From NCBI GenBank assembly GCA_964614265.1, contig CAZTKT010000002.1, positions 1-38,792 of the forward strand: a stretch of DNA of 38,792 nt, read 5' to 3'. The notes below the pieces were generated by a model. That model was not told the DNA's origin. It worked only from the letters and a program-made list of their open reading frames with translations, and ran no database searches. Numbering within the stretch: the first letter of the stretch is position 1; each line of letters opens with the position of its first letter. This DNA comes from an uncultured Candidatus Saccharibacteria bacterium (lineage in GTDB: Bacteria; Patescibacteriota; Minisyncoccia; Phycocordibacterales; UBA918). Position numbers and translations under genes: made by a program. This document shows, in pieces, positions 1-38,792 of the stretch.

Positions 1-1765
1 ATGTTAGTGCGATTAATCATACAAGGTTAGTGTGCAAATTTTGGGGTCCGGGTCAGGTCTCTTAACAAAAATTAACCAAAATCAAAATGAAAATACTATG
101 GAACATGCATTAATTTACTGCCGAGTCTCGACCGAGGAACAGGCCGAGGACGGTCATCACTCCCTCGCGACCCAACTCAAACTCTGCAAGCGGGCTATTG
201 AGGAAAGCAATAAGTTCAAGCTGGCCAATGATGGTGTCTTTGAAGACCCGGGACGATCGGCCACGAATATGAACCGGCCGGGACTCCAAGACATGCTTCT
301 TCGGGTTCAAGACGACAAAGCCGTCCGCGCAGTCTTTGTTCAAGACACCGATCGGTTAGCCAGAAATGCACTTGATCATATGCAAATCAAAGCACTGCTC
401 AAAAAGCACGACGCCGAACTGATATCAGTCTCCCAACCAGGCATATCCGACTCGCCCGAAGGAAACTTTATGGACTTGGTGATCGCCGGTGTGAACCAAC
501 TCCAATCGCAGATCACCTCAAGGAAAACCATAAAGAGCCTTGAGCAGAAATTCTGGGACGGCTGGTGGCCGACCGGCGTAGCAAACGGATATCTTAATGC
601 CGGCGATCCGAGCGATGAAAAAAAGAGGATCATTATTACTGACGAAGAACGCGCACCGCTTATTCAAGAAGCATTCAAGATGTATGTGACCAGTGACTAT
701 TCTGTTTACGAAGTTCGCGATACTTTATATAAAAAAGGATTCAGAACCCATGCCGGCAAGCGACTCGCACATAGCAAAATGATCGAGATACTAAAAAATC
801 CTTTCTATTACGGTGAGATGCGTTGGCGAGGACTGGTGAATACGGGAAAGCATAAAGCGCTCATCACCAAAGAAACATGGGAACGCGCCCAGCTGGTGAT
901 GGCCGAACACAACCGCTATGCCTGTCGGCGACAAAAGTTTAATTTCATACTGCGAGGTCTGACATTCTGCGCGATCTGCGGACAACGATATACCGCCGAG
1001 CATCACCCGAAGAAAAATAAATCCTATTACCACTGCAACCAGTCTGGCGATCAAATCAAATGCACTGACAAATATGTTGAAGTTTGGGATTTGGAACAGC
1101 AGATAGCCGACCTTTTCAAACTGATTGAATTTACACCCACATTCGTAAATCGAATGGTGGCCAAGATCGAGAAAATATACAGCGGTCGAAAGGAAGTCAT
1201 AAACAAAGATAAGAAAGGGCTAAACACGCAAAAGATGATATTAGAAAAGAAGCGTGACACGGCCGAAGAAAAACTCTTTGCCGGACTGATTTCCGATGAC
1301 GACTTCACTCGAGTCAAAGTAAAAATAAAAGAACAAGTCGAAAGCATACAGGACGAAATCTACACCCAAGACAAAAAGCTCAATATGCGGATCGACGAAC
1401 TCCAAGACATCCTGCTCTTTGTGAGAAACGCATACGAGGCATACATGAAAGCCCCGGACGAAATGAAGCGATTATTCCTCGGTCTCTACTGGGAACGCTT
1501 CGAGGTCACCGATAAGAAAGCCGTGACGGTCATACCAAGCCCGATCATACGAGCCTTGATGCAAGCAGAGGGACTGATATTCACCGAGAAATACAAAGAA
1601 AGCCAGATGCCACGGATCGTAACCGACATGGCGGTGGAATTCAGTCCAGTGGTGGACGGAAAATCAAAGTCGAAGGTTGCCCCTAAAACTCAAAAATCCC
1701 GACATAAAGTCGAGACTTTCGAGGTGGCATCCAATAAACCTTCTGCGGTTATATTAGATACCGTC
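1..1765. mobile_element. Right-hand edge of a putative integrated element (recombinase next to the 3' end of tRNA-His); truncated by the window start
   Basis: The serine recombinase gene lies immediately next to, and overlaps, the 3' end of a minus-strand tRNA-His. This is the classical tRNA-then-integrase island arrangement. The other end is not in the window. Confidence 0.45.
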
Positions 1766-1894
1766 TGGGGTGACCGGCCGGACTCGAACCGGCAACCACT
1801 CGGACCACAACCGAGAGCTCCACCATTGAGCTACGGTCACCATTATTGCTCTTTCATACCAAATGTGTTGTCTCTTCCAACGTCGCAATTATGA
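98..1894 (+). CDS. Large serine recombinase (integrase type)
   Basis: From the ORF track entry 32..1894. The ATG at 98 gives MEHALIYCRVSTEEQ, the catalytic-Ser resolvase motif. DTDRLARN is also present, followed by a recombinase domain, a Cys-rich zinc-ribbon-like segment (CAICGQRY...YYHCNQ) and a coiled-coil-like K/E-rich region. The last ~43 codons are antisense to tRNA-His and its flank, so the true C-terminus is uncertain. Confidence 0.85.
   Translation: MEHALIYCRVSTEEQAEDGHHSLATQLKLCKRAIEESNKFKLANDGVFEDPGRSATNMNRPGLQDMLLRVQDDKAVRAVFVQDTDRLARNALDHMQIKALLKKHDAELISVSQPGISDSPEGNFMDLVIAGVNQLQSQITSRKTIKSLEQKFWDGWWPTGVANGYLNAGDPSDEKKRIIITDEERAPLIQEAFKMYVTSDYSVYEVRDTLYKKGFRTHAGKRLAHSKMIEILKNPFYYGEMRWRGLVNTGKHKALITKETWERAQLVMAEHNRYACRRQKFNFILRGLTFCAICGQRYTAEHHPKKNKSYYHCNQSGDQIKCTDKYVEVWDLEQQIADLFKLIEFTPTFVNRMVAKIEKIYSGRKEVINKDKKGLNTQKMILEKKRDTAEEKLFAGLISDDDFTRVKVKIKEQVESIQDEIYTQDKKLNMRIDELQDILLFVRNAYEAYMKAPDEMKRLFLGLYWERFEVTDKKAVTVIPSPIIRALMQAEGLIFTEKYKESQMPRIVTDMAVEFSPVVDGKSKSKVAPKTQKSRHKVETFEVASNKPSAVILDTVWGDRPDSNRQPLGPQPRAPPLSYGHHYCSFIPNVLSLPTSQL
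1766..1841 (-). tRNA. tRNA-His (anticodon GTG), with G-1 and encoded CCA
   Basis: Hand-folded cloverleaf: G-1, acceptor GTGACCG/CGGTCAC, D stem GCTC/GAGC, anticodon stem CTCGG/CCGAG with loop TTGTGGT, T arm GCCGG-TTCGAGT-CCGGC, discriminator C, CCA. Confidence 0.9.
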
Positions 1895-1927
1895 CATAGA
1901 AGATAGGGATGGCGCAACAGGCTTGTA

Positions 1928-1955
1928 TTGCGCCACGGGATAAATCGTTTATACT
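1928..1955 (+). promoter_or_regulatory. Sigma70-like promoter candidate for the atp operon (TTGCGC-16 nt-TATACT)
   Basis: Hexamers read by eye, 14 nt upstream of the atpB ATG. It overlaps a 7-bp hairpin (1911-1917 / 1928-1934). Confidence 0.3.
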
Positions 1956-1969
1956 GAGCGTGTTCTGGT

Positions 1970-2710
1970 ATGCCACATATAGAGATCGCAGCTGAAGAGC
2001 TGATCAAAGTCTTTGGGTTCCCTGTCACCAACACGTTTCTTGCCGCATGGCTCGTGGGGGGTCTTCTGTGTCTCGGGGCATTTGTGCTCTCTCGGCGGAT
2101 ACGGTTGATCCCCTCAGGCATGCAGAATGTGTTTGAGGTCCTGATTGAAGCCTTGCTGACACTCATGGAAGGTATCTTTGGTTCAAGAGAGCGAGCGGAG
2201 CAGTATCTACCGATCATTGCGACGCTCTTCTTGTTTATTATTGCCTCAAATTGGTTTGGTATTTTGCCTGGGGTGTCGGCGTTTGGATTTTTTGCACACA
2301 AAGAAGGACATGAGCTCTTTGTACCGTTTCTGCGTTCTGCGGGGAGTGATCTCAACATCACATTGGCGCTCGGGATCGTCGCGATGACGCTGGTAAATGT
2401 CTCTGGAGTCAATGCACTCGGGGTGTGGGCACATGCACGGAAGTTTTTTAGCTTCCGAAACCCTATTGACTTTTTTGTTGGCATCCTTGAACTTCTGTCA
2501 GAGTTTGCTAAAATCATATCGTTCTCGTTTCGTCTCTTCGGCAACGTCTTTGCTGGGGAGGTGTTGCTGGTTATTGTTGGGTCATTGGCTCCGTACGGAG
2601 CCCCAGTACCGTTTCTGCTTCTTGAGGTCTTTGTGGGCTTCATCCAAGCACTGGTGTTTGCAATGTTGACGATGGTGTTCATCAGCATTGCGGTATCACA
2701 TCAGCATTAA
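1970..2710 (+). CDS. atpB: F0 ATP synthase subunit a
   Basis: Polytopic membrane protein with the conserved FSFRLFGNVFAGE motif (essential Arg). First gene of the atp cluster. Confidence 0.92.
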   Translation: MPHIEIAAEELIKVFGFPVTNTFLAAWLVGGLLCLGAFVLSRRIRLIPSGMQNVFEVLIEALLTLMEGIFGSRERAEQYLPIIATLFLFIIASNWFGILPGVSAFGFFAHKEGHELFVPFLRSAGSDLNITLALGIVAMTLVNVSGVNALGVWAHARKFFSFRNPIDFFVGILELLSEFAKIISFSFRLFGNVFAGEVLLVIVGSLAPYGAPVPFLLLEVFVGFIQALVFAMLTMVFISIAVSHQH

Positions 2711-2740
2711 TAAGTAGAGGTAAAAATTCACATACTATAT

Positions 2741-2977
2741 ATGTCTACAGATCCTGAAGTAATGAGACTCATTGTGACGGTTGCCGCTATTGTCGGAGGG
2801 ACCGTTGTGCCAGCCGCTGCGATTGCATTTATTGGTGGGAAAGGACTTGACGCGATTGGGCGCAATCCTGAGGCGGCATCAAAAGTACAAACAGCGATGG
2901 TTCTCGCGATTGCGTTTGCTGAAGCGATCGCGATCTATTCGCTCGTGATTGCGCTTGTGGTGAAGTTTGTACAGTAA
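2741..2977 (+). CDS. atpE: F0 ATP synthase subunit c
   Basis: 78-aa two-helix proteolipid with a loop GRNPEA and the carboxylate in AFAEAIAIY. Confidence 0.92.
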   Translation: MSTDPEVMRLIVTVAAIVGGTVVPAAAIAFIGGKGLDAIGRNPEAASKVQTAMVLAIAFAEAIAIYSLVIALVVKFVQ

Positions 2978-2978
2978 C

Positions 2979-3075
2979 CCCAGAAATAAAACCAATTTTT
3001 GAAAAGGTGATACCAGTGCGGGGCACTGTGTCACCCTGCCCGCAAGCCCTTTCCAAAAATTGTTTTATTTCTGGG
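2979..3075. repeat. Long near-perfect inverted repeat (arms ~28-29 nt) filling the atpE-atpF spacer
   Basis: Left arm cccagaaataaaaccaatttttgaaaagg (2979-3007) pairs with right arm cctttccaaaaattgttttatttctggg (3048-3075), with one bulge and one mismatch. The GC-rich core 3006-3046 contains its own smaller hairpin options. Confidence 0.85.
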
Positions 3076-3091
3076 TGACGACAGGTCTTAT

Positions 3092-3604
3092 ATGCAAGAA
3101 CTTCTCACAAATTTTGGTATCGATTGGAGGCTACTTTTTGCACAAGTAGTGAATTTCGCGATACTCTTTTTCCTCTTGAAGAAGTTTGCCTATCAGCCAG
3201 TGTTGGCGATGTTGCGCAAGCGGGTGACTGAGATTAAAGAAGGGATTGCCATGCGAGCGGAGGCAGAGAAAACGCTCGGTGAGATGGAGGTACTAAAAAC
3301 ACAGACACTCACACGTGCGCAGGAGGATGCCCTTGCACTGGTGAGCGAGGCAGAAGAGACTGCTGGCGTTCGTCGTGAGGAGATTGTGCATGATGCACTC
3401 GCGCGTGGTGATGTTCTGGTCGCTGATGCACAGCGTATGGCAGAGCGGGAAGCAGAGAAGATCCATGATGCGGTCGCGCGCGAAGCCGAGGAATTGGTGC
3501 GTAACGGTATTGCACAAGTGCTCCAGAAAATGCCTGCGGACGTGCGGGATGAGGAACTTATTCGTGGTGCGCTTGCGGCGATTCGATCCACAAAGCGTGT
3601 ATGA
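3092..3604 (+). CDS. atpF: F0 ATP synthase subunit b
   Basis: N-terminal TM helix followed by a long charged A/E/R-rich helix. Position is between atpE and atpH, with an ATGA overlap to the next gene. Confidence 0.8.
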   Translation: MQELLTNFGIDWRLLFAQVVNFAILFFLLKKFAYQPVLAMLRKRVTEIKEGIAMRAEAEKTLGEMEVLKTQTLTRAQEDALALVSEAEETAGVRREEIVHDALARGDVLVADAQRMAEREAEKIHDAVAREAEELVRNGIAQVLQKMPADVRDEELIRGALAAIRSTKRV

Positions 3605-3984
3605 GATACAAGATCAGTCAGTATGCGGATGCCCTTGTTGAAGCGCTAGACGGCGCTACTGATGAGACTGCGCGCACTCGCACTCGTGCGTTTGTGGCAC
3701 TTCTGCAGAAACATCAGATGCTGGGGAGGGCGGAGCGGATCGCGGGTATGGTGGAGCGCCGGCTCGCAAAGCGAGCCGGCGTCACCCGCATCACACTCGA
3801 GAGTGCCGCTGCACTCTCACCGGCGTTTCGTACAGAATTGTCCGAATTATTTGGCGATAAGGTATGGATCGCAGAGCATGTGCAACCAGATCTACTCGCC
3901 GGTGTGCGTATCGTGATTGACGACGAGACGCTCATCGACGCAAGCGGTAAGCGGCGGCTCGCCACGTTGTTTCAGACACACTAA
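3601..3984 (+). CDS. atpH: F1 ATP synthase subunit delta (OSCP), short form (127 aa)
   Basis: Called from its position between atpF and atpA and from C-terminal OSCP-like sequence ([23 protein letters not shown]). It is shorter than the usual ~180 aa. Confidence 0.65.
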
Positions 3985-4007
3985 ACGGAGATCGTAATAT
4001 ATTTTTT

Positions 4008-5534
4008 ATGGATAGCATCGTACAACAACTTAAAAAGGAGATCGAAGGTTTCAAAAGCGAGATCAAGGCTGAAAAAGTCGGGTACGTGCTTGAGGTTGGC
4101 GATGGGATCGCCAAAATCTCTGGTATTTCAGGTGCTGCGTCGCAAGAGATGCTCGAGATTGAGACATCACGTGGTATGGTCACCGCACTCGCATTCAACC
4201 TCGAAGAAGAGACTGTCGGCGCGGTCGTGCTTGGGGATGCCTCAGACATCAAACAAGGAGCGCTCGTGCGTCCTACAGGACGCGTGCTCTCCGTGCGTGT
4301 GGGAGATGAGCTTATTGGTCGCGTCGTCAATGCACTCGGTGAGCCTATCGATAATCAAGGTGCCATTTTTCAAAAAGATACCGAGGAAATTTTTTATCCG
4401 GTCGAACGTCGAGCGCCGGGCGTATTGGCACGCGAATCAGTGAATACGCCGCTCCATACTGGTATCAAGGCGATTGATGCGATTATCCCGATTGGTCGGG
4501 GGCAGCGCGAGCTCATTATCGGTGATCGCGGATTAGGGAAGACGGCAATTGCGCTCGACACGATCATCAATCAAAAAAATGATGCGAGTGACCGTCGTCC
4601 CATTTGTATTTATGTTGCGATCGGGCAAAAAGAATCAAAAGTGGCACGACTCATTGCGACACTGAGAGAGGCGGGCGCGATGGAATATACAATCATCGTC
4701 TCTGCTCCCGCGTCAGCACCGTCTCCTATGTGGTATCTTGCGCCATACACCGCAACAGCGATCGGTGAATACTTTATGGAACGTGGGCAAGATGCGCTCG
4801 TGATCTATGATGACCTCTCCAAACATGCGTGGTCGTACCGCGAGCTCTCGCTTCTACTGCGGCGACCGCCCGGACGCGAAGCATACCCAGGGGATATTTT
4901 TTATCTACACTCACGTCTCCTTGAACGTTCTGCAAAATTAAACAAAGAGCATGGAGGGGGTTCTCTTACTGCGCTTCCAATCATTGAAACACAGCTCGGG
5001 GATGTGTCTGCGTATATTCCAACGAATGTGATTTCCATCACTGATGGGCAGATATATCTCGAACCAGAACTCTTTTATCAAGGCAATCGTCCGGCGGTAA
5101 ACGCGGGGTTGTCGGTGTCGCGTGTGGGATCTGCCGCACAAACAAAAGCGATGAAGAAAGTGGCGGGACGGCTTCGCCTCGAGCTTGCACAGTTTCGTGA
5201 GCTCGCGGCCTTTATGCAATTTTCTTCAGAGCTTGATGAAGGGACACGTAAGCGCATCGAGCGAGGAAAAGTGCTTTCAGAAATACTCAAACAACCAGAG
5301 CTTGCCCCAGTGCCATTTGAGTATCAGGTCGTGCTCATCTGGGCCGCAACGAATGGATGGTTTGATGCGGTGGGACCAGAACAGGCTGCGGCGCGAGGGC
5401 ATGCGTTTCTTGAATATATCCACAAGCTTTATCGAGAAGAAATCTTTGGTGCGATCCGCACCTCGGGTGATCTGTCGGAGGTCACTGAAACCGCATTGAA
5501 GAGCGCTGCAGAGACATTTGCAACGTTGCCGTAG
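4008..5534 (+). CDS. atpA: F1 ATP synthase subunit alpha
   Basis: Walker A GDRGLGKT, and conserved alpha motifs ([39 protein letters not shown]). Confidence 0.97.
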
Positions 5535-5546
5535 AGAGAAAAATAC

Positions 5547-5608
5547 ATGGCCTCAATCAAATCAATCAGACAGAGAATAAAGGGCGCGCAGAATACCGCG
5601 AAGATCAC
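5547..5608 (+). repeat. atpG 5'-end copy 1 (truncated remnant; open for 35 codons to the TGA at 5652-5654)
   Basis: 60/62 nt identical (by eye) to the start of the intact atpG at 7419-7480. It begins 12 nt after the atpA stop and encodes MASIKSIRQRIKGAQNTAKITK before diverging. Confidence 0.95.
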
Positions 5609-5615
5609 GAAAAAG

Positions 5616-5644
5616 TTGACATATCTTTACGCTATGTATAAACT
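5616..5644 (+). promoter_or_regulatory. Promoter-like TTGACA-17 nt-TAAACT, immediately after repeat copy 1
   Basis: The hexamers are at 5616-5621 and 5639-5644. The -10 hexamer ends 6 nt before the antitoxin ATG at 5651, and there is no SD. This suggests a leaderless or near-leaderless transcript. Confidence 0.5.
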
Positions 5645-5650
5645 ATATCC

Positions 5651-5926
5651 ATGACGACACAAATCGTATTCACCATTGATCCGAAAGTGAAAATGCAAGC
5701 GATGAAGCGCGCGAAGCAAGCGGGGGTTCCGTTCGCCTCCGTTTTGAAGCTGGCGACCAAGGCGTTCGCCGAGGGTAGATTTTCTGTGGACATTACGTCC
5801 GAAGAGCGCTTTAACGCGAAAACGAAGCGAGAAATCCGCGTGGCTCTGCGCGATGCTGAACAGGGGAAAAATATTCTATCGTTCAAGAATGCCGGGGAGA
5901 TGGACAAGTATCTTCTCTCGCTTTAG
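5651..5926 (+). CDS. Type II antitoxin, RelB/DinJ-like
   Basis: 91 aa. The N-terminal ribbon-helix-helix-like segment and the C-terminal part (NAKTKREIRVALRDAEQG...FKNAGEMDKYL) resemble the DinJ layout. It lies directly upstream of a RelE-like ORF. Confidence 0.7.
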   Translation: MTTQIVFTIDPKVKMQAMKRAKQAGVPFASVLKLATKAFAEGRFSVDITSEERFNAKTKREIRVALRDAEQGKNILSFKNAGEMDKYLLSL

Positions 5927-5935
5927 CAATCAGGT

Positions 5936-6193
5936 ATGGAAATTGAGTTTCATCGACTATTTCTTAAACAATATAAGAAGTTGCCGAGTACTATTCGCGT
6001 ACAGTTTGTCGAACGGAAAAACCTCTTTACACAGGAACCATTTCATCCGCTCCTGCACAACCATTCCGTCGACAGTGTATTCCCCGATTGCCGGAGCATT
6101 AATATCACGGGCGACTACCGGGCGATATTTAGACAACAAGATAAACAGGTACTATTCCTTCAGATTGGCATGCACAGCGAGTTATATAGATGA
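5936..6193 (+). CDS. Type II toxin, RelE/YafQ-family mRNA interferase-like
   Basis: 85 aa with the pattern HPLLHNH...RSINITGDYRAIF...LFLQIGMHSELY, typical of RelE/ParE-fold toxins. Confidence 0.75.
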   Translation: MEIEFHRLFLKQYKKLPSTIRVQFVERKNLFTQEPFHPLLHNHSVDSVFPDCRSINITGDYRAIFRQQDKQVLFLQIGMHSELYR

Positions 6194-6211
6194 AGGATAA
6201 AGAAATATAAT

Positions 6212-6270
6212 ATGACCTCAATTAAATCGATCAGACAGAGAATAAAGGGTGCGCAGAACACCGCGAAGAT
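6212..6270 (+). repeat. atpG 5'-end copy 2 (truncated remnant; open for 31 codons to the TGA at 6305-6307)
   Basis: 54/59 nt identical (by eye) to 7419-7477. It encodes MTSIKSIRQRIKGAQNTAK before diverging. Confidence 0.95.
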
Positions 6271-6284
6271 GGGCGTCCACGCGT

Positions 6285-6313
6285 TTGTCTTGGGTTTTTC
6301 ATCGTGATATACT
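6285..6313 (+). promoter_or_regulatory. Promoter-like TTGTCT-17 nt-TATACT, immediately after repeat copy 2
   Basis: The -10 hexamer ends 7 nt before the ATG at 6321, and there is no SD. Confidence 0.45.
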
Positions 6314-6320
6314 CGCAACT

Positions 6321-6536
6321 ATGGACACGATTGCTATCCCAAAAACCGAATACAAGCAACTACAACGCCAAGCGAGCGCCTATAAAAAAATGGCTCAAAA
6401 TCTGCATGAGTCGCTGTTACGGGATTCGGCCGGAGCGGTAGTCGCCGATTTTAGAGAGACAGGTTTATATGAAGAAGATTTTTTGTCTGATCTGGAAGAT
6501 GGACTGCGTAAATCTTCCTACGCGAAGAAAAAATGA
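6321..6536 (+). CDS. Putative type II antitoxin (71 aa)
   Basis: Small acidic ORF whose stop overlaps the start of the downstream RelE-like ORF (ATGA at 6533-6536). The start was moved from the track's 6249 to the ATG at 6321, downstream of the promoter-like site. The family is not recognised. Confidence 0.55.
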   Translation: MDTIAIPKTEYKQLQRQASAYKKMAQNLHESLLRDSAGAVVADFRETGLYEEDFLSDLEDGLRKSSYAKKK

Positions 6537-6781
6537 AAATCAAACTAATTCGGCCTGATGTTCTTCTCTATATCAAAGAGCACAATCTCTTGGCTAAATG
6601 GAAAAAGGCGAAGAAATTTTTTGAAACAGATGTGCGTCATTCAGCGCTTCGGATGGAATTATTGGAACCGGGGTGGCGTGGCATTTATTCTTTTCGTCTC
6701 GATCCAAAGTATCGCGCTCTCTTTTTTATAGATCAAGGGAAGGCTGAAGTCTTCAGAATTACAAACCACTACAAGAAATAA
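6533..6781 (+). CDS. RelE/ParE-superfamily toxin-like protein (82 aa)
   Basis: Pattern LEPGWRGIYSFRLDPKYRALFFIDQGKAEVFRITNHY, typical of RelE-fold toxins. It is translationally coupled to the upstream small ORF. Confidence 0.65.
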   Translation: MKIKLIRPDVLLYIKEHNLLAKWKKAKKFFETDVRHSALRMELLEPGWRGIYSFRLDPKYRALFFIDQGKAEVFRITNHYKK

Positions 6782-6788
6782 TTATACT

Positions 6789-7409
6789 ATGACTAGCCGC
6801 ACCCTAGCGAAAATTGCGCTCATACTGGCTATTTCCTTGATCGGAAGTATCATTTTTCTTTCTGGTTTTGGGAGGGGCACGTCAATCATGCAATTTAAAG
6901 GACAACCAATTTTGAAAGTAACGTACCCTCGCTTTTCCTATGTCTTTAGACGATATGGACAAACTTTCCCTGATCTTCCCACAGAAGCCTTCATAATTCC
7001 GATAGGAGACGCTTTGACGTTCCCTACCGGTGATTGCCAACTGGTATCTTTTACTGTATCTGACCCTAAAGAGCATGGCGAGTATGTACCTTCGCCAAAG
7101 TATGTACGTTCACCAGAGGAATACGAGGGTGCAGACACTGTAACACGAGCTGTAGTTGATACTGGATATAGCGAGGATCAGACAACTATAAATCATGAAT
7201 ATTCTAGTAAAGAAATTAACGGGAGAGAATTTTTTGTTTTTCGTGATACAAATAGCACTTATCCTGATCACGAGAGGGAACACTTGCTTACGTGGGTAGG
7301 TAAAACTATGATTAAGATAGTCTATGAGACGAAATCAATATATTGTGACGATCTTGCTGACATTCCTCAGATTTTAAACTCGTTACAGGTCATAGGAGGA
7401 CAAAAATAA
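6789..7409 (+). CDS. Hypothetical protein with an N-terminal membrane anchor (206 aa)
   Basis: Long ORF with an N-terminal hydrophobic helix (LAKIALILAISLIGSIIFLSGF). Visibly lower G+C than the atp genes. No family recognised. Confidence 0.6.
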   Translation: MTSRTLAKIALILAISLIGSIIFLSGFGRGTSIMQFKGQPILKVTYPRFSYVFRRYGQTFPDLPTEAFIIPIGDALTFPTGDCQLVSFTVSDPKEHGEYVPSPKYVRSPEEYEGADTVTRAVVDTGYSEDQTTINHEYSSKEINGREFFVFRDTNSTYPDHEREHLLTWVGKTMIKIVYETKSIYCDDLADIPQILNSLQVIGGQK

Positions 7410-7418
7410 CCAATAGAT

Positions 7419-8360
7419 ATGGCCTCAATCAAATCAATCAGACAGAGAATAAAGGGTGCGCAGAATACCGCAAAGATCACCAAGGCGATGGAGGTGGTGT
7501 CGGCGACAAAGATGCGTAGGTCGCAACAGTTTGCACTGCGCGCGCGACCGTATGCGGTCGTGGCGCTCGAGATGCTTCATAATATTCTCACCCGCACCGC
7601 CCACGGTGAAGAGGTACCGGTGCATCCGCTTTTTGCAGATCGTACTATTTCTTCTCGGGCATTAGTGGTAGTGAGTGCAGACAAGGGTCTCGCTGGTGCC
7701 ATCAACACAAACATTCTAAAAAAAGCTGATGCGTGGATCGCTGGCCATGGTGATCTGCCGTTTACCCTCATTACGGTGGGGAAGAAGGCGAAAGAGTATT
7801 TTGAACGGCGAGGGGTGCCGATTAGGCATGCATTCTTTGGGTTTGGGGATTATAGTATGCAAGCACAGACGCGTCCAGTTGCGGAGGTTTTGATCAATGG
7901 GTTTCTTGAGGGGTCGTGGGATTCGGTTGAAGTGATCTATACCAATTTTCGCACCTCACTACTTCAGGAGAGTGTACTGCGGTCCCTTCTGCCGGCTCGA
8001 GAGACTGGACTTATTGAAGCAGTACGGGGTATCATGCCAGAGGCCGGTCGATTTGCCGCTTCGCCTATGGTCGCGACATCGGTGAATCCCTATCGATACG
8101 AATATCTGATAGAGCCATCCCCAGAAGAGGTACTGTCGGTATTGGTGCCACAATTGGTTACCTTGCAGGTGCATCACATGATCCTCGAGTCAAATGCCTC
8201 AGAGCACTCCGCACGGATGGTCGCGATGAAGAGTGCGTCCGACAACGCACAGGAGCTGATCACCGATTTTACGCGCCTGTATAATCAGGTGCGTCAGGCC
8301 GGCATCACTCGCGAAATCGCCGAGATTAGCGCTGGCGCAGAGGCGTTACAGGAAGTATAA
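7419..8360 (+). CDS. atpG: F1 ATP synthase subunit gamma
   Basis: N-terminus MASIKSIRQRIKGAQNTAKITKAMEVVSATKMRR and C-terminus ITREIAEISAGAEAL are the conserved gamma helices. Confidence 0.93.
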   Translation: MASIKSIRQRIKGAQNTAKITKAMEVVSATKMRRSQQFALRARPYAVVALEMLHNILTRTAHGEEVPVHPLFADRTISSRALVVVSADKGLAGAINTNILKKADAWIAGHGDLPFTLITVGKKAKEYFERRGVPIRHAFFGFGDYSMQAQTRPVAEVLINGFLEGSWDSVEVIYTNFRTSLLQESVLRSLLPARETGLIEAVRGIMPEAGRFAASPMVATSVNPYRYEYLIEPSPEEVLSVLVPQLVTLQVHHMILESNASEHSARMVAMKSASDNAQELITDFTRLYNQVRQAGITREIAEISAGAEALQEV

Positions 8361-8416
8361 TCACACCCGTGATAGTAAACAGTGTGGAGCATTAAATACA
8401 TAATATAAAATCATCT

Positions 8417-8764
8417 ATGGGTATCGAACAGAGTAGTTCCAACAGAAGTGAGGGTCGCTTGTCAAGCCAACAGGAGATTGCAACTAAAATGTCCAATTTA
8501 AGACAGTCAGCACTGTTTGATGAAAAAAAACCAGATCATGTTCTTATTGAGGTAAATGCTGTTTGCACAGAGATGGTGCAATACCTTGAGACCGGCAATC
8601 TTGAAAGAGTTATCAATTTTTTTGATAAAAATAATCCAGGACATGAAGTCGAGGCGCAGTTCAATGGGGTGGGGGGAAGACCTGCATTCGTAAAGATCTT
8701 AACAGAGATAGGGGTTTCTGTTCCTAATTTTTCAAATATTCCTGATGTTTCAAAGGTGGCATAA
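8417..8764 (+). CDS. Hypothetical protein (115 aa) inserted between atpG and atpD
   Basis: ORF with visibly lower G+C than its neighbours. TATAAA lies 7 nt upstream of the ATG. No family recognised. Confidence 0.5.
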   Translation: MGIEQSSSNRSEGRLSSQQEIATKMSNLRQSALFDEKKPDHVLIEVNAVCTEMVQYLETGNLERVINFFDKNNPGHEVEAQFNGVGGRPAFVKILTEIGVSVPNFSNIPDVSKVA

Positions 8765-8771
8765 TCGATAG

Positions 8772-10148
<1,377 letters not shown>

Positions 10149-10232
10149 CGTAAGAAGCAGTAGTAGACGTTTTAAACCAGGCGTGTATGTTACCAGAAAA
10201 AAAATCAAAAGTATTTTTTTTCGAAAATTCTT

Positions 10233-10466
10233 GTGGGGGTAATTGGTTGTGGAATCGGTTATTATGCCGGGCGTTTTTTGGGTGTGGGGTGGTTGGGATA
10301 CCTATTCATTTTTGCTGTGGGGACAGCGGTTCTTGCTTGGGTGATCAAATTGATCTTTAAACTGGATGCGTTCCTAGAGCATATTATCGCCAGCATTATC
10401 TGGGGATTTCTTTTAGGGCTGTTTTTTAATAAAAAAATACTTCCACTCTTACCCTGGACAATATAG
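10233..10466 (+). CDS. Small hydrophobic membrane protein (77 aa, GTG start)
   Basis: Two or three hydrophobic helices by eye. There is a weak resemblance to AtpZ/AtpI-type small atp-operon proteins (GIGYYAGRFLG...), but this is not established. Confidence 0.4.
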   Translation: MGVIGCGIGYYAGRFLGVGWLGYLFIFAVGTAVLAWVIKLIFKLDAFLEHIIASIIWGFLLGLFFNKKILPLLPWTI

Positions 10467-10616
10467 ATGTTCTGCAACAAGCTATCCGTTAAGCAACGGA
10501 AACAAAGGCCCTATTTTTGCTAAATTTCAGGTTTATGAGATACGGAATGACGTATTGACATTGGTGTATAGTGGGAGTACAAAAGTATTACTTCGGAGAG
10601 GCATATAATAATATCT

Positions 10617-11051
10617 ATGAATGAAAATATACCATTTGGATCTATTGGTCATAACAAAGAGGGTTCTTCATCTCCGCAAGAAACATATATACAAGATCTG
10701 AAATTAGGAGGAGTGGCAGGGCAACTCGAGGAAATTTTTCAGAGCGGTCAGGAATCTGAAGCGCTCAAGAAGTTTCCAGATTTGGCTTTTGACGTAGATA
10801 AGCTCATGGAAATTATAAAAAATGCGGACGGAACACCACTGCTTCTCTCAGAACTGATCAAAGCACTGCGTATCTGGGCGAAGGAAGAACGTCTCAGCGG
10901 ACAGGCTGATGCTGAACGTGGGGGACGTCAGTATGAGGAGGAATACAGGATTCATTGGGATGCAACAATAGCGGCAGCGAAAAAAGATGGTTATAAAGTG
11001 GTTGCCCCTGCACACACTGATTCCGGTCTCTCGTTTCGCTTGAGGGATTAA
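10617..11051 (+). CDS. Hypothetical protein (144 aa) inserted between atpD and atpC
   Basis: ORF with TATAAT 7 nt upstream of the ATG. No family recognised. Confidence 0.5.
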   Translation: MNENIPFGSIGHNKEGSSSPQETYIQDLKLGGVAGQLEEIFQSGQESEALKKFPDLAFDVDKLMEIIKNADGTPLLLSELIKALRIWAKEERLSGQADAERGGRQYEEEYRIHWDATIAAAKKDGYKVVAPAHTDSGLSFRLRD

Positions 11052-11069
11052 TTGTATTATGCTACATCT

Positions 11070-11318
11070 ATGAAAATCGCTGTCTATTCAATTGCTGAGA
11101 GCCTTTTTGAGGGAGAAGCCGATGCACTGGTTGCACAAACATCCGCTGGCCAAATCACCGTCCTTAACGAACATGTGCCACTGATCACGACCATTAGGGG
11201 TCCGTTTCTCTCCATCATGCGCAACGGCGCAGAGCCTGTGCGCGTCGCTCTTTCTAATGGTGTCCTCGAAGTACGCCCCCAGAGCGAGGTTGTGGCGTTG
11301 GTGGAGGGTGTTTCGTAA
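11070..11318 (+). CDS. atpC: F1 ATP synthase subunit epsilon, beta-sandwich domain only (82 aa)
   Basis: The sequence MKIAVYSIAESLFEGEADALVAQTSAGQITVLNEHVPLIT matches the epsilon N-terminal domain. The ORF stops where the C-terminal helical hairpin would begin. The ATG at 11070 is preferred over the track's start at 11052. Confidence 0.8.
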   Translation: MKIAVYSIAESLFEGEADALVAQTSAGQITVLNEHVPLITTIRGPFLSIMRNGAEPVRVALSNGVLEVRPQSEVVALVEGVS

Positions 11319-11406
11319 CCGTTTGTTTGCATAAAAACGTTGTGCCGTGGTAGTATCACTCGGGTCTTGTAACAGGCTGTCAATGATGGTCCAGGGAGAA
11401 AACAAT

Positions 11407-12162
11407 ATGAATCTAGAACAAATACGCACATTTGTTGAGGAATGTGGTTATCCGATAACAGAAGGGGACACCCGTTCTTGTTGTGTGGATGGCCGTGTGA
11501 CCGAGAGCGATGCGAAGACTCCTGCCGCTCGACCCGGTGGTAACGCGGGGGACTCGATGACAGCGATTGGGGCTTTGCGTAGACTTGAAGTGGCAGACAT
11601 CCACAGTTTGTACAGAAAGGTGTTTGACACTAGTGTTCGTGTCGGTGGTGGACCAAAGCAGGTTTGGTTCCATACAGACACGCATGCGCCGAACGCAGGA
11701 GAGCCGGAAGAGATCATTGCTCGGGGCTGTGGTCATCTGAGGCATGCAGGGAATGATCCAGAGGCATATGGTCTCGTACATGAAGACATGACGGCAATCT
11801 TTGCATATTTGGTCTCGCTCCGGGAGCAAGGTGCGACAGAAGTGGTCTTACAGGGAGATCACGCGGAAAGTGCCGTGTTGGTAGTCGACTCCGACACCAT
11901 CGGGGTTCGTCATGGGGACGACACAGGTCAACAGGCTTTCGTCTATCATGCACGCCTTGATGAGATATTTCTCACGTCACTCGCCGTCGCGCTCGCAGAG
12001 ATTCCTGAAATCCAATACCTGGGAGTAGAAACGGTTTTGCATGCTCTGATTCAGGTGTCAAAACAGCAACGAGACGAGACATTGTCTCGTCTCGCAAAGG
12101 GCTCCCCAATCTACTCTGTGGCTAATGACGGAGTGGTCACTCATATCGGTGATGTGCCATAG
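11407..12162 (+). CDS. Hypothetical protein (251 aa)
   Basis: Long ORF. GGGAG lies upstream of the ATG at 11407 (the track's start, 11347, is probably too early). No family recognised. Confidence 0.6.
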   Translation: MNLEQIRTFVEECGYPITEGDTRSCCVDGRVTESDAKTPAARPGGNAGDSMTAIGALRRLEVADIHSLYRKVFDTSVRVGGGPKQVWFHTDTHAPNAGEPEEIIARGCGHLRHAGNDPEAYGLVHEDMTAIFAYLVSLREQGATEVVLQGDHAESAVLVVDSDTIGVRHGDDTGQQAFVYHARLDEIFLTSLAVALAEIPEIQYLGVETVLHALIQVSKQQRDETLSRLAKGSPIYSVANDGVVTHIGDVP

Positions 12163-12193
12163 GCGATCTCCTCGATTATGATACTGTCCTATC

Positions 12194-12226
12194 GCCTCCG
12201 CTTTGTATATGCGGGGGCTTTATTTT
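12194..12226 (+). terminator. Rho-independent terminator
   Basis: Stem gcctccgc / gcgggggc (one G-U pair), 9-nt loop, followed by TTTATTTT. Confidence 0.65.
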
Positions 12227-12247
12227 ATCCAAGGAGTGATCTCAATT

Positions 12248-12284
12248 AAAAAATCGGGCACTCCCCAACAGTGGAGTGCCCGAT
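12248..12284 (-). terminator. Rho-independent terminator for the minus-strand ORF 12300..12560
   Basis: 12-bp stem atcgggcactcc / ggagtgcccgat, followed on the minus strand by TTTTT. Confidence 0.65.
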
Positions 12285-12299
12285 GACGACCCGTGCACT

Positions 12300-12560
12300 C
12301 TAATGGAGAGTTGGGTTTGTTCCAAGTTTTTCTATATCCCTTGCGAGAAAACGAAATCCAGCAACGTAGCGCCAACCCGGGCACTGGTCGCAGGGTTGGT
12401 TGTCGTGGATGTGAACTTCAGTCACAGTCCACACATATACGGTGGCAATAATGTCTGCGCCCACCGGCGAATCAAGGGAAACCCACAGCTGATCGCTTGA
12501 TACCAAGATGCGTCTATGTTTTGTACAGATGAAGATATGTGCGTGCCATTCCTGTTCCAT
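12300..12560 (-). CDS. Hypothetical protein (86 aa)
   Basis: ORF preceded by a strong SD (GGGAGAGG) and followed by a terminator hairpin. No family recognised. Confidence 0.55.
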   Translation of the reverse strand: MEQEWHAHIFICTKHRRILVSSDQLWVSLDSPVGADIIATVYVWTVTEVHIHDNQPCDQCPGWRYVAGFRFLARDIEKLGTNPTLH

Positions 12561-12674
12561 GCGCCTCTCCCTTTCTGCAGAGAATATCTCGGTGTGAAAA
12601 ATGGGACGCTACTATGAACTGTCTCTATAGATCGTACAGGTATATCAGGGAATAGGGAAGCGAGAGGGGCACTG

Positions 12675-13601
12675 TTACTTCGTATGGAGCGTCACATAGA
12701 TATCTTCAATTGCTTTGACAGCATCACCGGCGGAGATGTTGTTTTGGTGGTATTTAATATTGGTACAATCACCGGCGGCCCAAATGCCCGGGACAGAGGT
12801 TTGCTGTGTCCACGGATCAATCTCGATGCGTTTATACGCATCAGTCTTGACGAGCTCGTGTACGAAGTCAGTGTTTGGCACCAGACCAATTTCAACAAAG
12901 ATACCAGTCACCGCAAGCACTTTTTCTTCAGAGGTCGTGGTGTCTTTGTATCGAATGCCGGAAACAAATGTATCGCCAATAACCTCGATTGGTTCTGCAT
13001 TCAGGATGCTGTGCATATGTGGATGTGCAAGTACCTTCTCCACGGTTATTGGATCAGCTTTTGAGAAGCTACTGCTATGGTGGAGGAGTGTCACGCTTTT
13101 TGTATACGCCAGAAGCTGCGCGGCGGTCTCAAAGCCCGCATTACCCCCACCGATCACCACAACATCTTGATCAGAAAAGAGCGGACCATCGCATGACGCG
13201 CAGTAGGTGAGTCCTTTTTGATCAAACGTGTCTGCGCCTTTGACGGTGAGCTTTCTGCGTGTGGATCCGGAAGTGATGAGTATCGTCTTGGTACTGCGTA
13301 TTTCGCCATTCTCGAGGGTGACAGAAAATCCCTCGTCGGATTTTTCAATATGTGAGACGAGCGTATTTTTGGTGATGGTAAGGACGTCGCCCGCGTATGC
13401 CTCGAGGTGTGTTTTGAGTGCGGTGGCAAAATCTTCTCCATGTATAGAAACGGTGCCGACCCAATTTTGTATGTCACTTGAGACAACGCTTTGTCCACCC
13501 CATTCTTTTGTGATGAGTTCGGTCTTAAGACGCTTCCGTGCGGCATAGATACCTGCGGCAACTCCGCCTGGGCCACCGCCGATGATGATGAGGTCTAACA
13601 T
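12675..13601 (-). CDS. trxB: Thioredoxin-disulfide reductase
   Basis: FAD motif IIGGGPGG, redox-active CASCDG, NADPH motif VIGGGNAGFETA, and C-terminal GIWAAGDCT. Confidence 0.9.
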   Translation of the reverse strand: MLDLIIIGGGPGGVAAGIYAARKRLKTELITKEWGGQSVVSSDIQNWVGTVSIHGEDFATALKTHLEAYAGDVLTITKNTLVSHIEKSDEGFSVTLENGEIRSTKTILITSGSTRRKLTVKGADTFDQKGLTYCASCDGPLFSDQDVVVIGGGNAGFETAAQLLAYTKSVTLLHHSSSFSKADPITVEKVLAHPHMHSILNAEPIEVIGDTFVSGIRYKDTTTSEEKVLAVTGIFVEIGLVPNTDFVHELVKTDAYKRIEIDPWTQQTSVPGIWAAGDCTNIKYHQNNISAGDAVKAIEDIYVTLHTK

Positions 13602-13680
13602 ACTAATTCAAAAAATAATAATCAGTTTCGTCTTTTCCGAAACACAATTCAAAGTCTTTTACAATTCCATGCAAAGTTCC

Positions 13681-13899
13681 TTATGCCAAAGCAGGCAAGG
13701 CAAAGTTGACCATGATAGGAACATTGCGCGCTTCAGTTTTTTCTTCGCCAAAATGACACTCAACCGCCTCTGTAATGTTTGCAACTGTCTCGTCAAGTGT
13801 GTCTCCTTCCGTGTGTATGGAATAGCCCACCGTTTCCGCAGTGTATCCACCTTCTGGATCAGTCTGTATCGTACATTGTAACACCCGTGCCATTTTCAT
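13681..13899 (-). CDS. HicB-like (UPF0150) antitoxin-fold protein, no adjacent HicA
   Basis: 72 aa. The segment QTDPEGGYTAETVGYSIHTEGDTLDETVANITEAVECHF matches the HicB N-terminal domain pattern. Confidence 0.6.
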   Translation of the reverse strand: MKMARVLQCTIQTDPEGGYTAETVGYSIHTEGDTLDETVANITEAVECHFGEEKTEARNVPIMVNFALPALA

Positions 13900-14079
13900 G
13901 ATCGCTTCTTATACTATATCATGCGCAACTCATACTCATAGAAGAAGGGTGCGTGAGTGCATGTCCGGGTATTTACTGTTTCACAGAAGGTAGCAAGCTT
14001 ACTATGAATTTTTTCTGTCTCTCGATCTGATCTAAGTGAGCAAATGTGCTACGCGCTCCACAATTTATAAAGAGCGCTA

Positions 14080-15264
14080 CTACTTCAACTTCGACCGTCG
14101 TAGAAACGCAGGTACGGCGCCCCAGTCGTCATCATCATCGTCGGCTGGCTTTGGGTCGACCTTCTTTTCTTCTTTTGGTGGGGGAGTTTCTTCAGTTGCA
14201 CGAGAAGGAATTCCGAGTGAATTAAAGATACGGCCACGAACTGGTTCTTCGTCAACAGGTTCTTCCCGGCGCCCGAGCTCCTTGGCGACAAAACCACTGG
14301 TTGTACCCACCTCAGGGAATCCAGTCGCGATGACGGTGATTTTCACCTCGTTCTTTTTCAATTTTTCATCACGGACGGCACCAAAGATAACTTTTGCATG
14401 AGGATCAATAGACTCGGTAATTGCTCTTGCGGCATCTTGAATTTCGAGCATACCAAGATCATCGTTACCAGCGATCGCAAAGAGGACGCCCTTTGCGCCG
14501 GTAATCGATACTTCAAGGAGTGGGGAGTTGATTGCCGCATGGGCCGCTTCCTCTGCTCGTTTTTCGCCCGACGCGACACCGACGCCCATCAGTGCTGACC
14601 CGGCATTTTCCATGATTGAACGGATATCAGCAAAGTCGACATTGATGATGCCTGGCATGGTAATGAGGTCGGAGATCCCTTCCACTGCCTGTTTGAGGAC
14701 GTCGTCACACATAGCAAAGGCGCTCTTAACAGTAGTCTCTTTGCTCACGACCGCGAGTAATCGATCGTTTGGAATGGTGATGAGCGCATCCACTTCTTTC
14801 TTGAGTTCTTCAATCCCCTGGAGTGCGAGACGCATGCGCTCCTGTCCTTCAAAAGAAAATGGTTTGGTGACGACGCCGACGGTAAGTGCGCCACTTTCAC
14901 GAGCGATTTTTGCGATCACTGGTGCGGCACCAGTACCAGTACCACCACCCATCCCGCAGGTGATGAAGATCATGTCAGATCCTTTTAGAGCGTTCACAAT
15001 TTCTTCTCGGGTTTCATCAGCAGCACGTCGGCCAGTATCAGGATTACCGCCGGCACCAAGACCCCGGGTGAGATTTTTGCCGATGTGGATTTTTTTCTTT
15101 GCAAGAGAGTGATGGAGATCTTGCGCATCGCTGTTGACGGCGATGAATTCTACACCCTGCACCTTTGTTGCAATCATATGATTGACTGCATTCTTGCCAG
15201 AACCGCCTGCGCCGACGACACGGATACGTGCAAACGATTCAACATTTGATGTTACTTGTTCCAT
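14080..15264 (-). CDS. ftsZ: Cell division GTPase FtsZ
   Basis: GGGTGTGAAPV tubulin signature, NTDAQ-like NSDAQDL, and an acidic C-terminal tail with a conserved peptide. The ATG at 15264 is preferred over 15297. Confidence 0.95.
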   Translation of the reverse strand: MEQVTSNVESFARIRVVGAGGSGKNAVNHMIATKVQGVEFIAVNSDAQDLHHSLAKKKIHIGKNLTRGLGAGGNPDTGRRAADETREEIVNALKGSDMIFITCGMGGGTGTGAAPVIAKIARESGALTVGVVTKPFSFEGQERMRLALQGIEELKKEVDALITIPNDRLLAVVSKETTVKSAFAMCDDVLKQAVEGISDLITMPGIINVDFADIRSIMENAGSALMGVGVASGEKRAEEAAHAAINSPLLEVSITGAKGVLFAIAGNDDLGMLEIQDAARAITESIDPHAKVIFGAVRDEKLKKNEVKITVIATGFPEVGTTSGFVAKELGRREEPVDEEPVRGRIFNSLGIPSRATEETPPPKEEKKVDPKPADDDDDDWGAVPAFLRRSKLK

Positions 15265-15451
15265 ACTGACATATATATAAAAACGGTGTCTCCCCACCGG
15301 CTACTAAACAACGTACCCACTATCATACAGGGATATACAAATCTGTCACACATTGACACTATTCTTCTTATAGGTGTTTGCCATATATGCAAATATATGT
15401 CGAAAAGGGAGCAAGTACCCTGGATGCAAAGAAGAGGTGAGGCGCGGTGAT

Positions 15452-16618
15452 CTACGGGAGAAATTGTTTGAACCAATTGAGAATGGAGTTTCCAGTTTTT
15501 CGTGCCATGCGGATCCCCGTATCTTCTTCTTGACCTCGTAATCCCCAAATACAAAGACCGTAGGCAACGGCGAACGAATTATCACGTACTTTGCTATTTT
15601 TTCCTCCGTCGATGACGGCAGTACGAGAGGGGAGGTGGAGTGTAGCCCGCGCCAAATCTTGCGTCGACAGCCCACCAGCTCCGCCACCGGTAAGAATAAT
15701 ACCTGCGGGGAGTAACCCATCACGTTTAATTTTTTTGAGGTGTGCACCAATGAGTTCAAATATATCAGCGAGTCGCGAGTCGACAATGTCGTCGAGTTTA
15801 CGCTTAGGATAGAGTGCAGTACCATGTCCACGTTTTATTTTTTCTGCCTCCTCTGGCGGTATCTTGAGACCGAGCGCAATGTCGTTGGTGATGTCGGTGG
15901 ATCCCACAGGGAATACTTTGAGCGAGATCGGCGTATGATTTTCAAAGACGACAATTGAGACGGTTTCTGCACCAATATTCGCAAGGACACACCCGGCACG
16001 ACGCTGGGCCTTTGTGAGTAGAGCAAGTGATCCTGCCAGTGGGGATGCCATCACATCATCCACAATGATTCCGGTACTCTCAATGGCACTCATAAGATCG
16101 TTGATGTGTTGTTCCAAGCAGGTGATGAAGAGGGTCTCAACGTCGAGTTTTGTACCCTTCATTCCGTGTGGTCGCCCCAATACTTTTTCATTATCCACAG
16201 AATATGAGAGTGGAATCGCATGAAGAATCTTACGGTTCGGTATCTTATCTTGGATGCGTTCTTCACTATCAGCCATTGCTTTCTCAATGTCTATTTGTGT
16301 TATCTCAGAATCAGCACGTGAGGTGATCACCTCACCATACGAGTGCATTTCATCAAGACCAATACCCCCAATCGAGAGATAGGCACGTTTCACTTCAACA
16401 CCGGCGGTTTTTTGGGCTTGCGTGACGGCGCTTCGGATGCTTTTGATAACGTCGCTTTCACTGACTACATACCCGTGGCGCATACCACGGGATTCGGTGA
16501 TACCCGTACCGATGATTTCTGGCAGTGCGCGTGAACTACTCGGTGATAATTGGCGTGCAATAACAACCTTCACCTGATAGGTGCCGACATCAATGCCTGT
16601 GATGATGTGATCCGCCAT
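15452..16618 (-). CDS. ftsA: Cell division protein FtsA
   Basis: Actin-fold motifs (IITGIDVGTYQVKVV, ILTGGGAG). It lies upstream of ftsZ. The ATG at 16618 is preferred over the TTG at 16642. Confidence 0.88.
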   Translation of the reverse strand: MADHIITGIDVGTYQVKVVIARQLSPSSSRALPEIIGTGITESRGMRHGYVVSESDVIKSIRSAVTQAQKTAGVEVKRAYLSIGGIGLDEMHSYGEVITSRADSEITQIDIEKAMADSEERIQDKIPNRKILHAIPLSYSVDNEKVLGRPHGMKGTKLDVETLFITCLEQHINDLMSAIESTGIIVDDVMASPLAGSLALLTKAQRRAGCVLANIGAETVSIVVFENHTPISLKVFPVGSTDITNDIALGLKIPPEEAEKIKRGHGTALYPKRKLDDIVDSRLADIFELIGAHLKKIKRDGLLPAGIILTGGGAGGLSTQDLARATLHLPSRTAVIDGGKNSKVRDNSFAVAYGLCIWGLRGQEEDTGIRMARKTGNSILNWFKQFLP

Positions 16619-16663
16619 GTGTTGGAAGAGAATTGTGTGCAAAAAAGCACGACAACTTTTTGT

Positions 16664-17077
16664 TCACACGAGATGGTACTGCGCGCAGTATTTTTTCTCG
16701 AGCCTCTCCATTGTATCCCCGTGTGACATTCCATCCAAATGGAGTAATCCGTGGATAAAGAGAAATCCGGTGTAGTGGCGCTCATCCATACCCCGTTCGC
16801 GTGCTTCTTTTTTGGCAATTGCGGGGGTGATATATATTTCTCCGTGTGTGTGATCGAGTGGAAATGACAAAATATTTGGGACGTAGGTTTTGTTGCGATG
16901 TGTTTTATTTAATATGCGTGCACGCTTCTCTCCGACAAACACCACAGACAGCATGTATGCTGTCCCAAGGATCGTGTCTTTTATTTTTTTATACGGGAGG
17001 ACGGGATATGTGTGTACGGTACTCCCAATAGAAAAAGAGGGGACAGGGGACGAAGATAGGTGCGTACGTCTACGCAT
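16664..17077 (-). CDS. ybeY: rRNA maturation endoribonuclease YbeY
   Basis: Zinc motif HGLLHLDGMSH, and NILSFP upstream of it. Confidence 0.85.
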   Translation of the reverse strand: MRRRTHLSSSPVPSFSIGSTVHTYPVLPYKKIKDTILGTAYMLSVVFVGEKRARILNKTHRNKTYVPNILSFPLDHTHGEIYITPAIAKKEARERGMDERHYTGFLFIHGLLHLDGMSHGDTMERLEKKYCAQYHLV

Positions 17078-17083
17078 AGCGTC

Positions 17084-17323
17084 TTAGCGTTGTCGTGGGT
17101 CTTGGATTTTTCCAAGTTTGAGCAGGGTTTCGTAAGTTTTTTGTCGTTTCAATCGGAGGAGTTTCGATTTTCGATGCACGTTCTCGGATTTATCACGCTT
17201 GAAATACCGAAGTGTACGGACCTTTTGTACGATACCAGCCCCTTGTATACGCTTTGTGAAGCGGCGCACAAGATTTGCCGTACTTTCCGCCTGGTTTTTC
17301 TCGACTTCTACGTTTATAGCCAT
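17084..17323 (-). CDS. rpsU: 30S ribosomal protein S21
   Basis: MAINVEVEKNQAESTANLVRRFTKRIQGAGIVQKVR..., a basic ~80-aa protein with the S21 pattern. The start was trimmed to the ATG at 17323. Confidence 0.8.
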   Translation of the reverse strand: MAINVEVEKNQAESTANLVRRFTKRIQGAGIVQKVRTLRYFKRDKSENVHRKSKLLRLKRQKTYETLLKLGKIQDPRQR

Positions 17324-17462
17324 AGTGCGCAGAGCATACCATGAGCTTTGTATCGGTGCAACAGCCGTGAGTGTGGTACATCCTTTGTGGTTAGGGGAGG
17401 GAAGTTCACGTATCCCCAACACCCCGCCGCACACAACGTGTGCGGCGGGGTATACTATACCT

Positions 17463-17993
17463 ATGGGATTTGTGACTCCAGAGATAGTCGCGACACACTT
17501 TCACCTCCGCGAAGGAGACAGCGTTGGTGATTTTGCGGCGGGGAGCGGTTTCTTTGAGCCGGTGCTTTCCCGTGCAGTAGGGAAGGGTGGAAAGGTGTAT
17601 GCGTTTGAGATTCAGAAAGCACTCGTCGAGCGCATCGCCGATGTTGCACATAAGGGTCACCTTGATAATACCGAAGTGATCTGGTGCGATCTCGAGATGA
17701 AGGGAGGGTGCAAGCTGGAGGACGGGGTACTTGATGCCGGTCTTGTCTCAAATGCACTCTTTCAGTTTGATGATAAGGTATTAGCCCTCACTGAGATCCG
17801 TCGTTTGTTGCGTATGGGAGGCAAACTCCTCGTCATCGATTGGAGTGATTCATTCGGCGGTATGGGTCCGCATCACAGTGCAGTACTTACCGAAGCACAG
17901 GCAAAAACACTCATTGAGCAACAGTCGTTTGCCTTCGAGCGATCCTTCCCCGCGGGGGAACATCATTACGGTATGGCATTCCGGGCAGTATAG
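17463..17993 (+). CDS. Class I SAM-dependent methyltransferase
   Basis: Motif I GDSVGDFAAGSGFF and the post-I acidic residue (VYAFE). The start was trimmed to the ATG at 17463, because the longer track ORF overlaps rpsU. Confidence 0.75.
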   Translation: MGFVTPEIVATHFHLREGDSVGDFAAGSGFFEPVLSRAVGKGGKVYAFEIQKALVERIADVAHKGHLDNTEVIWCDLEMKGGCKLEDGVLDAGLVSNALFQFDDKVLALTEIRRLLRMGGKLLVIDWSDSFGGMGPHHSAVLTEAQAKTLIEQQSFAFERSFPAGEHHYGMAFRAV

Positions 17994-18010
17994 TATACGT
18001 ATACACCACC

Positions 18011-19327
18011 ATGACACTTCGACCATTTCAAATAATCCTCCTCGGCGTTTTTGTTGCGCTTGCGGTCGGCGGGCTCATCTTTTTTTCCGTGTACCGTGGT
18101 TCCAATGACAAAGCAACCGCCTATGGGCCGAGGGTAGAGATCTGGGGCACGCTCGATGGGCAGGCAATGTTAGGAGTCATTCAGCGTATTGGAGAGAGCG
18201 ATCAAGGATTTCGTGTGGTGAGCTATGTGCAAAAAGATCCGCGTAGTTTTCATGATGAGCTGGCAAACGCCATCGCAGAAAATAGAGGACCTGATGCCAT
18301 ACTACTCTCAAATGATCTACTCGTGCCTGAACGAGCAAAGTTGTACCCCATACCATATGACACACGTTCACTACGAGATATCAAAGATACTTATGTAGAA
18401 GGCGCCGAAATTTTCTCACTCTCCTCGGGCACCTATGGCTTCCCCTTTGCCGTTGATCCTCTGGTGATGTATTGGAACCGCGATATCTTCAGCACCGTAG
18501 GTCTCGTGTCCCCGCCAACCACCTGGGAGACGGCGGTGTCCCAGACGGTTCCTACGATCGTGAAAATCAGTCAAACATCCCCCTTTGCTCTGATACAATC
18601 AGCCCTCGCCTTTGGTGAGTATGCGAATGTCTCCAATGCACGAGAAGTACTTCTGATGCTTCTTCTCCAAGCAGGGAGCCCACTTATTTCTGAAACTAGT
18701 GCAGGGGGATACATCACATCGATCAATCAGTCTGCCACGGACTCTGGGCGTGCGCCCGCAGAGGCCGCAATTGATTTTTATACTCAGTTTTCAAACCCCT
18801 CTCGCCCCGTCTATAGTTGGAATCGCTCAATTATAAATGACCGTGAAGCCTTTCTCGCAGGAGAACTTGCGCTCTATTTTGGGCGGGGAAGCGAGTTGTC
18901 GGCTCTACGCGCAGGAAATCCCAATCTCAACTTCGATGCCGCCGCTGTCCCGCAGGGAGGTGGCGCGAGCGTGAAGAAGGGGTACGGTACATTCTATGCA
19001 CTTTCGCCACTGCGTAGTAGCCCCAACTTCGCGGGGACATACCTTGTGCTCAATATCCTTGCGAATAGTGACAACGCCCATGCACTCGCCGACGCATGGG
19101 GACTGGTGCCAGTGCATCGGAACACACTTGCGGTTGGTGTGTCTGATCCGGTACGGCAGACGATGTATACGACCGCACTCTTTGTCCACGGGTTTCTCAA
19201 TCCGAACCCGGCAGTAACTGAGGGTATTATTAGGACGATGATCGAGGATGTGACGTCGGGGCGGATCAGTGCTAGCCAGTCAGCCCAAGATGCCGCCAAT
19301 CGATTTTCCCAAGCATTACAAATATGA
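18011..19327 (+). CDS. Extracellular solute-binding-protein-like protein with an N-terminal membrane anchor
   Basis: N-terminal TM helix. SBP family-1-like stretches follow (IEIWGTLDG..., GPDAILLSND, GTYGFPFAVDPLVMYWNRDIF...PPTTWE). Confidence 0.65.
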   Translation: MTLRPFQIILLGVFVALAVGGLIFFSVYRGSNDKATAYGPRVEIWGTLDGQAMLGVIQRIGESDQGFRVVSYVQKDPRSFHDELANAIAENRGPDAILLSNDLLVPERAKLYPIPYDTRSLRDIKDTYVEGAEIFSLSSGTYGFPFAVDPLVMYWNRDIFSTVGLVSPPTTWETAVSQTVPTIVKISQTSPFALIQSALAFGEYANVSNAREVLLMLLLQAGSPLISETSAGGYITSINQSATDSGRAPAEAAIDFYTQFSNPSRPVYSWNRSIINDREAFLAGELALYFGRGSELSALRAGNPNLNFDAAAVPQGGGASVKKGYGTFYALSPLRSSPNFAGTYLVLNILANSDNAHALADAWGLVPVHRNTLAVGVSDPVRQTMYTTALFVHGFLNPNPAVTEGIIRTMIEDVTSGRISASQSAQDAANRFSQALQI

Positions 19328-19334
19328 TCCCAAT

Positions 19335-19832
19335 ATGATACCAAACAAAAAATACCTCGTGACCCTCTTCGCGATGATACTTCTTTTCAGTGGCGCCTTT
19401 CTCTACACCAGTGCTGTCGTTTCAGCACAGATTCCTGCCCCCGGAGACAAACCACCAGCGCCACCTGTCGCTCCCCCAACTCAACCACCAGGTGGAACTA
19501 CTCAACCACCAGGTGGAGCTGTCGCTCCCCCAACTCAACCACCAGGTGGAACTACTCGTCCAGACGAAAGACTTTTCAACCCCCTCAAAGTCAATTCAAT
19601 CGGTGAACTCCTCAGCCTCATTCTCAATGTCGTGACGATATTTGCCGTCCCAATCGTTGTCTTTTTCCTCATCTATTCAGGTTTTCTCTACGTCACTGCC
19701 CAAGGCAAACCAGAAGCGATCCAAAAGGCAACCACTGCATTCACCTGGACCATTGTCGGCGGTCTCATTGTACTCGGCGCCAACACACTGCTCACCATTA
19801 TTCAAAAAACCGTCGAGTCCTTACATCAATGA
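19335..19832 (+). CDS. VirB2/TrbC-like (T4SS-type) pilin paralog 1 with a Pro-rich repeat linker
   Basis: Signal peptide ending VSAQ, then a PPTQPPGGTT repeat linker, then two hydrophobic helices separated by a short charged loop (TAQGKPEAIQK). The ATG at 19335 is 7 nt after the upstream stop. Confidence 0.7.
   Translation: MIPNKKYLVTLFAMILLFSGAFLYTSAVVSAQIPAPGDKPPAPPVAPPTQPPGGTTQPPGGAVAPPTQPPGGTTRPDERLFNPLKVNSIGELLSLILNVVTIFAVPIVVFFLIYSGFLYVTAQGKPEAIQKATTAFTWTIVGGLIVLGANTLLTIIQKTVESLHQ
19467..19556 (+). repeat. In-frame tandem DNA repeat (36-nt unit at 19467 and 19521, 54-nt period; 16-mer tcaaccaccaggtgga three times)
   Basis: Read directly from the sequence. It encodes VAPPTQPPGGTTQPPGGAVAPPTQPPGGTT. 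Confidence 0.9.
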
Positions 19833-20206
19833 CTATGTTCATATTCTCACTCTCTACGCTCCGCAAGGGCTTTGAAAAACGACACCGGCGACGAATTTCT
19901 GGACTCATGGTCTTTGTATGCGCCACATTTCTCCTCCCCAAATTTGTGCATGCACAGGCGGCCCCACAAGACTTCGCATCACTCGTTGGTAGTTTTCTTG
20001 GTATTATTGCCTTAATCATCCCAGTACTTTTCGGCCTATCTTTAATCGTCTTCATCTGGGGACTGATCAGTGGATGGATTCTCAATGTAGGAGATGAAAA
20101 AAGCATAGAAAATGGCAAAAAGACCGCGTTTGCTGGTATTATCGGTCTTGTCGTTATGGCCGGAGTCTGGGGCATCGTCGCCATCTTTAAAAGCTCCTTC
20201 TTTTGA
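19829..20206 (+). CDS. VirB2/TrbC-like pilin paralog 2
   Basis: ATGA overlap with paralog 1. Signal-like segment ending VHAQ, two hydrophobic helices, and a loop NVGDEKSIENGKK. FIWG and VWG motifs are shared with paralogs 3 and 4. Confidence 0.65.
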   Translation: MTMFIFSLSTLRKGFEKRHRRRISGLMVFVCATFLLPKFVHAQAAPQDFASLVGSFLGIIALIIPVLFGLSLIVFIWGLISGWILNVGDEKSIENGKKTAFAGIIGLVVMAGVWGIVAIFKSSFF

Positions 20207-20239
20207 TCTGTGGACATGATCCCTTATCCACAGCACTCG

Positions 20240-20268
20240 TTGGCATGTCGGTGTCAGTGAGCTATACT
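20240..20268 (+). promoter_or_regulatory. Sigma70-like promoter TTGGCA-17 nt-TATACT upstream of pilin paralogs 3-4
   Basis: Hexamers at 20240-20245 and 20263-20268, preceded by a 7-bp hairpin (ctgtgga...tccacag) after paralog 2. Confidence 0.5.
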
Positions 20269-20301
20269 GAAGCCACGAGACATTAATCATTAATCGTATC
20301 T

Positions 20302-20673
20302 ATGAAAAAAGTTCTATCAATAACTAGTGTCGCAGGGGTGTTGTATGTACTCCCACTAGTGGCCTCCGCCGAGTTTTTTGGTGGGAAAATCAAAGAATTC
20401 GTGGTCGACTTTATTGCATTTATCAATGGGACAGCAGCCCCTCTTATAATCGCTCTCGCTTTTCTGTTTTTCATCTGGGGGGTCTTTCGCTACTTCATTT
20501 TTGGTGGTGCTGATGAAGAATCTCGAGAAAAGGGTAAAAGTGCGATGATCTGGGGGATTGTTGGATTTGTACTCATTGTATCTCTCTGGGGATTGATCAA
20601 TGTTATCGCAAGTGGTCTTGGGTTTAAAGACACGACGCTTGAGAACATTCCGAAAGTGGGGGGTACGCGTTAA
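20302..20673 (+). CDS. VirB2/TrbC-like pilin paralog 3
   Basis: Signal peptide ending VASA, helix ...FLFFIWGVFRYF, loop GGADEESREKGKS, helix MIWGIVGFVLIVSLWGLI. Confidence 0.7.
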   Translation: MKKVLSITSVAGVLYVLPLVASAEFFGGKIKEFVVDFIAFINGTAAPLIIALAFLFFIWGVFRYFIFGGADEESREKGKSAMIWGIVGFVLIVSLWGLINVIASGLGFKDTTLENIPKVGGTR

Positions 20674-20685
20674 TGTGACTACCAC

Positions 20686-20973
20686 ATGAATGTCGCATAT
20701 GCGGTAACCGCAGAAGAGATTGCAGGACCGTTTCTCAGAAGTTTCGAAAAAGCAATCCTCTTTCCGTTGATATCTCTACTGATGGGCATAGCACTCCTCA
20801 TGTTTCTTTGGGGAGTGTTTCGCTATATCAGCAACGCAGAGGGAGACGAGGCGCGTGAGACAGGGAAGCGACACATGCTCTTTGGTATTATTGGTCTCAT
20901 CATCATGACCTCTGCAGTCGCCATCCTAACCATCGCAACCAACACCTTTGGTGTCCCACCCCCGACTCCATAA
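20686..20973 (+). CDS. VirB2/TrbC-like pilin paralog 4 (no signal peptide)
   Basis: It has the same two-helix core (LLMFLWGVFRYIS, loop NAEGDEARETGKR, helix MLFGIIGLIIMT). Only 6 residues (MNVAYA) sit where a signal peptide would be, and an in-frame stop at 20671-20673 prevents upstream extension. Confidence 0.65.
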   Translation: MNVAYAVTAEEIAGPFLRSFEKAILFPLISLLMGIALLMFLWGVFRYISNAEGDEARETGKRHMLFGIIGLIIMTSAVAILTIATNTFGVPPPTP

Positions 20974-21039
20974 CCACATAAAAACTTATCGAGAGTAGAG
21001 TACACCACAACTTGTGGATAAAAATAGATGAAAATAGAT

Positions 21040-21071
21040 AAGGCCGTTTCTCTCGAAAGAGAAACGGCCTT
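21040..21071. terminator. Strong hairpin between convergent genes (14-bp stem, 4-nt loop)
   Basis: aaggccgtttctct-cgaa-agagaaacggcctt, between the pilin-4 stop and the stop of the 21077..22252 gene. Confidence 0.7.
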
Positions 21072-21076
21072 AGTGA

Positions 21077-22252
21077 TCAACGCACCCTCGTCCACTGGAT
21101 GTGGGCGAGGAACGACCTCTCGTCTTTAGATCTGATTTTTAGTACCCCGTCCTTCGCATGAAGGACACCCCCGACGAGAGTGGCGTCAACATAATCAACC
21201 CTACCACTATCAACCACCGCCGGGCGGAGGTCCCACTTCCACCCGTTCGCGTACTGGGCGAAGGTGATGGGTGGTTGAGAGCGTGGGGGCAGAGTAATCT
21301 GTTCCCACGGGGTTTGATACCCCACCGCAGGCGCTACGGCCGCCGGTCGAGGTTGAAGCCCCTCTTTTGGTTTTGGCGTCTCTGTACCCACCCACTGACC
21401 GAACAGCAGAACGGAAAGAACAATCATTGCTCCGCCAAAAGCCTTGACGAACCCTTTCTTAGCAAACAGCAACCCAATACCGCCAAGGAACAGTCCGGCG
21501 ATAAGCCACCACCAGACGAGTCCTCCGGTGGGGAAGAACTTGCTGAGCGAGAATCCAGAATTTACTCCCCACGCCCAGTCCCCGACGATGAGTTGGTATC
21601 CCGTCATGATGATGGCGATACCAAGCAATGCTCCGCCACCAGCCTTCATGGACTTGTTCCCGACACTCATGAAGATGATCGAGCCCAATATCATGCTCGC
21701 GTAGAGGACCCATTGCCAGGGTCTCGTCTTCGGGAGTGAGACAGGGACCCGCAGTGGTCCAAGACACTTTTCTTGAGCTCTTGCGATCTCATTGAGGACC
21801 ACGAGAGCTGGGTTTTCCCCAGCTATGAGCGTTGTCCCCGACGGGATGAGTTTCTTAAGTGCCGCTGGGTCATCTTTCGCTCCCCTGTATTTTTGTAGGG
21901 AATCTGCCATTTCTTGATCACAGATCTTTTTCTTTTGGGTGTCTGTGAAGGCTGTTGGGTTACTCGTCTGGATCCCTACAAACAACTTTATTCCATCGCG
22001 CACATCATCTGGCATCGTAAACCAGATGATGGGTGCAACGGCGCAGAGTCCTAACAATACGAGCCCTCTCGTGGCCCATTGTCGAACGCTTGGGTTCTCA
22101 AAATATTTTCCGGCGATGAGCCATAGCCCAACATATGCTGTGATAACGATGGCTGTGCCGAACGTCCCGAGGCCTGTATTGACCAAGATGATCGATATAC
22201 AGGCCAGAACTGAAAATATAACCACCACACCACCCCAAAAACCTTGAGTCAT
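21077..22252 (-). CDS. Polytopic membrane protein, unknown function (391 aa)
   Basis: By eye: several N-terminal hydrophobic helices, a ~95-aa soluble loop, a second cluster of helices, a Pro-rich linker and a ~70-aa C-terminal domain. Confidence 0.7.
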   Translation of the reverse strand: MTQGFWGGVVVIFSVLACISIILVNTGLGTFGTAIVITAYVGLWLIAGKYFENPSVRQWATRGLVLLGLCAVAPIIWFTMPDDVRDGIKLFVGIQTSNPTAFTDTQKKKICDQEMADSLQKYRGAKDDPAALKKLIPSGTTLIAGENPALVVLNEIARAQEKCLGPLRVPVSLPKTRPWQWVLYASMILGSIIFMSVGNKSMKAGGGALLGIAIIMTGYQLIVGDWAWGVNSGFSLSKFFPTGGLVWWWLIAGLFLGGIGLLFAKKGFVKAFGGAMIVLSVLLFGQWVGTETPKPKEGLQPRPAAVAPAVGYQTPWEQITLPPRSQPPITFAQYANGWKWDLRPAVVDSGRVDYVDATLVGGVLHAKDGVLKIRSKDERSFLAHIQWTRVR

Positions 22253-22277
22253 GTTCCCCCCTTTTTTTGCGTGTTCG

Positions 22278-23516
22278 CTAAGCTTTCTTAGAGAACTTTT
22301 TTAGCACGAACTCCATCCCGAGATCAGTCGCCATGATGCGAGCAATCTTCTGCCACTCAGATTCTCCTGATGGTCCAACTCGAGCCTTGGTGGCGTCAGT
22401 CACAGGGATGGCACCTGTGTCTATAGCCGTCCGTCCACCCCTGCCTCCCGCGAGGGTACTGACAGTGATACGAGCTTTATAGTAGGCCCATCTGATGTCA
22501 TCCAACCATGCCCATATCCAGATGAGCGGAAGCACAATAAAGATGGCCAACAGGAGAGCGATAAACCAGAACAACAGCCAAAACCTGTGTCTCTCTCTTG
22601 AAAGATCCTTCTCTGGGACGACGGGATTTATCTTTGTCATCTGTCGTTCTAACAAAATTTTCTCCTTCCCTAAAGGAGTCGCGTTGTGGTACTTTTCGTA
22701 CGCGTCATTGTACGAAAGAATTGGTGTAGAGACGAGAGACGACAGCCACCACACCACACAAAATCCGAGTGCGATGGTACAGAGGACGGCAACGATGTTT
22801 CCAACCCAACTTTGTTTGGGTCTCACTGGCCACGACTCTATCCACTTACTGTTGCCTCCAATGTCCACACGGAAAGAACAAAAGTCTTTGTGTGCAAGCG
22901 GATTTGGCGTGGTGCCTTTGGGTGGGTATTGGTATGTACCATCCGCATCAGTTCTCGTTGTCCAGCGGTTGTCGATCGTCTCATTATACACTTCTACAAG
23001 TATCCCTCCCCGTGCAGGCGTGATGGTCCCCACAATTATTGGTGACCCATCTACCCCAGCTTTATGTGCCGTAAAGGAACTGACAGCTGGACGAGGTTCA
23101 CTAATTTTTGTTGCTTTTGGATCAGTTACCTCCACTGTCTTGGTCTCTTGAAGACTGTAACCAGAGACAGACGCTTGTACTGAGTATGTTCCTGGGGTTA
23201 CATCCAGGAACCTTACATCGGCTCTTCCATTTTCCCCCAACTCCTCACTTCCAGAGACTCTATTGCCCTCGGACCCGATAGCGACAAAGTCTATCATCAG
23301 TGGTGTGGGGGTGATCGGCCACGCTTTCCCCGAGTCTTCATTTGTCACCACCACAGATATGTCTATGACAGATGTGTTGGTGGCAGTGACACTCAAGGAC
23401 AGTTCCGCCCCTACTCTGTCAATTCGTCCCTTAGCCATTTTCCTCCCCTTTGATCTGAGTTTGACTCGCCTCACAAGTGAGGCGAGAGGTTCGTCCGTAC
23501 CTATATTGATTGTCAA
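22278..23516 (-). CDS. Membrane protein with N-terminal beta-sandwich (Ig / carboxypeptidase-regulatory-like) repeats, unknown function (412 aa)
   Basis: Segments such as DVTPGTYSVQASVSGYSLQETKTVEVTD and TDADGTYQYPP look like small beta-sandwich domains. Two hydrophobic helices follow (IVAVLCTIALGFCVVWWL; FWLLFWFIALLLAIFIVLPLIWIWAWL). No signal peptide was seen. Confidence 0.65.
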   Translation of the reverse strand: MTINIGTDEPLASLVRRVKLRSKGRKMAKGRIDRVGAELSLSVTATNTSVIDISVVVTNEDSGKAWPITPTPLMIDFVAIGSEGNRVSGSEELGENGRADVRFLDVTPGTYSVQASVSGYSLQETKTVEVTDPKATKISEPRPAVSSFTAHKAGVDGSPIIVGTITPARGGILVEVYNETIDNRWTTRTDADGTYQYPPKGTTPNPLAHKDFCSFRVDIGGNSKWIESWPVRPKQSWVGNIVAVLCTIALGFCVVWWLSSLVSTPILSYNDAYEKYHNATPLGKEKILLERQMTKINPVVPEKDLSRERHRFWLLFWFIALLLAIFIVLPLIWIWAWLDDIRWAYYKARITVSTLAGGRGGRTAIDTGAIPVTDATKARVGPSGESEWQKIARIMATDLGMEFVLKKFSKKA

Positions 23517-23697
23517 AGTACAGACTTCCTGTTCATGGACTATGATACCATATATTACAAAAATGTCAATATGTACACTCGGTGAATCTTCTTATCAAAT
23601 AGAGCCCTCTATAGAGCCACCATTTTGGATATCTTGCGACTAATCGAGTCATTTGTACCACTGACTGTGGGCACCAATATGCACGTTCTGACCTTTG

Positions 23698-23778
23698 TGG
23701 GGATGAGAGGAGTTGAACCTCCACGCCTTTCGGCACCTGCTCCTAAGGCAGGCGTGTATACCATTTCACCACATCCCC
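23698..23778 (-). tRNA. tRNA-Leu (anticodon TAG)
   Basis: Hand-folded: acceptor GGGGATG/CATCCCC, anticodon stem CCTGC/GCAGG with loop CTTAGGA, long variable arm GCC-GAAA-GGC, T arm GGAGG-TTCAACT-CCTCT. No encoded CCA. Confidence 0.88.
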
Positions 23779-23859
23779 AATGTGCTTATTATACGGTATC
23801 TACTCTCTTTGGTCGAAAGTTTTGATACGCCCTTCACGGCGGTCCCTCCGCTTCGCTCC

Positions 23860-23879
23860 GTGTCCGCCTGGAAGGGCTC
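23860..23879 (-). repeat. Duplicate of the tRNA-Lys 3' end (17 nt) plus 3 flanking nt
   Basis: gtgtccgcctggaagggctc is identical at 23860-23879 and 24005-24024. The adjacent flanks (23829-23859 vs 23948-24004) are also recognisably similar. Confidence 0.9.
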
Positions 23880-24007
23880 TCTCCCTACGGGAGCAGTAAC
23901 CCGATTGGATTTTCTGTTCGCTTCGCTCCAAAAAATACACAATCGGGCTTCGAGCCCTTCACGAAAGCGTCCCACGCTTTCTCAGGCGTCCACTCACTCC
24001 GTTCGTG

Positions 24008-24080
24008 TCCGCCTGGAAGGGCTCGAACCTTCGACCTTGGGCTTAAGAGGCCCCTGCTCTACCAACTGAGCTACAGGCGG
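24008..24080 (-). tRNA. tRNA-Lys (anticodon CTT)
   Basis: Hand-folded: acceptor CCGCCTG/CAGGCGG (C1:G72), D arm GCTC-AGTTGGTA-GAGC, anticodon loop CTCTTAA, T arm GAAGG-TTCGAGC-CCTTC, discriminator A. Confidence 0.85.
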
Positions 24081-24177
24081 ATGTATCGTGTGCGCAGTGA
24101 TCACGCAAAGCGAAAATGCACAGTGTGAGTGTACTATGTAACAGAATCAAGAACAAGCGTCTTTTGTTTTGATTTAG

Positions 24178-24260
24178 TGCCGAGGGTGGGAATCGAACCC
24201 ACACGAGCTTACGCTCCGGGAATTTTAAGTCCCCTATGTCTACCGTTTCATCACCCCGGC
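24178..24260 (-). tRNA. tRNA-Leu (anticodon TAA)
   Basis: Hand-folded: acceptor GCCGGGG/CCTCGGC, anticodon stem GGGGA/TTCCC with loop CTTAAAA, long variable arm GAGC-GTAA-GCTC, T arm GTGGG-TTCGATT-CCCAC. Confidence 0.88.
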
Positions 24261-24355
24261 ATTGGCTCATAATAGCAAAATAGCGAGGGGAGGGGAATTG
24301 GACGTGAATCGCTTTTTCGATTCCCGACCAGATCTCTACATTCACTTCGCTCTTA

Positions 24356-24370
24356 TGAGGCCTGGGCGGG
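24356..24370 (-). repeat. Duplicate of the tRNA-Cys 3' end (13 nt) plus 2 flanking nt
   Basis: tgaggcctgggcggg is identical at 24356-24370 and 24485-24499. Confidence 0.8.
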
Positions 24371-24486
24371 TGAGAAGCGAATACTTGGAGCTTCGCAAGA
24401 GGTTGTCGAGACTTTCGACTGAAAGGAGAAAGTATCATACAACCTGAACAGCTTCTGTAAGAAGTCGACCCCGATATTTCGCGTTG

Positions 24487-24558
24487 AGGCCTGGGCGGGA
24501 ATCGAACCCGCGCATCGAAGTTTTGCAAACTCCTGTGTTTCCACTTCACCACCAGGCC
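24487..24558 (-). tRNA. tRNA-Cys (anticodon GCA)
   Basis: Hand-folded: acceptor GGCCTGG/CCAGGCC, anticodon stem GGAGT/ACTTC with loop TTGCAAA, T arm GCGGG-TTCGATT-CCCGC, discriminator U. Confidence 0.88.
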
Positions 24559-24718
24559 ATACTACCCCATGATACTACACGAAAGTGATGCGGTGATCCA
24601 TACGTTGGTCGATATGGTGCGTATTCCGTAGGACTAGGACAATTTTGAAAAAGGGCGATGGTGGGGGGTTGCTTCCCAAAATGAGTTTTGTGGAGAGTGT
24701 GACAGGGTGTGGACAGAC

Positions 24719-25084
24719 CTACTCTACAGCTGTTGTATCTTTCTCCAGCTTCTTGCTTTGGGTGAATGCAATCTCATCAAGGAGTTGGCGGTTCGCTTCG
24801 CCGTAGTCGATGGCAAATTCGAAAAAGGGGATATCTTTGAGATGCGCCTGCGTTTTTACAAACCCACGAAATGCTCCTGCTTTTCGTTTGAGAAAGTTCA
24901 GTGCCTGTTCCTCTTGTTCTTTTGGGAACACTGAAACGAGCACGGTCACGGTATGAAAATCGGAAGACATCTCTACTCCCGTGACGGTGATGAGCGGCGA
25001 CGTATTTGCTTCGTCACGGATAAACGTCGCCGCAAGTGTTTGCATGAGGGAGGAGAGGCGGTCGGTTCGTTTGTAGGTGCTCAT
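24719..25084 (-). CDS. rbfA: Ribosome-binding factor A
   Basis: RTDRLSSLMQTLAATFIRDE...ITVTGVEMSSDFHTVTVLVSV pattern. It lies immediately downstream of infB. Confidence 0.85.
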   Translation of the reverse strand: MSTYKRTDRLSSLMQTLAATFIRDEANTSPLITVTGVEMSSDFHTVTVLVSVFPKEQEEQALNFLKRKAGAFRGFVKTQAHLKDIPFFEFAIDYGEANRQLLDEIAFTQSKKLEKDTTAVE

Positions 25085-25086
25085 AG

Positions 25087-26583
25087 TTAGATGGTCTCGA
25101 TACGGAAGGTCTCGATATAATCTCCTGCGGCAATGTCGGTGCGTGAGTCAACTTGCATACCAAATTCATCATGAGAGACACTCTGCACGTCTGACTTTTG
25201 TTGTTGGAGATTGAGGAGTTTGCCTCGGCCGATCTCAAGATCTCGTCTTAAGATCTTGAGTTGTTCGCCAACGGTGAGTATGCCATCTTCAACACGACCA
25301 CCCATCACATAGGTGTTTTTTTGCACGCTGAAGAGTTTAAGTATTTTTGCCCGGCCAGTTTTTTGTTCTATCTCTGTGGTGGGGATCCGTGCCTTCAGTG
25401 CACCCGCGAGCCACTCAGCAAGCTCATAGATGATACTAAACGTTTTAATTTCGACCCCGAGACGGAGGGCGAGCTCTTCTGCGGCGCGTTCGACAGTGAC
25501 ATTGAAACCAAGAATGATTGCATTTTTGGTAGCATGGATATTTTGTACATCACTGGCACTGATGGTGCCAACGCGTTTATCGATGACGCGCACCTGTACT
25601 CGATCTGAAGTGAATTTTGCGAGCTCGTGCTCAATAGCATCGATGGTACCGAGTGTATCGACTTTAATAAGGATCGGGATCAAAGGGAGGGACATGTCTC
25701 TGCGCATTTCTGTAGGAGGTGCTATCACTGCGTCTTTGATTGCTGTCTCGGCCTCTTTTTTATTTTTCACCGTGTAGAAGGTGTTGCCGATCTGTGGAAT
25801 GGCACTAAAGCCAACGATACCAACGGGTTGTGATGGATACGCGATGTTGATGGCCTTTCCGTTCCAATCTTCCATGATACGCACCGGTGCAAAGGTCTCT
25901 CCCGAGACAACATACTGACCGCTCGATAGGGTGCCATTGGTGAGGAGGAGTGTTGCGTGCGTGCCACGCTTTTGGTCGAGGTTTGCTTCGATCACTTTTC
26001 CTACTGCGGGCGCTGTCTCATCACCCGTGAGTTCAGCGAGTTCAGCCGCGAGGAGCACAACATCAAGAAGCTCACTCACTCCCGTACCGGCCTTTGCAGA
26101 AATGGCCACCCACGGAATGTCGCCACCCATCCCTTCAATGTATATTTCGTTCTCAATCAGACTTGCCTGTGTTTTAGGAATGTCTGCACCGGGTTTGTCT
26201 ATTTTATTAATAGCAACGATGTAGGGGATGTTCGCAGTCTTGATTGAGGTGAGGGCTTCGAGTGTCTGTGGCTTTACCCCATCCTCCGCAGATACCACAA
26301 GGATGGCGATATCTGCAACGTCCGCTCCACGCAGACGCATTTTTTGGAATGCTTCATGCCCGGGTGTGTCGAGAAAGGTTATGGGTTTTACATCACCATC
26401 GCCTGTGGTATGAGAGACGACATACGCAGAGAGATGTTGGGTAATACCGCCCGCTTCGGTACGCGGTGTGTGTGCACTGCGAATATAATCAAGCAACGTC
26501 GACTTGCCGTGATCAATATGTCCCATGATCACCACGATGGGCGGGCGGGGCGTCGCTGTTTTTTTGGGGTGTGTGTCAGGCAT
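25087..26583 (-). CDS. infB: Translation initiation factor IF-2, minimal form (498 aa)
   Basis: The G domain begins ~12 residues from the N-terminus ([28 protein letters not shown]), followed by domains II through C2. Confidence 0.93.
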
Positions 26584-26751
26584 AGTAGTATTCTATACGT
26601 CTACGGGCGTGCTGTTGTACCCGTTTTTCCCACAGACAAATACGGGTGATAGGTACTCACTGGGGATCCATTACGGGTGTAGTGTAGCACAGATACGCTG
26701 TTTTTTCAGCTTTTTGTTGCGTCTGTGGTAGTTTGTGTAATGATTGTGTAT

Positions 26752-27987
26752 ATGAACGTATATACGTATATTCGACGTCTGTTTCTGGTACGACGACCGG
26801 AGCCACGAGTGTATCTTGATTATGCCGCGGCAACGCCCGTGTGGCGTGAGGTGCGAGACGCGATGGCGCCGTATCTGACAGAGATTTTTGCAAATCCGAG
26901 TGCAATTCATGCAGAAGGGCAACGTGCACGTGAGGCCGTGGACCATGCACGTGCGCGACTCGCAACACTACTCACGGTGCGCCCTGAAGAGATCACGTTC
27001 ACGAGTGGTGGCACGGAAGCAAACAATCTCGCACTCTTTGGCACGGTCGAGGCGGCACTCGCAAGAGGTGCGTACCCGGGCGATATTGACATCATCAGCA
27101 CGGCGGTAGAACATCCGTCGGTACTTCTCGCGTTGAGCGCACTACAGCGACGTGGGGTGACCGTGCACTATGCACGTGTTGATTACGAGGGATTGATCGA
27201 CACTGCGCATCTCGTGTCACTACTGTCTCCGAAGACACTGCTCGTGACGTTCGCCTATGTCAACAGTGAGACGGGGGTGGTACAAGATGTACGAAACACT
27301 GTGCGGGCGATTACTCGCGTTGGAGAGACTAGCACTCGTCCGTATGTACACATCGATGCGAGCCAAGCACCCCTGTGGCTCTCGTGCGCGATGGATTCAC
27401 TCGGCGTTGACCTCATGACACTTGATGCGGGGAAGTGTTATGGGCCGAAAGGCGCCGGTGTGTTAGTTCACAAGCGCGGGGTGCCAATCCAACCGCTCCT
27501 TTTTGGCGGTGACCAAGAAGGTGGGTTACGTCCAGGGACGGAGAATGTATCACTGATTGTGGGATGTGTGGAAGCACTCTGTCGTGCGCAGGACGGACAC
27601 CACGAGCGTGCACAGCAGGTTTCGGTACTGCGAGACACATTGTTTGACGAGATTATGACAGAGATTCCTGAGGCAGTATGTAACGGTTCCCGACACAGGC
27701 GTGTCGCCAATAATTGCAATATATCTATTCCCGGCATTGATGGTGAGTTTGCGGTGGTTTCGCTCGATGTACAGGGCATTGCCGCGTCGACACGAAGTGC
27801 GTGCGCGGGTGGGAAGGGAGGTGGTTCACATGTAGTGGCTACAATGACGGGGGATCACGAGCGCGCCAATAACACAATCCGGTTTACCCTGGGTGAGGAG
27901 ACGACGGGGGAGGAGATTCACCGTACGGTGTCGGCGCTTGCTAGACACGTACACAACAGTTGTACAAGCATTGACTCTAATACGTAA
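26752..27987 (+). CDS. Cysteine desulfurase (class V aminotransferase, NifS/IscS-like)
   Basis: YLDYAAATP start motif, PLP-Lys region LDAGKCYGPKG, and active-site Cys loop STRSACAGG. The start codon is uncertain (26725 GTG, 26740 or 26752 ATG). Confidence 0.85.
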   Translation: MNVYTYIRRLFLVRRPEPRVYLDYAAATPVWREVRDAMAPYLTEIFANPSAIHAEGQRAREAVDHARARLATLLTVRPEEITFTSGGTEANNLALFGTVEAALARGAYPGDIDIISTAVEHPSVLLALSALQRRGVTVHYARVDYEGLIDTAHLVSLLSPKTLLVTFAYVNSETGVVQDVRNTVRAITRVGETSTRPYVHIDASQAPLWLSCAMDSLGVDLMTLDAGKCYGPKGAGVLVHKRGVPIQPLLFGGDQEGGLRPGTENVSLIVGCVEALCRAQDGHHERAQQVSVLRDTLFDEIMTEIPEAVCNGSRHRRVANNCNISIPGIDGEFAVVSLDVQGIAASTRSACAGGKGGGSHVVATMTGDHERANNTIRFTLGEETTGEEIHRTVSALARHVHNSCTSIDSNT

Positions 27988-28031
27988 TAATTGCACTATA
28001 GGTGTCAGAGGGGGTATGATACTGTATATAT

Positions 28032-30731
28032 ATGCCACCATTTCAAAATTTCACTTCAAAAGCAAAAGAAGCGGTGCGAAAAGCACATGAACTCGCTATT
28101 GAGCGTGGCCAAAATCATGTCAGCCCCGTGCATCTGTTTGCGGCGCTTGTTATGCAAGAGGAGACGGCAGTGATCTCTCTGCTAGATCGTGTGGACGTGG
28201 ACGTGATCGTACTCACGGACCTACTCCTTGAAGCGCTGGAGGGTTCAGAGTCAGGACAGACGATCTCACCATCGTATCAGCTCTACCTTACCCCAGACCT
28301 TGCCTCTGCACTTGAAGCGGCGGGTCGTATTGCCCAAGAACTCGGGGATTCATATATTGGTGTGGAGCACCTCTTTCTTGCGGTTCTCGATCATCCGGGT
28401 CCTGCGATGGAGATGATTCAACATGTGGGCATCGATAAACGAAAAATTCTCGCCACCCTGAAGGATATGCGAGAGAAGAATGTGCAAAATGTTGGGTCAA
28501 CGAAGAAACACCGTGCGTTGACACGATATACACGCAATCTCACGAAACTTGCGCAGGAAAATAAACTTGACCCGGTTATTGGTCGTGACTCAGAGATTCA
28601 GCGAGTGATTCAGATTCTCTCCCGCAGAACGAAAAATAATCCTGTACTCATTGGCGAAGCGGGAGTAGGGAAGACCGCGATCGCAGAAGGGCTTGCCATT
28701 GCGATTGCGCAAAATGCTGTTCCCGATTCTATTAAACAAAAAGAGTTACTCTCTCTTGATTTAGGGTTGTTGATCGCGGGCACGAAGTTTCGTGGTGAGT
28801 TTGAAGATCGTCTCAAGGCGATCATGAAAGAAGTCGAACAGGCACAAGGTGGCGTGATTCTTTTTATTGATGAGTTGCACACGATCGTTGGTGCCGGCGG
28901 CGCTGAAGGCGCGATGGATGCGTCAAATATGCTCAAGCCCGCGCTTGCTCGTGGTGAGTTGCGTGTGATTGGTGCGACCACGCTGAAAGAATATCAAAAG
29001 CACATCGAGCGTGATCCTGCTCTGACGCGTCGTTTCCAATCAGTGTACGTGAATGAGCCGTCACAAGAAGATGCGATTGCAATTTTGCGTGGACTTGCCG
29101 AGAAGTATGAGATTTTCCATGGCGTACACATTACCGATGATGCGATCACGAGTGCGGTCAATCTTTCATCTCGCTACATCAGTGATCGATTTTTGCCTGA
29201 CAAGGCAGTGGATCTTATTGACGAGGCGGCGTCTGCACTGCGTATCTCGCTTGAAAATAAACCTCCAGAACTCGAGGATGCAGATCGAAAGGTGCGTCGT
29301 CTCGAGATCGAGAAAGAAGCACTCAAGAAAGAAGATACAACACTACATAAGCACACGCACGCACCACGATTGAAAGACATTGAGGCAGAAATTGCGGAGC
29401 TCAAAGAGCGCACGTCGGCGCTTGAGACAAAATGGAATAATGAAAAAGATGCACTCAATGAGATGCGTCAGATGAAGAAAGAACTGGAGGGCCTGCGTCT
29501 CGAGGCTGATTCTGCGGAAGCAGTTGCTGATCTCACTCGCGCGGCAGAGATTCGCTATGCAACAATTCCAAAGATTGAGAAAGAACTCGAACAGAAAACG
29601 GCAAAATTGAAGAAGCTTCAACACAATCGCCGTCTGCTGAAAGAGGAGGTGACCGAAGAGGATATCGCGGCGGTGGTATCACAGTGGACGGGGATTCCTG
29701 TCTCTCGTATGCTTGAAGCCGAAGCCGCAAAACTGTCACGGATGGAAGAAGACTTACAGCAACGTATTATCGGGCAAAATACTGCGGTGCGCCTAGTCTC
29801 CGACGCAGTGAAGCGTTCGCGCGCAGGGATTGCAGACCCCCATCGACCAATCGGCTCCTTTCTCTTTTTGGGTCCGACGGGAGTGGGGAAGACCGAACTC
29901 TCGCGTGTACTTGCGTCATTTATGTTTGATGATGAACGGGCGCTGATTCGCGTGGATATGTCCGAGTACATGGAGAAACATTCCGTATCAAAGATTATTG
30001 GCTCTCCGCCGGGGTATGTTGGCTATGATGAGGGGGGAGCGATCACAGAGCTCGTGCGTCACCGACCGTATTCGGTTATTTTGCTCGATGAGATTGAAAA
30101 AGCACACCCTGAAGTGTTTAATATTCTTCTCCAAGTGCTTGATTCTGGACAGCTGACCGATGCGAAGGGTCGTAAGGTGAACTTCAAGAATACCGTCATC
30201 ATCATGACGTCAAACATTGGTGCGGAACACATTGACCGTATGTCACAATTCGGCTTTTCAAATGTACATGATGAGACCTCTCAGTATGGGCATGCAAAAG
30301 AAAAGGTACTGGAGTCACTGAAGCAATACTTCCGACCTGAATTTCTCAATCGTCTCGATGAAATTATCATCTTCGATATTCTCTCGAGAGAAACAATCCG
30401 GACAATTGTGGGAATGCAAGTGGATATTGTCCGTGAACGGTTGCACAACAAAGAGATTGAGCTTACGGTGTCAGAAGAGGTCCTTGAGTTTCTCGCACAG
30501 CAAGGGTACGATCCAAAGTTTGGCGCGCGTCCCCTCAAGCGCTTGATTCAATCAAAGATCCTTACGCCCGTTGCCTCGATGATGGTCTCCGAAGGTATGC
30601 TCCAGGGTGGTACGGTATCGGTGACGATGAAGAACGGCGAATTTAGTTTTGACGTGAAGCGCAAGAAAACCCGGGCGCGGAAGGCAAACGGGATACGGCA
30701 TGAGAAGAAGGAAGTGGTGGGTGTAGCATAA
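28032..30731 (+). CDS. clpB: ATP-dependent chaperone ClpB
   Basis: Clp N-domain repeats, two AAA+ modules ([16 protein letters not shown]), and a long coiled-coil middle domain between them. Confidence 0.95.
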
Positions 30732-30743
30732 AGTCTCAAAAGT

Positions 30744-31067
30744 ATGAAAATCCTAAAAATACTATTGCTCATCATAATCTTCCTAGCCATTGGTGTTGGA
30801 ATCACAATAATCTTTATTGAGGAAAAAATTCAGCTTACAAAAGAAGAAGAAAGAGTATGTAATTCTGAGGCCGCTCGCACGTTGGCATCGATTCACTTCG
30901 ATCATCCTCTACAGCGTCTTATGACACTCAAGCAGGTCATCACTGGGAGAGACGGAGGCAGACTTGATGTGAGTGGTTACACAATATTTGGAATTGAACT
31001 GACTCGAGCCAAAATTCCATGCGGAGAGCTCAGCTCGATAATAACCGTCAAACAGTTTGGTATATAA
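30744..31067 (+). CDS. Hypothetical membrane-anchored protein (107 aa)
   Basis: N-terminal hydrophobic helix. No family recognised. Confidence 0.5.
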   Translation: MKILKILLLIIIFLAIGVGITIIFIEEKIQLTKEEERVCNSEAARTLASIHFDHPLQRLMTLKQVITGRDGGRLDVSGYTIFGIELTRAKIPCGELSSIITVKQFGI

Positions 31068-31068
31068 A

Positions 31069-31100
31069 CAAAAAAACCGCCAAAGGCGGTTTTTTTGTTT
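31069..31100. terminator. Bidirectional rho-independent terminator
   Basis: A-run, stem accgcc-aaa-ggcggt, then a T-run. It lies between convergent genes. Confidence 0.8.
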
Positions 31101-31113
31101 TTAAGAAATCGTA

Positions 31114-32430
31114 TTACACCACAAACGTCAACGCCTTCCCATTCTTTGCACCACGGCCCGTTCGGCCGATGCGATGGACGTAATCTTCATACGTTGCAGG
31201 AAGGTCGTAGTTGATGACATGGGAGACATCATCGACATGAATGCCGCGTGACGCCACGTCTGTCGCGACGAGTACCTGTACCTGTCCGTCCTTGAAGCGA
31301 TTAAGGGCTCGTTGTCGTTGTGGGTGAGACTTGTTCCCATGGATCGATTCAGCGGTAATCCCTGCATGGTTGAGTTGGGTACCCAATTTTTCCACACTGT
31401 GTTTCATTGCACCGAAGAGTAGTACTCGTGAGTACACACCCTTTTCTTTTAAGAGATCAACGAGAACCGTAAACTTATCATTACTGCCATAATGGACGAC
31501 ATCTTGTTCAATATTTGTCGTGATATCCTTCTTCTTCACTGACACCACGATTGGATCATGCAAGAAATCATGAATGAGCGCTTCGATGTTGCTTGACATC
31601 GTTGCTGAGAAAAAGAGTGTCTCGTGTTTTGTTGGAATGTCTTTGAGGATCTGTTTCATGTCGGCGATAAATCCCATGTCGAGCATGCGATCTGCCTCGT
31701 CGAGCACAACCGTTGAAATAGTCGCAGGTCGGATCGCGCGACGATCGATGAGATCCTGCACACGTCCGGGTGTGCCAACAATGAAATGATTTTTTCGTTT
31801 CAGTGATTGTATTTGTGGGCGGATATTGGTCCCTCCGACACAGATACTCGAAAAGATTTTCATGCCGAGCGAGAGCTTCTTCAGCTCCTGTTCGATTTGA
31901 ATCGCGAGTTCGCGCGTGGGTGTCAAAATCAGTGTCTGGCGATCATACGCCTTGAGGGTGAGGTTAATGAGCGGAATGAGGAACGCAGCAGTTTTGCCGG
32001 TGCCGGTATTCGCGAGCCCCACGACATCTCGTCCCGCAAGAATATGCGGGATGATCTGATCTTGGATTGGTGTGGGTGTTTGGAGCTTTGCCTCCATGAT
32101 CGCCGAAAGCAGTGGTCGTTCGAGTTGGAAATCTTGAAATCGATGCGTTGGTGTGTACACCTCCTCGGCGACGGTGCTGACCGGATTGCGGTTGATAAAT
32201 TGCGACACGTCGAAGGTGGACATTTTTCGTCCACCACCACGGCCGGATGGCGCTCGTCGAGCACCACCAAAACGGCTCTGCGGTGCAGATCGATGCGGTG
32301 ATCGTCCATCAGTACTTGGTCGACTGGTAGATCGTCCCCTCTGTCCACTGCTGTGGCGGGTAGACGATGAGTAACTACGGCTTCCTCGTGAGGAAGGACT
32401 CCGACTTGGTCGGGTTTGGGTATAAGTCAT
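31114..32430 (-). CDS. DEAD-box ATP-dependent RNA helicase
   Basis: Motifs GTGKTAAF, PTRELA, TPGR, DEAD, SAT and HRIGRTGR. The first ~69 codons are Arg/Ser/Gly-rich. An alternative start is the ATG at 32223 (MSTFDVSQF), preceded by GGTGG. Confidence 0.9.
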   Translation of the reverse strand: MTYTQTRPSRSPSSRGSRSYSSSTRHSSGQRGRSTSRPSTDGRSPHRSAPQSRFGGARRAPSGRGGGRKMSTFDVSQFINRNPVSTVAEEVYTPTHRFQDFQLERPLLSAIMEAKLQTPTPIQDQIIPHILAGRDVVGLANTGTGKTAAFLIPLINLTLKAYDRQTLILTPTRELAIQIEQELKKLSLGMKIFSSICVGGTNIRPQIQSLKRKNHFIVGTPGRVQDLIDRRAIRPATISTVVLDEADRMLDMGFIADMKQILKDIPTKHETLFFSATMSSNIEALIHDFLHDPIVVSVKKKDITTNIEQDVVHYGSNDKFTVLVDLLKEKGVYSRVLLFGAMKHSVEKLGTQLNHAGITAESIHGNKSHPQRQRALNRFKDGQVQVLVATDVASRGIHVDDVSHVINYDLPATYEDYVHRIGRTGRGAKNGKALTFVV

Positions 32431-32617
32431 GTATATGTGTTAAGAGAGCACACGAAACATCAGAAAAAAGTGAATGATGTGTGGGTATGCCCTAGGGCCT
32501 TGTGTGCAGGTATAATCCGAATCATCTGTTCTTGCAGGGTATTCGCAGCTCAAGAGCCCTACACGAGAATCTCAAGTTGCCCGTATGATACTACAGAAGC
32601 CAATATAAGTCAAGTTT

Positions 32618-35600
32618 TTAGACCTGTTGATTTTTTCTTGCTTGAGCGCTTGTTTTTGCAGGCTTCCACCCTCTCGCTTGTTGCATCTTAGCGTATGCAT
32701 CATTGATGATGCGACTGATAGCTGTCTTCTGCTTTGCCACCTCTGGATCTTGCTCACCGTCTGGGTGGTACTTTTTTCGTAGGAGTCGCCACGCTTTGTG
32801 TGCCTCTGCAGAGGTGGCATCTTTCCTGAGTCCAAGTACTGCATATGGGTCGAGTTTTTCCCAATGGTCAATATTCAATTGTAACTTTTCTGTTTCTTTT
32901 TGTCCTGTTGCTTTTATCTCCTCGGTTTTTTCAGTTTGTCCTGAGTTGTTCTCTGGGGGAGGTGGGGGAGTGGGTTCTGCTTCTGCACGTCTTCGAGGAT
33001 TTCGAACCCTCTCTAACGGGGTTCTTCCCATCACGGGTATGAACGCGGGGGGTAGAACATCTGCAGAGGCTGGAGCTGGAGGAACAGGATCTAATACTTC
33101 AGGTATCGTGGTGGGGCGCTCTGTGATATTAGTGATAGTCGTAGAGCGAGATACCGGCACCTCCGTCGCGAGCTGTGGTATTCCAGAGCCACTGTGTGTT
33201 GCGAGAACCGCAAACCGTGCTGTACCATCTGGCATTTTTCCGACGACCTGTCCAATTTCTGCAAATTTTCCTTTAAATTCCACTTTCCCATCAGCACCTT
33301 TACTGAAAAACATTTTTCCTATCTCGCTGTCTGGGTTGATCGAAATTTTCCCATCGGCTGTTATGGGGACTTCAACGACGTGTGATTGTGTATTACGGCT
33401 TAAAGACAAGAGTAATTTTAATTTACCGGCCTTTAGCTCATTTTGGATGTTGGGCGACAGAGCTCCACGCGCAGATGAGCCTCCAGTAGCCATCCTGTGT
33501 ATGTCAAAGGCGTACCCACCTTGTGGATCTATCCCCGTGCCTTTTTCACCACCCCATTGTAGTTTTAATTCATTTTTGTCAGCTATAGAGGTTTTATTGT
33601 CGTACCAGGTTCTGTGAATTTTCTGAAAGAGCTCTGGATGAGCTTCGGTGAATTCCTGTGAAGTCACGGTAACACTCTCTGTTGCAGTGATTGACTTCAT
33701 TACCTCAGTCACTTCCATGCCGCGTGCCTTCAACATGTCCCGTGACTCTTGGAGAAGTCTGCCATCAGTTCCAAAGTGAACATCGGTGACTGGCGCACTA
33801 TTTTTGAAGACTGTAAATGTATGTTCCGGTGCGCCCGGTGTTGCTACCATGTCGATTTTCCCTGCTGTGTACGTGACTGTTGGACCTTGTGGAGTATGTA
33901 ATGTTGCCATCGCGGGAGTTCTATCACCTTTCCACCAGCCACGGAGACCTTCGAGTGCAGTGAGGCTTTGAGGATTTGGGTTGTTGTCCATACCGATCGC
34001 ATGTTCGAGTAAGCCAACCTTCTCATTACTGACAAATGCCGATGCTTCTTGCCCGAGGGCACCGATCGTGAGACCGCTCAGAACGGCTATTCCTACAGTA
34101 CGTCCCACCCTTCTGTTCTTCATTTTTTTGAAGATTTCGTCCTTCTTCTCCATACTTTCATCGCCGTCCTCTCGTAATTGACGAGTTTGTTCAGTCACCG
34201 TTGAGGCTACAAAGGTGTCAAAGGATGTACCGGGTGGCAGTGTAATGGTGCCATCAGTAACTTTTTGACGGAGCGCAACCTTTGCTTCTGCGCAGGCGAT
34301 ATCGAGTGCCATACGTTCCTGTTCAACTGATTTGAAGTCTGAGTAGGCAAGCAGGTCGATGTGCTCTGTATCGGACAGCAGAATGCGCGATCGTGCTTCG
34401 GAGAGGGCATTGAGTGCGGCATAGAACTCTTCCTGAGTGTTCACCTCACTCGAGAGACTTTTGATGGATTCAGTGAGTGATACGGCGGAGACGGTCTTAT
34501 AGATGGCCTGTTCCATCTGTGTACGACGCTTCATGTCCGGATCCATCTCTTTCCCTTTCGCTCGTTCTCTGGCGTGTTGACGCCTCTCATCTTTTACTTT
34601 TCGGTTTTCTCTTGCTCCCGCTATGACTCCCCCATATGCTGCTGATAGCCCCAATGTTCCCCATGCGAGCACACGACTTCTGGCGGCACTTTGTGACAGC
34701 CTGACGCCGACTGCATAGGCGATAGCGACGCCAGAGGCAATAGTGGTTTCATTGACCAAGCTACCCAACTTTGTTGACTGGATTTTTTCAGCAATACGAT
34801 CGCCGACAGTGTGCTGTGCTTCTGTACGTACTCCCAGTTTTGCTTTCCCGATTACGAGTTCAATCTCTGTATCTATGTCTTCTATGCGTGCACCATGTTC
34901 CACTGCATTTTTTGCATTTTGCGCGATCTCACAGATGCTGTCGGTGTGATTGACAGCCTGCTGTAGTTGTTCACCACTCAGACCGGTTGCTGCAGCAATA
35001 ATTCTATGTCGCTCCTCGGTAAAAGAGGCATCATCTATACTGCCACTGGCATATTCTCGGATCAAGGCGCGAACTTCGGTATTGAGCGTACTATTTGTAT
35101 CAGTCTCGATTGTTCGCTTTTCTCCTGCATGGATGATGTCCTCGTCTTCATATTCTTGTATAAAGCGATCAATGACAGCGTTCATTGCTTCGGTATGTGC
35201 AGATTGCTCCGCGCCTTCTCCCACATAGAGATTACCCGACGCAACGATATCTTTTTTTGCAAGAGCGATTTCTTTTTGTCGGTAGTATTCACGAGCAAGA
35301 TTATGTTTCCAGATCTTTTGGAACACCCCCTTAAATCCTTTGAGCTCTGCTTTTGAGGCAGTCATCCGCTCATCCGCCATATCACGAGCCTGTTCTTCGA
35401 GCGCACCGCTGGTGTCGATGATCGCGACACGTTGTTTTTTCTTTTTAGGTGCTCCCTCGTTTGTTGTGACCAAGTTTTGTTCTTCTGGTGGCAGCTGGGA
35501 TGGTACACGTACCAAAGCATTTGTTTCAGTTGGCACATTTTCTGGTGGGAGTGGTACTTTTGTCTCAGTAGCTTCTGCTCCAGCATTCGCGGCATCTTCT

Positions 35601-36115
35601 GCTGGTGGGTGAGGCACGGTATCAGGACCCTCTACTGGTACCCCCTCCTTTAGATCAGGGCTGGCGGTGAGAGGTGTTTCGCTGACGATTGTGAGATTGC
35701 CCTCGGGAGAGATCTTGAGACGAGCCTTCGGGTCTCTAGATTGCAATTGGAGTTCTTTTGTGAGAGCTCCTTGTAGGGTCGAGAGATGCTCTTCTATCTC
35801 TTTAATTCTACCTCGGCCGGTTACTTCCGGCATATCAACGGTAATTCCTCCACTGGGAGTGTTTATGAGCATACCGGCAGCAGATATTTCGCCACCAAAG
35901 AATCCTTCTGAAGCCAACGTGGCACTAAAAAAAATCCCACTTGACGTCTGGGTGATCTCGATTGTTTGGAGTTTTGCTCGTCTAGGTCTACCCTCAAGTG
36001 TTGCACCAATAATACCTTTCAGCACTTCCATATCAACCAGAGATCCCTCAGGTCCCTTTTCTTCGGTGGGTGTTTGCTCTTGCGCGCGAGCTTTTCTTGC
36101 AGATTCAAATCTCAT
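32618..36115 (-). CDS. Large (1165 aa) membrane protein with a C-terminal DnaJ J-domain
   Basis: The C-terminal sequence DPYAVLGLRKDATSAEAHKAWRLLRKKYHPDGE... carries the HPD motif. Three hydrophobic segments were seen by eye in the middle, and there are Pro-rich linkers. The remainder is not recognised. Confidence 0.8.
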   Translation of the reverse strand: MRFESARKARAQEQTPTEEKGPEGSLVDMEVLKGIIGATLEGRPRRAKLQTIEITQTSSGIFFSATLASEGFFGGEISAAGMLINTPSGGITVDMPEVTGRGRIKEIEEHLSTLQGALTKELQLQSRDPKARLKISPEGNLTIVSETPLTASPDLKEGVPVEGPDTVPHPPAEDAANAGAEATETKVPLPPENVPTETNALVRVPSQLPPEEQNLVTTNEGAPKKKKQRVAIIDTSGALEEQARDMADERMTASKAELKGFKGVFQKIWKHNLAREYYRQKEIALAKKDIVASGNLYVGEGAEQSAHTEAMNAVIDRFIQEYEDEDIIHAGEKRTIETDTNSTLNTEVRALIREYASGSIDDASFTEERHRIIAAATGLSGEQLQQAVNHTDSICEIAQNAKNAVEHGARIEDIDTEIELVIGKAKLGVRTEAQHTVGDRIAEKIQSTKLGSLVNETTIASGVAIAYAVGVRLSQSAARSRVLAWGTLGLSAAYGGVIAGARENRKVKDERRQHARERAKGKEMDPDMKRRTQMEQAIYKTVSAVSLTESIKSLSSEVNTQEEFYAALNALSEARSRILLSDTEHIDLLAYSDFKSVEQERMALDIACAEAKVALRQKVTDGTITLPPGTSFDTFVASTVTEQTRQLREDGDESMEKKDEIFKKMKNRRVGRTVGIAVLSGLTIGALGQEASAFVSNEKVGLLEHAIGMDNNPNPQSLTALEGLRGWWKGDRTPAMATLHTPQGPTVTYTAGKIDMVATPGAPEHTFTVFKNSAPVTDVHFGTDGRLLQESRDMLKARGMEVTEVMKSITATESVTVTSQEFTEAHPELFQKIHRTWYDNKTSIADKNELKLQWGGEKGTGIDPQGGYAFDIHRMATGGSSARGALSPNIQNELKAGKLKLLLSLSRNTQSHVVEVPITADGKISINPDSEIGKMFFSKGADGKVEFKGKFAEIGQVVGKMPDGTARFAVLATHSGSGIPQLATEVPVSRSTTITNITERPTTIPEVLDPVPPAPASADVLPPAFIPVMGRTPLERVRNPRRRAEAEPTPPPPPENNSGQTEKTEEIKATGQKETEKLQLNIDHWEKLDPYAVLGLRKDATSAEAHKAWRLLRKKYHPDGEQDPEVAKQKTAISRIINDAYAKMQQARGWKPAKTSAQARKNQQV

Positions 36116-36122
36116 AGAGATG

Positions 36123-36440
36123 TTAGGCTACAGCGTTTCCTACATAGATATCCTTCAGTCGGACGAGTGCAGTTGCAACTACTTCATCAAGATTAGCGAT
36201 GTGTGCTTGGCAAAAAGTTTGGATTTCTGTTTCATCTCCGATATCGAGTTTTTTTTCAAACTCCTCAAGGTGTTCTGCAGGCATATGCGCAAGGATTTCA
36301 GCATTGATCATATTTTCCGCTCGTTCGACAAGGTCTGCACGCAATTGGTCTCGCACTTCGGTAGGGAGGTCGGCGAGCTCTTTTTTTTCTTGCAGTAATG
36401 TATCGGCAAATGCTTCAAGAGTGTGTTCCATTGCAAACAT
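36123..36440 (-). CDS. Small acidic helical hypothetical protein (105 aa)
   Basis: ORF ending 7 nt upstream of the J-domain gene start. TATAAT directly abuts the first ATG. No confident family call. Confidence 0.55.
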   Translation of the reverse strand: MFAMEHTLEAFADTLLQEKKELADLPTEVRDQLRADLVERAENMINAEILAHMPAEHLEEFEKKLDIGDETEIQTFCQAHIANLDEVVATALVRLKDIYVGNAVA

Positions 36441-36519
36441 ATTATACTAGTAGCTACTCCTCTTTCCTTGCACCAGTATACTTCCTCTGAGGGGGGGGTG
36501 GAATAGCTGTTGTCCACTT

Positions 36520-36538
36520 TTCGAATCCCGCCCGGGCT
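36520..36538 (+). other. tRNA 3'-end-like fragment (resembles the tRNA-Cys T-loop plus acceptor 3' strand)
   Basis: ttcgaatcccgcccgggct versus the tRNA-Cys sense sequence ttcgattcccgcccaggcc: 16/19 by eye. No 5' half of a tRNA is present upstream. Confidence 0.3.
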
Positions 36539-36817
36539 CGAACAAAACACACAAAATGACCTAGACATTCGTCCAAGTCATTTTGCTCTTGTGCGCCGAA
36601 ATGGAGATGGTTCGAACCTTGTGTCTGGTACACATAGAGACATAGTGCCCTGAATATATGTTGGTCGCTGTCGTGTGCTAGCTAGTAGTCGTAACTGGCT
36701 CTGAACTTGGGGGGATGTTCTGAAAGCCATAATAATAGAAAACCAAGCTAGTATCAAATATTTTTTATAGTTATACATTGGAGAAAAAAATAAAGAAGAT
36801 TATAATAGTATAACTAT

Positions 36818-37711
36818 ATGCAAACAAAAGTTCCTATCACAATTCATCTTGATGGTACAGGAGTCCAAGATGGTTCAATTTTGATAGAAGACCTAGTACC
36901 GGCATTACAGGGCTTTTCTAGTGCTTATGGAAAAATTGCAAGTAATTACTCTCAAGATTTAAATCATAACATTAGAGTTGAGTCATTTAAACCTGGTAGT
37001 TTTATTGTTAGTTTGTCTACAACAATACTTGAATATAAAGATGCTCTTAGTGCTACAGCAGATGCAATGTCAATTGTTGGCGGTGTTGGTGTAAGTGGTA
37101 CGGTTGTTTATAAAGTTATTGATTATGTAATAAAAACCCTCAGTGCTAAAAAACATATCAAAAATCAGCCATATACTCAACAAGTAAATTATAATTCAGG
37201 TAATGTTGTAATAATCAATGCCGACAATGTTGAATTAACTGTGCCATTAGAAGTTTATCAAATAGTGAAAGCTAGAACTATTGATGCGGACCTCAACAAG
37301 ATTGCGTCACTAATTGACGAAGAAAATATAAAAGAACTAAGTATAACTTATGAACGAGATGGTGAAATAGTTTCTGAAACAATAGACACTGATTCAAAAA
37401 AGTATTTTGATATGGATGATAAAGTAGTTTCTGAAACTAAAGACTCTTGGATAACTTGCAAGATAAATTCTTTAACTAAAACAACTAATCGTGGACAGGC
37501 ATATTTACCTGATGGTACGAGAGTGGGTTTTAAATTGGCTGGAGAAACACCCGATAATCTATATAAACATTTTGCACATAAGGGATGGGTAAAAATGTAC
37601 TGTAAGGTTAAGCTAGATGAAAGTTTAAAACCAATTGAACTTGATGTTTATGATATTCAACAAATAGAGAATGAATTACCTTTTAAAAAACCTGAAGAAA
37701 ATATAGGGTAG
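36818..37711 (+). CDS. Hypothetical protein (297 aa), strongly AT-rich gene
   Basis: A long uninterrupted ORF in a stretch far more AT-rich than the rest of the window. No family recognised. Confidence 0.6.
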   Translation: MQTKVPITIHLDGTGVQDGSILIEDLVPALQGFSSAYGKIASNYSQDLNHNIRVESFKPGSFIVSLSTTILEYKDALSATADAMSIVGGVGVSGTVVYKVIDYVIKTLSAKKHIKNQPYTQQVNYNSGNVVIINADNVELTVPLEVYQIVKARTIDADLNKIASLIDEENIKELSITYERDGEIVSETIDTDSKKYFDMDDKVVSETKDSWITCKINSLTKTTNRGQAYLPDGTRVGFKLAGETPDNLYKHFAHKGWVKMYCKVKLDESLKPIELDVYDIQQIENELPFKKPEENIG

Positions 37712-37741
37712 TGATATAACATAAAAAGCTTAAACGAAAAA

Positions 37742-37767
37742 ACAAGCGACTTTTCGCCTGTTTTTTT
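37742..37767 (+). terminator. Rho-independent terminator
   Basis: Stem acaagcga / tcgcctgt (one G-U pair), loop cttt, followed by T7. Confidence 0.7.
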
Positions 37768-37904
37768 ACCCTGCTCCGCATCGTGAACAACGTTAGAACC
37801 ATTTTTGAGAGGGAAAATGGGTATATCTACATTCCAGACCTACGGACACAGGGGCAGATTTAGTTTATTGATCCAAAACTGTGTGATGGTGTAAACTATT
37901 TATT

Positions 37905-38384
37905 ATGGAAGACCTATCCAACTACGACAAGCTTCGCGAGGATGCTCAAAAACTGTATGGCGGTACACGTTCTATTTTGTCGCCTGCTCTGAACGAACAT
38001 GTACACTTTACCGCAGAAGGCTTCAACCACATCATTTTTAAAGGTTCACGAAGTGAGCGAGAACGCCCATCACAAATACTACGTTTCAAACTACTGCCTC
38101 GGGCAATCAAACTGATAGGATACTCTACAACCTATCAGGAATATGAGGAAACCATCAAACGATTTGAAGTTAAAAGTCACAAGAAGAGAATACTAAAAGC
38201 AAAGCCAGTGAAGTATTGGGGCATCATTGCTATTACCGATGGACGCAAAATAAAAGTCATTCTCCGTAAAATTGGCGACAACGGACAGTTACACTTTTGG
38301 AGTATTGTGCCAGCGTGGACTACAAATAAATATCGAGATATGAAGCTCTTTAACACCATGAAAGGCAACCCTGATGAGGATTAG
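37905..38384 (+). CDS. Hypothetical protein (159 aa)
   Basis: ORF with TAAACT 7 nt upstream of the ATG. Basic, with no hydrophobic helices. No family recognised. Confidence 0.55.
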   Translation: MEDLSNYDKLREDAQKLYGGTRSILSPALNEHVHFTAEGFNHIIFKGSRSERERPSQILRFKLLPRAIKLIGYSTTYQEYEETIKRFEVKSHKKRILKAKPVKYWGIIAITDGRKIKVILRKIGDNGQLHFWSIVPAWTTNKYRDMKLFNTMKGNPDED

Positions 38385-38527
38385 AAAACAAAAAACACCA
38401 CCTTGTAGATGGTGTCCTTTGTTGTGCCTGCCTTCGGCTTATGTATTAGCCGAATAGGGCTGACGCCCCACAAGCACCTGCCCACTATATACCAGAAAAG
38501 ATGAACGGACAATGAGTGTGTACACAG

Positions 38528-38571
38528 TGTCCTCAGGAGGATTTGAACCCCAAATCTGGCGTTCAGAGGAC
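38528..38571 (-). other. tRNA-like minihelix or tRNA 3'-half fragment
   Basis: On the minus strand: GTCCTCT...TTGGGG-TTCAAAT-CCTCC-TGAGGAC-A. That is a T-arm-like hairpin closed by a 6-bp acceptor-like stem. No D arm or canonical anticodon arm is present. Confidence 0.3.
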
Positions 38572-38792
38572 GCTTGCTTTTAAGCGTTGCATTGATTCGA
38601 TACTATCTTTTTTTACCCCACCCCGCTACTCACTATTTTGCTTATCATAAATACAGCACGAAATGAAGCTCTTGCCTCTGTTCGTACACACTGGCTCCGT
38701 TCAATGGACGATGTTAGAACCTGTTTGGTAGGTGGCACCTCCCGCTACCCCTCAACTAGGACAGTTGTTAATAATGAATAATACTCCGAAGG

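Follow-up and report, generated by a model that had tools for sequence, protein, structure and literature searches.

Toxin-antitoxin cassettes bounded by copies of the atpG start in the ATP synthase operon of an uncultured Candidatus Saccharibacteria bacterium

How can cassettes settle at the very start of a gene inside an operon and leave that gene whole? The question is raised by a stretch of 38,792 nt (hereafter the window) of contig CAZTKT010000002.1, assembly GCA_964614265.1, from an uncultured Candidatus Saccharibacteria bacterium. The host is an uncultured ultra-small bacterium, and atpG is an essential gene. Three direct copies of the atpG 5' end (5547-5612, 6212-6270 and 7419-7484) delimit two toxin-antitoxin (TA) cassettes in the ATP synthase operon, which confirms the central claim of the initial annotation. 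The cassettes appear to insert into the essential gene without breaking it, each bringing a copy of about 60 bases of the atpG start. We favour, with a probability of about 0.55, the reading that they are two minimal non-autonomous mobile TA cassettes inserted at the atpG 5' end by single-crossover (Campbell-type) recombination.

Architecture of the atpA-atpG junction

The features of the junction are as follows.

4008-5534, + strand: atpA (F1 alpha subunit), an open reading frame (ORF) with Pfam domains ATP-synt_ab_N, ATP-synt_ab and ATP-synt_ab_C
5547-5612, + strand: copy 1, a remnant of atpG codons 1-22 and left boundary of cassette 1 (BLAST, codon comparison)
5616-5644, + strand: promoter-like site of cassette 1, TTGACA-17-TAAACT, its -35 box beginning 4 nt past the end of copy 1
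5651-5926, + strand: antitoxin 1 (91 aa), an ORF whose homologs one source names RelBE/YafQ-DinJ antitoxin component
5936-6193, + strand: toxin 1 (85 aa), RelE/ParE/YafQ superfamily by profile matches
6212-6270, + strand: copy 2, atpG nt 1-59, right boundary of cassette 1 and left boundary of cassette 2
6285-6313, + strand: promoter-like site of cassette 2, TTGTCT-17-TATACT, with TG before the second hexamer
6321-6536, + strand: antitoxin 2 (71 aa), overlapping the toxin-2 start by 4 nt
6533-6781, + strand: toxin 2 (82 aa), predicted YoeB/RelE fold (Foldseek on an AlphaFold model)
6789-7409, + strand: ORF206, a predicted membrane-anchored protein, extra cargo after toxin 2
7419-8360, + strand: intact atpG (F1 gamma subunit, 313 aa; Pfam ATP-synt E = 3.9e-81), its first 66 nt being copy 3 (7419-7484)
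5570-5581 (copy 1), 6235-6246 (copy 2) and 7442-7453 (copy 3), + strand: invariant core CAGAGAATAAAG, atpG nt 24-35

Copy 1 begins 12 nt after the atpA stop codon and is identical to copy 3 at 62 of 66 positions (BLAST E = 3.6e-24), and the four mismatches all fall at third codon positions. A 35-codon ORF starts with copy 1, and its stop overlaps the start codon of antitoxin 1 (ATGA). Copy 2 matches copy 3 at 54 of 59 positions (BLAST E = 2e-18), and its position corresponds to the start of the intact atpG in the related contig L088. The counts given initially (60/62 for 5547-5608 and 54/59 for copy 2) were reproduced, and copy 1 was found to reach further, to 5612. The earlier list of differences was also right, with synonymous third-codon changes at positions 12, 18, 39, 48 and 54 and a change of Ala2 to Thr at position 4; copy 1 adds two more synonymous differences, at nt 63 and 66. 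Within the core, nt 25-34 (CAGAGAATAA) are the same in all full-length copies, the remnant in L091 excepted (CAGCGCATTC), and they are deleted in L108. No further repeat of this kind occurs elsewhere in the 38.8-kb window.

Both cassettes follow the order first described for them (repeat, promoter-like site, antitoxin, RelE-fold toxin), as confirmed by the promoter-like sites, the toxin profiles and the toxin 2 model. Toxin 1 scores above the cut-offs of Pfam ParE_toxin (30.5 bits, cut-off 23) and TIGR02385 RelE/StbE (28.3 bits, cut-off 27.9), and antitoxin 1 has no Pfam match. Toxin 2 gives only weak sequence matches, and its predicted fold comes from an AlphaFold model (pLDDT 89.6) that Foldseek aligned to YoeB structures with a TM of 0.72 and a probability of 1.0. 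The cassette 1 promoter-like site is conserved in L088, L090, L108 and L112, and a region homologous to that of cassette 2 is present in L091; such sites are no more numerous in the region than chance would give. That the pairs act as TA systems and cause addiction is assumed, on the basis of their families.

Repeats of this kind could arise as an assembly chimera, either of strain variants joined at the repeat or of a free circular cassette spliced into an empty site. The only exact repeat of at least 31 nt is a 38-nt stretch common to copies 1 and 3; Logan k=31 contigs break exactly there, and at k=31, taken by itself, the assembly graph would be equally compatible with an empty site and a separate circle of 1872 nt. 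Against this, Logan contig SRR10388233_1484697, an independent k=31 assembly from two samples, equals window positions 5555-7448 at every base and joins cassette 1, copy 2 and cassette 2 identically, and the 38-nt repeat is resolved in the deposited contig. The integrated architecture is also found in four independent assemblies (L088, L090, L091 and L108/L109), which support it because their copies are too diverged for assembler confusion; in the integrated forms of L088, L090, L091 and L108-L110, the longest shared run is about 20 nt. Judged from these sequences, misassembly of the array is unlikely, and a chimera seems highly improbable.

A variable site and a transferred cassette

Related metagenome contigs (L-numbered) and 69 species representatives were compared at the junction. 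L088 carries atpA, remnant, cassette 1 and atpG, and L091 carries remnant, cassette 2 and atpG. In L090, a decayed remnant is followed by antitoxin 1, a toxin-1 pseudogene, cassette 2 and atpG, while L108 has cassette 1 with an internally shortened remnant and L089 has an unrelated 109-aa ORF without duplication. The atpA-atpG gap is 120 nt or less in 61 of the 69 species representatives, and the more distant species mostly have empty sites. The atpG-start site is modular and variable among relatives, its states comprising cassette 1 alone, cassette 2 alone, both, a different ORF, decayed and empty. The empty, single-cassette and other-cargo sites whose search had been proposed were all found, together with two-cassette and decayed forms, and the description of a tandem array of repeat-bounded cassettes that regenerates the atpG 5' end is borne out by the architecture and the variable site. 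Among the contigs, neither a truly empty site within the immediate clade nor a circular cassette form or excision junction was observed.

Comparison of third codon positions between the window and L088 revealed an identity of 153/176 (87%) for cassette 1 versus 125/313 (40%) for atpG (p = 1e-25). Against L108, cassette 1 reaches 70% and atpA, atpG and atpD together 44% (p = 1e-10); the excess is weaker for cassette 2 (60% vs 44%, p = 0.001). On this comparison cassette 1 has demonstrably moved horizontally between lineages, in line with the proposal of a mobile rather than a static arrangement. The result contradicts an old duplication of the atpG start in situ, inherited vertically with the cassettes and with copies kept similar by gene conversion. 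Copies 1 and 3 are indeed identical over nt 1-38, where the orthologous copy in L088 and L090 has diverged, which suggests gene conversion, and decayed versions exist in L090 and L108. However, cassette content varies between close relatives, and the differences between copies are structured by codon position, unlike the neutral decay of a dead copy. We consider a static duplication very unlikely.

The differences between the remnants and the resident atpG lie at third codon positions in 26 of 34 cases (p = 3e-7), and the variant bases of the remnants are found as alleles in working atpG genes of relatives. Since the differences are mostly at third positions, the copies were, by their codon structure, once functional atpG alleles of other lineages, as had been suggested.

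Analysis of the identity between the window and L088 along the junction located the ends of the transferred tract. Identity is 48% at the atpA 3' end, 70% over nt 1-23 of the left copy and 91% from nt 24 through the whole cassette; in the next copy, on the right, it is 94% over nt 1-35 and 75% over nt 36-59. The left atpG copy enters the high-identity tract at about nt 24, and the right copy leaves it at about nt 35; the segment tests that place the crossover use short stretches (p = 0.04 and 0.05). Because both tract ends map to the interval of nt 24-35, we infer that the tract is the footprint of a single crossover, within that interval, between a circular cassette and the atpG start. An earlier suggestion, that the cassettes hitchhiked on long atpA/atpG flanking homology, is contradicted: the atp flanks are saturated at synonymous sites between the window and L088, and the tract ends inside the 66-nt repeat on both sides.

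Possible routes into the atpG start

In the proposed mechanism, a putative circular cassette would bring along a transferable copy of about 60-66 nt from the atpG start, and this copy would recombine with the chromosomal atpG start by a crossover at the invariant nt 24-35. After integration, the start codon and N-terminal codons supplied by the cassette would complete the intact atpG on the right, and a truncated remnant of the atpG start would stay on the left. Further insertions of this kind, or unequal crossing-over between different strains, could build up an array. A cassette would be deleted when its flanking direct repeats recombine, but a cell that loses a TA pair should die; for this reason TA-bearing arrays would be retained, and the TA pairs probably stabilise the array. 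The crossover is most likely the work of the host's general homologous recombination, which would use the homology carried by the cassette, rather than of a dedicated site-specific recombinase. It counts against the proposal that homologous recombination should work poorly over about 60 nt with 85-90% identity.

The same architecture was found at other genes. In L002, a ParE-family TA pair has at its flanks duplicated gene ends, 153 nt from the atpD 3' end and 94 nt from the atpC 5' end. In L019, a HicA toxin gene and its upstream partner ORF lie between duplicated stretches of the atpC 3' end, about 170-189 nt long, and in L111/L112, a TA pair of the cassette 1 family is flanked by 53-nt copies of the end of a kinase-fragment gene. 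The repeats at these loci are 53 to 189 nt long, the target sequences are unrelated, and 44 of 67 differences between the copies lie at third codon positions (p = 6e-8). The atpG start is thus a target, as first noted, but not a unique one: atpD, atpC and a kinase gene end are targeted too, with other TA families, which argues for a homology-guided process rather than a dedicated atpG-specific system. Duplication is not obligatory for the spread of cassettes, as shown by toxin-2-family cassettes in other operons (L093, L095 and L101), which lie there without duplicated flanks.

The right end of the remnant bears on a second explanation. It lies at nt 66 in cassette 1 and in the unrelated cassette 2 of L091, and at nt 59 for cassette 2 in the window; the initial annotation had asked for a check of whether this boundary is constant. 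A break point common to unrelated cassettes hints at a defined recombination site or some constraint, which plain homologous recombination would not predict. Site-specific integration by a recombinase acting in trans, most plausibly a tyrosine integrase encoded by an autonomous element whose attachment site is likewise the atpG start, would account for this end, for the placement of both tract ends in one 12-nt invariant core, and for the start of the repeat at the initiation codon, which fits an element that has to replace no more than the displaced coding sequence. Precedents are dusA-specific islands, which swap in an island-supplied dusA 5' end and leave a remnant (PMC4482086), and tycheposon arrays with partial tRNA copies and degenerate elements (10.1101/2020.12.28.424599). 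On such a route, the cassettes would be non-autonomous passengers, CIME-like or satellite-like, and the 60-66 nt identity block would only rebuild the atpG 5' end, as in dusA-targeting islands. However, no tyrosine recombinase was found in the 38.8-kb window or in any related locus examined, and no autonomous element with this attachment site in viral, plasmid and phage collections. The repeat shows no dyad symmetry or hairpin potential (z-scores -0.2 to +0.9), and several distinct specificities would be required to serve four unrelated targets whose repeats span 53-189 nt. Homologous recombination, too, would be expected to cross over in the invariant core, as this is the longest stretch of exact identity between copies. 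Integration in trans is possible, though we regard it as less likely.

The initial statement that the cassettes hold no recombinase or transposase agrees with our finding of no recombinase domain in any of the five cassette ORFs; nor was a recombinase gene found in any cassette or neighbouring cargo examined across related loci. A serine recombinase gene does lie at the window start (98-1765), and the cassettes are small, co-oriented and in tandem, with TA genes and their own promoters as is typical of chromosomal integrons. Both candidates, an integron-like array and integration by this large serine recombinase, fail the defining features tested. The integron comparison drawn initially does not hold, as attC-like hairpins or imperfect palindromes and an integron integrase are lacking and the repeats consist of target-gene coding sequence. 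The serine recombinase, once named as a possible agent, is an unlikely one, being 3.6 kb from the site, past a tRNA-His gene and five atp genes. Large serine recombinases have short crossover cores and, to our knowledge, leave no 60-nt direct repeats. We give these two routes almost no weight.

Entry without a circle was also considered, by illegitimate or one-sided homologous recombination (e.g. homology-facilitated after DNA uptake) or by double-crossover replacement of an older cassette. These bacteria probably depend on taking up DNA, the repeats differ in length (53 to 189 nt), and L089, ORF206, ORF115 and toxin-2-family cassettes elsewhere lie at the same or neighbouring junctions without duplication. 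On this route, duplications would survive because insertions that do not keep an intact gene end are lethal. Two independent crossovers are not expected in the same 12-nt interval of both copies, however, and a duplication with alleles of different lineages is the expected product of a crossover with a circle and hard to obtain from a linear fragment, so that we consider this entry unlikely.

Related systems and additional cargo

The dusA-specific islands and prophages (DAI tyrosine integrases; Farrugia et al. 2015) integrate at a gene 5' end, supply a new 5' end and leave a remnant (PMC4482086). They share with the present locus a protein-coding 5' end as target, an element-supplied 5' end, a far-side remnant and imperfect direct repeats, but carry their own integrase adjoining the attachment site, span tens of kb and have attachment repeats of about 21 bp (PMC4482086). 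The cassettes at atpG lack an integrase, carry 0.6-1.2 kb of cargo between repeats of 59-66 nt, and target an essential gene within an operon. Arrays of islands that target tRNA or tmRNA genes are represented by Prochlorococcus tycheposons (10.1101/2020.12.28.424599) and Dehalococcoides ssrA islands (PMC3146451). As at atpG, successive integrations at the same site push older elements outward, cargo lies between partial target copies, and degenerate elements without integrase are included. Those arrays target the 3' end of an RNA gene and their active elements carry tyrosine recombinases, whereas at atpG a protein-coding gene is targeted at its 5' end and the search for an autonomous partner found none.

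CIMEs, known from the accretion of streptococcal ICEs, are segments bounded by attachment sites without a recombination module, in tandem arrays at the end of a housekeeping gene. In being bounded by target-site copies, lacking a recombination module and forming a tandem array they resemble the present cassettes, but they are defined by a known ICE integrase that recognises the same sites, and no such partner is known here. In Campbell-type integration, as with suicide plasmids, a circle with a gene fragment recombines with the chromosome to give a direct duplication around the insert, and in both this process and homology-facilitated illegitimate recombination in competent bacteria a short portable homology sets the target, as here. 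These routes are mainly a laboratory procedure or sporadic events, and we know of no description of Campbell-type recombination as the recurrent lifestyle of a natural TA cassette family with 50-190 nt of conserved-gene ends.

TA cassettes of the Vibrio superintegron and other sedentary chromosomal integrons are credited with guarding the array against loss (PMC11023631 and its references). They too are small TA pairs with their own promoters within a cassette array, but integron cassettes have attC hairpin boundaries and are moved by IntI at attI, whereas the boundaries here are coding-sequence copies without hairpin and intI is lacking.

The cargo of cassette 2 also differs between relatives. 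ORF206 is absent from L090 and L091 and present in L092, whose ORF shares about 29-35% identity with it (29% by tblastn, 35% by codon alignment). In keeping with horizontal transfer, the G+C content of the cassettes is lower, at about 0.38-0.49, than the roughly 0.49-0.59 of the atp genes.

Layout of the repeats and cassettes in the ATP synthase operon

The F1Fo ATP synthase operon in the window has the order atpB, atpE, atpF, atpH, atpA, atpG, atpD, atpC, and the closest relatives of the window bear the labels Kaiserbacteria, Paceibacterota or Sungbacteria. A stretch of 1.9 kb of extra DNA separates the atpA stop (5534) from the intact atpG (7419–8360). The first 59–66 nt of atpG form three direct repeats, with no further repeat of this kind in the window, and the two cassettes between them have a lower G+C content than the atp genes.

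Repeats and cassettes between atpA and atpG
5547–5612: copy 1, identical to the real atpG start at 62/66 positions
5616–5644: promoter-like site of cassette 1, followed by genes for an antitoxin (91 aa) and a RelE/ParE-family toxin (85 aa)
6212–6270: copy 2, identical to the real atpG start at 54/59 positions
6285–6313: promoter-like site of cassette 2, followed by genes for an antitoxin (71 aa) and a toxin (82 aa), then a 206-aa ORF without assigned function (ORF206)
7419–7484: copy 3, the real atpG start

The insert boundaries are imperfect direct repeats of target-gene sequence, and the insert lies between the intact gene and a remnant (the leftover atpG-start copy 5′ of a cassette). The same holds for the related loci L088, L090 and L091 (L numbers denote the loci and contigs used for comparison). 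A weak terminator-like hairpin with a T-run (6266–6291) extends across the 3′ end of copy 2 into the −35 box of the promoter of cassette 2.

Analysis of the cassette genes identified the RelE/ParE/YoeB toxin fold in both toxins. Toxin 1 matched ParE_toxin with 30.5 bits (cut-off 23) and TIGR02385 with 28.3 bits (cut-off 27.9). The structure model of toxin 2 (pLDDT 89.6) matched YoeB structures at TM 0.72, and weak HigB/YoeB matches were found in 27/27 members of its family. In each cassette, the small antitoxin gene lies directly 5′ of the toxin gene, with a promoter-like site immediately upstream; the two genes are 9 nt apart in cassette 1 and overlap by 4 nt in cassette 2. Antitoxin and toxin are kept together as pairs in relatives, and both pairs are predicted to be type II toxin–antitoxin (TA) systems of the RelE/ParE superfamily. 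The remnant ORF was also considered as a leader peptide coupled to antitoxin 1 through an ATGA overlap (window and L088). This was rejected as a conserved function because L090 has no start codon and an internal deletion in L108 leaves a 7-codon ORF.

Assembly evidence bears on whether the array could be an artefact. In the Logan k=31 assembly of run SRR10388233, one contig is identical to window 5555–7448, and it is also present in a second sample; the reads thus link cassette 1, copy 2 and cassette 2 without a gap. The only break in the Logan assembly falls at the 38 nt that are exactly common to copies 1 and 3, where the k=31 graph fits an integrated array and an empty site plus a circle alike. 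The integrated arrangement is present in four other assemblies (L088, L090, L091, and L108 with L109/L110), whose copies are too diverged for assembler confusion.

Site variation and transfer at the atpA–atpG junction

Related loci were collected by a degenerate search for atpG-start codons in metagenome contigs and by retrieving the closest homologs of the toxins and antitoxins.

Arrangement of the related loci
L088: atpA, 66-nt remnant, cassette 1, atpG
L108 (GCA_016204695.1): arrangement of L088, with remnant nt 10–60 missing
L091: 262-aa ORF, 66-nt remnant, cassette 2, atpG
L090: atpA, decayed remnant (no start codon), antitoxin 1, toxin-1 pseudogene, cassette 2 without a remnant of its own, atpG
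L092: cassette 2, then an ORF206 homolog
L089: atpA, unrelated DUF2019-like ORF, atpG; no duplication

The gap between atpA and atpG is ≤120 nt in 61/69 species-representative genomes. The initial annotation had proposed scoring relatives for empty, single-cassette and alternative-cargo sites; comparison of the loci showed a modular site, with cassette 1 alone in L088, cassette 2 alone in L091 and another ORF in L089. In L108 (4329–4385), the remnant is reduced to ATGGCGTCT joined to ACGAAG by the in-frame loss of nt 10–60 (numbered from the atpG start codon). In L090 (453–520 and 930–1100), the remnant start codon is gone, toxin 1 is reduced to its 3′ part and copy 2 is absent; the junction reads ...TTATATG followed directly by ATATACTCGC, and the window is longer by 92 nt there. 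These two forms are decay states of the array.

A toxin-2-family pair also occupies the atpA–atpG junction of L001, a distant genome whose atpG is 56% identical, with no remnant. Vertical co-inheritance of this cassette is unsupported, its toxin being nearer to family members in other operons (72–76% identity) than to toxin 2 of the window (61%). This suggests that the L001 cassette arrived independently, although it is a single case and may be due to chance (p about 0.07 as a rough estimate). A nearly perfect inverted repeat of ~165 nt (L001 434–598) lies between the atpA stop and this TA pair, which is directly 5′ of atpG.

Comparison of third codon positions between the window and L088 revealed 153/176 identities (87%) over cassette 1 versus 125/313 (40%, near saturation) over atpG (p = 1e-25). 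The corresponding values were 70% for cassette 1 versus 44% over atpA, atpG and atpD with L108, and 73% versus 40% with L090. These contrasts show horizontal movement of cassette 1. The excess is smaller for cassette 2 (52–63% versus 40–49%), which makes it older or less recently exchanged.

Along the window–L088 alignment, identity is 48% over the atpA 3′ end, 70% over remnant nt 1–23, 91% over remnant nt 24–66, 91% over the promoter, antitoxin 1, toxin 1 and spacer, 94% over nt 1–35 of the next atpG-start copy, and 75% over nt 36–59 of that copy. From these switches in identity, both ends of the shared tract fall within one 12-nt interval, CAGAGAATAAAG (nt 24–35); the segment tests gave p = 0.04 and 0.05, a modest significance because the segments are short. 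Within this interval, nt 25–34 (CAGAGAATAA) are invariant in all full-length copies examined except the L091 remnant (CAGCGCATTC), and L108 lacks nt 10–60. Such ends would be expected from a single crossover between a chromosomal atpG start and a circle of atpG-start copy plus cassette; two independent crossovers would give no reason for coincident ends. Cassette-borne homogenisation of atpG nt 1–66 was considered and rejected, as conservation in the clade extends over the entire first ~50 codons, and nt 1–66 do not significantly exceed nt 67–165 in identity.

The extra copies had been proposed to be sequences that once functioned as atpG, and their differences from the resident gene agree with this. 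Among four remnants compared with resident atpG, 26/34 differences are at third positions (p = 3e-7) and 22/28 changed codons are synonymous. Variant bases of the remnants are also present in working atpG genes of relatives, and the N-terminal sequence read from the L091 remnant (IKQRIRS...) is characteristic of other lineages. An in situ, neutrally decaying duplicate would not give such a pattern. Together with the third-position pattern, the tract shared over remnant nt 24–66 and nt 1–35 of the next copy indicates that one copy was supplied by the element. The copies are former working atpG alleles, one copy per genome being imported.

Gene-end duplications at other genes

Similar structures were found at other targets, and by these sequences the cassette architecture is evidently not specific to atpG.

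TA pairs beside other duplicated gene ends
L002 (Sungbacteria): ParE-family TA pair, minus strand, in 1.9 kb of cargo between atpD and atpC
L002 7437–7589 and 9481–9633: 153-nt copies of the atpD 3′ end
L002 8645–8738 and 9696–9789: 94-nt copies of the atpC 5′ end
L019 (Yonathbacteria) 5052–5221 and 5792–5961: HicA toxin gene and upstream partner ORF between atpC and a ~170–189-nt atpC 3′-end remnant
L111 8904–8956 and 9578–9630, the same as L112 83–135 and 757–809: cassette-1-family TA pair with the 3′ end of a kinase-fragment gene duplicated on either side (53 nt each)

The L002 pair lies between the 94-nt atpC 5′-end copy and the 153-nt atpD 3′-end copy, beside the intact genes. The L019 toxin matched HicA_toxin with E = 6.7e-15. 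In L111/L112 the target is a HATPase_c fragment gene outside any atp operon, the antitoxin is 77% identical, and the stop codon of the intact kinase-fragment copy lies inside the TTGACA box of the cassette. Third-position differences account for 11/14 in the L002 atpD copy, 24/36 in the L019 copies, and 44/67 when L002, L019 and L111/L112 are pooled. No recombinase gene is encoded in the inserts of these loci. Three paralogous copies of the HATPase_c fragment are present in L111 (1934–2287, 5381–5557 and 8605–8966).

Toxin-2-family cassettes in other operons (L093, L095–L100 and L101–L104) show no gene-end duplications, so not all cassettes of this family come with one. Direct repeats in the atp loci L005, L007, L043, L056 and L074 were also rejected, as they are intergenic or reflect atpA/atpD paralogy. 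In the rpiB–rpe–transketolase operon of L095–L100 (e.g., L095 1558–3893), a toxin-2-family pair and about four paralogous ORFs of 75–98 aa, which look membrane-associated, lie between the operon genes, making this one more core operon used as a cargo site.

Three small ORFs without family match occupy the atpG–atpD and atpD–atpC junctions of the window (8417–8764, 10233–10466 and 10617–11051). The ORFs at these junctions differ in relatives (136 aa and 99 aa in L108; 340 aa and 160 aa in L088), and in L090 atpD follows atpG directly with no ORF between. Each junction of the ATP synthase operon seems to accept cargo, at these three window positions without duplications.

Comparison with known systems and possible mechanism

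For integrons, transposons and integrase-borne islands alike, at least one of the defining features tested is missing from the window array. Integron cassette arrays have attC sites and an intI gene with attI and a Pc promoter, whereas the window has neither attC nor intI. An inverted-repeat search revealed no attC-like palindromes at the cassette boundaries, single-strand DNA folds of the three copies on both strands gave z-scores of −0.2 to +0.9, and no intI or tyrosine recombinase domain was found in the window ORFs scanned. The comparison with integron cassettes in the initial annotation therefore fails for want of an attC-like hairpin and an integron integrase; the likeness to chromosomal integrons lies in TA pairs within an array, to which an array-stabilising role has been assigned there (PMC11023631). 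A transposon or insertion sequence needs a transposase, terminal inverted repeats and a fixed-length duplication, but the window has no transposase or inverted repeats; duplication lengths by site are 53, 59, 66, 94, 153 and ~170–189 nt, and the two copies are different alleles. The geometry is like that of dusA-type islands (gene-end repeats, a remnant and an element-supplied copy), yet these have their own integrase beside the attachment site (PMC4482086). No recombinase domain was detected in the five window cassette ORFs, and no recombinase is listed among the ORFs of L086, L088, L090, L091 or L108. The array geometry of the window resembles arrays built by successive integration.

The only recombinase among the window ORFs scanned is a large serine recombinase (98–1765, with Resolvase, Recombinase and Zn_ribbon_recom domains). 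Attachment sites of such enzymes have a short shared crossover core, with the gene at the insert edge; here the boundaries are direct repeats of 59–66 nt. The enzyme had been put forward as a possible agent, which is unlikely, since its gene lies 3.6 kb upstream with tRNA-His and five atp genes (atpB, atpE, atpF, atpH and atpA) between. Its ORF (32–1894, + strand) reads without a stop through tRNA-His (1766–1840, − strand) just upstream of atpB, and may mark the border of a further integrated element situated left of the window.

The observations fit integration of a circular cassette by one crossover within its portable copy of the target gene end, which would rebuild the target gene and leave a remnant; the array could grow by repeated integration or unequal crossing-over. 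Host general homologous recombination is favoured for this crossover, because the targets are unrelated, the repeats range from 53 to 189 nt with no recombinase or hairpin site, copy 1 of the window seems converted by copy 3 over nt 1–38, and no exact match between copies is longer than the crossover interval. One serious rival is a recombinase supplied in trans, as in dusA islands or tycheposon arrays (10.1101/2020.12.28.424599): it would account for the remnant ending at nt 66 in two unrelated cassettes, and ~60 nt at 85–90% identity is a poor substrate for homologous recombination. The unrelated targets and variable repeat lengths speak against it, as does the absence of a recombinase from the cassette ORFs and of a hairpin site from the repeat. 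Viral contigs, plasmids, phages and the 100+ loci collected yielded no autonomous partner using this attachment site, on which a cis-mobilizable element would depend; genomes of this group are sparsely sampled. The atpG-start pattern and cassette proteins had no relevant match in viral contigs that would point to a carrier phage or plasmid, and the whole 1.9-kb region had no match in plasmid or phage collections. The TA pairs probably stabilise the array, as the insert would otherwise be lost by recombination of the repeats on either side of it.

Patescibacteria have tiny, streamlined genomes with few recognisable mobile elements. Our broadest reading, tentative and with a probability of only about 0.3, is that they carry undescribed minimal selfish elements consisting of a TA pair whose sole "integration module" is a 50–190 nt copy of the end of a conserved, often essential gene (atpG, atpD, atpC or others). 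This gene end would steer a single crossover into the same gene of the next host and take the place of the displaced end, leaving that gene intact. Excision would be punished by the TA pair, and the element would need no recombinase of its own. Such elements could spread between species otherwise saturated with synonymous change, and the ATP synthase operon, like other core operons, would become a cassette array.

The array shows how accessory genes can enter Patescibacteria genomes and move between them, at the core of an essential operon that is left unbroken. If integration is homology-guided, a TA pair and ~60 nt of conserved gene would suffice for a mobile, self-stabilising element, a new minimal design of mobile DNA and a natural counterpart to laboratory single-crossover knock-ins; if a recombinase acts in trans, the atpG start would be a new attachment site. 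In either case, the remnants are datable fossils of foreign atpG alleles that directly document gene flow among uncultured lineages, and duplicated gene starts call for practical caution in assembling and annotating Patescibacteria genomes. We found neither atpG-start targeting nor TA cassettes within this group's ATP synthase operons described earlier in the literature, our coverage of which was incomplete.

Several minor features were noted in the window. Known RNA families gave only a chance-level match in 5000–8000. The motif GGTGCGCAGAA (atpG nt 38–48; 7456–7466, 5584–5594 and 6249–6259) resembles GGTGCGCATAA, which we take to be the XerC-binding arm of E. coli dif; with no matching XerD arm and the rest of dif absent, the resemblance is probably a coincidence. 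A perfect 39-nt direct repeat (19465–19503 and 19519–19557, spacing 54 nt) lies in or beside an ORF that follows a solute-binding protein gene.

Follow-up and report, generated by a model that had tools for sequence, protein, structure and literature searches.

A large part of bacterial diversity belongs to the Patescibacteria, which live in attachment to host cells. Only one species is genetically tractable; in it a T4SS with a series of pilins is essential, and it has been speculated in reviews that uptake from the host may run through the pilus. The 38,792-nt stretch of DNA analyzed here (the window, nearly the whole of a 38,981-nt contig) raises the question of what a tandem array of four small pilin-like genes does at a site that follows a methyltransferase gene and a solute-binding-like gene and encodes no secretion ATPase. 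An initial annotation of the DNA had read the four genes as highly divergent VirB2/TrbC-like paralogs of one common architecture, and had offered diversification (antigenic or host-contact variation) or heteropolymeric filaments as the reason for their divergence. The features of the locus are collected in Table 1.

Table 1. Features of the pilin cassette and its surroundings (positions in the window).
Feature	Position	Strand	Remarks
Class I SAM-dependent methyltransferase	17463-17993	+	176 aa, first cassette gene
Membrane-anchored MalE-fold solute-binding-like protein	18011-19327	+	438 aa
Pilin paralog 1 (P1)	19335-19832	+	165 aa, position-1 type
In-frame repeat encoding the P1 linker	19467-19556	+	Length differs between populations
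Pilin paralog 2 (P2)	19829-20206	+	125 aa, position-2 type
DnaA-box-like motif TTATCCACA	20224-20232	+	Exact match; gap ahead of the position-3 pilin
Promoter-like site TTGGCA-17-TATACT	20240-20268	+	-10-like TATACT at 20263-20268
Pilin paralog 3 (P3)	20302-20673	+	123 aa, position-3 type
Pilin paralog 4 (P4)	20686-20973	+	95 aa, position-4 type
Perfect 15-bp hairpin between the array and the convergent gene	21039-21072		Fold z = -6.3

All four consecutive open reading frames (ORFs) were recovered on the plus strand where they had been placed. The ATGA overlap of P1 and P2 was confirmed, as was the 7-nt spacing between the stop of the binding-protein gene and the P1 start. The common architecture held in part. 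Hydropathy analysis showed a pair of strongly hydrophobic helices in each of the four proteins with a short charged loop containing GK between them, but the signal peptide claimed for all four was absent from P4, where an in-frame stop lies 12 nt upstream of the ATG, and the F(I/L)WG motif was confined to P2-P4, the P1 counterpart being LIYSGF. A hydrophobic leader ending in an AxA-like site was seen in P1-P3, as judged by eye and from hydropathy rather than with a dedicated predictor. In P1 the signal peptide is followed by a linker of Pro/Thr/Gly-rich repeats, an NPL motif and the two-helix core, and P3 consists of a signal peptide, the core and a C-terminal tail. The claimed divergence among the paralogs was borne out, with within-array identities of 22-35%.

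The family membership of the four proteins was assessed with profile searches. Against the Pfam model T4SS_pilin (PF18895, gathering threshold 26.6 bits), P1, P3 and P4 scored above the threshold with 31.8, 45.7 and 31.3 bits, respectively. P2 remained below it with 19.9 bits; 25 of 30 position-2 orthologues matched the model. In profile-profile comparison (hhalign) the P2 orthologue group matched the position-3 group with a probability of 99.7% (E 4e-25), and the P1 group matched the position-3 group with 96.9% (E 1e-10). PF18895 is thus supported directly for P1, P3 and P4 and through orthologue profiles for P2, and all four ORFs belong to this VirB2-like pilin family of Patescibacteria. The AF2 model of P3 (pLDDT 78) consisted of a signal helix and a helical hairpin formed by residues 27-65 and 72-105. 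Homology to the solved VirB2, TraA or TrbC pilins was not demonstrable: in the Pfam scan the TrbC/VirB2 model PF04956 (gathering threshold 27.9 bits) gave 15.2 bits (E 0.026) for P1 and 13.6 bits (E 0.081) for P3 and left P2 and P4 unmatched, a PDB profile search with the position-3 alignment matched no solved pilin, and Foldseek with the P3 model, a simple helical hairpin that discriminates poorly, returned nothing below E = 1. The best NCBIfam match for P1, P3 and P4 was NF045849 (Mbov_0395 family), with 36.3, 33.8 and 19.3 bits against a cut-off of 40. A tblastn search of 72,556 plasmids with P3 gave no match.

The two genes that lead the array were characterized in the same manner. The methyltransferase matched the Pfam models Methyltransf_31, Methyltransf_11 and Ubie_methyltran, and its nearest solved structure was 3dh0, a generic SAM methyltransferase. 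The solute-binding-like protein matched SBP_bac_8 with 51.8 bits (E 1.3e-13, threshold 27). Its AF2 model (pLDDT 90.9) showed a two-lobe fold behind a transmembrane helix at residues 5-27, and Foldseek gave E-values of 1e-20 to maltodextrin- and manno-oligosaccharide-binding proteins. More than 845 homologues of the binding protein were found. No ABC permease or ATPase gene was present in the window or among the conserved neighbors of 82 loci, and no fusion of a binding protein with a pilin occurred in these 82 loci.

The apparent co-transcription of the array with the methyltransferase and binding-protein genes had been left unexplained; it proved to reflect an operon layout that is deeply conserved. 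Among the loci of 80 related Paceibacteria species retrieved by way of the binding protein, 75 have a pilin array on the same strand immediately after the stop of its gene. In four of the five loci where the array was missing, the contig ended just past the binding-protein gene. The arrays comprised 1-8 pilin ORFs, at least two in all except two of them, with four as the commonest number (30 of 61 complete arrays) and intergenic gaps of mostly -4 to +20 nt. The methyltransferase gene immediately preceded that of the binding protein in 71 of 82 loci, and the two genes overlapped by 4 nt in 25 of 65 cases. The operon is therefore conserved in about 80 Paceibacteria species, in the order methyltransferase, binding protein, pilin 1, pilin 2, an internal promoter region with the DnaA-box-like motif, pilin 3 and pilin 4, and the window contains its ordinary, commonest form. 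Housekeeping chromosomal genes neighbor the cassette, without an ICE context, and the two convergent downstream genes of the window had no homologues in the same slot elsewhere (jackhmmer). About 10 loci carried a fifth pilin-like ORF between gyrA and the methyltransferase gene (E 1e-12 to 1e-17 with our own HMM); as these ORFs are not recognized by Pfam, we grade them as probable divergent members of the pilin family.

Comparison of the arrays showed that each of the four pilins has its own lineage. The best match in another genome was the protein at the same array position in ∼93% of cases (841, 756, 830 and 806 of 870 comparisons for positions 1 to 4), and at the level of whole four-copy arrays the position matched in 28/29 for P1, 28/29 for P3 and 27/29 for P4. 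Orthologues shared 44-49% identity and paralogs ∼30%. The four paralogs are ancient, position-fixed orthologue groups with features of their own. The position-4 proteins displayed from nine other four-copy arrays started near the first hydrophobic helix and had no cleavable signal peptide, so that its absence at this position is conserved. The linker and the NPL motif of position 1 were likewise conserved among relatives, and the NPL, WG and G-D-E...GK loop motifs were kept across 80 species. The pilins diverged about as much as the binding protein (42-49% versus 43%), and strain-level SNP densities were similar in both (0-3%). Within the repeat that encodes the P1 linker, the assembly contigs of run X1 break, and a contig of run X7 omits 54 nt, joining 19464 to 19519.

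Transcription signals were examined in the gap between P2 and P3, for which a promoter serving P3 and P4 had been proposed. The site exists; it agrees with the consensus at 10 of 12 positions and was the top promoter-like match in the region. Its -10 part is conserved among relatives, but the -35 hexamer TTGGCA was present in only 5 of 30 of their gaps, and the number of promoter-like sites in the region (5) was at the level expected from shuffled sequence (4.2). The motif TTATCCACA, which is conserved ahead of the position-3 pilin, occurred 68 times, in 56 loci, in the internal gaps of the arrays, compared with 10.0 ± 3.2 in shuffles, and in relatives a -10-like hexamer followed it at 29-30 nt or 38 nt. 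The motif may be attributed to DnaA on the sole ground of its sequence identity with the canonical box. A function of TTATCCACA as the arm of an RNA hairpin or as a terminator was considered and rejected, because complementary partners were not enriched (6/60 versus 2.1 expected, and 11 versus 8.8). The strong hairpin at which the array was said to end is real. Because its T-tract is confined to the minus strand, the hairpin serves chiefly as the terminator of the convergent gene at 21077-22252.

Pfam scans of all substantial ORFs confirmed that the window contains no VirB4, VirD4, VirB6 or VirB10 gene, and in the 80 related species no VirB4, VirB6, VirB3 or TrsD gene was found within ±8 kb of the cassette. 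T4SS clusters of Paceibacteria carry a PF18895 gene of their own adjoining virB4, and the cassette could therefore serve something else. Published findings speak for a connection with T4SS. A published table records VirB4 in two of the cassette-bearing genomes (loci L022 and L082). The survey of Quinonero-Coronel et al. (2025; PMC12102498) reports VirB4 in 2,417 of 3,035 Patescibacteria assemblies and pilins away from virB4 in ∼40% of assemblies. In Southlakia epibionticum, a PF18895 pilin series lies within the essential T4SS cluster (PMC10633639), and the T4SS pilins of cultured relatives rank with the most strongly expressed of their unknown genes (PMC10936435). The present locus was found in DNA runs of drinking-water metagenomes only, and no RNA run contained it.

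The explanation that we slightly favor, taken as a whole, combines distinct PF18895 subunits, a conserved operon, assembly of the T4SS type, a partnership with the binding protein and transcription tuned through TTATCCACA. In the cytoplasmic membrane, P1-P4 would each adopt a hairpin of two helices whose charged GK loop lies on the inner side; P1-P3 would get there by the Sec route with a cleavable leader and P4 by direct insertion. They might then be assembled into a mixed surface fiber or conduit with one major and several specialized subunits. By analogy with the essential T4SS of S. epibionticum, their assembly would fall to an apparatus of the VirB4/VirB6 type whose genes lie elsewhere in the genome. 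The tethered binding protein may work at this surface structure too, perhaps by recognizing a host glycan, and a protein binding to TTATCCACA, in the simplest case DnaA, would tune the transcription of pilins 3 and 4. A more far-reaching version appears unlikely to us: the methyltransferase, the tethered MalE-fold protein and the four hairpin proteins would together form one undescribed surface apparatus of Paceibacteria, in which a glycan-recognizing head is joined to a heteromeric, pilin-built conduit that captures or takes up host material, and in which the DnaA box couples production of the distal subunits to the replication cycle.

The four proteins could alternatively be a diversifying repertoire of interchangeable major pilins that provides antigenic or host-range variation. 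This is the reading proposed for the VirB2 paralogs of Bartonella and Anaplasma and suggested by the published survey for arrays in Patescibacteria (PMC12102498), and the low identity within the array, the copy number of 1 to 8 depending on species and the differing length of the P1 linker between populations would agree with it. Each position is a class-wide orthologue group, however, which largely refutes this reading, and the leaderless position 4 and the linker and NPL motif of position 1 are conserved. Positional orthology, together with divergence and SNP densities no higher than in the neighboring binding protein, speaks for four distinct subunits rather than for antigenic variation. 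We consider a variable repertoire very unlikely in this lineage; of the two options in the initial annotation, heteropolymeric filaments made of distinct subunits fit best. Even less probable, to the point of being negligible, is that P1-P4 are generic small membrane proteins with two transmembrane helices whose resemblance to pilins is compositional. Hydrophobic two-helix proteins do match many membrane families weakly, and the solved pilins gave no structural match, but the HMM and profile results contradict this reading, with three of the four proteins above a curated Pfam threshold and the orthologue profiles matching one another, and the loop and helix motifs persist across 80 species.

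Possible, though doubtful in our judgment, is a device that works independently of any T4SS, in which the four pilin-derived hairpins assemble in the membrane as a fixed hetero-oligomer, which serves as a channel or receptor platform and cooperates directly with the MalE-fold protein in binding-protein-dependent uptake or sensing without an ABC transporter. Pilin and binding-protein genes are strictly linked and in many cases coupled in translation (75 of 80 species), the four subunits are fixed in stoichiometry and order, neither T4SS nor ABC genes lie nearby in any locus, and T4SS clusters of Paceibacteria have their own adjacent pilin. Against such a device, PF18895 proteins are embedded in the T4SS cluster of Saccharibacteria and essential there, the cassette encodes no energy-coupling component, and none of the 82 loci contains a binding protein-pilin fusion. 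To our knowledge, a transporter built from VirB2-like hairpins is without precedent.

The class-wide operon ties four non-redundant pilins to a receptor of the sugar-binding type and a possible modifying enzyme. Testable hypotheses follow on the subunits that build the structure, on the ligand of the receptor and on expression that follows DnaA, and the tempting reading as antigenic variation is corrected for this lineage. Arrays of divergent VirB2-like pilins, in many cases distant from virB4, have already been published for Patescibacteria (Wang 2023, PMC10633639; Quinonero-Coronel 2025, PMC12102498), and the array phenomenon itself is therefore not new. The latter study surveyed 441 arrays, mainly from Microgenomatia and Saccharimonadia, and its main text and part of its supplements contain no mention of solute-binding proteins, SBP_bac or PF13416. 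A fixed partnership of pilins, binding protein and methyltransferase was not found described in the literature.

The TrbC/VirB2/TraA pilins of diderm T4SS (PF04956) resemble P1-P4 in their small size, leader peptide, two hydrophobic helices and short basic loop, and in a presumed membrane pool before assembly. They differ in that the match to them stays below threshold (E 0.03-0.08), with no profile or fold match to solved pilins, and the organism studied here has no outer membrane and possesses four non-identical subunits, one or two of which lack a leader. Bartonella and Anaplasma likewise have several tandem virB2-like genes of differing sequence, which are interpreted as variable surface antigens, whereas the copies described here are ancient, conserved by position and not fast-evolving. 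The Mbov_0395 family of Mycoplasma ICEs (NF045849) comprises a pilin-like conjugal transfer protein with two helices, likewise from a monoderm, with weak similarity to P1, P3 and P4, but the scores are only 19-36 bits (cut-off 40) and the present locus has no ICE context. The array of Southlakia (SEML1_0014-0019) and the surveyed arrays share with the present one PF18895, tandem arrays of 2-11 divergent but structurally similar small pilins, a monoderm ultrasmall bacterium, within-array identities of ∼25-30% and the frequent location of pilins away from virB4. The Southlakia array lies inside a T4SS cluster, adjoining VirB4 and VirB6, and is without a binding protein. The array described here, in contrast, follows the genes of a methyltransferase and a MalE-fold binding protein, with no T4SS gene within 8 kb, and, unlike Southlakia and the surveyed arrays, it forms a fixed, ordered set of four orthologue groups across Paceibacteria.

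Four consecutive plus-strand ORFs (P1–P4) were present as the initial annotation had described them, including the ATGA overlap between P1 and P2 and the 7 nt between the P1 start and the stop codon of the preceding 438-aa gene. Hydropathy analysis showed two strong hydrophobic segments per protein with a short charged loop between them, and the loop contained GK in all four proteins. A leader and an F(I/L)WG motif had likewise been ascribed to all four. An N-terminal hydrophobic leader with an AxA-like end was found in P1, P2 and P3 but not in P4, where an in-frame stop 12 nt ahead of the ATG leaves no room for one; the motif was found in P2–P4, whereas P1 has LIYSGF instead. Pairwise identity among the four proteins was 22–35%, and P1 and P2 had no similarity detectable by BLASTP. 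One repeat unit in the Pro/Thr/Gly linker of P1, exactly 54 nt (window 19464-19519), is skipped in a contig of a second drinking-water study, and contigs of the source-sample assembly break at this repeat; the length of the linker therefore differs between populations.

Coordinates of the pilin array, its flanking elements and other features of the window
Feature	Position	Strand	Remark
P1	19335-19832	+	165 aa
P2	19829-20206	+	125 aa
P3	20302-20673	+	123 aa
P4	20686-20973	+	95 aa
DnaA-box-like motif	20224-20232	+	exact DnaA-box copy
DnaA-box copy	21013-21021	-	exact
DnaA-box copy	16191-16199	+	exact
Hairpin at array end	21039-21072		z = -6.3
Two convergent membrane-protein genes	21077-23516	-	
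Large serine recombinase	32-1894		contig edge
ATP synthase operon interruptions	5535-7418; 8361-8777		
DnaJ-domain protein	32618-36115	-	1,165 aa

The proposed VirB2/TrbC-like identity held at the level of the Pfam family T4SS_pilin (PF18895, gathering score 26.6 bits), which was matched by P1 (31.8 bits), P3 (45.7 bits) and P4 (31.3 bits), but the TrbC/VirB2 model (PF04956) reached only E 0.03–0.08. Scores to the NCBIfam Mycoplasma ICE pilin-like model were under its cut-off. P2 scored 19.9 bits, under the PF18895 gathering score. It is nevertheless a member of the family, since 25 of 30 positional orthologues of P2 matched PF18895 and the profile of its orthologue group matched that of P3 with 99.7% probability (E 4e-25); the P1 group matched the P3 group at 96.9% (E 1e-10). 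The AF2 model of P3 (pLDDT 78) predicted a leader helix followed by a long helical hairpin. Foldseek and PDB profile searches gave no significant match to solved pilins, a result that is uninformative for so simple a fold. The putative tie to classical VirB2 is thus based on Pfam family membership.

The gene upstream of P1 encodes a strongly conserved solute-binding-like protein (more than 845 homologues) with an N-terminal transmembrane helix, a MalE fold and a Pfam SBP_bac_8 match. Its AF2 model (pLDDT 90.9) resembled maltodextrin- and manno-oligosaccharide-binding proteins in Foldseek (E 1e-20), and a PDB match was obtained by profile (E 5e-13). With its alignment, 80 loci were fetched from different Paceibacteria species (37–61% identity), including Kaiserbacteria, Nomurabacteria and Zambryskibacteria, and all their ORFs were searched with an HMM built from the four pilin cores. 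A same-strand array of 1–8 pilin ORFs, at least two in all but two loci, began within a few bases of the binding-protein stop in 75 of the 80 loci; in four of the five loci lacking an array the contig ends just after the binding-protein gene. Every pilin match had E ≤ 2e-10. The gap to the first pilin was mostly 0–20 nt, and -4 nt in 15/74 loci. A SAM methyltransferase gene preceded the binding protein in 71/82 loci, with a 4-nt overlap in 25/65. In none of the 82 loci were binding protein and pilin fused. The apparent co-transcription of these genes, left unexplained in the initial annotation, belongs to a conserved arrangement. In the window ybeY-ftsA-ftsZ takes the place of the usual upstream gyrA block, and the methyltransferase is retained with the cassette of methyltransferase, binding protein and array. 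Half of the complete arrays had four copies (30/61, range 1–8), so the window represents the commonest form. In about ten species (loci L017, L019, L037-L040, L054, L057, L060 and L086) an extra pilin-like two-helix ORF lies between gyrA and the methyltransferase, ∼600–1000 nt upstream of the binding-protein gene, which puts pilin-like genes on both sides of the methyltransferase; these ORFs had E 1e-12 to 1e-17 with the custom HMM of this analysis and were undetected by PF18895.

The 95-nt gap before P3 contains the promoter-like site that had been proposed, but its -35 is not conserved; relatives keep a -10-like hexamer before the position-3 pilin. Conserved with it, 29–30 nt or 38 nt upstream, is the motif TTAT(C/A)CACA(G), which is matched exactly in the window. 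With at most one mismatch, TTATNCACA had 68 matches in the internal array gaps of 56 loci, compared with 10.0 ± 3.2 in dinucleotide shuffles; in coding sequence it occurred at about chance level. Hairpin pairing was considered as its cause and rejected, as pairing does not account for the motif. The sequence is identical to the canonical DnaA box, and from this identity DnaA may bind there. The DnaA-box sequence TTATCCACA has three exact copies in the 38.8 kb (about 0.3 expected); two of them, in inverted orientation to each other, flank the P3–P4 pair, and only the copy before P3 is conserved in relatives. Notably, virB4 adjoins dnaA/dnaN in Paceibacteria (PMC12102498). The strong hairpin described at the array end is real; the gene served by its T-tract is the convergent one on the minus strand. 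Homologues of the two convergent membrane-protein genes were undetectable at the corresponding place in 60 related loci. That slot is nearly always occupied by two minus-strand genes, coding for different unknown membrane proteins or for SPFH/Band-7 proteins, and the related 2024 strain had no contig coverage over 21747-23400. The slot looks hypervariable, beside a conserved operon.

The locus occurs in drinking-water metagenomes. The window, which makes up almost all of a 38,981-nt contig (MAG GCA_021733565.1), is ordinary chromosome, with a serine recombinase, the ATP synthase operon, trxB, ftsZ, ftsA, ybeY, rbfA, infB, a NifS-like gene, clpB, a DEAD helicase and a DnaJ-domain giant. The recombinase (Resolvase, Recombinase and zinc-ribbon domains) immediately precedes the ATP synthase operon and may mark the edge of an integrated element or be what remains of one. 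Extra ORFs break up the ATP synthase operon: the alpha and gamma subunit genes are separated by three (115, 95 and 206 aa) that match no Pfam family, and a further ORF of 115 aa separates gamma from beta. The DnaJ domain, C-terminal, is the sole recognisable part of the giant, which is followed by a DUF5663 gene.

We slightly favour the reading that P1–P4 are four specialised subunits of one VirB2-type surface structure, which would be assembled by a T4SS encoded elsewhere and at which the tethered MalE-fold protein would act. In 30 complete four-copy arrays (870 comparisons per position), the best match in another genome was at the same position in 841, 756, 830 and 806 cases for positions 1–4, and identity was 44–49% between orthologues versus about 30% within arrays. 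Position 1 has a leader, a low-complexity linker and an NPL motif; position 2 is short, often without a leader; position 3 has a leader and a C-terminal tail; and position 4 has no leader and 90–105 aa in most genomes, so the missing leader of P4 belongs to a conserved design and is no sign of decay. Across 351 genome pairs pilin identity was 42–49%; the corresponding values from the same pairs were 43% (binding protein), 54% (methyltransferase), 52% (RbfA), 67% (IF2) and 81% (GyrA). In contigs of a related strain from the second study, pilins and binding protein alike had 0–3% SNPs. The diversifying, possibly antigenic role suggested initially was thus not borne out: positional orthology and divergence speak against antigenic or host-range diversification and for four non-redundant subunits, and variation of interchangeable pilins is poorly supported and improbable. 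Given the PF18895 matches, the view that these are generic membrane proteins is also poorly supported, and we consider it very improbable.

The main rival is an autonomous complex of the binding protein and the hairpin proteins that needs no T4SS, which we consider rather unlikely. As had been noted, none of VirB4, VirD4, VirB6 and VirB10 was found in the window, and the flanks of the fetched loci contained neither a large Walker-A protein nor any T4SS component that Pfam recognises. VirB4 is present in 2,417 of 3,035 Patescibacteria assemblies (PMC12102498), and two of the cassette-bearing genomes are VirB4-positive in that survey. Its table shows Paceibacteria T4SS clusters with a PF18895 gene of their own beside virB4, so the cassette is a second pilin locus.

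Earlier publications already describe divergent PF18895 pilins arrayed in tandem in Patescibacteria. Six such pilins lie within the T4SS cluster that is essential in Southlakia epibionticum (PMC10633639; reviewed in PMC12857230), and T4SS pilins rank among the top-expressed unknown genes of cultured Paceibacteria-type cells (PMC10936435). Among the 3,035 surveyed genomes there were 441 arrays (2–11 genes, mean identity 25%). Only 1,135 of 1,948 assemblies had pilins in the vicinity of virB4, and the authors proposed that the arrays serve host-range adaptation (PMC12102498).
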